DNA from: Lingula anatina
Lineage: Eukaryota > Animalia > Brachiopoda
Direction of reading: 5' to 3'
Assembly (NCBI GenBank): GCA_051362555.1
Contig: CM120642.1
Coordinates: 7,874,001 to 7,938,000, forward strand
Length of the DNA: 64,000 bases
How positions within the stretch are numbered: position 1 is the first letter of the stretch; the number at the start of each line of letters is the position of its first letter. Under the pieces are notes generated by a model. It searched no databases and was not told the DNA's origin. It saw only the letters and a list, made by a program, of their open reading frames with translations. Both the position numbers and the translations under genes were made by a program. Positions 1-64,000 of the stretch are shown here, piece by piece.

Positions 1-1903
1 CTAATTTTAGTAATAAATGATTTATAGTGCGAAGCCCTAGTGGCTCTAAGTTATCACAAATGGAACACTGATGTATTGTATTGCATTGCTATTGAATTCA
101 GTCTGCTCATACTGAATATCTACGTGTACATGGACATGTATTTACTCGAAATTAACCTACAGTAGGAGTTTTGTCCTATTCACGCGTATAGGACTGATCT
201 TATATAAACGGGTTATTGTAAGAAACTAAGTATCTTAATAGGACCTTCCGATTTAATAAACAAGATCGCAAATGGACAAAATGCATTGTCTTGCCTGGTT
301 TTCGGGCAAAATAAAAATCAATCTCTGTGTACTGTTTTTCTCTATGAACTCACAAGTGCATTGATCGGACATTGGGAATTGATTACAGTTTTTGAAATTG
401 TTCAAAGCCCAATTAGCATGCGGTTGTGGAGCAAGAAAGAACTCAATTACGGTGATGTATTTCTACTTAGTTCTATAAACAAATGTGTTAGCTTTACGTT
501 TCAACTTCAATACCTGCAAATATTTCTATTTCAGTGAGCAATACCCTGCACTCTACGCCTAGTACAAGCTTAACAAACAACCTGAAGAACACTTAACTCA
601 CTCACAGGTTGATTTCTGCAGGTTGCAGATTGTTTTTGCTTTTTTAATTCAGTGGAAGAGCAGTTTATATCGGGTGGCATGCAGAAATTGTTATCGGCCA
701 AGCCTGATCATTAAACACCCGTTATACATCGAGTGTTCGCGACGGCTTCGAGAGCGCAATTGGCCTCACCTTCACGATGTTGATTGTGGGCAATTCAAAA
801 TCAGTTCTGGAAGAGGATGCTAGTACCTTAAACATAAGACACAGCGCCAATCACACATAATGCGTTTGTTGAAATAGAAGCATGGCCCAGAATTCGATAT
901 CCGTGGACAGATGGGCGCACTTTATTTGCATTTATCACAACTCTGATTGTTTTCATTCTCTTTGCCCATTTACGTTTGGATTTGTCTATTAATTTTTTCG
1001 ACGATACAGCTTTGTCTTTCAGGTGTACAATGTTGTGTTTAATCACACATTAAGTGTATACACAAGTATTTGACTTATACTACGAGTTACATTTATAAAA
1101 AAAGGACTTGGGTTCTAACACATGTTTGATATTCCTCTGAGTGGTACATTTTACGTGTACAAATATATCGTTTGTAGGCTCTGTTGTATCAAATAATCTT
1201 CTATAATCACTGCTGTTTTGATATCATAAAAATCATCAGATTTCGGCTAAGAGAAAGAGCAAATGAAAGCATTATCCATCCCCTTCACATAAGTTGAATA
1301 GCAGGCAAACTCTTTTTACATTACATTAATCGATACAGTCGGAAATTCAAATACAAACCTTTAGTTAATACTCGAGCCTAGGCTTGGCCGAATTTTTTTG
1401 CGGCTTTTCATACAATATACATGTATATGTATATGTATCTTAATTCTGGTGTATTTGTTTGTAATAAAAACTGATTCTGTTGTACAAAACATTCTGAACA
1501 CGTATATGTACGTGTAGCAGTAACTTGACGTAGCTAGATTACAGCCCTAATACTGGCATTATATATGGAATTGTGCCATTATATAGCAAAAGTATAATTT
1601 TCAGAAAGATTTCAAAACTTTTCCATTAATCACCAACATATATCATAGCCACAACCTGTCACAGAATTACGCTCCATGCAACCGTTTTTTAGTTCTAAGT
1701 TTCTGATTTTTTATTTATTCTCTTAATGGACATACATATAATATATCACACACGTGGAAATAAAACTCAAAAATAGGTTTGTACATAATACTTTTCCAAA
1801 TCGTTTTGAAGAGGGCATACCTTGGTGATGAGAAGGTAAATTGATTAATTTGCTATTAACGTCTACCGCACATTGTTGTCCTTTAAAACTGACTTTGACC
1901 TAC

Positions 1904-2097
1904 TTATTTCACATCTTATCCCGGCGAATCCTGCGACGCATGAACACGAGAACTGGTTGTCCCCATCCGTGCACGTTCCTAGGTTTAGGCATGGGTTACT
2001 GAGACACTGATCTACAGCTGGAATATAACAAAATTTACATTAAATGAAAGGGAATAGGTCAGTCTTCTCTCATCTCAATGCCTTCCCTCCCTCTTAA

Positions 2098-2136
<39 letters not shown>

Positions 2137-2141
2137 ACAAC

Positions 2142-2173
<32 letters not shown>

Positions 2174-2668
2174 GAGAGAGAGAGTCATGCACGTACACAC
2201 GCTCATGTATGCACGCACACAGAGTGTTCAGCGCGCTTTTACCTAAGCAAAATACAAAACCTGGAGATAAAACGTCCTTCTGGGATCTTGAAGTGTACAC
2301 CGGTAATAAAACCTCACACCTACTCGTGCTGTTCTCAAAGATGACAAAACGGGTAGGTGTGATCAAGTGTTTTAAGCCAACAGTTAGCCTGAAAGCGGTT
2401 TTAGTGAAACCGGTGATAAACTCGACCATATTTGCTCTATTCTTTTGCACTAACCTAATCACGCGTCTATTCACTTTTTCATTATTAAAATTAATTCTTT
2501 AAAAACTTAGATATTAAAAAAGCATTGGGGTCAACATCTACTTGTGGAAAAAGTGAAAGAATGAAAAAGGTATACACATTTCAAAGGAGTATACTTACTG
2601 TCTTGTGCTGACGTCACAATCACCAGAAACAGCACACACAGGTGACATCGGTAGCTTGAGACCTTCAT
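1904..2668 (-). CDS. Secreted/membrane EGF-like domain protein, 5' part only (continues toward/off the left edge)
   Basis: Coding exon 2668-2599 gives MKVSSYRCHLCVLFLVIVTSAQD (signal-peptide-like, GTAAGT donor, phase 1). Exon 2017-1904 (114 nt, phase 1-1) gives TVDQCLSNPCLNLGTCTDGDNQFSCSCVAGFAGIRCEI, a six-Cys EGF module. A probable 5'UTR exon ends near 4565 (GTGAG donor). Downstream exons are unresolved. Confidence 0.8.
2102..2184. repeat. Compound (CT)n/(CA)n/(GA)n microsatellite
   Basis: Seen directly. Confidence 0.95.
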
Positions 2669-3088
2669 TTTAGACGTGTTTTAGCATCCTCCGAGCTATA
2701 AGACAGCTGTAGTGAAGAAGAGAAAAAATAGAATTATTATATAACAGTTGCAAGGGTAACCTGCCTCCCCCCAAAAAAAGAAAGAAAAAAGCGAACGAGT
2801 CAAAACCAAGAAGTTTTTACATTCAAGCCCAATCAATGCATATTCTTGTACATTTGCGTTTTATATGTAGTGAAAAAATATCCAGAAAAATCGACGAGAA
2901 GAATGTTTTTTTTTGCCTCCCCCCCCCCCCCCCCCTCAACCACAACCCCAGCTATATTCTGGCATAGCCACTTTTTACGTCTCTGATGCATGCTTCTGGG
3001 TCTGCAAACAGAGTGACAGATCTACAGGGGATATTTAATCGACCATATCGGCATTTACTGCTGACCTAAAAAGGCAGGGAATCTACTA

Positions 3089-3304
3089 AGACCCCATTCC
3101 CACAGATTTTAGATCGATCTATCCCTGTGGGGAGTCTCACTAGATTACTGTCAGCTTAGCCGGCTTAAATGTCTGTCCCGCCTACTAAAAGCTGTAAGGG
3201 GGTAATTAACTACCGTGCACGCTCGGCTAACAGCAATTTAGCGTGAACCCCCAGGGAGTTAGGTAGATCTAAATGGATCGATCTAAATCTGGGCATGCAG
3301 TCTA
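3089..3304. mobile_element. MITE, ~215 bp, CAGATTTAGATCGATC subterminal inverted-repeat family (copy 1)
   Basis: Inverted ends (cagattttagatcgatc ... gatcgatctaaatctg...cagtcta); aligns along its length with 25361-25591. Confidence 0.75.
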
Positions 3305-6300
3305 AGACAGCCATCCTGACCGGCTCTCCTTTGCAAGATGTTTTTTTGCATCAATATATCCAGAGGAAGCCATGATCAATGATATTTTTTGTAGACGACA
3401 TTGTTATAGGTATATCGACATTTTACATTAAGGACTTTGACGTATTCAAACTACTGGAGCATTGTCCCCAATTGACTTATCGAAGAACTAGCATGAAGGC
3501 CAAGCAACCTTTACTTAAGTTATTGGCCCAGTATTTTCCCCCGTGCACACAGTCAACTCCTTTTCACAGACGAATCTGGGGATGAATTTCATGCCTGTTT
3601 CCAAAGAAATCTAAAAAAATCGATCTTACTGCACACCCTAATGCAGTGTCGACGACCGTTGCTTTAGCCATGACAATGGAAGTAAAAACTTTTATGTAAT
3701 ACAGGTTCACATATTCCCATGAATTATGAAACATGAGATTTGATAATGCTGATACATGTATACCAGTCTATGCCATGCGCTTTTTATGCTCTGGGAAGTC
3801 TGGGAGTACAGATAACTTATGTATTAAGTGAAAGGAATGCTATGTCCTATTTAAAGGCAGTAGGCTTGCACGGAAAGCTGCTTACAAGTGTTTTTTTATA
3901 TATTCATAACCAGCTTAAGAAATTGTTCCTTTCTGCGTCCCGTAGTGCAGCCCCGTTTGGGAGTATAAAAAAATCTTTATATGCCGACAACCGGCCGACC
4001 ATTGAGCATTCTTTCTGCAGCCAAAGCGATGCGTGTGCCTCCTTTCTATGACCACAGCGATGCCAGTTCCATGGTTGCACAAAGAACGCAGAAAGGACGC
4101 TGTCCAGTGTAAAGGGGGTTTTAGTTACTTCCGCGCAAAGTGACAATCTAGGGAGGCCAATATAGCATTATATTTTTCCCAGATGAAATGCTTTTATCTA
4201 TAAATGTATGGATGTGATCTAAAGCACAAATGTGCCTTGCTCTTTTTACATTTTAAGATGTTTTCTATTCGTTAAAATGATAAAATATCTCGTCAAAAAG
4301 TTGTGGTCAAAATTAGAAAAAACAGCTTTGGAAAATTAAGGGCATCTTTGGGTTGGACATTGCTTTAATATTTCACTCAAGCGACGAAAAAGATAAAAAA
4401 CGATGCTTAATTAGTTATAAGCTTGTTGTATGCAAGAGTGTTATACGGTAATGAATTTTCACTTGCTCCCGACAGCATCGAGAGATGAGCGGTAGAAATA
4501 GCAGTTAAACTAATATTCGAATAAATGTCTAAAATAATAAATTAAAAAACTGAAAATAACTCACCTGTAATAGTCGAGCTTGTCCTGTCCTGACTTTTGC
4601 ACAAGCTGGTGAATAGAAAATGACGGAATAGCAACAACTCAGACTGATCAATCTGCGCTGCTCACAGATTAATCCACCGTGCGATTTGAAATAACACAAC
4701 CGTATTATTGAATACACCGGTGTATCGGTCGGCGTGAGGACAACGCGTGTGTAGGCACGTTTTCACGGGCATCGATTTAACACTGCCAATCATTTCTGTG
4801 CTGTCAACGTGCTTGTCTACCGCTCTTGCTGCCCAAATAATCATTCTGAAGGTACAGTGGGTGGTAGTGGATATACATTTTAGGAAGGGGAGGAGTGTAA
4901 TGATGTTTTTCTCTCCCAACTGTTAGTTTCAATTTGACAACATTTCATTCAAGTTTTAAAGGTAGATATTGGGAAGTTAGTGCATTTAATTTTTTCATAA
5001 TAAATTTGTCATCACACCTATTCTTGTTTCCAACGTACTCGTAAAATGCTTTCTTATATTCTACTCAAGGCCAGGAGAAGGCGTGTAAGTCTGTTAATCT
5101 GCATTCAGCCAGAGTCCCCGTGGATTGCGCATTAGAGTATGATTATACTCGAAAATAAATCTATCGGAGTTTGGACAGGAAACTGTTCAGTTTCAGGCAA
5201 CTTGCCTGCGTGTCTCAAATGTTTTGGCCCAAGGCACAGAAGGATGGCGCCCTTCCTGCCCTTTGAAAACTAAGCATGGTTTCCCGTTTTCGAGATCAAT
5301 TTTTAGTTTATACAAGTCTACAACCGTAAAAAGACGTTCCAATGGAGTTTTAATGAACGTTTTTTTTTTTGTTTTTTTTTTTTTTTTTTTGAATAAGGTA
5401 TATCTCAGGACCTCCACATAATCGTTATGTATACAATGCAAAGAAATATCCATTAGAATCATTAGTAAGGAATAATCAGCATTTGGCTGATTAGCTTACA
5501 CTGTTACACTGTTAGCCTTTTCTTAAACAATCTCAGAAATAAAGGTACAGGATGTTACATGTGGACAGGAACTTGTAAAATTAAAGCCAATTTGCTTGCT
5601 TGTTTCAAATGTTTTTACCCAATAAATGATTAAAGTTTCGCTAGCTGGACTTTAAGATTTAAAAAAAATGGTTTCGCGTTCTTGAGAACAATTTTGACAA
5701 TCGGCTGCTTGCTTTCTAAATAGACAGACAGAAGACATTGTTTCAAGTTGATATTGTCAATAATAATAATTATCATTATTATTATGTGACGCTAATACGC
5801 TAATTTTCAAATTTTCTGACACACTGTACGTTTGAAAACATTAAAGCGTCACATTACCTGTATTTAATTCTAACTGTATTGGTTTCTGAACCACTTTTTA
5901 CTGTGCGAAACGTAAACCCCAAACTCCACACAGTCGTTCAAAAACAAAAGCATTAAAAATCTTTTAATTCCACTAGGAGTTGAGATCGCAGGAAAAAAAG
6001 GAAGCACATGTGCTCTTGAGCACTGCACCCGGTCATGTTTAACATCTTTAACTAAATGGCCACTATCAAACATTGATCTCAAGCAATCTAAAATAAATGG
6101 GCTGGGCAATCCCTTTTAAGGTGATTGATTTTATATTGATTAAAAGTGATAAAAAATATCGACTGTAAACTGAAAAATGTCAAGGTGAAGTTTAGGTAAA
6201 AAAACATTCCATACCAGTTTTTGATCAATAGGTATAATTGAAAGGTCATACACTGTAGCAGCATATTTTGGGACTTCTGTTTAGTTGTTTATTGCTATTC

Positions 6301-7847
6301 GTCGTTCATATATTGACCATAAAAATATCAACCATTTACCAGCGGCCTGTTGAGTGAGCACGTAGATGTACAAATATCCTCATCGGGCATAAGATCAGCT
6401 AGTGAATAGCCAGAAGAATATCTCATGAAACAATATTTCTGTTCCCGGTAGAGGGCGCGTAATATCCACCTAGACTGGTAAAAAAAAAGGAAAGGAAAGA
6501 AACAAAAATTGATTTTTGACTCACTTCGGGAGACAGGCTGTCTTTACTTTACCAACCTGAGCGCAAACTTTAAATTTACTGATAACCAAGGCGTAATTCA
6601 AACCGTATCAGAATCCATTTTATAGAAAACTGTTATTGGCTTTCGATTAATAAAAACCACGTTAAGTATAATATTATCGAGTTTTGGTACGCTTTGGTAT
6701 TCCCAGCAATTTTGAGAAGGTTAAGCCAAATCACTTTGATTAAAACATTTTAACTATGTTTTGAAAATGTTGGGTGTAATTGTAACATATAATTTCCGGT
6801 GCATTTAAATATAAAGTTGTCATTGGCAAACTTACGTGTATATGCTTCATTTTTCTTTCTTTCAATTTTTCATATTTGATATGGATTTATTGGCCTAGAA
6901 ATCTAAAGAAAGGAGTACATGAACCGCGCTCTTGAAAAGTTGACCTAATCATATCCATTTTCAATTAATAAGCATTATCAAATATTGATCACAAATAGTT
7001 ACTTGTTTTTGACACGACGCTAGTTAGACACAATCTGATTGACAAAAATATTTCTAAAGTGATTGATTTTGTGATATTGATCACTTATAATAAACAGGTC
7101 AGCTGCAGCGTGCAACAATGTCAATGGCAATATCAAGGTGAGGTGAAATCAATGCCCCAACTGTTCGCCAAAGTTTAAACCGCCACAGCTCAGCGGACAC
7201 ATGACGTCATAAGTACGTCATTCAGCTACAACGGCATTAATATCATTCTACATCTAACAAACCTTAATGTATCATATAAACACTTTGGCAGAGGGTTCAA
7301 TGACATATTTATCTGAAAAGAAAATGAACATCAATAGCATTTTTTAACAAACTAAATAATTCCGACAACAAATAGTTCGATTGTGTGATAATATTTGTAC
7401 CGTGGGTCCATATTGGACCAGAATCAATTTGTTACAAAGATATTTACCACAAATATATTTACCACAAAGATATTTATATTTACCAACATCAACAACAACA
7501 ATTGTAGAAGTCATTTTTATATTTTATCGTTTACAGTCATTGCAAATTTGACTTAGCCGTCGATCTAAGTCTTTTAAATATGCCAATTCAATAAAGATTG
7601 TCAGAGGTTTTCAGTCTATTCGATATTTGCCTTTAGCATCACAAGATTGGAGATCGAAAATACAATTTCTCACATCGGAGATATAAACAGTCCGCTCCCT
7701 TAACAAGCACCAGTGTGCGGTAGTGAAATAGCCGCGCAGAATTGTCCGTTATATATCAACGGTTATTAGAATAAGTGGGTATACACACACACATAACGTA
7801 GCTATAGATGCAAGTGAATCTTGCCAGAAACTGTATCAAACTGAATG

Positions 7848-10800
7848 CTATTTCCTGAATTTACAACGTTTCAGCAACAAGAAAAGAAAATCTCCAAATT
7901 CGCAGATAGTAAGGAAGCTTGAGCCCACAAATATCCCCATCAGACCGCCAATATCACCTGCAATACAAATCGAAGTCACTTAAACTGAGTATCATGCAAT
8001 ATTGGAATTTAGCAGATGAGATTCAGTTTGGGTCATTCACAGTTGCTGGTGAAAACACCTTACTAGCATTAAGTGCGGAATATTGAAAATTAATAATTTT
8101 GTGAAAATGAACAAGTATAATGAACTTGTTGGACTGATAAATTTTTACTCAGCTTGTATACCATTTACCGTACATAACGATACACTGTTCAGAAATGGGA
8201 GTACCATACCTATTAACTGAGCAAAGTAGTATTTTGGACTTTGTTCTATGATATCGTAATTCATCTGCTGGTAGAACAGGCGCATCTCCAGGAATTCTTT
8301 CCTGAAATCAAAGGATTCATGTATTGGTATGTACATGTAAGAAAATTAAACTAGTAGAGATATTATTTTTAAAAAATTTAGTATCTAAGAACTACCAGCA
8401 ATATCCACTCTGAGCTAAATCGGTCAGATTCTGCCATCACAATCATGCTCCTCTTGTTACTAGATCTTCAAATTGAAATATACAAATATGTTTCATTCAA
8501 ATATACCCACAAAATTATTAAATTATGTGACTTTTCTGAGAAAAAATAAAAAGGCGAAAGCATGAGAGAATAAGTGTGCGATGTCCATATGACAACAGTT
8601 TGAATGTGGTCAACCTAGAACTTTCCTCTTTTTTTTTTTTTTTAAAACCTTTCGGTTCAATTCAGTAACCTCCTTTCTCTGGCAGGTCACATGCCTATAG
8701 ATGGCGCTTTAACTCTCCATCTTGGTACTCATCTTGGTACATACCTTATCGACCATTTCCGTATCGTAACTGCAACATCTATTTCCCTTAATAAACATTA
8801 GTTTGCCTTTAGGAGGTTAGAGTGACATGTAATTGATTTTATTTTTCCTCTTTTTCCTGGAATATGAAGGGAGGAAATGTGTTTCGTAAGAGAAAAAAAA
8901 TGTTGCGGGTGGGAAAAAACTACAAAACTTCTCCTAGTGAACTCACTTCAGATACTCCTCAGTATAATTAAACTTCTTTAACTGCTGCAGTGTAGGTTCG
9001 TTGGGATAGGAGAGATGCGACAGTTGAGAACTGTACAGCGTCTGATAACATGGCGGCTTGCAGCCACATCTGGTCTCTATCATTGTATTTTGCATAAACG
9101 AAACTGGAAAGAAAATCCGACACAAAATATGAATATCACATTTAAATATGAAAATCAAATGACCCAAAAATACCTTTTAAAGTTGGGAACAATGACACAT
9201 TAACGGACAAAAACTAACATAATCCCTCCCAGAGTATTTTCCCGATTGTTTTCTCTAAATTTCGGTAGAATTATAACATTTTGCACAACAGTATTTATCC
9301 AACTTATTTTCTTGTCACTTTTGTACTGCAATCTAAGAGACAGCATTCACCGGTGTATAAGGGTTTCACCCTTATTACTAAGATGTCAGCAGCACCTCTC
9401 GCTGATTCTCGCACATTTTCTACTCTTTAGTGACGTCACAAAGTGCCATCAGCTTCGTTTTAGGCTTTTTATTTATTTATTATTATTATAATTCTTGCAT
9501 TTGCATTTGAACTTACTATTATTGAAATTATTAAATCCTACTAAATTAGATATGCATGCATTACACACTGACGTTATTAAATTTTTATGCGATTGTGTGC
9601 AGCTGCCTGTGATAACTTACCTAGAGATTTGCTGACACAAACTAATGCCTCCCAGACATTACAGCGCCGATAACCACCTGAAGAAGTGTAGATGTTGTAC
9701 TTGCACGATACAATCAGTTATATCCACCCATCAATTTGGTTATCTTAAAGATGTTTGTGATACAATGTATTGCTTAATATGCTTTGTATAGTAAAAGACT
9801 CGTTTTTTTTAGGATATCTCCTCACTTTGTTGCTTTAATAAAAAAGGAAAAGCATATTGGAAGCCGTTGAAACGACTTCAGTATACATGTTCGTGTATAA
9901 ACTGATTTTGCTAATTTTGTTGCAATGAAGAGAATTTTACTCATGATAGTAAAAGGTAAAAAATGAGAGAGCGTGAGCAATGCTATATAGTGTAGATAAT
10001 AATTTTTGCAACGGTTTTGGATTGGATTAACCTTAGAGATAAAAGGAAACTTGCCGAAATCATTTTGTTTTGCTGTAGAAGCGTATGAGGAGCACAGTGC
10101 GTGTTGATACTTTATAAATAAAATAAATTAGAAATAAACGTAAAAAAAAGAGTACTAAATGGGCAGGGTCGGGATCAAAACCACGAGTACCGCCAGCGCT
10201 CATGCTGATGGTAATAAATATAGCTTACCTGGATGATAAAACAAGGTACAGTCGCATACGTCATTAACGTATCTTGCCTGGCACTCGTATATACACCCGG
10301 ACAAACTGTACGTGGGGTAAAATTTTAAAGGGTTTCGAAACGTCGAGGCCTTGGTATCTATGCAGTCTATGCCGCGATATGGCAGGGCCTGGCCTATTAT
10401 CTATAAAGGCATAAGAAAACTTAAATACTGTGTAATGTTCTCACTCACCTAACTATTGATAAAAATGAAGAACTATTGGTTAACTTCAACATATGAAGGT
10501 GTTAAGTATAGGATAATATAAACAATATGAGCAGACCAGCCGAAAATTACCCGTGGTACTTCTTAAAATATACTGACACACTATACAAACTACATATTAA
10601 AATTTTAGTTCAGATCTTAAGACGACACGTGCGTTTCATTATTCTTTCAATATATCACTTTATTACACACATGCTGTACATATATACTATATGATATAAA
10701 TGCTACTTCTCAAAAGAGTCCAATCCACATGTAGCTAACTGTATACTCACTTGTGTCATGCGTATGGCGACCAGTGCCTCATAGCCTGCAGACACAGCAA

Positions 10801-12862
10801 AGCCTTGTTCGTGTACTAGAGGGACTTCATATGGCTCGTGGAGCAGCGCCTAAAATTTTAATGTTAAAGACAACGATGTACTAGTAAATGCTCTATTTTT
10901 TGGCATTATAAATTGTAACTGACATTGTATATTGAGAATTTTGGTTTATAAAGTTTATACAGAAAGGTAGCATTTTGTAATTACTCATCACAATTAGGGA
11001 GCATTCACATCGAGAAGAGCCGAGGTCTAATAAGGCCGCGACCTAAATATCGCGGACCTACATGAAAGGGAAACCGCTTAATCCTGTAATGGTCTTTCCG
11101 CCTCTCACAGGCCTCCCCAAGCGTCGTCCCTCGACCGGTTGAATTGAGCCGAGATTTAATTAGACCGCATTCACAACGAGTTGAGCCATGGCTCTACAAA
11201 TCCAGGAACTAAATATGGCGGACGTACATGAAAGAAAAACCGCCTAATCTTAATAGTCTCTAAGCCTCTCACACGCCTTCCAACGCGTCGTCCCTGCGGG
11301 GGTACAGTCATTAAATCTCGGCTCCATTGGGACGACACATGGGGAGGCGTGTGATAGGCGGAGAGACTATTAAAAGATTAGGCGGTCTAAGTGTTCCCCT
11401 GCGGGGACGACGCGCGGGGAGGCGTGTGAGAGGCGGAGAGACCATAAATGGGTTAAGCGGTCTTCTTTTCATGTAGGTCCGCCATATTTAGGTCGCGGCC
11501 TTACTAGACCTCGGCTCTTCTCGATGTGAATGCTCCCTTATACACACTATACCCTACACCATTATTAAGAGTCATAAATTATCCATGCATACTGTGCAAA
11601 AAACTCTCTTCACATGCTCACTCTTTGAATTGGTCTACTCTTTGAATTGTGGGTAAGATGCGTTGGGAGCGCTGGACCTAAAACGCAGCGACGAAATCGG
11701 TTACCTTAACACCAGCCGACAAAGCAAACCCCGGCGTATACTCCTCATGCTGCAATTTCATACGCAACCACAGTCCAGAAGAACTGCCAGTCCTCTCAGC
11801 GGTGAGCGAGCCATTAGAATTAAACGTGAAACAGCGCCCCATGCTGGTAAAAGTCGTAGTAAACGCCTCACTGCAGTTGATGGCATGGTTCTTCCAGAAG
11901 CAGCTCCAGAACATGTCGTCTACGCTATATCCGGCCATGGAAATCAGGCTGTCGGTCTTCGTATTGTTTAGCACTATTGGCAGGAGGGGATCAGACCTGT
12001 TGATGTCGTTTTTCAGAGAGGGGGGTAGCGGAGAGATGTAATGAAGCAGCGACATCAGCGTTTGGTTTTTGATGATTTTGGATTTTTTGTATCGGTTGAC
12101 GTTGCAGATGGTCACAGCTGGAAAGCGGAGAGAACGACGGTATTCTATGCCGACTTTGGTTTGCACCGGGTAGTGATAGTAGTCGATGACAGAGTACGTG
12201 ATCATGACGAGACAAGTTACAGTCGCCATTAAAAGAAAGATGGCCCAAACAATTCTGAAAAAAAAAAAAAAAAGAAAAAGAAACATGAAAAATGGAACAA
12301 TTTTTTTTAATTGAACGAATAACGTTTTGAGACAACTAAGAACAACATATCGAAGGGGCCCCCGATTTATAGTTGGATGTTTATCCTATATCGTGCTAAA
12401 CTGGTTGGATTTGCTCAAAAATTAATGTTTTCAAGACGATAAGTTTTAAAAATTAGCCGTAGAGTTATCTGGTGCATCGTCAGAATTATCCTGATGTACG
12501 TCAAATAGCATGATTGGTTTGGACAACTTTTGGCTTGCGCAACTTTTGGCTTGGACAACTTTGGCCTCTTTGCAAACCCGAAAATTAAAATGTGTGCACT
12601 ATATGTTTAGAAATAATATATATACTATAGATATTCTGCGTACACTTTACGTTAAAATCACTACTCAACACTATTCGATGTTTATCACTAAACTGCTTCA
12701 CTTCTTTTACCAGAGGGACCTTCAATAAATGAGGCCGTCATCGGCCAAATTTCTAACATCTTACTTTAGTTTGTACTTTTCTTTTAATAGGTATGTCATA
12801 CTATTATAAGTAATTTTAAAAGTGGGTAAAGATCAAGTAGACACAAATTATTATTATTATTT

Positions 12863-12893
<31 letters not shown>

Positions 12894-13915
12894 TTTTTTA
12901 CTTAGAAATTTAGTGTTAATTTTAGTATTGCAGTCAATAGCAAATAGGTCCTTATGGAATATACATACATGTATGTAGCCACTGGGTATGCTTGTAGTCG
13001 TGTTTTCCAATTTCACCTTTACTGACATTGTGCTGGGAATAGCTAGCTACAAATGGGCACTTATCTAGTTGATCTATCGGAACGTGCCAAGTATAATTTA
13101 TGACTGTTGTTTCTCCTGCACTTCGCTAGATTGCTAGACTGCAAGATATTGCAACTCAACGTAACTGGTACATGTAGGCATAAATAAATTGCAGTTTATT
13201 TGTTATGGTTGATATGGGACACGTCAATATAAGTGCGGTTCATGGCAAGTTCAGTGTATTTTAATTGCTAGATCTTTTTGTTTTACTTTGTGACAGAAAA
13301 GGAAAGAGTGATTTTAATGTGCACATTGTATATAGCAATGCACAGCAGTTTCAATTTACGCAATGCACAGCAGTTTCAATTTACTTTGTGAGTCTATGGT
13401 ATGATGGTTAAACAGTTTTCCACCTTTTGCTTTATGGCAGGGAAATTCGTCGATTTTGTGGAGATTTGCAGGCACTAAAGGAAGACAGAAATGTGTATTT
13501 TTGCGAAAAAAAGAATATATCAACCCGCGTTAAGGTAAAAGAAAAATACACAGTGCTCCGATTTCCTTGCACAATGTTACATGCAATTACATGTAATAAT
13601 GCATTATCAAATAAGTACATAGAGTGCTTCAAGATGAACTTGCTTTAAATGCAACATGAATGACACCACAGATAGTGAATTATCAAAGAAATGAGAAGTA
13701 TTTCAGCATAAATATCTTAAAACTTCAATTACACAAATAGAAAACAACAACAAATACACGGTGTATTATGTGTACCTGCGTATTAGTGACCTTTTGGCCA
13801 AGAAGCGAGCCCCATGCAAAGTTGTTTCTTCAAAAAATGTCATCCAAACACTGCTCTCGTTTCGAGTCTCCGTGGTTTCCTTTGGGGTCCCGTGTAACTC
13901 CACTTCTTTTTGCAT
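7848..13915 (-). CDS. DEG/ENaC family (ASIC-like) sodium channel subunit, 458 aa, 8 coding exons
   Basis: Exons 13915-13776, 12254-11705, 10849-10751, 10400-10229, 9677-9621, 9103-8947, 8301-8210, 7957-7848; all GT-AG, phases consistent, 1377 nt. Motifs: N-terminal TTLHG, TM1, FPAVTICNVN, GRCFTFN, Cys-rich thumb, TM2 GDIGGLMGIFVGSSFLT. Confidence 0.95.
10997..11537. mobile_element. PIF/Harbinger-like MITE in intron 2 of the channel gene
   Basis: Long TIRs starting GGGAGCATTCACATCGAGAAGAGCCGAGGTCTA; TTA duplicated at 10994-10996 and 11538-11540; internal sub-repeats. Confidence 0.9.
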
Positions 13916-14552
13916 TTTAATTCATGTTACATCAACGACCAAGCTGCCTTACTTTTCAAATACGTGCCAGTTATTGTAATTTATTAAGGATAAGCCCTCC
14001 TGGGATCCTCTATAACAGAACTGGTCCACGCAGTAAATTGTAGATTCAACAGATATTTTTCAGATCTTTGGCAGCGAAATCCCAAAAATTATAGGCGTGC
14101 TTTCATTTCCAGCACCTCTTCCCCAGTAATTCCTAACTGTCCTGGAATAGCCGTGCGCCGTGGGTAATTCTGCCGTCCAACTGACAATAAGTTAGGTTCA
14201 GCAAAGCTAGTCTCCAGTAATTGACCCTGATTAATATTTTTTTACATATGGGAGCGTTAATATACCTGAGGCCTTTTTCATTATTATTTGATGGCCTTTT
14301 GCGCGAACACTGGCCTCATGAAATATGATGGTACAGCCGATCGCCATCATCAAGGGACGTCATGGGGTGATTAAAGGGGCGCTCAATACTGTGTACGTAA
14401 CGCGTAGACATATTAGTAGATACTCAGGGTCGTATTGCTTGGCTGAGCTTATGACCATACTAATATCAGTTCGCCTTTTTCATATTCTGTTTTCGACAAA
14501 TGATTCCCCAGCTTACTGGACGTTTGAGAAACCTTATTTCAGTGCTCGACAT

Positions 14553-14733
14553 TACCTTCTACCAGGGTTGCAGATTAATTATGTTTATCTTGGACATGAT
14601 AACGTAATTTTGTCCAATTCATGGTACATTTCTCCAACGCGACAGTGGAGAAATGTACCATGATTTAACAAGATATTGTACGTATCTGTGGATATCTAGT
14701 GAAAAATCCATCCGTGGCCCTGGGAGAAGGTAG
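14553..14733. mobile_element. Short MITE, TACCCTCTACCAGGG TIR family
   Basis: taccttctaccaggg ... ccctgggagaaggta; internal hairpin catggtacatttctcca/tggagaaatgtaccatg; relatives at 29867 (partial), 31367-31506 and 45031-45160. Confidence 0.7.
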
Positions 14734-14848
14734 TTCGCTATACTGGTCTCTAAATATTGGCGTGATCACGAGTATAATAAAGCTCTGAACTGACGAGTGT
14801 GCGAATGACCTCGTGTGGCACGTTTTCAAATAAACTGTAATGATTTTT

Positions 14849-15138
14849 CGGGGCGGATCCAGGATTATATTAAGGGGGAGGGGGGTCCGGAATGACAGGC
14901 CTCTGATGCAAAGCCGACCATCGCCCGCTTGGTTAGGGGTTCGGGGAATGCTCAAGGACTCCGAAAATTTTTCGGTGTTTTGGGGAACAAACAGTGCCCT
15001 TTTGTACGGTTTAGAACTATAATTTAGTTGGTCAAAATTCTAATTTCAAGAGGGAAATATTGGTGCGATATATTTTTCAGAAACCGAAGGGGGGTGGGGG
15101 TCAGGACCCCCATGGCACCTCCTCTAAATCCGCCACTG
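14849..15138. mobile_element. hAT-like MITE (GGGGCGGATCC ... AATCCGCCACTG ends)
   Basis: Imperfect inverted termini of the common CAGGGGCGGATCC type; relative at 29216-29372. Confidence 0.65.
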
Positions 15139-15907
15139 GTTTTTGCACAAGCAGCCATAGTGAAAGTTCCAAACAAATCAATGACACGTAGACGTGATCA
15201 TTTTGCCATTTCGTTGAGGTCAAATTTTTAACATATTTCTTCAGAATATGAAGATGAACGGGTATTGGAAATGTTGGTAAATACTGGCTTTTGGTGATTA
15301 TTAAATCAATTGATAAAACCTACTGTAAGCATGATATTACCCCAGTGGGAAAACCGCGAAAGCGTAACACAGTGTGGCGTCAAACGTGCGGCAATCTGAT
15401 AGGGCGGAGGTTGACTGTTTGTCAAATTCTATGTGCCACTAATGTCGTTGAAGAAAACAATATATAAATCTGGCACGTAAAAGAAGGTGAATTCGCACTT
15501 TTGTACAATAGACTATACAGAAGTAAAGATAAAACTACCAAAAACGTCAGTAGACAAATCCGTTAGGCTTGTCTTTCTTCCTGATCAAGTTATTCTCTAG
15601 ATCCTGTAAAATTTCTCTTTATTTTGTCAAAATTTGCCGACATTGGGTTCTCCCATATTATTGTAATTGAAACACGTAGTCATTAAATAGAGGTGAAATA
15701 TCGTTATCTCTTCCATCGTGCCCGACAGAAAACTATTTGCAAGTAGACATTAAGACGAACACGCAGCACGTGCTTGCCAACAATAGACCTAACAAAACAT
15801 AAACATATATGTAGCTTTTTTATGCAAATTATCCTAAAGACGGCGGTGTAATAGGTGCATGTAGTAATTTGCCGACGATTTGACTGTTACGGACGTACAG
15901 AAATGTC

Positions 15908-15987
15908 GGCTCCAATGGATTAGCGCGTCGGACTTCTAATGGAGATAAGTGATTCGGAGGCTGTGGGTTCGAGTCCCACCGGAGTCG
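15908..15987 (+). pseudogene. tRNA-Arg(TCT) pseudogene, intron-containing, 7-nt deletion
   Basis: Near-identical to 25158-25244 but lacks GTGGCGC (G7, start of A-box, 5' D-stem). B-box GGTTCGAGTCCC, the 13-nt intron and a T-run terminator are retained. Confidence 0.85.
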
Positions 15988-16639
15988 TTCCTTTTTCTTT
16001 CAAAAATTAAAAGCGATACTGAAAGCTACCTTACAGAATAGACGAAAATCATAAACCATGACATCATGTTAGTAAAAGACGACCCACTAAATCATGCACA
16101 CATTTTATTTTGGCAAGCTAATTGAAACAGAAGAGACCATTCCCAGAGACTATCGTACTAACTTTAACTGAGCAAGTGTGCTATGGTGGAGCCTAGGGTT
16201 ACTCCAAAAGACATCTTTTGCAAATGGAGTGAGATACAGGGTATCCGTGGAGAATGTTACAGCAAAATATCCTAATAACATTCTGTTCCAGAAAAAAAAA
16301 GGAAGAAAACCATGGGCTTGGAATGCTCTCGAAATGCGAAAGAATTTGACTTCTTAGGTGATATTGTCTTGCGCACACTTTTCAAGAGGCATTCTGCAAC
16401 ATGTCTACGGACCCTCATTTGGCCATCAACATACAGGAAATATGTTAGTACATTCGTTCTTCAGCAAAACCAATTTCCAGTGATGGCTGTCCAGGTTCTT
16501 GTACCTCTGGGGTCACTGAACGTAACATTCTCAACTGATATCTCTCACTCCATTATTTCATTGTCTAGAAAGACACTGACATTAGGGAATACCCCTTTAA
16601 TAAAATATCTTTTAATAAAATCGTAATTTGTTCTTTTTA

Positions 16640-19600
16640 CAGCCCGGGAGCCACCGGTCTGCCGCTAGGTGGCTATTAAACAAACCGAAGTCTTACACTT
16701 TTGAATCGGCTAAAATTTTAGAGATTTATAGGGTGTCAGAAATGATGCAATATCTCGGCTATGAACGTACTCAGGGACACATTACGTACATTGACATATT
16801 GAGAAATAAATTTCGAATGATGTGAGATGCACCACGAGTTGATCTAGAGCCTATTTAGTGTTAAAAAACTAGTTTGAAATCGAAAATTTACGAAAGCTAT
16901 AACGGAAGTTCATCTTTAACTGTGATCTTTGTATCTATAGAGGCCTCCGCACAACTTTTAATTAGCAGTAAGTTGTAGCAAATTTATTCAGCTTTCTGTC
17001 AATGTAAGCATGTAAAGAACTTTACCTTAAGCTGTGAATGGCACAAATCAATTCACGGCCATGTGAGCCTGAAAACTCTTACTTACGATATCCGCATATA
17101 AGCCTCGCTTTGGCTTAGTGCTTTCTCATGAACTTCAGTCTCGTTTTAGTTTTTTCCTTCACACAGTATTACTTATATTAGGTACCGGCAGCAAGCATAT
17201 CACGCATAGAAAAACCTGCTTAAAAGCGCCAAAAAGGTCATTTTCAAGGTTTAATTTCAGTATTAAATTTAATAGTAACCCCCTATATTTTTATACCATA
17301 TAAAAGGGCAGGTGTTGCTCTTACAAATCATATAAAACAAAGCTAGATTTGACATTAAAAAACGTAGTCTAATAAGAGATGTAAATAACATGTTACGCGC
17401 AGTTTAGCAGAATTGTACTGCTGCTGACAGCACAGCAGCGCTTAGGTGCAAATGCGCTCCTTGACAAGGCATTAGAAAACGTCTCGGGGATTTTCCGCTT
17501 TTACTTGCACACGCATGTTTTTGTTGTCATCTTAAAGCTGAAAAGAAGAGCTAGCCAACGAAGTAACATTCGAAAATATCCACCAAGAAAAAATTATAAA
17601 AGTCCACAAAAAAAGGTAAGTTTTAAAGATTTGTCGAAAGAAAAACTAAAATATTTATATAATGCAAATTATTTACCCCCCACAAACTATGTATCAAAAT
17701 AAAGTGCAAATTCTGTAGATTTTAATGATATTCGAAACTAAATTACAAATCCACAGGCGCAAATTCTCCAGGCGATCAAAGATATCAACCCGTGTGCCGT
17801 CAACAACATGGCTGCGCCCGCGAAGAGCGTGTCGAAAGCTCCTCTGCCGTTTTTATCATAAAATTTGTGTCTACTTGTCTAATTTAGGGACAATGAAAGG
17901 TAAGAAACCCCCTAAGCTAGTCACGGTCACATGCTTTTGGTATTTCTTGACGAAATCTATAAAATATGTTCGAACTACTTCAATATGCATGTGTAAAGAA
18001 AGTTGAGTTCATTTGGTTTGTATTACGGACGAGGCCTCAGGCAAACAATGGACTTCAGAGCTTTCCTAGTGTGTCCAAATTAAAAAATGTGACACGTTTC
18101 TGTTATACTAGTGTTACATATGATCTAAAAATTGTACTGATTTAATTTAAGGACTTAGGGTCTCATATTTTTTAAGATAATTAATTTTCTACTGCACACG
18201 ATCATGAGCGATTATAGGCCTACGACTTTTTTTAGTAGAGCTATATTTAAAAGACATCGTATTTGACAGGAAGTAACTGATGCTATAATTTATTCATTGT
18301 TTAAAATTGCAAACACTTATTTCATTTATTCAAGGCAATATATTTTGACAGTGTTATTTACCATTATTTTAAGGCCACAAGCAGAACTCGGGAATGGCCA
18401 GCCCCAACACAAGCTGGAATGAGTGTGAATTGCCTGAAGTAATTATCAGTTGAATAGGTAGTAATGGAACATATTCTGCTCTCATCAATAATTTAGGCCT
18501 TACTGCTGTATATCAAGAAATATTTAAGAAACATAATTTTAGCATAATTCTTAAAATGAAAAAAGGGAAATTAACTTATTAAAATATTGTATGAATATAT
18601 TAAAATTAATTTTAGAAAATTTTGTATTTTATAGATTGGGATATTTCTTACTTTCACATCATGATGCTTCGTGAAACTGCTCAATGTTTTTACGTGTGAA
18701 AACCTTTGATCAATTATTTTAGATGATGACTACCTCCATATATTGGGAAAAAATCTTCAGCGTGACAGAATATGGAAGGTGACCAGATCCCCTATTGTGC
18801 ATTGTACAAACAAGCATCGTGTCCAGTTGTTTGTGTTGAGAAAGATTTATGCCTTTTATTAAAGGCTATTTAGTAAATTTAATTTTAATTTGAATTAAGA
18901 GGAAAGGAAATTTATTTCAAGTGGGTTCTAAGACAAAAAATAGGAGATAGAAGACACAGACTGAATATATGTCTTTGCATGGGACCTTGAACTGAAAACA
19001 TTATCCAGTCATTGTTTGGAAATTCCTATCTTGAAGGATTTACAGATGCTGTACTTAAAATACAAAAACATATTCTGTTAAAGCAGTGAAATGCAGTTAT
19101 ATGCATTGCAAAGAATAAGAGTACTAGTGTATTAAAAGTAAGATTGCTCTGGATAAGAAATGTTGGCATAATAAATTAACAGGACAGTCAAATTACTGAA
19201 TGCAAGTAGATTTTTCGGGTATTTATACTCTGTTTTGCCCATTTTAAAAAAATTATGTCATCTAAATACTTTGTAAATGCAATATTGTTAAAGATAAGGT
19301 TATTAGCTTTCCAATGATACCTAGATCAAGCCTGTGGCATGAATGGTAACTGAGTAATCATCAATTTACTTTTGCAATTCAGTTTAAGTACATGCAATGG
19401 TAGAAATTCCATCTGCGATATTGCCTTTTTTTCTAATTTTGCAAGCTATTTATAGAAAAAGTATTATCCCAGTGTATTTGAAAAAAATTAGACATGATAT
19501 CTGTATATAGTTGTGCCATTTAAAACAAAAATTGTTAGCAATTACCCGTAGAATAACAAATAATAAATGCATCAATTTGCTTGTATGTGAATAATCAGCA

Positions 19601-22240
19601 TTGTTTTATTATGGCCGCTTGATACAAAATAGCATTTTCATTGCAGAGTATCTCAGAAACGGTTATTTTTTTCCAACATGAAATGATGTATTTTACTTCT
19701 ATCTATATAGTTGTAAGTAATGCATTACTTTAATACTTACTGATATCATTTTTGGTCAGTACAGAGGGTCTGTAAAATGGCAAAAAATAACGGAATCTCT
19801 ATTAACTTGAAACGTCTATTTTACTAAAACTTAAATCGCTCATATCTCGGGAACTGTTGGTGCTAGAGAGTCAAATAAAGTATCATTGTACATCATTTCC
19901 AAAGTTCTTTCATTTGGTGCATTGTTTATACCTGTAAATATTGAAATAAAAAATGGCTGCCGATACCTAATAACTTATATAGAGCAACTGAGTATTGGGG
20001 ACAATGAAAATAATTTTTTTTCTTGGCACTTACCACGGTGCTAATACAAATGTATTTTAACTTTTTTTTTTACATTGTAAATAAACCCTTTTATTACATG
20101 AGGCCAATTAACTGATGAGGGTATTCCTTTCATTAAATATGAAAAATAACAAATGAAAGACAATTTACATATAATCACATTGTTATATTTTATTTTAATT
20201 ATACATAAAATTCAACTAGTCTGAAATATTTTACCAGTGAGACATGTATGTTGCAAAATTGTTATTTTACATTACATTGTACATTAATTACCCAGTAGGT
20301 GATAATTTAATGCTACCTTACTTGATTGGTACACATTTATATATATTTAACCATCTAACACACAATTCCCCTTTACAAAGTGGACCGGTTCAATTTTTAC
20401 AAATAATACAATTTCATAAATTTTCCCAGAGTTGTCATATTAATTTTCTTTCACTGATACCAGGTACCAATCCATATTTGCATTTGAATAAACTTGTTTT
20501 ATTTTGAAAAGTAGATATTATCTATAAGCTACACATATATAGAAAAAAACCTGCACAGTAAAAATAAAACAATGTATTGTTAACTTAGTTGCACATACCT
20601 TACACTTTTAACTAACTTCATGTGGTTAAAACTTAAAATGATTTCACAAACTGAATTTCTATATACTGATAACCAATAACTATTAATATAAGCAACAGCA
20701 CAGCTCAAAAATATACTTTTGCATCCCTTAGAAGTATCGCAGAGGTTGTGGTGTTCATTGCCACACAGCATTTGGTAATGATGGGTGCTTTTTTATGATA
20801 ATTGCAGGTCAAGGCACAGCAAAAGGAATAATCCTGGTCCCATTCATGCTATTTAAGCCTAGAAAAAATAATAAAGTTTTCAATAGAATATCATTAAAAA
20901 AATTCTAACTACATTTATCAAACGCTCACACACATACACACTGAAATTAATAATAATTTATTGCAATCTTTGTAATAGGTTAACTGTAACAATCAATCTT
21001 AAACAGCACTATATTTACAATCAATCTTTACCTTAAAATGCACTATTTATACTTAATTCATAACAGTAATTATAAACAAAAATCATTTGAAACTGAACTT
21101 TGGGCAAAGTTGCACACCCATCATCAATTAAAAACCCAATTTGAATCAAGGCATGAAAATATTAAAAAATATATGCAAGTCAGAGCACCACATCACTATC
21201 ATATGCCCTCATCATTGAAGACCCTGTTTCATTTAATGTACATACACACATACATATATTATTCACCTATTTTAAACTTGCATTTTTATGACATATATGA
21301 CATATCTTCTCCTCAAAACCCCCAACCAATGCAATAAAACTTTTTTTGTGTTTACATGTTTTTTCTAAAAAATTAACACAATACATGTACGTTTAACCCC
21401 CCGCCCCCAGCAAAAAAGAAAACATGTTTAAAGCCATAATTTAAGATTCATACCTTTTAAAACATGCCTATGGTTAGTTTACAATACTGAATCTTTAACA
21501 ACTACTGGTACCAATGCCCCCTCCCCCTCCCCACCGCTATGCAAACAAGTGCCGGTAAACCACCATATGCACATATGTATACGTGTATGCAGGTTGGATG
21601 ACAATGTCATTTTGCAATCAACTTCATCTTTTTCACATTAAAACACGAAAAAATTGCATGAGAAGCCAATATTCAAACATTTCACTTATACGGTGACATT
21701 CATTCCATACATGAGACCAGAACGCCACTGCCATCACTCGATCAACTAAATGATATGGTACCCGGCACGGTGAATATACAGCTTGTTGGAAATGTTGAAA
21801 TTCTACAAATTACAGGCCATCGCACATCTTAAAAAATTTTAAGTTCAAAAAATATTGCCAAACTATGAAAAAACAGGAACAGATAAAGAAAAAACCCCTT
21901 AAGCTGCATTTGGCACAGTTCAAAAGTCAATGTTTACAATGACGTTTTGTCTGCGGCCATTTTGCTATTCGCCAGTAACTTTAGAGAATACTCAGTGAAA
22001 TCAATACACGAACACTCCTTCGGTGTATAAAGTGTAACTTAAACATATACTGTATTGTCCCGCAAATTCATTAGCATTTAAATCAACTGTTCATTGCACA
22101 AACACATGTACAACTTACCTGTCTCTATGCCTTCGTCTCCCGCCAAATTTTATTAGAGTTACCACTCCACGTTTTGAAAACGAGGCCAAATCTAATGTTT
22201 TCCAAAATAACCGTCAAATGAGCCGGTGGCTCCCGGGCTG
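16640..22240. mobile_element. 5.6-kb non-autonomous TIR DNA transposon with TA target duplication
   Basis: Perfect 18-bp TIR CAGCCCGGGAGCCACCGG (16640-16657 and 22223-22240), TA on both sides; no long ORF inside. Confidence 0.8.
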
Positions 22241-23171
22241 TAGTGGGTTGCGTTTGTTGTATGCATATATGAAAACGTGTTTGTGAAAAGATCCACTAAA
22301 ATGACTCCCATTACTCTCATATGACTCCCATTACTCCTTGGTTGTCCAGCCACTATCTTTTTGTAGAATCTTAGCACTCTCCCTGTTACAGATTGTGTTA
22401 GTTTGGTACTCTACTAGAGAAGACTTCTGACTTCTTAATTTCCATCAAAATATCTTCTGATTTTGGTAAAACAGAGACTGGCGCTTAAAGCAAAATTCTG
22501 ATAATTTAACTACGGAAACAAGAAAATCACATAGTGCAACACGAGAGGAGGGTCAATAAGGCGTGTTTCTGATACACATTGCTTTTATTCAATTCTTACA
22601 TAAATAAGTACATTCAAAATAAATAAACACATGAAAATGAAAATCTCGGCCCTTTTAAACAAGTGTCACCAAGATGATAAGACACACACACATTAAAGGA
22701 GTTCATGTTGATATAAAAAGGTTTAAAACTGTCTATGTTCAGGGCCTCTTGCAATGCGCATTTGAATGCGTAAAATACCAGTGATGACAATATCCCGTTA
22801 GAAGTGAACAAAATGTGCAGAAAATGACTGCAAAGGACCAAAAAGTGGCATTCAAGTAGCTTTTATGTCCCATTAAGTGACATTTCCTTCCAAAAATACT
22901 TTTTAAGTGTTTAAGCACAGTGTGTCCCCATTCTGCAGGTATAAGAAATGTTAAATTCTGAAATTTGGCAACATTCATTTGCAATATACGTACAAGAAAA
23001 TGCAAAATATGAAATTGTACATAAGAATATTACAGCTACACTATATTAGTTTACAAACCGGCGCATCACATACGCCCGCACCAATACATACGTAAAAAAT
23101 GTCAAAATCCTGTTACATGTTGAACTGTAAAAATATTCAGTTAGAATAAGAAGAATAAGAAGTCATTGGTG

Positions 23172-26100
23172 TTAGCGGGCAAATGCGTTAATCACTAAAG
23201 CCACACCTATCAGCGCACCGACAAGAAATAGGGTGAAAAAAGCACAAAGAAATTTCACCCAGTGGGAGCTCTTGAAGGCTTCTTTTACGTGCATTTTACT
23301 TCGGTAAGCCTCTCTGAAACAGTCCAGCTCGGCTATTTTGCAGTGACTTTGGCACGGGCACCGTTTTTTGCATACTCTCTTGATCAATATCACGCAGCCT
23401 ATAATGATACAAGATATAATGACGGCTAAATCCTTGATGAGCCAGATGAAAAAGGAACCTTCAAGTCTTCCCGTGGTATCAACAAACCAGAAGAGTCTAA
23501 CGCGGCAGATCAAGATTGGTAGATCAACGAGAAAAGACGCCATGTATACTACAATGGCCTGCAACAGAGACGAATAGGCTGTCTCCTTACAAAACGCATC
23601 CACCGCCTTGTGCAGTATAGCATTAGCCAGAACAATATAAACCTCGGCAGCGATGGCAGATCCTTGAACAATATCTATGTATTCCCTGCCAAAAGCTGCA
23701 GCGTCAAGAATGAGGCAGACCTCCAAAGATTCCACGATCCAGAACACCGTGATGAGAACAAACATAAACTGGTTCAGCAATTTGTGGTCTGCATCCCCGT
23801 CGCTAGACGTCGACACCGGGTGCCTGTCTGCAATAGCCAGGTCCATGCTCCACTGGATCTGGATCAGGCGCAGCACCACTGGGAGTAAAACGGAGAACTG
23901 CGCACAAAGGATCCACGAGCGCTGAAAAGTGGGAGACTTATCGTTAAACCCATGTGATGTCATTTACAAGACTACAAATGCACTAGGAAAGCAGGTTAAT
24001 TTTCGTTATTATCGATTTTTATCAGTTAGTAATTTGGCAAAGCAATCAATCAATTGATTAATTAATTAACTCAGTGAAATTAATATTACCTCTTTGGTAA
24101 CGATGCATAATATCCAGACATGTAACTGATGTATTGTGTTAGTTGAGAACATATTCAATGGGTCCAGATGGTCATCCAGTTCTCCACATTAAACTATTCA
24201 TTTTTAAGTTAGTCCATTTCTTGCATATTCAGAAAATTTCATCAAAATCCACCCATAAGTTTTTTTTAGTTAGGACTGGTGACGAATGGACAAACGAACA
24301 AAAAGACAAGTGAAAACATTGGCGGAGGATTCAAAGAAAACATGCAATGAGTGAGACGTGATTTATACTTCGAGTTCTCATGTCTTGTGTTTCAGGTAAC
24401 TCTGAAATTCCTGAATGATTCTGACCAACAGTATATTATATTATATTATATTATATTATATTATATTATATTATATTATATTATTTAAAAACTTCAGTTG
24501 AAAAACTGATTAAAATCAAATTGCATTAGATAGACCAGGAATGTTGTAATCAGGTACAATTTAACACATTTTGTATTCTAATAGCTAAAAATTCTCACCA
24601 CAGCTCCAACACTCAGTGAATTGAGCAGAGGCCCCGTGTCCACTGTACACTGACCAGAGAACCACAAGGGACAGACTTGGAGAATACTGGTGTTCTTTTC
24701 CATCAACCAAACAACGGCACTGCTTGTAGCGTTTCTCTGGGCGGTGTTTATGGCGTTGGCGTCTGGCAGCCATAACTTTGGTAGCACCGTGGCAATTAGT
24801 ATTGGGGAGAGAAGCACGCATGTTGATACAGGGTCGGAGAACCAGTAGATGATCCTGGAAAAAGAATGTTAATGGTTTTAAAATATATTCTATTCTATAT
24901 ACACACTGTATGTTTCCCGTACAAAATATGTAGACGCTTTAAAATATTAGTAGGCCCTAGCTGCAATGAAAATGTGTTTTTTCAAAAGAGAGAAAATGAG
25001 AAATCAATAAGCAAAGTAAAATTAAAGAGAAAAACTACCCTTCCACTATTAGGTGCACAACAATATGCAGCAATTTTTCCCCTTTTTGAAATTAAAGTGT
25101 AAGCCTCCAACACAGAGTATCCGATCTGGAATGCATAAAAAAATATGTCGTATGTGCGGCCCCGTGGCGCAATGGATCAGCGCGTCGGACTTCTAATGGG
25201 GATAAGTGATTCGGAGGCTGTGGGTTCGAGTCCCACCGGAGTCGTTCCTTTTTGCTGCTGCTAATCATCATAGGTTCACAAATTCTCACTTGGAACAGTT
25301 CAAGAACCGTTTTAGTACATCTAGCAACCAACGGCTCATACGCGATAAAACTAACGATTAAGAGACCATTCCCGCAGATATTTAGATCGATCTATCCCCC
25401 TGGGGAGTGTCACTAGATTGCTGTCAGCTTAATCGGCTTAAATGTCTGTCCAGCCTACTAAAAGCTGTATGGGGGTCATTAACTTTTGTGCTCGCTCGGC
25501 TCCCGGAAGCTGGTAGCAATATTTAGCGTGAACCCCCAGCTAGTTAGGTCGATCCAGATGGATCGATCTAAATCTGTCGGAACCCAGTCTAACAGAGTAA
25601 CATGCCTTCTCCAGGCGTTGAGAAGAAGACAGGGAAGCTGCCTATTTGGTAATTGTAGCGGTTAAACTGACATCTACCGACGAACGGTGCAGCCCAAAGC
25701 TACACAATACTGACAACACAGAAACGCCGCCTCGTGGCAGAAAAAGCAGCACAGGTATATGGTGCAAGACATGAGATACACAAAACAGGCGAATAAATAT
25801 CCACAAAATCGATTATAATGTTGTAATCACGTATGCTAACTAAATGAAAAGCGGTTTAGTCTGCTTCTGTGCATTTATGATCGATATTTCATTTAATACT
25901 CCCACCATAAGTGACACAGTGCATTCAGCGCGCAGCTAATCAATATCAGTTCTTGTTAGTTGATTCTTCTTTAAGGCTTCGGGGAATTAAATCACGTAAT
26001 ATGATCGCCTTTGTAAGCAGCCCAGAGGTCACGGTGCCCTACTAGGTTAATACAAACTGTGGATTGAACAGAGACAAAGAAAAGCTAGGTTTCCATCTGC

Positions 26101-26819
26101 GACACGTAACCGTATTACCATCGAACGTTCACTCAATGAAAATTGAATATAATTCGTGCTTCATATCAAGTTTGCATTTATCTTTCCGCATTCACATGGG
26201 TGGAAAAGCAAGTTAGTATTTCTTATCTACCATAATATTCTGACCAGCTATTTATATGTGTTTAGGCTCAATGTCAAACGCCCAATAATGAGACATTTCG
26301 TAAAATCCTTCAATTGTTTATTTTTCGTTTTTTTCCGCCACAATATAAGATAGTCAAGTGCGAAATGTTTCAGCTCGAAATAGGCTTACAATACATGGGC
26401 ACGCAAACCAACACATACTGTACATAAAAATTACAAGGAACGGACTAAAAATCAGATGAGAGCAAAAAGCGAGTAGAGTTGTGGGGCCTGTCCAACTTGG
26501 GTCATCTCACAGACTCCACGCAAAGATAACTGCTTGTCCAGAGAAAATAAACTGAATTGCTCTCCAGCTTAACACCTGGTCCAGCGTTTCCCGCAGAGTT
26601 CTGTATCAAGGTATACCAAACTATTGTATAAGGTTCTAGGAAATGACCTATATATGAAACCCATGTTTCCAGGAGCTTGTCTGGCTTGCGGCGGTCATTA
26701 TTCATGCTTTATAAAATCTCATTTTATTTGTAAGTTTGTTTTCATATACGGACAAGCAGAACATAATCAGAGTAATAAATGTTTATGTGAAACTGTTTAC
26801 TATATGACAGTTTTTGTTC

Positions 26820-26862
<43 letters not shown>

Positions 26863-27426
26863 TTGCTTCTTTTTCTTTGTCGCACTTAATCAGAAAGAAC
26901 CTATTCCTAAATCCATTAGTGTTATATGAACCGAAGCAATACAAAACTAATTATTACAGAAAACTAGCGTACATGTATATAATATCCGCTTTAGTTATTT
27001 TCATTTTTGCATTCGGTAAATGCCACGCATATAAACACAGTAACATCAGTCAGGTTAGCTGATAAGGGAAGTGAACTGTGGAAGGCTATCTGAATATATC
27101 AAGCTGTGTACTTGATATAACCAATATCCAATTATAGAAAATGTGATTAGAGGATGTGCTAGAATTACTTGCCCTGAAATGTCATGTAAAAACATATTGC
27201 CCAGAAACTGCTGTCATGATACCAGAATTCCGTATTAAGAGGGGCAAAGTCAATATTTTGCCAGCCAGAGATATTACATAACATATGTCCTATGATGAGG
27301 TTTACGCTATTTTCTTGCATTTTGTAAAATGTGGTATTTATGAGAGTTTGAAGAAAATAATCAAATTGCTTCTAAAATGCAGTAAGGTGAAAGTCTGAAG
27401 ATGAACTAACCAACTGACTGACTTAA

Positions 27427-27457
<31 letters not shown>

Positions 27458-28178
27458 ATACACATTAGCTGTAGTGCAAACCAAAACTTGAGTTTAACGT
27501 TATTATGGCAAAATCAAATGTACCCAAATATACGGGTGCATAGTTCTAAAATACATGTACATGAATTAACCTATGGAAGGGTTGGGTAAATAAAACCGAA
27601 TCTATAAATTTTCTGGCCCACTCTAACACTGAATCATTTATTTCTATTACTCATATCTGTTACTTGTATTATTTATATAGTCATTATGGTATATTTTCTA
27701 CAGTGTTGACAACGTCCCAAGAACAGTCCGGGCGATCGATACAATAGCGCATTATCCGGGAATTGATTGCATAAGCCCACTAAAACAATAAGTAATCATG
27801 CACGGCATCGCTTTGGGTCACATGTAATATGTAAACATACTATACTGACAATGGGCTTTACAACACTTGGTTTATTAAATAAATTAGAAGTAGGTTAGCG
27901 TTGTTGATATTCCTTGTCATAAATTTATATATACAGAATACTTACTTGACGAAACTGATGGCAATATCATTCTTGCATAGCATTACAATGACCAGGGGCA
28001 CCACGAGGAACTGGACAGCGGCAAAGACCAGGGTGGTCAGTGAGGCAGGGTCAAGATGGTGGTTGAAGACCACTTGATCGCCATTTCGTCCCACCAGCAG
28101 GAGGGAGGTGAAGACTATTAACACCAACCATGCCGTTAGCCATCTTATAAAGACGCAGGCACAACCAAGGTTTAACAT
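23172..28178 (-). CDS. TMEM26-like multi-pass membrane protein, ~442 aa, 4 coding exons
   Basis: Exons 28178-27946, 26706-26617, 24854-24599, 23921-23172; phases consistent, 1329 nt, good Kozak gcaaccATG. Motifs WFSDP...VLPKLWL, SWILCAQFSVLLPVVLR, VDLPILICRV and FFIWLIKDL parallel TMEM26 WFSP...IVPSLWL, WTLGLHQ...IIGR, QDGPFLVVRL and FFAAKNF (recalled, not aligned by tool). The exon 2 donor (GTATAC) is weak. Confidence 0.7.
24084..24330. mobile_element. Degenerate Helentron-associated (HINE/DINE-1-like) short element
   Basis: attacctc... start, aaatttcatcaaaatcc core, gacaaac-like microrepeat, aaaacattggcggagg end; recognised by motif only. Confidence 0.4.
24432..24484. repeat. (TTATA)n microsatellite
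   Basis: Seen directly. Confidence 0.95.
25158..25244 (+). tRNA. tRNA-Arg(TCT) with 13-nt intron (25196-25208)
   Basis: GGCCCCGTGGCGCAATGGATCAGCGCGTCGGACTTCTA-intron-ATTCGGAGGCTGTGGGTTCGAGTCCCACCGGAGTCG followed by TTTTT. Cloverleaf folds, intron at canonical 37/38, C4:A69 mismatch in the acceptor stem. Lies antisense in an intron of the TMEM26-like gene. Confidence 0.88.
25361..25591. mobile_element. MITE, CAGATTTAGATCGATC family (copy 2)
   Basis: Homologous to 3089-3304; inverted ends. Confidence 0.75.
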
Positions 28179-29215
28179 GGTTGCTGCCAGTGCTGCTGTA
28201 GGAGAGGTAGGCTTTCACCCACTCGGTATGTCGGTCACCAATACTGTACGCTGTGGGTAGTGGTCAGAGGCCTCTTTAGGCTACAAGTCAATTGTATACA
28301 CTGTTCCTGATCGTACTTGGCGTTAAGTTGATCCGAGATTCACCAAAAGCGTTGCCGAGGAGCTTGGATAGAGAGTAAAATAACCGGCTTTGCTGAGTTC
28401 ACACGTCCTGCATGCCTAGAAGAGATGAGGCATTGACTGCCTGGACTGCTTGTGAAAAAACACTGCCTGATGTTTTGGTTTGAAAATGCTACCAGGGCAC
28501 CAATGATTTCAATTATCAGCTCGAACACTGACATATACCGCTCACCCGCCAAGAGATACGCTAACCTGTCGGCTAGTCTGTTCTTCACCTACCCAGCAGG
28601 CTGAAGATATTCGGCTTCTGGTAACTGGCCGCAGGACCAAATGAATCCCGCCCGGCTTCCCCCGTGCCTCAGTTTTAGTTCCTAGAGTATTCCGAGTGTT
28701 GATGACTATGAACAAAGATCTCCCTCTCTTCCGCACGCTTACGACTCACAGACAAAGAAACTCTCTCTCTCACTGGAGATTAGCCTTCTAGATCGATAAT
28801 TTTCTGAAGTGAGCTAGTGAGCCGCAGACTGCGACAAATCGATGGGGTTTTATTCAAACGAGGCCTCGGGTCGTCCTCAGAAATCAATGACGGGCATTAC
28901 CCCGTGCCTCAGCCAAATACGGTGTGCTTTAAAACACGTTGGCATATTTATGAAGCATTTTTGTGGAGAATTTGATTGGAAGAAAATAAACTCGCATATT
29001 AAACATCGCTGGCAGATAATGGCCTAGCACTAAAGTGTGTCAGTGTGTTGACCTTGCTGAATGCTCACCTGGGAATTGCGTTGGGATGCACACCTAAAGC
29101 ATTTGAGCACAATCCATAACCTAGGACGGTTGTGAAGCTCCGCACAGAATACATGTATGTTGTCACACAGATGTCGGAGCCGAGGATGGGGGAGGGGGCA
29201 TGTAGGAAGCTTACC

Positions 29216-29372
29216 CAGGGGCGGATCCAGAGTTATTTTCTGACAGTCTTCCAAATTATCTTTGTTGATCTATCCTCCATTTTTGACAGAAAAAAATACA
29301 TACCCGTCAATGTAAACTTGAAAATCTGACCGTCTTCCGGAAGACCCAGAAGACGCCCTAAATCCGCCCCTG
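29216..29372. mobile_element. hAT-like MITE with 5-bp TSD
   Basis: CAGGGGCGGAT ... ATCCGCCCCTG, flanked by TTACC on both sides (29211-29215 and 29373-29377). Confidence 0.75.
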
Positions 29373-29385
29373 TTACCCCCCCCTC

Positions 29386-29416
<31 letters not shown>

Positions 29417-30559
29417 ACACACACACACGAAATTTTAAACACGTCAGTAGGGGGTTTATTGGCCCTGTTCACTTCTGCAAACCAAATTTATACGGAAATA
29501 ATTCTTTAAAACATTACGTCACCCCCCCCCCCCCCCCCCCCATACACACAAAGACACACACGTGCTTCTTGCGGGGCTTTCTGAGAGTCGTATATTATTT
29601 CACTTTATTGTACTTAATAGCATTAAGCGTATTGTTTTGACCTATATATATTTTTTCATTTATTTTTCGCTGTGTTGTTCGTCTTGCTGCAAGATAGAAT
29701 TAATGCAAATATTATTCTCATCGAAATTGCTCTTAGTTAGTCTTGCTACATAGAATAACGGAAGGGTTCTTAGAAGAGTTGGGCTTCAACTCTTAAATAA
29801 GTATTTTTAATACACAATCTTTTCCCCGATGCTGAACGTGCTGGCTGTTCCCGCCCATGACTGTCTCTACCCTCTACCAGGGCCACAAATTGATTTTTAC
29901 TAGATATCCACAGATACACATATATCTGGATAATATATGACAATTTTATCTACTGTACAACGCGATTTTTTTGCATGGAGTTAATTTCATCATTCAGCTG
30001 GCTTCAAGTATAAGAAAAAAGCGCCCCCGCTTCCACGGTTTTCACGGTCTCTAGTCCTAAACTAACTTCATTTTACCTTGGACGCGAATGACGAATACAA
30101 AACGTCTGTCACAATAAGACAGAGCTCGGTAGGTAGAGCTTGATTAATTCCCACAGTGATAACCCTATTATTCCCTTTGCAATTATCGAAGCGTCTTCCC
30201 ACTGAAAAGAATGAAAAGGTCTATAAAGATCTAACCAGTGTCGGTTGTGTATGATTATTCGGTGCTTTTATTGTGTTAAACTTTTCACGGGTGTTATGCT
30301 TCAGTATCCCTTTAAACATGCACCCCAGCTCATTTTAGCATCCTACAAAAAAGAAAAGGAGAAACGTCTACTCCTTTTGGTGGCAAGCTGCAAATGGAGG
30401 TCAGTCCCACGTGAAACTTGTTCTATAGGTAGAAACTAGTGCGGAACAAAAAATCCTTTTGTCACAGGAGTTGTGCAACACTCTCCCCGTGTTTGCCTAG
30501 ATTTAGGCGAAATAGAACCCCCTGTGTTTGTTTTGAAGATGAGAATATGGTACAGTAAC

Positions 30560-31246
30560 ATGGAGTATCAGACGAAACTGTATGTTGGGGCGATCCCTGT
30601 GCTGTTAGCTTTGGCCTGGACTTTTCTAGGTCCAAATCTTGAAGATTTTTCACAGACAATATCGATAAATGACGCCGATCTTCCACAAGGCACCCCACCC
30701 AAGGGACACTTGCGCCCTTTCGGATACCACGCAGATGAGGAGAAGGGGATCGTCGAGCTAGACGAATTTCCTGATCCGGAGACTTTTTACAGGGACTTTA
30801 TGAGGAAATCTGTCCCTATGATAGTGCGAGGTGGAGTAAAGCACTGGCCTGCGGTGGAAAGATGGAAGAGCGAGGATTACCTGAGAGAGAAATTTGGACA
30901 TCAAGTATTCAACGTGATGTTTAAAAACACTTCAGTCGACAAAAATCACTTTGTCCATATGGCAATGCATATGGATGACTTTCTCAAGTAAGAAAGCTCA
31001 GATATTTCTGTCTTTAAATTGGATTCGATTGGCACCTTTATTTCCTTCACTTATTCGGGTCCTTTAGCAGAAAAATCCTGATAAATACCGTCCGTCCATT
31101 TCTATCACCCTGAGTTTTAAAGAGCACTGTGCGGACAGTAAACTCGGTAGTTTATTATCATATCTCTCTTGATAGTGGAAACGGCAGAGACATGCAGATA
31201 TGTGTAAGACAGTAGAGAGTTTTTTTATTTTTATTATTATTATTAT

Positions 31247-31281
<35 letters not shown>

Positions 31282-34200
31282 GTGCCCTCTGAATCTCGGG
31301 GCGTTTTTTCATACTCCCTCTGCACATTTCCTCGGGTACCCTAAGGTCTATTTCCAAGGTGGTATTCTACCCTCTGCCAGAGCTGCAGATTAAATAAGCG
31401 CACTGTTCTCCAACGCAACACAGTGGTAAATAGTGGCATGAAATAACCAGAGACATATCTTTGAATGTCTAGTTAAAAATCAACGTGTAGTCCAGGTAGA
31501 GGGTAGGGGTGTTAACGTTTCCATTCGAATAGTGACTCACCTATGTGCAGTCTTCTACAAACTGTATATACCCGTTCACTGTCACTGGTACGTATCGGTG
31601 CATGTAGCTCGCAATCCGCTTTATTGCCTTACTGGTGGACTGACCTACCGGGGTACATGTTGGGTAAAAAAGTTATTTAAGTATTCAAATCACATTATTA
31701 CATTCCAGTTCTGAGTGCCAGTGTCCCTTTTATATCAAGCAAAATTGTACATATTTGCGTTTGGGAGCTCGTTTGTTAGATTTGTAATTTAATATTTCAT
31801 CAATCAGTTCATCTATTTGTTTTATTAACTCATTTCGTGACAATGTGTTTATAAACTGAATACTTACTATCCTACTTATTTATTAATTCCAGTCATTATA
31901 AGAACCACAAACTCTACTTAGACTTTGGAATAACTTCAGAGATGGCGGAGGACGTTACCCTTCCAAAAATATTCGGTTGTGACACTTATTTAAAAATTGT
32001 AAGTAGTTTTTTTTCTAAATTAAGTCAACGGTTACAAGGGTGCATTACAAAATGTGTAATTCAGGAAACAAAAAATATTACCCACTTTCATTGTTCGTTG
32101 ATTTTTATTGCTCCCTACCTCCAAAACTTGGAAGCAGATGATGATTCAATAACAGTGCATTTTCCATTATCTAGATGAAGCAGTACCAAATTTTCTTCAA
32201 TGCCGGTTGGTCCAGCACCGACCTTCACCTTGACATCACGGAGACTTTCTTCGCCCAGGTGACCGGTCAGAGACAGTGGATACTGACCACACCTAGAGAC
32301 GGCAAGAACGCATACAGCGATGACTTTGAGCATCATACAGGTCGTTTGTTAATCTCTCACTCTCACTAGCTTTCAAGCATAGACCTAAGACGCATAAAAT
32401 TCATGATTATATAGACTTATCCTCATTCAGTATGAACACTAAATGTTGCTTCAAAACAAAAATACATTTCAAGCCAGTTTAAACAAATTAGTTGACTTTG
32501 TACAACAACGTAATTTATAAGGAAAATTTTCATATTCAGACCTTTATTGGTAAAATGGGGTAAGAGCCCAATGTCCACTTCATTTAAACTGCAAGTTATT
32601 TATCAGATATATCACAGACTTGCGTTTCCATCCTCCCATCTTCCGAGTTGGGGATTTTTCACGTAGTTGTTTAGTATTTGTCAATGCACAAAATTAGTAT
32701 TAGTAAGAAAACATTGGCAACACCACCTCAGAAATACGTTTTTTTTTTAATTTTAGGTATATCTCAGCTTGATATCGAGTCTGTGGATTTAATCAATTTT
32801 CCCGACGTAACCAAGGTGGATGTATATAATATAACGGCCAATCCTGGAGACATCATTTACGTACCTGAGGGCTGGTGGCATCAGGTGCGAGCGAAAGGTC
32901 CCAACCCGCCAAACATCGCCATCGCCATATTTCTCCACTGGCTGAACTGTCAGTACGAGGTTCCACCTGGTACAGATGCCGAATATATAGACGGATGTAT
33001 AAAGATCCGGGAGGAAAAGCCGCTCGGTGGGTGTTACTGATAGAAGCATGGAGAGGGAAGACCCACCCACCCACCCACTCAACAGCTTATTTGACTTTTT
33101 TTAGGCTGCCTAACATAAAGTGTACATCTTTTAAATTGTCTATTACCATTTATTTAGTCTAGTAGTGACGTCGGTATGACGTCAGCATGACATTAACATG
33201 GTCATATTCCTCACGATTCTCCACCTTGATAAAGATTGACTATTCAAATGCATGTTTTTTCATGGTCAAGCTCGCAAGCCCTCCAAGAAAGACATATTAT
33301 ATCAAAGATAATTTTAATTGATTTTATTAAAAATGTGGCTTAAGCGCTGGTGAGGCTTCTGAGAGCGATAATTTAAAAAATGATTAAACGTGCCTGCTGG
33401 TCGTATTTCTCCGCAAGTTCTTTTCAGTAGTAATTAAATTCCTGTCTTTCTGTCTTTCTGTCATCTGTGTATGTCCTCTACCAAGAAAAAAGACTTCACG
33501 TTATCAAAGTTAATTCACTATTTATTTATTTATTTGTTTTAGAAATGACTTGTGGCATGAAAGTTGACGAGGCCCCTATCAGCGAGCTGATGAAAACGCT
33601 GAAACACATGGAACTGGAGACATTTACTGCAATCAAAGAGAGAGAGAACTGGACAATAACGAGTGACCTGAAGTTTGTAACTTCACTGCTGAAGAGCGGA
33701 TACGAAAGTACTTAACGTGTAGTATAATATATGTTAAAAAAGAGAACAAAAATCCCATAGAACGTTATTAACGTAGCCACTTAAATTGACTTAGCAAAGG
33801 AGTTTATGTACGTTAAAACGTACATAAACTCCTTTGCTAATATTAAAAACGTAAAAAAAACATTCAAAAGTTTTTAATATTGTGGTTAATACAAACTAAA
33901 TCAAAACTTTATGAGACATTATTATGAATTTATAATATTTTATCATTGAATTATATCACGAAAATAATAAATAAATGCTGGTGTAACTTTGTTGAATTTT
34001 TCCACAGTGCCTGACCTGGGACTGGGACTTGGAGACATACCTCACAGTGAGTTAAAAGCTGCCCTTGAATACGCTCTCAAAGTTGGATACAGGTAGGGGA
34101 ACGTTCATACATGAGCCGATATATCCCTTAAAATCCTTTACATCTTATGTTTCGTTTCCAGTACTGAAGTGAACGCCTTGGCTAACGAAAAAATGGATGC

Positions 34201-35328
34201 TGACTTATACAACAATGGCGGATCTAGCAGAAAGTATATACCGTCCGAGCAAGTGCCCCCCTTTTCTCCCTTCCAAATTAAAATAAGTATAACGAGTAAA
34301 ACGGGCGTTTTTTTATCAACCCCCTCCTTATATTAGAATTGGTCTCATGTCTTGTTTCATGCTATCCGTCTTTGTGTTCCGCTATTAGCAGCATCCTGGA
34401 TTCCAGTGCAGTGTTGTAGGCCTAAAGGTTCACAAATCTTTTGAAATTGAATATCAAACTACAAACTGTGACAGTTCATTTCTACAACAATTATGTTGTC
34501 TGATAAAGATGGTAGAACAGTGTCATAATATGTATTACAGTTATCATGTATTACAGCTATCAAGTGTATTACAGTTATCATAACTTAGATGAATTAAAAA
34601 AATTCTGTGAATTTTTTAGGTTATTTGACCCAGATTTAATCGAGGGGTCCGAGTCTATTCTGGGGTCTGTTTTGGCGAACAACAAATACTGCAAACGAGA
34701 AGACGCTTTCGTTATTGTTAAAGTTCCTCAAGACAGTTTAGGTATAGACGCCACCAGAAAGTCGGTGGAAAACTCATTGAAGAGACTTCAGACTGACTAC
34801 TTGGATCTGGTCTTGCTGCAAGCACCATCTTGCGACCCCAAGGACGTGGAGTGTTGGGAATTATTAAAAGAATCATGGCAGACGTTGGAAGAAATGAACG
34901 CTACGGGAAGCATTCGTTCCTTGGGAGTTATGGACCTTAAAATGAAGAACCTTCGAGATCTAATCAAAATCGCCAAGGTACCAATATCCGTCGTTCACAG
35001 TCGATTCGACCTCATGAAAAGAAGGACAAAATTACGACAGCTCTGCGATGACAACGGTATTCGTTTCATGGGGCACAGTATAATGGGACAAAAATGGCAG
35101 ACAGAAGACGGTCAAAATCCGTTAATGTCCAGCAATGACTTGAAGGTAGTGTCTAGAAGCGTTCACACTACAACACAGGCGGTTCTAATCCGGTGGGCGT
35201 TGGATCAGAATGTCACCGTAGTTCCACGAGCGTTAAATATGTTTTACATTTCTCTCAATCAGAGGGCGCTAATGACTGACATCTCTGAATTTGAAGACAT
35301 TTTCGAAAACTTCCCTCATTCAGATTAG
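30560..35328 (+). CDS. JmjC/cupin dioxygenase-aldo-keto reductase fusion, paralog A, 642 aa, 7 exons
   Basis: Exons 30560-30987, 31893-31998, 32175-32340, 32757-33026, 33543-33707, 34008-34092, 34620-35328 (1929 nt, all GT-AG, phases match). N-terminal hydrophobic segment; JmjC motifs HWPAVERW..EDYL, HLD, GDIIYVPEGWWHQV; AKR motifs LKSGYEMPDLGLG, GYRLFD, REDAFVIVK, LQTDYLDLVLL, VLIRWAL. Confidence 0.92.
31367..31506. mobile_element. Short MITE, TACCCTCTACCAGG TIR family
   Basis: ctaccctctgccag ... ccaggtagagggtag. Confidence 0.7.
33791..33840. repeat. Perfect 24-bp inverted repeat (hairpin) in intron 5 of paralog A
   Basis: TTAGCAAAGGAGTTTATGTACGTT-AA-AACGTACATAAACTCCTTTGCTAA. Confidence 0.95.
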
Positions 35329-35841
35329 TCCTGGGAGATTTCTTCTTTTTTCTGTTCTTCATAATGCGTTTTATCTTTATTAGTTTAATTCTATCCTGTG
35401 TGATACGTATGTGTTTTGGACAAATAATATACAAATAGCGAAGAAAACTTTTTGTATAATTATTATCCTTAAGTACATTATTTAGGTGTGACCATTCTCT
35501 GAAAATGTGATTAGCTTCTTCTGGGAAGACCATATGTCTTCATACGATATTATTTCACTGTATTCAGAAAACTATCCAATGATTAATCGTTACGTTTTAT
35601 TCAGAGTACTATCCAATGTTTTTGTTGTTGTTTACTTCTATTCAAAATACTATCATATAATAATTGTTCATGAATTATTCTATTCAGAATAATATTCAGT
35701 GTTTTTCGGTATCGTTTTATTTTATTAAGAATACTGCCTTTAGTTAAGAAATATAATTATGATGTCTTATATCAGGAGTTGTTATGATCAATACATCTTT
35801 GTGTTTTGATGAGTTGCTGTGATATTTCTTCGTCTGTTTAA

Positions 35842-36179
35842 AGGGATAATACTCTTCGTTTTGACAAAAAAATGAATTTTCCTGGAGTAAACAACAATTT
35901 TCCCGTACTTACCAATGGTCAATGGATTCATTTTTACATTCATTGTTTTTTTGTGTTTTTTTTTTCTAAAAGGTTTTTTTTTTATATAATCTCTTAAGAG
36001 ATTATAATAGAGTATAGCCATCAATGGAGGTCACGTGGTCTAAAGACAAGCTCAGATATAAGAATAATAGCTTTAACTGCCGTTTTTCTTGTACAACAAA
36101 ATATATTATATTTTTATGAGTTGTTCACAATGTTTTTATTGTGAAAAAAAAAGATCTCATACGAAGAGTTATTATCCCT
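35842..36179. mobile_element. Kolobok-like MITE (TTAA TSD, AGG termini)
   Basis: ttaa|agggataat(a)actcttcgt ... acgaagagttattatccct|ttaa; second copy at 40792-41119. Confidence 0.8.
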
Positions 36180-38804
36180 TTAAGAATATCCCTTTGTAAC
36201 ATATATCAATTATAACAATACGTAATCATCATTTATTTCTTAAAACCATGCTACACATACATCTCAGTGCTGTTCAAATAATTTAAAAACAGGCCCAGGA
36301 AAACTGGTCATAAAAATACACCGTTTCTACTCTAAAATTAAAGATTATACATAAAATAATTCGCGAAGGGCCCTGGACCACTAATTTACGCGTCTGAGCT
36401 CACATACTCTCTCATGCCACGATTTGACGAGTGGGATATCGTTGGGTGGTTATTTATCAGCATCATCATAATTTGTTTCGTTTTGAGATTGAAAATCCAA
36501 AGCGAAAGATTGAAGAAATGATTTGTCTAACACTTTTGACTATTGTGAACATGAAGTTGGGTAAAAACTGCTTGTGTTGAATCCGATCCATCATGGTATC
36601 AGCGGAGGTTCCCACTCGGATATCTCGACTGTTTTGGTATTAGACGTCATTTCGGTGTTTCCTCAGTGTGGTGAAATTAATACCTTATGACTTAACAACA
36701 TTTTAGTGTAAGGGAGTTTTGATAGTTTGAATGAATATACTGGGTACAGTAAAAAAAGTTTAAAGATTATTTTCCGTATGTGTTTGTTTATTATGTATGT
36801 AAAAGATAAAGAAAGAAAAGATTTCACTTTTCGGGTGTCAAACCGGATCCAAAGCGATTGTGTTTGCACAGGTTACATGTACCACCCAGCCATGTCAACT
36901 TAGTAGAATATATATTGGAAAATTAACGTGTGTTAAAAACATCAGACTTTACAGAAATAAAGGCTTTAGAAACAAACAATCGCAAAATCATTTTCGTTTT
37001 ATCTGAGTTCAAATCAACCAATGTACACAGAGCTTCGCGAGAGCATTCAGGGCAATGGATGCGTGTACATGTAAGTATGAGTGGCCCATTGTATGTGCCT
37101 AAAAGAATAACCTTTTAGTTATCAGTCATAATATTGGTGAAAAAAAGTTAATGCAATTTAATTCTAAAAAAAGAGCTATGAATCAGTAGAATCGCCACTC
37201 GCGCCTTTTTTATGAAAATAAATCTAATGAATGCTGTTTTGCAAGTTTTCTGTTATACAATTCGACTTATAACCGCTGTTGTCAGAAAAATGTGAACATT
37301 TATTGAGGAATTAAAGAAAAAACATTGCAGTGTTGACCACTGTCCGCTGCATTAGAGGTTTCCTTTTGTCTGATGGTTGGAGCAAGGTATTACTGTGTAA
37401 TGGCACTGATGCGTTGAATAACTAGAAAAAGGTACTTTACATTATTTAACTCAAGTGCCACAAGTCACGCTTTTAAAATGGGATATTTGAATCATATATA
37501 CTGGGTCATGATTCAAGAAGATTTTTGACCAATGTTATTTCTTGGTTCCAAACCCCTCAAAACAGCGTCAGTTCGTCTAAGAAAAGAAACTGTTGGTTTC
37601 GGGGAGTACTCGATTTATGATTAATTTTATAAATTCGGTGGGAGGGGGAACATTCAAAGTGGCCATTTTATTAGCTTTATTCAAAAACCGAAATGGAGTA
37701 CAATGAATTTAATAACCCAGCAGATTAAAAAGAACACAATATAAGCTGTTTCTTGGTAGTACCAAATTTTCAGAGATGTTCGATGTCCATATTGTAGTGT
37801 CTACTATTTAGATCCTCCCTGCCCCCTGTGCGTATGACTGATGGCGTAAAAAAAAGTTGGGGTTGGGGATAAGATACCCCAACCCGCCTCCTCCGAAAGT
37901 CGGCCCTCAATTTAGTTATAATGGTTAGGGTTAGCCTGAACTAAGCCTGAACGAAGAGGATTAAAGTCTAGGGCAAGGAGGGGAGGCTCTCTTTTACGTT
38001 ACACCGGAATGAAACATTATACTTATTTATGTACTATTAATAATATATATTATTATATATATAATAATGACTTACATTAATACACGAAACTTTTTTTTTT
38101 GAACAAAATGAACATATTGCTCAACGCAATGCAATAATCAGAAAAGAATTTGAAGAAACACTTTATACTTTCCCGAATAAAATAAACAGTAACAACATCT
38201 TATAAAGACTCATAAAATTTGGATATAACGGTATTCTCGACTGAGTCACTTACTCAAACATATACATATACGTATAATTATTGCACAGATCTGTCACATC
38301 TTCTCGAGACGTACGTCCAACCACACATTACCACAGCATAGGATGGAGATGATTAAAAGCAAAATCATGCGAACCAATCTTCATTGGGAAACTGATCGAA
38401 AGTTGCTTCAAATTCAGAGTCCTCTGGTTGGAAGAAATGTAAAAAGGACTCGAAACTCGAAGAACCAACGCCCATCAGACCAGGGCCGCCTGTGGTGTAG
38501 CGTTCAAGACACTATTGATTATGAAAAAATATCGGATATAACTATTTGATAGAATTTGACATTTGCCAATGTTTCTTATACAAACGTAGTTTTCTAAATA
38601 TAATAAACCAATATTCAACATAGAATAAAACAGTACGTAACAATAATGATAATGTATGTTATGGAGACATCTACTTGTCCGAATAAAACCTTCATATATT
38701 TTCACTTGCTATATATCCCAAAATTCACTAAGATAAAAAACGAACAAAGATAACATGCCTTTTCAGGAAAAGAAAAAAAAACACGAAAAAGAAATCTCAT
38801 AAGA

Positions 38805-40111
38805 CTAATCTGCGTGAGGGAAGTTTTCGAAAGTGTCTTCAAATTCAGAGATGTCAACCATCAGCGCCCTCTGGTTGAGAGAAATGTACAACGGATTCAA
38901 TGCTCGTGGAACTACGGTGACATTCTGATCCAACGCCCACCGGATTAAGACGGCCTGTGTTGTAGCACGAGAGGTTGCCGAGACTACACGTAGGTCATTG
39001 CTGGTCAGTATCGGATTCTGACCGTCTTCCGTCAGCCATTTTTCTCCCATTAAACTGTGCGCCATAAAACGAATGCCGTTGTCATTGCAGAGCTGTCGTA
39101 ATTTTGTCCTTCTTTTCATGAGGTCAAATCGACTGTGAACAACAGAAATTGGTACCTTTGCGATCTTGATGAGATCCCGAAGGTTCTTTATTTTTATGTC
39201 CATCACCCCCAAGGAACGAATGCTTCCCGTAGCGTTCATTTCTTCCAACGTCTGCCATGATTCTTTTAATAATTCCCAACACTCCTCGTCCTTGGGGTCG
39301 CAAGAAGGCACTTGCAGCAAGACCAGATCCAAGTAGTCAGTCTGAAGTCTCTTCATTGAGTTTTCCACCGACTTTCTGGTCGCGTCTTTACCTAAACTGT
39401 CTTGAGGAACTTTAACAATAACGAAAGCGTCTTCTCGTTTGCAGTGTTTGTTGCTGGCCAAAACAGACCCCAGAATAGACTCGGACTCCTCGCTTAAATC
39501 TGGGTCAAATAACCTAAAACAACATTTTGTAAACGCCAAATTATAAAAAAGCTATATGTATAATACCTTTTGCTTTATCCCACAATATTGTGTCTTAAAA
39601 AAGTGAACTATTACTGCAGTGCCTTTTGATCTTCAGTTTTCACAGATTTTTTATTTTTTACCATAACAGCTTCAACTGTTTAAAACGCGATCGGCCTAAC
39701 ACTGAAAATATTTCAATACTGGGAAAGAAACTTAAGATGGCAACATGTACAATTCCACGGTGATATTGTTCACCTACCTGTATCCAGTCTTAAGAGCGTA
39801 TTCAAGGGCAGCTTCTAGCTCACTGTCAGGTATGTCTCCAAGTGCCAGTCCCAGGTCAGGCACTGCGGAAAAAAGTTACACCAGCATCTATCTACTATTT
39901 ACATATTATACTTCAATCATAGAATTTTAATTTATTTTACAGTTGAAAATGTACTGTCAAAAATTGTTGAGTAAATTTCTGTCCATAAACCCGTTTCTGG
40001 GCTCTAAATGTCTATTCTGATTGTCATGTAAGTCTTTCACCAGTATTCATCTTCATTACAAAAGTTACCCAAAATTAGAAACCGGGCTTAGATATCATTA
40101 TTCTGTCGACG

Positions 40112-40144
<33 letters not shown>

Positions 40145-40203
40145 TTTGTGGAGCACTAAATGTGTACATGACTTGCTATTTGCTGGATCACTATTCTACA
40201 AAG

Positions 40204-40273
<70 letters not shown>

Positions 40274-42342
40274 TGGAGAACAGAACATATTAATAATACT
40301 TAATCTATAATTTTACCTTACTTAAAACAATAAAGTTAGTACACATGTGATGTGATATAATACACTTGTAAGGCTGCTTTACGACAGTGACTTGTAGAAG
40401 GCTAACGATTAAAGCAATAAGCAATGTTGGGCATACTTTCATATCCACTTTTTAGCAGTGAAGTTTGAATTTCCAGTTCTTCCATGATTTCACTGGCATC
40501 CTCACTGATTGAAGTAAAGACGTCCAGTTCCATGTGTTTTAGTGTTTCCTTCAGCTCACTCATAGGTGCTTCATCAACTTTCATGCCACAAGTCATTTCT
40601 GAAAAAAAAATCGACTATGAATCATCTTTGATATCACAGAGGATTGATTGATTGATACAAAAGAATATGCACCGGTTTGCATATATTATCAAAGAGGAAA
40701 ATATGAGTAATGTTACCAGCAGGCACACCGACGTCATACCGACGCCACTGCTGGAAGATGTGAATACTGTTTATATTTTAAACGATGTTACAGGGATAAC
40801 AATTATTCGTATGAGACTCATATTTAACGAGAAATACGTTGTAAACAACTCATAGAAATATAATAAATTCTATTTTACCACCAAAACGGCGCTTAGCGCA
40901 ATTATTCTGAACCTGTGCTTGCCATCGGACCACGTGACCTCAATCGGTGGCTTCCTTTGAAAGAATCTCTTAAGAGATTTTTACAAAAACCAAACTTTTT
41001 AAAACCATGGACTAGCTTTGAATGTCAGAACGGGTTTATGAACCATTGTGAAGTATGGGGGAATTGTCGTTTACCCCAGGAAAATCCATTTTGGGCCAAA
41101 ATGAAGAGTTATTATCCCTTTAACCTTACAAATAGGAGGCAACCTTAGAAATTCAGGTGTGGATGAAATGTAGACCTGAGATGGCGTTGGTGTGGGCTTG
41201 GGCTTCTGGGCGTTCCATCAGTAACACTCACCGAGCGGCTTCTCCTCCCGGATCTTTATACACCCTTCTACATATTCGGCATCTGTACCAGGTGGGACCT
41301 CGTACTGACAGTTCAGCCAGTGGAGAAATATGGCGATGGCGATGTTTGGCGGGTTGGGACCTTTCGCTCGCACCTGATGCCACCAGCCCTCAGGTACGTA
41401 AATGATGTCTCCAGGATTGGCCGTTATATTATATACATCCACCTTGGTTACGTCGGGAAAATTGATCAAATCCACAGACTCGATATCAATCTGAGATATA
41501 CCTAAAATGAATTTTTTTAGACTGTTAAGGGGGGTTGTTGATGTAAGAATGGCCCTCATAATACAACGTCGACAAAAATAAAATCGCTCAAATGAAAAGA
41601 TGCTCTTTTTTCCCTCTTTGGTTAAACATATGGGCTTTGCTTTTATAAACATATGTTAATGTTACCTGTATGATACTGGAAGTCGTCGCTGTATGTGTTC
41701 TTGCCGTCTCTAGGTGTGGTCAGTATCCACTGTCTCTGACCAGTCACCTGGGCGAAGAAGGTCTCCGTGATGTCAAGGTGAAGGTCGGTGCTGGACCAAC
41801 CGGCATTGAAGAATATTTGGTACGGTTTCATCTAGATGATTGTAAATGTATTGATTATGAAAATACATCTTTTTTTTTTTTTTTTTTTTTGAGTGGGAAA
41901 TTAGAAATCAACCAATCAAGTAATGACGATCATGTGTCATTTTTGTAAAAGATAAACCTATGGCTTCAGACTTAATAAGAACAGTAATAGTTATTTCTTG
42001 CTTAAAATAAGATCAGTATTTCAGTGACTGAGCATCTGTATTATAAGTATTTGTATGCACTAATGTAGTGTATCGTTCTGTACTTGTACGGTGATGTGTT
42101 TTCTGATTCTGTGATGTATTAGCGGAATAACAAAACAAAACTGGTTATCATACGCATTTTTATTTCTTGCTTAAAAATAAGATCAGTATTTCAGTGACTG
42201 AGCATCTGTATTATAAGTATTTGTATGCACTAATGTAGTGTATCCTTCTGTATTTGCACGGTAATGTTTTCTGATTCTGTGATGTATTCATGTTCCTGTA
42301 TGTTTGTCTTCTTTGTAATGTGCTGTATTGTGTTTGTATATG

Positions 42343-42379
<37 letters not shown>

Positions 42380-43809
42380 AGTAATAGTTCCATTCTATGA
42401 AAAGCGCTATACATGCGTCCAAGCGCTGTTTACATATGAATATAAAAACTAAAAATACACAGATCATTTTAGAACTTATATAAGAGAAAGTTAAGCTAAA
42501 AGATACAGGTTAATTAAAAAATTTAAATAAAAAGTTTTTGTGTTTTTTTAGTTCTTTGAAAACAATGATAGGAGTCATTAAAAGAACATTTGCTTTATTA
42601 ATGTAATTGGACCATAAAATTGATGCTGTAGTGTCAAAAGCCCTGTGACCATACGTTTTATTTCTTTTTATTGTATCATCCCGCTTTAGTTGAATTCGAC
42701 CACTGAATCTTACACACAGTTTGTTTGTTAATCTCATTCGCCGTTAAATAAAAATGTACTCACAATCTTAAAATATGTGTCACATCCGAACACTTTTGGA
42801 AGAGTGACGTCTTCCGCCATCTCTAAACTTATACTGGCGTCTAAGTAGAGTTTGTGGTTCTTATAATGACTGGAATTAATACATAAATGTAAAGGTAGAA
42901 CAACTTAACTTACAAACATCAAATACGCAGCTTTTTTTAATTTATTTAAAAAAAGTAGAGAGTAATCATGTTATTTTTAAAAATAATATAGTACAATTTA
43001 TAGCTATGGCCGTCATCCGGTACGTGACCTACCTCTGTAAAGAAATTGAGTGTCCGTGTGACAGAGAGTCCGCCCTCCATTAGATTCATACAGGTTTACA
43101 TGACGTAAGTGGGTCATATTCTAAGTGGCCTTACCTGGACAAGGGAATGGGAACCGGTGATGGTGGGCGGGTGAAAAGACAGCCTCAATGTTGGCTGTCT
43201 TTGACAAGGTACACCGTCACGCTGAGATGATGGCCCGAGGCTGCACACCCGGGGAGGCGTGGGAAGGGCATTCAGAAAGGGGCGGGAGTTATATAGCAGG
43301 ATTTTTATGCAAAAGGACCTGCATTAGTCAAGGAAATAAGCGTGGTGAACTTTAAAGATAAAGATACCTAAGTTAGCTTACTTGAGATAATCATCCATAT
43401 ACATGAACATATGCCCAAAGTGATTCTTGTCGACTGAGGTGTTTTTAAACATTACGTTGAATACTTGATGTCCAAATTTCTCTCTCAGGTAATCCTCGCT
43501 CTTCCATTTTTCCACTGCTGGCCAGTGCTTTACTCCACCTCGCACTATCAAAGGGACAGATTTTCTCATATAGTCCCTGTAAAAAGTCTCCGGGTCAGGA
43601 AATTCGTCTAGCTCGACGATCCCCTTCTCTTCATCTGCGTGGTATCCGAAAGGGCGCAAGTGTCCCTTGGGTGGAGTACCTTGTGTGGGATCGGCGTCAC
43701 TTACGGATAAAGTTTGTGAAACATCTTCAAGTTTTGGGCCTAGAAAAACCCAGGCCAAAGCTAACAGCACAGGAATTGCACCAACGTACAACTTTCCCTG
43801 ATACTCCAT
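38805..43809 (-). CDS. JmjC-AKR fusion, paralog B, 641 aa, 7 exons
   Basis: Exons 43809-43382, 42869-42764, 41831-41666, 41501-41232, 40598-40437, 39862-39778, 39513-38805 (1926 nt). Same exon sizes and phases as A except exon 5, which is 3 nt shorter. Confidence 0.92.
40792..41119. mobile_element. Kolobok-like MITE, inverted copy, in intron 4 of paralog B
   Basis: agggataacaattattcgtatgaga ... gaagagttattatccct|ttaa; shares the internal gaccacgtgacctc motif with 35842-36179. Confidence 0.75.
41992..42290. repeat. ~170-bp tandem duplication in intron 2 of paralog B
   Basis: tatttcttgcttaaaataagatcagtatttcagtgactgagc... occurs at ~41992 and ~42161. Confidence 0.85.
42400..42740 (-). mobile_element. 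Decayed 3' end of an L2/CR1-type LINE
   Basis: Minus-strand peptide KTYGHRAFDTTASILWSN...FKELKKHKNFLFK resembles the C-terminal YGxRAF..AAP.LWN..FK..LK..LF tail of L2/CR1 ORF2. Confidence 0.5.
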
Positions 43810-43914
43810 TCTATACTGGAGTGAATACAAGTTAAATACAGCAAGTCAATTGTCTCGTTCTCAGGGCAAATGATAAAGGCTGCATGCGGCCAAGACGAGG
43901 CAACGGTGCGTAGA

Positions 43915-44880
43915 GTGTTTTAAAATGCATTTACGCAGGGGATTCGCATCAACAAGTCCTCGTCAAAGCCTTTCTGTTCCGCACCAGTTTCCACCAAAAG
44001 AATTACCTTGCTTAAAGAATCCGTGAGTCAAAAAGGTCATGGTTACAGTCTCATCTCGACTTCAGGTGATCATACAACATGGTAACAGCTGAATGGTTGG
44101 AAAGAAAACATAGTTTTAAAGGGAGAGCAATATAAGGTTAAAATACCTGTCTTCAAACGATCAAAAGACCAAAAAGATATCTCAGGGGGTTATTTACATA
44201 AACATATGTGAACATTTTATGGTGTACTACACTTATGGTGTATTATTTGCAAACTATATAATGTCACTTTTTACTTAATGTTGACCACTTTTCATATTGG
44301 AAAGTAGTTGTATAAAACAGACAAAATAATGGGGCTAGACAATATTATGCAAATTCTACACAAACTGTGTGCCACAGTGTTTTAAATGCATTTAAAAGAA
44401 GGTTGGATTCTCAAGGGATTCTCATCAACAACTGCTCGTAAAAGCCTTCTGTTCCGCACCAGTTTCCATCATAAGAATTATCTTGCTTAAAGAACCTGTG
44501 AGTCCAAAAGGTCATGGCCACAATGTCTTCACCAATTCAGGTGGACGTAACCTGGCAACAGTCTAATCGTTGGAAAGAAAAAATAGTTTTGAAGGGAGAG
44601 CAACATAAGATACGTATCTTCATATGAAAAGAAACGACCGAATGAGATTCTCGGTTTTAAAAGGCACTTTGTGTTCGATCCAACTTACATGTTATTTGTT
44701 ATTTACATATGGGTCATCCCACGAAACGGTACACATTTGGGTCACATCGGTGACGAGAACATATTCTGTAACATTTTCAAGCTGTTTAATGTCACTGATT
44801 ACTTTTAAGATTATTTTTAATTACATTAAAATGTTGATTTCTTTCAATATTGGTAAGTAGTAATATAAAACAGAAAAAAT
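43915..44880. repeat. Diverged ~460-bp tandem duplication in the divergent B/C intergenic region
   Basis: 43915-~44330 aligns with 44377-~44880 (e.g. ttctgttccgcaccagtttcca, ttgcttaaagaa, aaaaggtcatgg, ttggaaagaaaa...aagggagagcaa). Confidence 0.8.
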
Positions 44881-45030
44881 ATGTGGAATGACCCAGATAG
44901 AACTTTAAAATAAATTTTTAATTTCTCAATAACTTTCCTTTTTTTCTACGGTACTGACAGTGTGCGCACTACCTCCGCCCACACCTACAAACGGACCTTA
45001 ACAACTAAGTGCAGGCAACCGATACCAATA

Positions 45031-45160
45031 TACCCTCTACCAGGGAGACAGACTGATTTTTCACAGATATTCACAGTTATGTCTCTGGATAAACAGACAG
45101 CTATTTTTGTATGAATTTTTCCGTTTTTCCCAAATAATCCACCACCCTGGTAGAGGGTAG
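45031..45160. mobile_element. Short MITE, TACCCTCTACCAGGG TIR family
   Basis: Perfect 15-bp TIR taccctctaccaggg / ccctggtagagggta. Confidence 0.8.
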
Positions 45161-45984
45161 TACCGATAGGTGGGGTATGACAAAAGGTAAAAATGCCTCT
45201 TAAATTGAAAAAAGAGAAAAATGTGGTCATTAATTATAGAATTAAAAATCCACAAATTGTGTTTTAAGCTTTATGTACATTTACCTACAGGTACGGGATG
45301 ACAGCTTTTCATATGAGATTCATAATTTCACAATAAATATAACGTAAACAGCATACAGAAATATAATAGGACCTTCATACATGTAGATGGCTACCCTCCG
45401 TAATAATCTCTCCGTAATAAAAGAGATTATTACAAAAAGAACACACTTGAAAAAACCATCGACTAACTCTGAAGGTCGAAACAGATTCATTAACCATTGG
45501 AAATGTGACAAAACTGTCGTTTACCCAGGAAAGTCCGTTTTATGCAATTTTTCCTGCCAAAATGATAAGTTGTCATCCCTGTAATGGTCAAGCCAATAAT
45601 GGAGGGTCACAGCGGTTTTGATGGAATATAAAAACCTTTTGAAAAGCGGCAGAGCGCATCTACTGTCTTGGGTCTGTATTCGAAAAGTTCACTCGGCGCT
45701 CAGTTAGTGCAGGGAATTATAACGGATATAATACATTTCTGATTTTCACGCGTGACAGGAAACTTATGATGCATTTGTTCAGTATCTGAAACGATCTTAT
45801 TGAGGAAGCATTCACCCTACACACATATTAGCGCTTAGACCGGCCTTCAGTCAGACTTGAGTAATATGAGAGAAGTGTTAGCGAGTGGAACTTTTTATTC
45901 ACCCAAGCTCTAGTGTAAAACGGTGCGTTCTTCACTTCGTATCGTACGCTGTCGAGTGTCAGGACAAAAAACTCCGTTACCAAT

Positions 45985-46426
45985 ATGGAGTACCAGATTA
46001 AAGTGTGTATTGGGGCAATCCCAGTGATTATAGCATTGGCTTGGACTTTCTTAGGGTCGAACCCAGGGGACGGCGTTGCACGGATATTGAATGTTAAGCC
46101 GGACGAGGCCGAATACATGGGACAGGCCCCAAGGGGGCACATGCTTCCTTACGGACACCATGTCGAGGAGCCAAAGGCCATCGTAGAGCTAGATCATTTT
46201 CCTGATCCAGAGACTTTTTATAGGGAATATGTTCACAAATCCGTCCCTTTGGTGGTTCGAGGGGGGTTGAAGCACTGGCCTGCAGTGCAAAAATGGAAAA
46301 GTGAAGATTATTTGAGAGAGAAGTTTGGAGGGAATGTGTTTCAAGTTATGTATAAGAACGCGACAGCCGACAAGGAGCATTACTCTTTCATGTCTATGAC
46401 TATGGACATGTTTCTGGAGTAAGTAC

Positions 46427-46465
<39 letters not shown>

Positions 46466-49400
46466 ATTATTGATATCGCCGACATTATATTTTTACTGTT
46501 TAATTCTTCAATACAATCTTGAGGCTCTATATGCAGAATACGGTGCAAAATTATCCAGTATTTGAGATTGAAGGTATACTTTCTGCGTTTGTCCCAAAGT
46601 TATATTTTCTGCGTCTACATATTTTGCAAAGCTACTTATCTTTCCCAATTCAAAACGATAAACCGCCTCAAATAAAAGCACCTAAGGTAGATATCTCTTT
46701 GTCATATGTACGAGAAAACATGGCGGTCTGAATGAATTGAGCACTAAATTACTGAATTAGAAATGGTATAAAACATCGAAACCAATAGCTGGTACGGGTG
46801 GAGAAATGATTTGTAAATAAGAAAATATTGCTTTTTAACGAGGATCATTCGATTTGGTGGCAAAGTTCCAGATAGGATACCTTTAATTCGTGAAGAAATC
46901 TGACGTTAACGAGACTGCAGTGCCTTATAAAATGACCCTTTACACTTCAGTGATTACAAGAACTATAAGCTATACTTGGACTCACAGATATCTATAGAAA
47001 TGGCAGAGGACATAACCTTGCCTGGTTACTTTGGATGCGACCACTTTCTAAAGCTGGTATGCTATGTTTTGCATAAACCCTTAAAGGAATCTGTGGTTTT
47101 TAAAATTAGTGTTGCAAAAACAGATTATCATAAAATTGATGTTGACGATCGCTGAAGCACAATGCGCATGCACACACACACACACTGCATTTTAATTCTA
47201 AGGATGATAACACTTTGACACCTTAATTCCCAACAGATGACTGGGGTCAACATATTCTTCAATTCGGGTTGGTCGAGCACCGAGAACCACCTTGACATTA
47301 CGGAGACGTTCTTCGCTCAGGTGGTGGGCGGACGACAGTGGATCCTGACGCCCCCGCAAGACGGACAATATCTGTACACAGACAACTTCACGTGGCATTC
47401 GGGTAATTCATAAGTTTCATTCATGCTAGATTTTATTTTCACCTTTTGGGTCTCTTTTTACGTGGCAGGAACGAGACAGAACGTGGAAATCAAAGGGAAG
47501 TTAATAAAAGAAAAAAAATTAAAAGCACAGCTAATTTCAGATTTTAAATGAATTTACTTCTTAAAGTGACTTCTTATTCAATTATCTTCTCCCACTGAAA
47601 TTTTTTAGATTATTTGATTTATCGAACATACAGGAACCCCAATATTTTACTGCAATGATACGGCCACTACAAGGGTTCGGACACTACATGGATAATATAT
47701 GTGTGCCTCCTCTGTACTAAAAAAATATGAAAAATAGGAATTATGTCCTTCATTCAACATTAAATGAATAGGCATAGGTTATGGTACAGGTTGATTTTGA
47801 CTAGGATCTTACCAATATTTCTTATGCCTTGTCCAGTGTGGCATGAGTTACGCCGTTTTCACGTAGCGCATTAGAGGAGTGTTTCAAGTTATCTCTTAAA
47901 CTGAGGGTGCAAAACAGACAATGTGTCTAACTTTTGTTAGTTATAATGAAAAATAAGTACATGTCAATCTTCACCTTCACACCCTACCTATTTTCGGTTA
48001 TAATAATTATAATTATATTGCACTCAAGGTATATCCCCTGTGGATAAAGAAGCAGTAGACCTGTACCGTTACCCGGACGTCGCCAAAGTGGACATTTATA
48101 ACGTCACAGCCTACGAGGGGGACATCGTGTACTGCCCAGAGGGGTGGTTCCACCAGGTCAGCGCAGTAGGTGGACCAAACATAGCCATTGCCTGGTACCT
48201 CTATGACTACGACTGCCAGACTAAATGCAAAATGACCACGTACCAAACCTATGTAGACTGCTGTACTGACATACGGAATAGTAGACCAGATGGTATGATA
48301 CTGTTGATGTTGTTGCTGTTTAAATATTGAGGGAGTCAGAGTTCATAAACAGATATCATGAATTTCTAAAGAACACTCTTAACATCCGGGATTTGGATTA
48401 TTTACATTTATTACAAGTTACTTTGCGCAATCTCTCTCTATCTTTCTCTCTGATTTTGCACTGATACATTCCCCTCTCCCCAGTACATTAAAAACACATA
48501 ACTCAGTCATTATTTATCTTGCAGAGATTTCTTGCCATATAAAACCGGAAGAGATGCCTCTGGCTACATTGCTTCGTGCGTACGTCGATGACGTACCATT
48601 TGCGGCAGATCTGGACGCAAGAACACTGGAAATATTTTCTCAACCAGAACCTTTCCAGTTAAACAGTGGATATGACAGTAAGATTAATATGTATTGTTGT
48701 TATTATATTCTTTACGTATATACAAAAATAACTTTCTTTGCTATTCAATGAAGTACGGTGTTTGATTACAGAAACTGAAGGGTATTCCATTGGAACATCA
48801 CCCTGATGTATGCTTCATACGTAGACATACAAATTACCGTTTCCATTTCTTTAACTTACCAAGGTGCAAAATGAAATCTTTGCTGTCTTTCCTCAATTGT
48901 GACCTTTTCTTTGTTTCAATCAGTGCCGATACTAGGCCTTGGACTTGGGGGCATGGCAGAAGAGAAAATTGAAACCGCCGTTAAAAGTGCATTAAAATTT
49001 GGATACAGGTAAATAATAACTATTTTTCTTGCTCGTGCAAATGTATTGTTCTTACATTACCAAAGACGATCTTTTAAGAGGCCTTTCTGTTTTTCAGACT
49101 TTTTGACACAGACCCTGTGGACGAATCTGAGAAAATATTAGGATCTTTTCTTGCAAATAACAAGAATTTTAAAAGAGAAGACGTTTTCATTATTGTCAAG
49201 GTGCATCCAAAGGATCTGGGAAAAGCCGCCACCAGAAAATCGGTTGAACGCTCGTTGGAGAGGTTGAGAACCGACTATTTGGATCTTGTTTTGATTAAAG
49301 CGCCATCTTGTGAGTCCAAAGAACACAGTTGCGAGACAACTGGCACGTGGCAAGAATCGTGGGAAAGTTTGGAAGATTTGAAGACCATGGGTAGCGTTCG

Positions 49401-49827
49401 CTCCTTGGGGGTGAGCAACTTTAAAATCTCTCAACTCAAGGAACTTTTGTCCATAGCAAAGGCTCCAGTTTCGGTGGTCCAATGCAGGTTTAACATTTTA
49501 TTAAGACGAGAAAAGATGCGGAATTTTTGTAGAAAACATGGCATACGCTTCATGGCCCACAGTCTGCTGGGATATGATATGGTGCCCTCTTTCGGCGTAA
49601 ACCCACTCATGGAAGGTAATAACGCGGTAACTATTGCCGCCAGGTTGCTGCACACCAGCCCAGCTACTCTTATGGTCAGATGGGCGTTGGAGCAAAACGT
49701 TACCGTGGTTCCAAAAACGTCCCATCCTTTCCACCTATTACTCAACGTACAAGCACAGGAAGGCTTAGACTTGGATGAGAGACCGGAAGTGAGGGAAATG
49801 TTAGATAGGATGCCGCATACCAGTTGA
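45985..49827 (+). CDS. JmjC-AKR fusion, paralog C (more divergent), 645 aa, 7 exons
   Basis: Exons 45985-46418, 46951-47056, 47237-47402, 48029-48292, 48525-48677, 48924-49008, 49098-49827 (1938 nt). HLD and GDIVYCPEGWFHQV; AKR LNSGYDMPILGLG, GYRLFD, SLGVSNF, VVQ, VVPKTS. Confidence 0.92.
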
Positions 49828-51241
49828 AATTCATTGTCAAATTTGATGTGGCACTAACGTGTCGATACTCTTGGTCAGGAGAGGGTTGGTCATGCAGAAA
49901 GGGAATTTCACATTTTATTAAAGATGGATAGTTTACATATTGTCTCAGACGGTTTCAAATCGTCTTTTTCACACAGGTCCAGGTATCATAATTCACTTCT
50001 AACGCTTCACGCACAGCATTCTGCGATGAAGATAACACGGCTTGGACGTCACATAAGAAATGCCAGAGCAAGACCTGCCTCCTCAGCTAAAAATTCCGGT
50101 GTAAACGAAACAAACCGCAAAAAAGTGTTGGGGAGTATCAAAGGCTGATACATGTATTAATTAAAAATTACCGATTCTTGAGATATGAGGACGTGGGGTT
50201 AAATGAGCTCTAATACACCAAGGGCGTCGTCGTTACAGAATTGACCTCAATTCATTTGTTGCGCAAAAACGAAAGAGATACTTCTGTTATTTGCAAAGAC
50301 AGACTGGGCAGGTCGTTGAGGATGTTATTTGGCGGGCCCGTAATATTTGTCGATGCATAATGAGAAGGAAAAAAACAGTTAAATTATTGTTGAAATGCGC
50401 ATTAATTGATTAGGTATTCAGAGTGAAAAGTAATGGAGATCCGACTTCTTTTTTCTTAGTCTCCTTTACTAGTTCTAAAGATGTGAACATCTTGGATGTT
50501 ATCAAGATATCAAAAGACAGAATACAGGATATAAATAGTCTTAAGATTTCCTACTTTTTATACAAAATCTCTACTTGTATCAAGTGACATGTTTGGTGTA
50601 TCTTTATGTTTAACTTTCTAATGAAAAAAAAATTCAAATCTTCCTTTTTTTCCAAAAGTACTACTCCAGCACAGACAACAACAATAATAATAATAATAAA
50701 ATAATAAATAAATAACAAAAAATGGATAAATAAATAAGCTTGTACTGAAAGTCAGACACCTTTCCAAGACTGAACATAAGTTGCCTACATAACAATTTTG
50801 ATGGATAGTAATGCCAAAACTCCATCAGGCAGTTACACATGTGGTGGGCAATACAGGAATGTTGTAAATGAATGACCAATTAAGAATCTGCCCCATTCAT
50901 GAAAAACAGAAAATAAAAATGTCAACAAAACTTACTATTACCCCAAATATTAAGAACCTCTCATAAAAGGATATTCCTCACAGTTTTCTAAAAACTATAA
51001 AGGTTTTGTGACTCTTCATTAAAGATTCATGATTGTTTGTAAAAATTCAATCTCCTAACTTGTTTGTTTGTATAATTCTACCTATTTATTTATCACACTC
51101 GTTTTTTTTTTATCTAACAACATAGGAAACTTCTCAGATTCCAGTCAATAGTCCAGCACCACTTTTCTTAAACAAAAATACATCAAGAAAATATTTCTTC
51201 CTTGACATCATACACAAAAGTCTTATTTAGAAGCAGACATC

Positions 51242-52859
51242 TCAGCTAGTGTAAGTCCTCACTGTCTTCCTGGCTTGAGAGTACAAATCAAGCGCCATCT
51301 TGTGTCCATTTCTGCACCAGGGGACATCAGTATTGGAATCACAGTAAAAATAGAGCCCCAAGAGTATGGCTACCATGGCGACTACTATGCCAAAGAATAT
51401 GCTACAACAAGATGCACCACCCCCTGTAAAAAGAAATAACAATTGGTGAATTATTCAAAAAGAACAACTCAATCATATACTTGGTAACAACTATTACTCT
51501 ATATAATCAAAATTCACCTATTTTGTTATTTTCTAAGCAATATTGTTTTTCCAGAAATACACCTTCATCCATCAGATTTAAAGATGTGTTTAAAGTGAGT
51601 TAAGTCAAATCACTGCCTTGAACCCCAACCAAATCCCACCATGAAGTTTCAAATAGCAGAAATTGACGACATTCCTGAAAAATGATATCTGAACAGACAT
51701 TTCAGCTAACTATCATTTGAATAATTATTCTTTATTGGCAGTAAAGTGTCATACATGATTACAGTGTCAATTGGTGGACTTTTAAGAACTGTGAGGGTGC
51801 TAAAGGAGGTCAAATTTACTACCAGAAATTTGAAGAAGATGCTTTTTATTAGGATGACTGAGAGTTAAAATTGGGTTTACCCTTTGGCATACAGGGAATA
51901 TACACTTGTTTATATGTAACATTTTACAATAAATATACACCAAAATGAAAATGCACGCAACAGCATGATTGACACTGCATATTCTTACCAGTCTTGATTG
52001 CCTTTTCCTCAGCACTGTGACCATTGAGTGTCTTCCTGTTTTCAGTTTGTAATGGTACTGTCTCTTCCTTTTCTTGTTGCCTCTTTGCTGCCTGAGATGC
52101 CTCAAATTCTCTCTTCCTTCTTTCTTTCTCTGCTTTCTTTTCTGCCTTTTTCCTTTTGTTTTCCTGTTCTTCTTCTGCCTTTCGAAGATTTTCTTTAGCT
52201 GAAGAAATTTTGAATAAAAAATCTTATCTAATGCCAAAAGAAAAACAAAACTAAAGCATATATGAACTGAACAAAAACGATGTGAACACATTTACACATA
52301 AGGATGTGTCACTGCTAACAATTCAAAATATCACAGACTGAAATGTTAATAAAATGCCTAAACTTAATTTGACATTATTTTCCAACTTGCAGTTATTGTT
52401 TACAAATGCCTGTGTACTTGACATTGACAAAAGATGAAAAATAGAAAAGAGGGTTTAATTTATCTACACAACTGACCTCTTTCTTCGTCTAATTTCTTTT
52501 GTTTCTGTCTATCAAGTTCTGACTGCACTTTCTTCATATATGCCACCATCTAAAGTTAAATATAAAAATATTTATCAATTATTCATTGAAAAGAACATTA
52601 TAGTATCACAGTAAATTAATATGAAGTTTCTTACAAAATCATAAGCTGCTTGGTATACTCTTCAACAGAACTGCTAAATCAAGATAACTAAATGCATATT
52701 GGTGATTGTCGTGGTTAACTTTATTCAAACACACCAACAGGTCAGAGTGAGAAGTACCTCACAGACACAAAAATAATCACATTTACAACCATCAAATTTA
52801 CCATCCACAAAAAAGACCAAACAGGTCCTGGTTTTTACCATTTTGTATTTGTAGGACTG

Positions 52860-52919
<60 letters not shown>

Positions 52920-52923
52920 CAGT

Positions 52924-52958
<35 letters not shown>

Positions 52959-55900
52959 TTTTCAAACACCACCACTCACTTTTAATGATAGGTTCATTTC
53001 CCACTTCAAAAATAATTGGCACAGATAAAAATTACCTTTCTGCAAAAATGTTAATATTTTGAATGGAAAAAAATAAAACTTCATATTTATACTTTTCAAA
53101 CACCACCACTCACATTCTGTGCACATCTTCTGCACTGCACCTCATCCAAGCAGTCCCCAGCCACCTGCTTCAAGTTTTCACTGAGAGGGTTGTCTTTAAG
53201 GTCCAGCCACTTCAACTTTTTCAGGTAGCACATACCGACTGGAAGAGTGGTCAGTTGGTTACCAAGGAGATCAAGGTGCTCTAGTTTCTGTAGCAACCCT
53301 ATGTTGGATGGAATTTCTGTGAGGCTGTTCTTGCTCAGGTCTATTTTGACCAGGTAGTTCAGTTTGGTGCAGAAGTCATCCTGTAAAGAATATCAATGGA
53401 ATTTTAACATTTGTAATGGAGGGGAGGGGGGGGGAGCAAATGACCATAATTCTTACAGTCGGCATGACGTCACAAGATGGCCGCCACGCCCGGACTAGGG
53501 TAAAACAATCTGTAAGCTCCATTACTCCCCATGTTAAAATGATCAACTTTGATCATCTGTATCTCTCACACCGGTAGATAATTAAACTTGACAACTGTTT
53601 AATTATATCAACATAGGTATTTAGTGTCAGGAAATGGCCATCAAGGACCTTTTCTAGCATTGATGCCGATTTTATCAGCGATTGAAATGCACCTCTCTTA
53701 CACTGTAATTATATGAGCTGCAGTTACAGTTCTGATTGTTTTTCAGGTAAGAAGTTCCAATGGCTTTGTTATCGGATGAATCTGTCCACTGACAGCGATT
53801 GAACAGAACTTACCTGGATCCTCAAACAATCATAGAGCCCTTTGAGGTGGTTTCATGGGAAGAAAGTGATCTTATCAGTTGGTGTCATTGTAGCAAATAG
53901 AACTAAAACAGATATGATCTTCACAGGTGTGGTCATTGTATTTGTCTTTGAAAAGGGGGGCTGAAAGAAAGCTTTAATGACAATTTACTAGTCTGATTTT
54001 ATTACTGAAAGTACATGCCCTTTTGAGAATTTGAACAATTTTTTCTAGTAATTTTTTAATACCCATGTTGCTGCAGACAGAATTGAGATCATGGACAGAA
54101 TGAAATTTTTACATACTCAATAAATCATTTAATTATTGTACTATGAAGTGTGTAAATGGCAATAATGTGCTATTGGAACAGATAAGTAATACCTTATCTT
54201 TGTGATGTTGCACACTTTCATCAAGAGGATAGAACGCAAGAAAGGCTATCAATGCACATACTCCAGTATATGAACTGGAAGAAACAAGTGAGTGGAGCTG
54301 TTTGCTGAGTAAAATCTATTAACCCATGCAATTAGAAAAAACACTCAGCAATCAAATTTTTGTTATGGATTGGACACTACTGTTATATTTGCTTAAGTGT
54401 GATATAGAAATTCTAATTCATTTTTACTGTACAAATGTTAATTCAGAATGGAACTTTACAGCATATGTCAAGGAATTTTATAACTCCTTTCTTACATACC
54501 TTATACATGTAGATAGAAATAAAATGTAAATTTAAAGTCAACAAGTTTTATTGTATCTTTCATTTTGCATTTTGTTTAAGAATTCAAAGTGATTTATGAT
54601 GGTTAAATATGCATTCAATTCATATTTTTATAGATCATACTTTGTATTGTGATATTGAGTCTGATGTTCTAAAAATGAAAATGAAATCACTACTGTATAA
54701 ATTTATATTATTTTCTAAAGAAAAAAAAAACACCATGAACTTCATTTAGCATCAGAGTCAAAAATGATTTGTAGATTTTGACAATTTATAAAGATTTAAG
54801 TGAGGCTTTCATTCAAAACTTTTTGTTTAATTGGATAATTATGGATGAATCTATTTATGAAAAATAATTTTGGCAGGCCTCTAATGAAATTTTTTACGTT
54901 TTTGCAGAAATTATAAAAGCTAAAAAAGTATTTCATAGTCTCTTCAAACATAATCCAGACAACAGTAGAAAAATAAATTTTAATGAAAAACACAGCAGTG
55001 ACAAATTAAAATTCTTTTTGAAAGCACATTAATTGCATTACTTGAGACACCTGCTTCGAACACGACAGGACTGAGCAGTGCTACCCAAGCCTCCTTTTCT
55101 AGCTTATCAAATCTTTCAAACTGAGACCTCTAAAAGCAATATGAATATAATAGTTTTCTTTGTTTAGATAATGATTTTATTATACAAGAATTCTGACTGT
55201 ATATTAATGAACTGGGTGCGTATAGGTCATAGTGTCCCAGTAGGAAAAATTGCTTTAAAAATAGTACACTACCATCGTTGATAAAGTCGCCACTGACGCT
55301 AGATAATCCTTTTGATGGCAATTTCCCTGAGCTAAATACGTAAGTGAATATCAACAAACAGTTGTCATGCGTATTTGTTCACAGATATACTTGATACAGA
55401 CGATAAAATATACCTATTACAACATGCATCTGGTGTAAACTGAAATTGCAGCCCGTTGGAGGAGTGTTGGTATTATCGCTGATAAAATCACCATCAGCTC
55501 TAGAAAATCCTCCTGAGGCCCATTGACTGACGCTAAAAACCCTAGTGAATATAACCAAGTGGTTGTCACAAGTAATTGTCCTCTGGTCTGCTTGATATGA
55601 ACGATCAAAGTTCACCAATTTAACATTGAGAGTAATGGGCGCAAGCCAATGTTTTACCCTAGTCCAAAATGAGAGCCTCGTTCTGGGTTCAGTAATCCTG
55701 TAACCGACTGTAAGAATTCAGCAAAAGCAGATGCCAGGTTTTCATATCAGTATGGGCATCGCAAGTAAAATACTGATCAATATCTATGTAACATGTAACT
55801 AGTAGAATTTTTTAAAAAACTTACTGGTAAACTTTTAATCTGGTTACAAGATAAGTCCAAACGAGTTGCTTTCGGCAGGGCAACCTGGAATACAAAAGCA

Positions 55901-56259
55901 CCAAACATTATGAATAAGTTCAAGAAGATAATATAAATGTTCCTGTTACTAGTTAGTACCCTAAGCTAAAATTATTTTTATGCTTTATTTTACCATTCAT
56001 TTGAATTGTGAATGAACAGTCAAAGACAGAGCATTTCCATCATGTCTGACGATTTGTACTCGATAACCGCACTGCCCCTAAACATACTCTGTCAACCTCT
56101 CGCCTTTTCGCCAGACCGAACATTCAGTTGTTACCAAGATAGCTCTGTGATTCTGCAGAAAATACTTACAAGCTCTTTAACTGGGACTGTATCTAAATTA
56201 CTCAGGCTCAAGTCTAGCTCGTTGCCTTCCAGTTTATCCTTTAAGTTTTCTTTTGGCAT
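51242..56259 (-). CDS. LRRC59: Leucine-rich repeat-containing protein 59 (ER membrane LRR, coiled coil, C-terminal TM), 293 aa, 6 exons
   Basis: Exons 56259-56170, 55884-55825, 53380-53114, 52549-52477, 52198-51989, 51423-51242 (882 nt). [38 protein letters not shown] and [10 protein letters not shown]...[11 protein letters not shown] closely match LRRC59. Confidence 0.93.
53452..55714. mobile_element. 2.26-kb non-autonomous TIR element in LRRC59 intron 2 (possibly Sola-like)
   Basis: TIR CTTACAGTCGG/CCGACTGTAAG flanked by AATT on both sides; inverted subterminal GGACTAGGGTAAAACA; no ORF. Confidence 0.75.
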
Positions 56260-56309
56260 GATTTTAGAGTTTTTAAAGGGAACCACCGGCGAAATGACCA
56301 CCCAAACAC

Positions 56310-56610
56310 GCTTGGCGGAAGTTGTGCAACGTGACAGTACAGAGTTACATATACTTTATATGAAAAGTTTTGGAATATATTTTCACTGAGGTATGTACAA
56401 ATCTTGTATAGTCTGTAAATAATTGTTCAATTTGGCATTTTTTAGTTTAGAAAACTATTAAATTGATTTTTTAAAAAGATATATATACTATAAAATGCAA
56501 TAATCTTTATCGAAACTTTCGCTGTAAGAAAAGCACTTCCGGAGAAGCATGCGCAGTTTGATCCTGCTGATGATACGCACGTTTGATGCTGAGGTTTTGT
56601 AATGGTAAGT
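56310..56610. promoter_or_regulatory. Probable bidirectional housekeeping promoter (ETS and NRF1-type motifs)
   Basis: GGCGGAAGT (~56314) near the LRRC59 start; CACTTCCGG next to GCATGCGCA (~56534-56556); plus-strand ATG|GTAAGT at 56602-56610. Confidence 0.5.
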
Positions 56611-57794
56611 GTTTGAAGTTATCTCTCACAATTTGATGCCTAGAATAACAGTGCACTGAAAAGTGAATAGCTTTATTGAAATTTGGCAAAATTAGTAAAG
56701 GGTAACCAACGAAACAATCATTTGTTTTGCCAAAATGGCAACATCGTAAACCTATGCCCTTGAGGGAACAGTAGAAGAAATAAAATTGTTGTCACTATTT
56801 TGCAAGTTGCATCACCATTTGTGCAGCTTGACTCGATATTTTCAACGGCGCCTCACTCGTACCATAATGAAAACGAAGTGTGTTAGGACAGTGTACCCAT
56901 ATGAAAAGTAATATTATAACAAAAATGAAAACATTAAATATTTAAAATTTAAAACAACATTACAAAGTGATTGAGGTTCTCTTGCCATCATTGTGGGGCC
57001 AGACTGTAATGCACAATACAACACAGCACAGTGCAATATACTGGAAAAAATGAGACCAGTCGTAAGTTAACACAGGAAATGGTCATTCCCAACAAAACAG
57101 GGTGATATGAAATAGAAATATATTACTTGGTAATTTTTATCATTTGTACAACTTGGCAAATCAGCACAAAGCCACGGGGAGTACCAGTAGATGTCAGTCC
57201 GAAGTCTTGAACAAGAACTTCAATGTCAAATGAACAGTTGTTAAAAACAAAAGACCCAGGTATGGTGGATCGATTACTGTTTGTGTGTGCCACACAGGCC
57301 AAGTCCTAATTGCCCCTGAAGGTCACAAAACTCAGTTACTGACAGTTAGGCACCTCTTAATTATAAAAGTAATGTGTTTCCACTCCCTTGTTTGCCGTCA
57401 GGTTGGCCGTCATGTTTGTGAATGTCTCATCTTGGTGGGTATTAATGCCAAAAAGATAATATGATGATGAGACTATAATGCTCTTTATATCACAAGAATA
57501 CCTAAATCCACAGCAGCTAAGGCACTATAAAAGTCAAGGACTGTTACCCTTATAAATCCATTAAAATGATCTGGTTGAAATCTATGTTGAAAACAATTGC
57601 AAACCCCCTTTAAGGCAAGGCAGAAATCTACAGAGATTCTACCAAAAACTGGACTGGAACCACCTTAAGGACTCTAATATTTGTCTCCAGTCTGTTGACT
57701 TGTTCAGAGCAGCAGTTATCAGTGACTAATGTCCGCAGACACACATTTACCTATTGTGTCTAACAGGCCCTGTGACGATAACCATTGGCAACAT

Positions 57795-59379
57795 TATTTT
57801 TGTTTTTTATGTACAGACACAGATGTGTCTGTACATATTGCCATCACCTGCGTCTGTCGTCGCCGATGGCGATGGCGATGCCGATGCCGATGCCGATGCC
57901 GATGCCGGCGCCGTGCACTTTCCTTGTAAACACGATAAGTGGAGGGCAGTTTTACTTTTTGGCTTTATATTTACAGAGCTGATGAATATTCATAAAACGC
58001 AGGTCAAGTTCGAAAATCAGCATAATCGGGCCATTATTGTAGAAGTTTTCAGCATATTTTCAGCATATTTTTCACATTTCCTCAGATTCAATTCTTAGGC
58101 ATGTTAACAGTCTCATTATTAAACGAATAAGATACGTAAAAGTGTTTGTTTGACATTTCCTGCATCTTTACAACATTGTTAGTTGATTTTGTAAAAATGA
58201 TGGTAAACTTGTTATCGTGTATTGTGTAATAAAGTTTCAAAAATGGAAATAAACTCATATCATTGCAGTTTGTCAGATTCAATCATTCACTATGTTCAGA
58301 ATCTCAGAATGGAAGAAATTGGACATTTAACACTGCTCTGTTGATATTTTTCCCATCTCATCAATTTTCTTAGTTGATCATATAAAAATGGCAGTAAACT
58401 GTTAATTTTGTTTTATGTTAAAAATTGTTAAAAATGGAAAAAAAAAAAAAAACATTTCAGAACAGTGCTGTCTTGTTTACATTTTGGCATTTTCAAGTTG
58501 TGACTTTGAAGTTCCATGGGCCTGAAGACCTTTGCTAGTCACATTTTCTGAATATCCATGATACTAATATTTTATTATTAAAAATTGATGGTCATCATGC
58601 TGTTAAACATTATGTAATATTGCATCAAAATTTGAAAAAAACCTATTTTGGGCACTGCTCCCATGATGACCATTTAAGAAAAACCATGTCACTTACTGTT
58701 CTCAAACAGTACAGTAAATATATATAGATGTGTCTGTACATATTGCCATCACCTGCATCTGTCGTCCCCGTCATCGCCGTCGCTGGCGCCGTGCACTTTC
58801 ATTGTAAACACGATAAGTGGAAGGCAGTTTTACTTTTTGGCTTTATATTTATACAGCTGATGAATATTCATAAAACGCAGGTCAAGTTCGAAAATCAGCA
58901 TGATCGGGCCATTATTGTAGAAGTTATGCTTTATTTTTATGTACAGACACAGATGTGTCTCCACATTTTGCCATCACCTGCGTCTGTCGTTGCCGTCGCT
59001 GTCGTCGCCGTGCACTTTCCTTGTAAACACGATAAGTGGGAGGCAGTTTTACTTTTTGGCTTTATATTTACAGAGCTGATGAATATTCATAAAATGCAGG
59101 TCAAGTTCGAAAATCAGCATGATCGGGCCATTATTGTAGAAGTTATGCTGTTTTTTCCCTTTTTCAGCATATATGCAACACTGTTAACACATTTCAATGA
59201 AAACCTATAGGCCTGTTGTCATGAAACTCACAGGAAAAATTGATCTTACTAAAACGCAGGTCAAGTTCGAAAATTGGCATGATCGGGCCACTATTTTAGT
59301 AGTTATGCTTTTTATGTACAGACACAGATGTGTCTGTACATATAGCCATCATCTGCGTCTGTCGTCGCCGTCGTCGCTG

Positions 59380-59410
<31 letters not shown>

Positions 59411-62400
59411 GCACTTTTACCGATAACACGATAAGTGGAAAACCATTTTGCCTTTTGATTTGAAACTTGCAGAACTGATGAATATTCATAATACGCAGGT
59501 CAAGTTCGAAAATCAGCATGATCGGGTCACTCTTAGGGAATTTATGCTGTTTTTTCACTTTTTTCAACATATATGCAGCACCAATAACACGATAAGTGGA
59601 AAACCATTGTACCTTTTGGCTTGAAACTTACAGTACTGATGAATATTCATAATACGCAGGTCGAGTTCGAAAATCAGCATGATCGGGTCACTTATAGGGA
59701 ATTTATGCTGTTTTTTCACTTTTTTCAGCATATATGCAGCACCGATAACACGATAAGTGGAAAACCATTTTACCTTTTGGCTTGAAACTTACAGAACTGA
59801 TGAATATACATAATACGCAGGTCAAGTTCGAAAATCAGCGTGATTGGGTCATTTTTAGTGAATTTAGGCTATTTTTTATTCTCTTTTTTCAGCATATATG
59901 CAGCACCGATAACACCATAAATGGAAAACCATTTGACCTTTTGGCTTGAAACCTACAGAACTGATGAATATTCATAATACGCAGGTCAAGTTCGAAAATC
60001 AGCATGATTGGGTCATTTTTAGTGAATTTAGGCTATTTTTTCACTTTTTTTCAGCATTTTTGCAACACTGATAACACAATAAATGAAGAGCTGTTTTACC
60101 CTTTGGCTTGAAACTTACAGAACTGATAAATATTCATAATACGCAGGTCAAATTCGAAAATCAGCACGATCGGGTCACTTATAGGGAATTTATGCTGTTT
60201 TTTTTTCACTTTTTTCAGTATATATGCAACACTGATAACACAATATAAGAAAAACAGATTGGCCAATTGTCATTATACTCACAGGAGGGGCCAATCTTAC
60301 TAAAACGCAGGTTGAGTTTGAAAATCAGCATAATCAGTCCATTATTTTAAAAGGTAATGCTGTTTTTTCACATTTCCTCACATTCAATTCTTAGGCATGT
60401 TAACAGTCTCATTATTGAACTAATAAGATATGTAAATGTGTTTGTTTGGCATTTCCTGCATCTTTACAACATTGTTAGTTGATTTTGTAAAAATGATGGT
60501 AAACTTGTTATCATGTATTGTGTAATAAAGTGTCAAAAATGGAAATAAACTCATATCATTGCAGTTTGTCAGATGCATTCATCCACTATGTTCAGAATCT
60601 CAGAATGGAGGAAGTTGGGCATTTAAAACTGTTCTATTGATACTTTTCCCATCTCATCAATTTTCTTCATTGGTCATATAAAAATGGCAGTAAACTGTTT
60701 ATTTTGTTTTATGTTTAAAAAGTGTTAAAAATGGAAATAAACCCATTTCAGAACAGTGCTGTATTGTTTACATTTTGGCATTTTCAATATGTGACTTTGA
60801 AGTTCCATGGGCCTGAAGGCTTTTGCTAGTCACATTTTCTGAATAACCATGATACTAATATTTTATAATTAAAAATTGATGGTCATTATGATGGTTTTTT
60901 GTGAAAATTTAATTTTTCACTTATTGGCATTTTCAAGGTGTGACTTTGAAGTTCCATGATCCTGAAGACCTTTGCTTGTCACATTTCCTGAATATCCGTG
61001 ATACTAATATTTTATAATTAAAAATTGATGGTCAGTATGCTGTTAAACATTATGTAATGTTCAGCGTTTGACACTCGCACTCGCCAGCTCGCCAATGCGA
61101 GTTAAAATTAAATCTGGCGAGTGAAAATGATTGTGCAAGTCGCCATTTTGGCGATTTATGTCAACTTCTGTATCAAGTTTATCGGCAAAATTTAGACTCA
61201 ATTTAAGTCCGACTCGTATGCCAAAAATTACAGGGAAGTTCATGGGATTACCCTTACTGCTAACCTCGTTTTCACTCTCATAATCGTGATTGCTTGAAAG
61301 TTGGGAATTCCGTAATGACGTATTCACAGTCTCGCTGTCGTTTTTGAAAGCATCTAGCCTTCGTTTGCGCGCCGGATTTTGACGAAGTATAGGAAATGCT
61401 GTCTGTTTCGTTTCACTTGCGTCTTGCGATTTTGCGCAGTTGACGCTTCCGGGAGAAAACGTGATGCACGTGGATCATCAAGCTGCATGGAAAAGTTTTT
61501 AAAAATTTCAAAACGCCAAGTAGAAGAGACTGAGAGTGAGAGCGTCGCAGAATCGGCTTCAACTTCAAGTGGTAAGTAAACAAAATCAAAGCAGAAACGA
61601 AGTAATAGTCTGAGCTCTTTGACCCAACGCATGTTTTTGACGTTTTCTGATTTTTTTTCCTGAGCGGAACAAAAAAAGAAAAAAGGGGGGGAGGGGGTTA
61701 AATGCGTGCGACGTGCAACGTGTGTAGGGTAAGAGAAATTGAATTACATAGCGCACGCTATTACAGTACAGTGCAATACTATACAAATAATACAAAATAA
61801 TGAATTTTATTTCAACTCGGATACAATTGAATCTTTTAACAATCTCGTTAGGTTTTCAGCAGTTCACCGACTGCATCTCCGTCAGTGCGACTTACGGAGT
61901 TCACCCTGAATATCACAAGTTCTCTAATAATGATAGTGCTTAATTTAACCTCATTTTAATATTTATTTTGAAACGAGTATTTCTTTATATATATTTATTA
62001 AGACCCCATATCTGAACGGTCTACTTGTTTGTCCCAATTGTTGATTTTAACGTTGTTAAATGTTTAGCTCTTTTTCACATGTACCAGTAATTGATTATGT
62101 CTGACTCAGTGATTGTGTTGGCAGTCTTTAATAAACTTGACACTTAAAAATTGCAGGTACCAAACCAAAAACACCAAGAATTGAAAAAAGGGATGCAGTG
62201 ACAGTGATGAGGGGTTTGATGACAGTTATAGTGATTCAGATGAAGACATTGAAATGACTGAGAAGGATGTGGAGCAGTTTTTAAGACAAAATTGATCTTT
62301 ATACTGACTTTTATCTCTTCATCGGTATCAGGACAATTTCACCCCGGCCGATTCCCCCCAAAGAATATATATTTATGTACAAATATATAGTAAAGAGCAT

Positions 62401-64000
62401 GAAGCTTAAATCCTTGCATCTATTGTATGAATATTTCTTGGTGTGATGATGCAACTTAAAGATACAAAATATAAATTTCATTAAACAAATTATGTTCACG
62501 GAGTACAAGTTCAGAAATTTTAGAAATATAAGTACAGAAAATTTTATTAAAAATCTAATCAAAGTATCTCTAGGTAAAGTGGGGTAAATAAATATGCATA
62601 TAGTTTATGTTTAATTTAGATTAGAATGTGCGAAATCTGTAGACTAAAGAATAAACACAGTTCTAGGTTTAAAAAAGGTTTTAAATTTTTTTTCTTTATT
62701 TGCTTATGATAACATCTCCATCATGAGTCATTACCACATGGCCTGCACTTTGAATATTTGGCCAGTAACTTCGTAATAAAGCTGGCCAAAGTCTGGCTTG
62801 TGCATTTTCAGTTTGGCCAGTAACTTTCAGAGCACACTGGCCAAATTGGCCTGTACTATTTCAAACGAAGGTCAAACACTGAATGTTGCATCAAAATTTG
62901 AAGAAACCCCTATTTTGGGCACTGCTCCCATGATGACCATTTAACAAAAATCATGTCAATTACTGTTCTCAAACTTACAGGAAAGAAACATGGGTCTAAA
63001 ATACAGCTTCAGTTGGCAATGCAGTCTGTTTGGTAATTTTTTCTGGCAATTAAACAGTTTTTTGTGAAAATTTAATTTTTCACATATTGGCATTTCCAAG
63101 GTGCGACTTAGAACCTCCACGGGCTTGAAGACCCGTGCTAGTCACATTTTGTGAAAATCCATGACACTTATATTTTATTATTAAAAATCGATGGTCATTA
63201 TGCTGTTAAGCATTATGTAATGTTGCATCAAAATAGCAGAAAACACAATTTTTGGTGCTGCTGCCTTGATGACCATTATGGAAAAACCGTGTTACTTATG
63301 ACTGTCAAACTTTCAAAAAAGAAACACAGGACTAAAATGCAGCCTGAGTTAGAAAAGCAGTCTAATTGGCTTCTTTTTCTGGAAGTTATACATTTTAGTG
63401 TTATATTCATTATCTTTTTTGGCATATTCATTATGGGACTCGGAGCTCCCATGGACATGAAGCCAAATGGTAATCATATTTTCTACATGTCCATCCTATT
63501 TATAGTCAATAAACAAAAATTGGTGATAATTATTCTCTAATTTATTATGTAATGTTACATCAAAATTGACAATCTTTTTGCACTGCCACTGCAAACATTA
63601 TGAAAAGAAAACTGTGCTACTTATTATAATTTTAAACTTACAAGTACGATTTTTAGGATTGGCCTTCAGCTCATGAGAAAACCAGCTCTATCGGATTATC
63701 ATGTTTATTGTATTTATGCATTTTTTGTGAAATTTTCATTTTTCTCATTCTGGCACTTTCTAAGTATAAACTTGAACTCTGATGGGCCTGAAGCCTTATG
63801 CTTTTACTTTGTGTTACCTGTTGTGCATAAGTTGATGTTGACTGTGCAGTTAAACATAATGTATTATTGCATCAGGATTGGTAGTCTCCTATTTTGGGCA
63901 TTATGGTTTTGTGCTTTTCTTAAGGTGTGACTTATGGGCCTGAAGACCTTTGAGTGGGTCAGTCTGTAAATTACCCTTGGGTATCACTAGATTAATTTCA
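57795..64000 (+). repeat. Helentron/HINE-like composite region with hairpin + (GTCGCC)n heads and a ~160-bp tandem array
   Basis: Hairpin TATGTACAGACACA-GA-TGTGTCTGTACATA plus GTC/GCC microsatellite at ~57808, ~58726 (partial), ~58938 and ~59313. Monomers start at ~59424, 59585, 59746, 59909, 60072 and 60236. Block ~58020-58700 recurs at ~60310-61060. Confidence 0.75.
61062..62881 (+). mobile_element. hAT-like internally deleted transposon with 6-bp TSD, nested in the repeat region
   Basis: TIR CAGCGTTTGAC / GTCAAACACTG; AATGTT duplicated (61056-61061 and 62882-62887). The empty site tatgtaatgttgcatcaaaat is seen in a sister repeat (~63215). Residual exons MEKFLKISKRQ...STSSG|gtaag and an acidic tail at ~62190-62295. 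Confidence 0.85.

Follow-up and report, generated by a model that had tools for sequence, protein, structure and literature searches.

We found that a 64,000-nucleotide window of Lingula anatina DNA, to which all positions below refer, carries three paralogous genes, each encoding a single fused protein. In all three proteins the order is a hydrophobic anchor, a JmjC domain, a Cys linker, and an aldo-keto reductase (AKR) barrel. On balance, we favor the reading that each is an ER-lumenal Fe(II)/2OG hydroxylase of secreted proteins or glycans, in which the AKR barrel would be a non-catalytic binding or scaffold module.

Three paralogous seven-exon genes

Copy 1 (30560..35328, plus strand) encodes 642 aa in exons 30560-30987, 31893-31998, 32175-32340, 32757-33026, 33543-33707, 34008-34092, and 34620-35328. 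Copy 2 (38805..43809, minus strand), which runs opposite to copies 1 and 3, encodes 641 aa in exons 43809-43382, 42869-42764, 41831-41666, 41501-41232, 40598-40437, 39862-39778, and 39513-38805. Copy 3 (45985..49827, plus strand), with about 52% identity to copies 1 and 2, encodes 645 aa in exons 45985-46418, 46951-47056, 47237-47402, 48029-48292, 48525-48677, 48924-49008, and 49098-49827. A candidate splice-site search gave open seven-exon models for all three, with identical cumulative phases (2,0,1,1,1,2,0) and GT..AG boundaries in 18 of 18 introns. Alternative splicings numbered six for copy 1, one for copy 2, and two for copy 3, and we retained the models with exon lengths common to the copies. 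The original prediction of three paralogous genes sharing one seven-exon phase structure was borne out. L. anatina RefSeq models match these proteins at 98-99%: copy 2 is 99.2% identical to LOC106150561 (P0010) over all 641 aa, copy 3 is 98.8% identical over 601 aa to LOC106150558 (P0001), whose model begins at Met45, and copy 1 is 98.1% identical to P0009 over 483 aa.

The layout is best followed in copy 3 (plus strand). Exon 1 (45985..46418) encodes a hydrophobic stretch at residues 7-23 (anchor or signal), the N-terminal part of the JmjC domain, and a conserved N-glycosylation sequon; exon 1 of copies 1 and 2 is laid out in the same way. Exon 3 (47237..47402) supplies the HxD iron ligands, and exon 4 (48029..48292) the distal His of the iron triad together with a Cys pair characteristic of Lingula-clade members. 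Exon 5 (48525..48677) encodes the linker with a family-invariant Cys and the first AKR strand, and exons 6 and 7 (48924..49827) the AKR barrel with its two-Cys loop. Pfam Cupin_8 matched all five exon-1, -3, and -4 pieces tested, and Aldo_ket_red (PF00248) matched the exon-7 pieces of all three copies (E values of 1e-26 to 1e-38), while pieces from exons 2 and 5 of copy 3 gave no Pfam match. Directly downstream of copy 2 lies a decayed fragment (38377..38567, minus strand) resembling the last ~70 codons of AKR exon 7 (tblastn E value of 1e-4 with copy 2), whose translation contains a stop.

The JmjC and AKR halves

The proteins are predicted to enter the secretory pathway, as had been proposed from their N termini. 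A hydrophobic N terminus is present in all full-length members examined; in the three copies, the anchor at residues 7-23 has a hydropathy of 2.1 to 2.4 over 17 residues. N-glycosylation sequons are conserved at three alignment columns (7, 9, and 8 of 10 Lingula rows; 7 of 10 for the one in exon 1), and raw sequon counts showed no excess over shuffles (p of 0.18 to 0.30). Cys pairs are invariant in the family; those of exon 2 and exon 5 persist from a choanoflagellate to Lingula, and the exon-5 linker Cys is likely the disulfide partner of the exon-2 Cys. The Branchiostoma orthologue ends in KDEL, and xDEL, xSEL, or xEEL tails occur on 10 of 148 search rows. These KDEL-type endings suggest an ER-lumenal location for the family; the Lingula proteins themselves carry no KDEL tail.

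The JmjC half is of the JMJD5/JMJD7/TYW5/FIH type, in agreement with the original prediction. Its model, a double-stranded beta-helix (DSBH), matches these four structures at Z scores of 21 to 23 (JMJD5: Z 23.2, rmsd 2.6, 226 aligned), JMJD5 is its best PDB sequence match (E value of 1e-18), and the HxD...H triad is intact in 10 of 10 Lingula rows. The four known proteins share with Lingula the fold, the triad, and the Tyr and Ser/Thr 2OG ligands, but they are JmjC-only, whereas Lingula adds the N-terminal anchor, the Cys pairs, and the AKR fusion. A protein or glycan substrate for the Lingula enzymes is a guess by analogy with the residue hydroxylases of the FIH/JMJD5/JMJD7 type.

An unlikely but credible variant has the JmjC half acting on a small molecule of the ER (a lipid, sterol, sugar, or specialized metabolite) instead of proteins, the barrel then serving as ligand pocket. 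The JmjC-type halogenase 8a82 is among the fold matches (Z 18.2), the AKR half is nearest to sugar and carbonyl reductases, and paralogue expansion with variable pocket loops would fit metabolite diversification. Against this, the closest JmjC structures work on protein residues or tRNA, and the propeller partners seen in other animals, along with the persistence of the family since choanoflagellates, would suggest that the client is a macromolecule.

The pocket residues bear on whether the oxygenase is active. The position of JMJD5 Y272 is Tyr in all 8 Lingula rows covering that site, and that of S318 is kept as Thr or Ser (Thr in exon 3 of copy 3), but K336, the 2OG lysine, is replaced by Arg in 10 of 10 rows and N327 by Thr in 9 of 10. 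The arginine-binding residues E238, Y243, and W310 of JMJD5, so described in PMC5862942, are not kept either, P0010 having Met, Ser, and Phe, so that the arginyl-hydroxylase residues are absent. The Lingula JmjC domain could thus be impaired too, given the Arg at the 2OG lysine and the Thr at N327. JMJD8 would be a parallel: PMC5684140 places this JmjC protein in the ER lumen, the location predicted for the Lingula proteins, reports that its signal apparently stays uncleaved, and suspects it of being inactive. Compared by features alone, JMJD8 is JmjC-only and has its acidic iron ligand replaced by His, whereas Lingula has Asp, the full triad, and a fused AKR. We regard it as quite improbable that both halves are non-catalytic in Lingula and form lumenal or extracellular binding or chaperone-like proteins. 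The replaced cosubstrate and substrate residues and the JMJD8 case speak for it, but paralogues that differ by about 50% all share the iron triad, the 2OG ligands Tyr and Thr are kept, Arg is a conservative carboxylate binder, and the JmjC domain is the most conserved part of the protein (64-65% identity of copies 1 and 2 to copy 3, versus 50-51% for the AKR).

The full AKR barrel that had been predicted stands as a fold, but its active site is incomplete. The predicted barrel matches 1vbj with a Z score of 33.7 (rmsd 2.3, 266 aligned), and the two-domain model is confident (pLDDT 92, pTM 0.87). Of the catalytic tetrad, Asp and Lys are retained, while Tyr and His are each found in 0 of 10 Lingula rows and are gone from all three copies. 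The Tyr, the catalytic base according to PMC13524815, is replaced by Asp in copy 3, and the His position is Lys in 8 rows, including copy 3, and Gln in 2, namely copies 1 and 2. Compared with the AKR1/AKR5 type (YvgN, prostaglandin F synthase, and xylose and aldose reductases), Lingula has the (alpha/beta)8 barrel, the tetrad Asp and Lys, and part of the cofactor site, but lacks Tyr and His, has the two-Cys loop, is fused, and is predicted to be lumenal; AKRs are normally cytosolic enzymes. We scored SN, Q, PKS, a distal Arg, and Asn, which we take to be the NADP(H)-binding residues. Copy 3 retains SN, Q, PK, and Asn; in copies 1 and 2, SN has become MD and Gln has become His, with reading frames still open; the distal Arg is missing even in orthologues. 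The database labels of P0009 (prostaglandin F synthase) and P0007 (xylose reductase-like) find no support in the active site.

The barrel is nevertheless under purifying selection (dN/dS of 0.14 to 0.26), and the conserved Lys at the His position, which also occurs in P0016 and in the Sycon paralogue P0050, looks selected rather than decayed. Lys-Schiff-base chemistry occurs on TIM barrels. A re-tooled barrel, in which the new Lys, with Asp or Glu at the Tyr position, traps or transforms a carbonyl made by the JmjC half (e.g., by altering hydride transfer or forming a Schiff base), leaving the protein a two-step enzyme, would account for this Lys, for the selection on a confidently modeled two-domain protein, and for the retention of the SN motif, Gln, and the Asp and Lys of the tetrad by copy 3 and seven other paralogues. 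We nonetheless find it rather doubtful: the general-acid Tyr is missing, copies 1 and 2 have Gln instead of the Lys and have also lost SN and Gln, yet remain open, the copy-2-like gene is expressed, and the described His/Lys AKR variant, NphT, keeps its whole tetrad. In PMC13524815, NphT has Y52, H106, K75, and D47 beside an extra His/Lys cofactor motif. NphT-like nickel chemistry was ruled out, since the Lingula Lys replaces the tetrad His that NphT retains.

A non-catalytic binding or scaffold barrel has precedent. GCLM uses the AKR fold in a non-catalytic role, and so, we presume, do SmbA (6gtm, a ppGpp complex) and the radial-spoke chain 7jtk_I, whose barrels match that of Lingula at Z scores of 23.6 and 22.7 and provide by analogy a precedent for binding or structural use. 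Unlike Lingula, these two have no oxygenase fusion and are not lumenal, and close kinship is unsupported.

Transcript evidence for a single fused gene

We aligned same-species raw RNA reads to copy 1 only. In runs X7 and X9, introns 1, 2, 3, 5, and 6 were found at the predicted positions; X1 and X4 had hardly any exonic reads. The junction of intron 4, between JmjC and linker, was not listed, and its acceptor sits in a low-complexity stretch passed over by read mapping, so that the RNA check proposed across exons 4-7 succeeded for junctions 5 and 6 and not for junction 4. At 29 of 38 exonic variant sites the reads resemble copy 2, which shows expression of a copy-2-like gene and makes the lack of intronic reads on copy 1 weak evidence. 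Depth per exonic base in X7 and X9 was even, at 54 and 47 on JmjC exon 4 and 46 and 41 on AKR exon 6. As predicted, the AKR start straddles exons 5 and 6, with the Met codon of its "MP" divided A|TG by intron 5; exon 6 therefore has no start codon of its own. RefSeq models join the exons in the same way, and in Oscarella and Stephanoeca complete fused ORFs derive from transcripts, so the claim of one fused gene rather than two adjacent ones held. That JmjC and AKR are two genes joined by annotation alone is highly improbable: the intron 4 junction is unlisted, read-through past exon 4 meets a stop within 4 to 12 codons in every copy, and intron 4 of copies 1 and 3 has polyA-like hexamers, but a separate AKR would have neither start nor signal, the phase is the same in three copies, transcript assemblies of other species hold the complete fusion, and the Cys residues of exons 2 and 5 stay unchanged from choanoflagellate to Lingula.

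Distribution and meaning of the fusion

The JmjC-AKR fusion was found in 12 non-Lingula clusters, among them a choanoflagellate, three sponges, Nematostella, a hemichordate, and amphioxus. The family had been taken for a local expansion; the expansion is there, with 10 Lingula protein clusters counted in database proteins, but the architecture itself is not local. Literature searches found no description of it and, as the original prediction had anticipated, no characterized protein that has it; the family is widespread, which had been named, together with functional characterization, as grounds for doubt, and no characterized member was found. Among the PDB matches listed (40 Foldseek and 50 VIA rows, lists that single domains can crowd), no structure spans both domains. 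A word-based search with P0010 returned only 9 Lingula proteins of 7,995 candidates, and one with a 13-sequence alignment returned 3 proteins; both are insensitive, and the former would falsely suggest a Lingula-only fusion. A search for related loci yielded no conserved stretch that could be used. In ESM Atlas the single lead, at 0.77, was an AKR-plus-propeller cluster of 65 members that do not include P0015.

The fusion is ancient and is already in public databases as uncharacterized gene models, usually with a propeller as third domain: XP_066296046.1, XP_077998374.1, XP_048580544.1, XP_065176613.1, XP_062505346.1, and the Oscarella and Stephanoeca ORFs. These orthologous models resemble Lingula in domain order, linker Cys, two-Cys AKR loop, and hydrophobic N terminus. 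Unlike Lingula, they have retained the JmjC Asn and Lys as well as both AKR residues, His and Tyr; 5 of the 7 have a PQQ-like propeller, eight-bladed and often joined to outside fusions but absent from the Lingula proteins; and in Branchiostoma the protein contains a second AKR domain and ends in KDEL. Of the 12 outside clusters, 11 retain the AKR His and a loop Tyr, the Tyr being shifted in 4 of these by an insertion of 2-3 residues; Glandiceps and Branchiostoma are among the species with an intact orthologue. The earlier idea of an oxidase coupled to a reductase fits these orthologues with an intact site better than the three Lingula copies, whose AKR appears catalytically degenerate. In the AKR tree, orthologue and Lingula halves lie on one side of a branch (SH-aLRT 89, not starred); the JmjC tree had no outgroup and is unrooted. 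The halves are separable in evolution, as the JmjC domain is dead in P0023 and P0025 and a Hydractinia cluster has no AKR.

We infer an ancestral anchor-JmjC-AKR protein with both active sites intact, carrying a propeller in several animals. In the Lingula lineage, the propeller would have been lost, both JmjC pockets (cosubstrate and substrate) altered, the AKR disabled, and the gene multiplied, with purifying selection keeping the barrel as a likely non-catalytic binding module. More speculatively, the family may be an unrecognized ER-lumenal modification machine predating animals, in which a catalytically competent JmjC half oxidizes a residue or sugar of secreted proteins and the fused AKR reduces or epimerizes the product or regenerates the reductant of the oxygenase; Lingula would then have expanded the family roughly tenfold, and the barrel, with His changed to Lys and Tyr to an acid, would have been re-tooled for a new matrix modification or cross-link precursor in its chitin-apatite shell or cuticle. 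JmjC, cupin, and aldo had no matches in the Lingula genome and shell-proteome papers and one supplementary file of each, whose tables may carry gene ids only, and a shell role therefore has no support from them.

A full-triad JmjC joined to an AKR, both predicted to be lumenal, from choanoflagellate to amphioxus, points to an unrecognized secretory-pathway modification in early animals. Because Nematostella has an orthologue, LOC5518642, the function of the family is directly testable. Lingula would be a natural experiment, with ten paralogous proteins from which the reductase site was removed and the barrel kept: a clean transition from enzyme to pseudoenzyme, for which the intact orthologues serve as controls.

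Gene models and expression in Lingula

In six-frame translation of the window, copies 1, 2, and 3 are visible only as fragments. A splice-site search gave three open seven-exon models, namely, copy 1 at 30560-35328 (plus strand, 642 aa), copy 2 at 43809-38805 (minus strand, 641 aa), and copy 3 at 45985-49827 (plus strand, 645 aa). The phases (2,0,1,1,1,2,0) are identical in all three copies, and all 18 introns have GT..AG borders. Exons 1, 3, and 4 match Pfam Cupin_8 and exon 7 matches Aldo_ket_red; exon 5 encodes the first AKR strand, and intron 5 splits the Met codon of the AKR "MP." Three Lingula anatina database proteins match the copies at 98 to 99%. On this evidence, the three spliced fusion genes of the original prediction are real. 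Identity is 88% between copies 1 and 2 and about 52% between copy 3 and either of them. By tblastn, no fourth copy was found in the window apart from a decayed AKR exon 7 fragment behind copy 2 (38377-38567, minus strand; tblastn and translation), which is a remnant of another duplication.

Between the inverted copies 1 and 2, exon 4 (32757-33026 versus 41501-41232) is 97% identical with a dS of 0.07, while exon 5 is 75% identical with a dS of 0.66, a sequence contrast possibly due to gene conversion. In RefSeq, copy 3 (P0001) is modelled from Met45 onwards, without the hydrophobic anchor that lies in frame at 45985-46116 and is conserved in the paralogues. P0009, which matches copy 1, and database protein P0007 are annotated as reductases though they lack the catalytic Tyr and His. 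Elsewhere, the window contains a DEG/ENaC-ASIC channel exon (11681-12385, minus strand; PF00858, E value of 2e-34), a hydrophobic open frame of 263 codons that has no Pfam match (23175-23963, minus strand), an LRR exon (PF13855) with a charged Lys/Glu-rich exon (51927-53392, minus strand), resembling LRRC59, and a degenerate tandem array of roughly 160-base units (57800-60400; self-blastn).

When longer proteins (2889 candidates) were searched with exon 7, 12 matched, and 10 of them are Lingula anatina Cupin_8-AKR proteins on four scaffolds, some of which may be haplotype duplicates. We compared four RNA runs (X1, X4, X7, and X9) with copy 1. Exonic reads were almost absent in X1 and X4. Reads of X7 and X9 place introns 1, 2, 3, 5, and 6 where the gene model has them. 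The listed junctions do not include intron 4, which separates JmjC from linker and whose acceptor sits in a skipped repeat (one junction row of X9 was discarded at such repeats). At exonic variant sites the reads agree with copy 2 in 29 of 38 cases, so most of them come from a copy-2-like gene. In X7 and X9, depth per exonic base was 54 and 47 for JmjC exon 4 and 46 and 41 for AKR exon 6, which fits a single transcript without proving it. Five of six junctions and the comparable depth are thus consistent with the expected single transcript. A dispersed repeat (35838-36183 and 40788-41123) has very deep, loose-ended coverage in all four runs, at 400 to 2400x across its first 160 bases, and is probably a common element of many transcripts.

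Distribution of the fusion

A word-based search with P0010 (copy 2) found Lingula proteins only (9 from 7995 candidates). From a full HMMER search, the best 150 of 26,593 matches were taken, and both half-profiles matched in 38 of the 200 proteins compared. Omitting cluster-mates and the weak match P0103, the fused set comprises 10 proteins of Lingula and 12 clusters outside it, from Branchiostoma lanceolatum, Glandiceps talaboti, Nematostella vectensis, Sycon ciliatum, Corticium candelabrum, Oscarella pearsei, and the choanoflagellate Stephanoeca diplocostata, plus P0016, P0023, P0025, P0027, and P0030. This range is a lower bound, since names were retrieved for 30 of the 148 new rows. For Oscarella and Stephanoeca, the entries come from transcripts with complete ORFs, which shows the fused mRNA in these two species. 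With both profiles matched from choanoflagellate to Branchiostoma, the fusion is not local to Lingula, and sequence comparison indicates that it is ancient. Five of the seven named orthologues add a PQQ-like propeller, modelled as eight-bladed; the three-domain model (pTM 0.63) suggests a loose attachment.

The AKR tree, which left out 15 of 55 aligned rows as long or redundant, places 24 rows (fused proteins, AKR-propeller proteins, and two tunicate stand-alone AKRs) opposite 16 others with an SH-aLRT of 89, at which a single grouping of those AKR halves is neither shown nor rejected. In the unrooted JmjC tree, Lingula groups with P0016 and P0028 (support 100/99).

Active sites of the two halves

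JMJD5 is closest to the JmjC half by sequence and by fold. The iron triad is present in 10/10 Lingula rows. Compared with the JMJD5 2OG ligands K336, Y272, and S318 (PMC9712658), Tyr and Thr/Ser are retained and Lys is replaced by Arg in all 10; among outside orthologues whose triad is intact, all but P0016 have the Lys. That the protein is non-catalytic throughout is improbable in our estimate, the iron triad being complete. Unlike JMJD5, the JmjC half lacks the arginine-binding residues defined in PMC5862942, so its substrate should differ. By analogy with the nearest relatives, protein or glycan hydroxylation may be inferred; a small molecule as the JmjC substrate is the better-placed alternative, if still unlikely.

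AKRs, as defined in PMC9915212, use Tyr as catalytic base (PMC13524815). Aligned to solved AKR enzymes, copy 3 has Asp in place of the catalytic Tyr and Lys in place of the His, and no Lingula row has either catalytic residue (0/10 each); the SN and Gln cofactor residues are also lost in copies 1 and 2. His and a loop Tyr are retained in 11 of 12 outside clusters (the Tyr is in register in 7 and shifted by a short insertion in 4). For the barrel, copies 1 and 2 give a dN/dS of 0.26, and comparison with copy 3 gives 0.14 to 0.16, the latter rough because dS is saturated; these ratios indicate a barrel still under constraint. The AlphaFold model of P0010 (pLDDT 92.3, pTM 0.87) suggests that JmjC and AKR pack as a two-domain unit. 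The "full AKR barrel" noted earlier thus stands as domain and fold but lacks its catalytic Tyr and His. Constraint and the new Lys could also mean a barrel re-tooled around that Lys, to which we give little credence.

Relatives show domain-wise decay (P0023, P0025, P0046, P0050, and P0016). P0016 has Lingula-type substitutions in both domains, and a Sycon paralogue has Lys for the AKR His.

Proposed secretory location and function

Every full-length member examined has a hydrophobic N-terminal segment. Sequons occur at three columns in 7/10, 9/10, and 8/10 Lingula rows, with totals not above those of shuffled sequences. One Cys each in exons 2 and 5 and two in an AKR loop are invariant across all fused rows covering them; the two-Cys loop also occurs in 67 of 122 AKR-only matches. 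KDEL forms the C-terminus of the Branchiostoma orthologue, tails of the type xDEL, xSEL, or xEEL occur in 10 of 148 search rows, and ShK domains were found in 8 of 49 scanned proteins. Lingula proteins have no KDEL-type tail and are therefore predicted to be anchor-retained or secreted. JMJD8 is a precedent for a lumenal JmjC protein (PMC5684140). Among P0033 to P0160, database matches, there is an AKR subfamily that has the two-Cys loop, frequently carries ShK domains or KDEL-like tails, and includes tunicate members, as well as stand-alone JmjC proteins that bear a signal and end in RDEL, HEEL, LDEL, or HDEL. From their sequences, these are apparently separate lumenal families.

Copies 1 to 3 would most likely be lumenal 2OG hydroxylases with an attached pseudo-reductase, and the orthologues may genuinely catalyse two steps. 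In P0023 and P0025 an intact AKR tetrad accompanies a dead JmjC, and a Hydractinia cluster has JmjC and propeller without AKR; such separable halves argue against an obligatory relay. Nothing in this analysis supported a shell role.

As originally stated, no characterised protein with this architecture emerged: literature searches, with most subscription papers outside their coverage, found no paper describing the fusion. A term search of PMC4595640 and PMC13425148 (body text plus a single supplementary file per paper) found no mention of JmjC, cupin, or aldo. Annelids have two KDM8-like clades (PMC12153100), which may be stand-alone relatives. Automatic annotation already shows the architecture. 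It is apparently an ancient, uncharacterised secretory-pathway JmjC-AKR, of which Lingula would carry an expansion with a disabled reductase.
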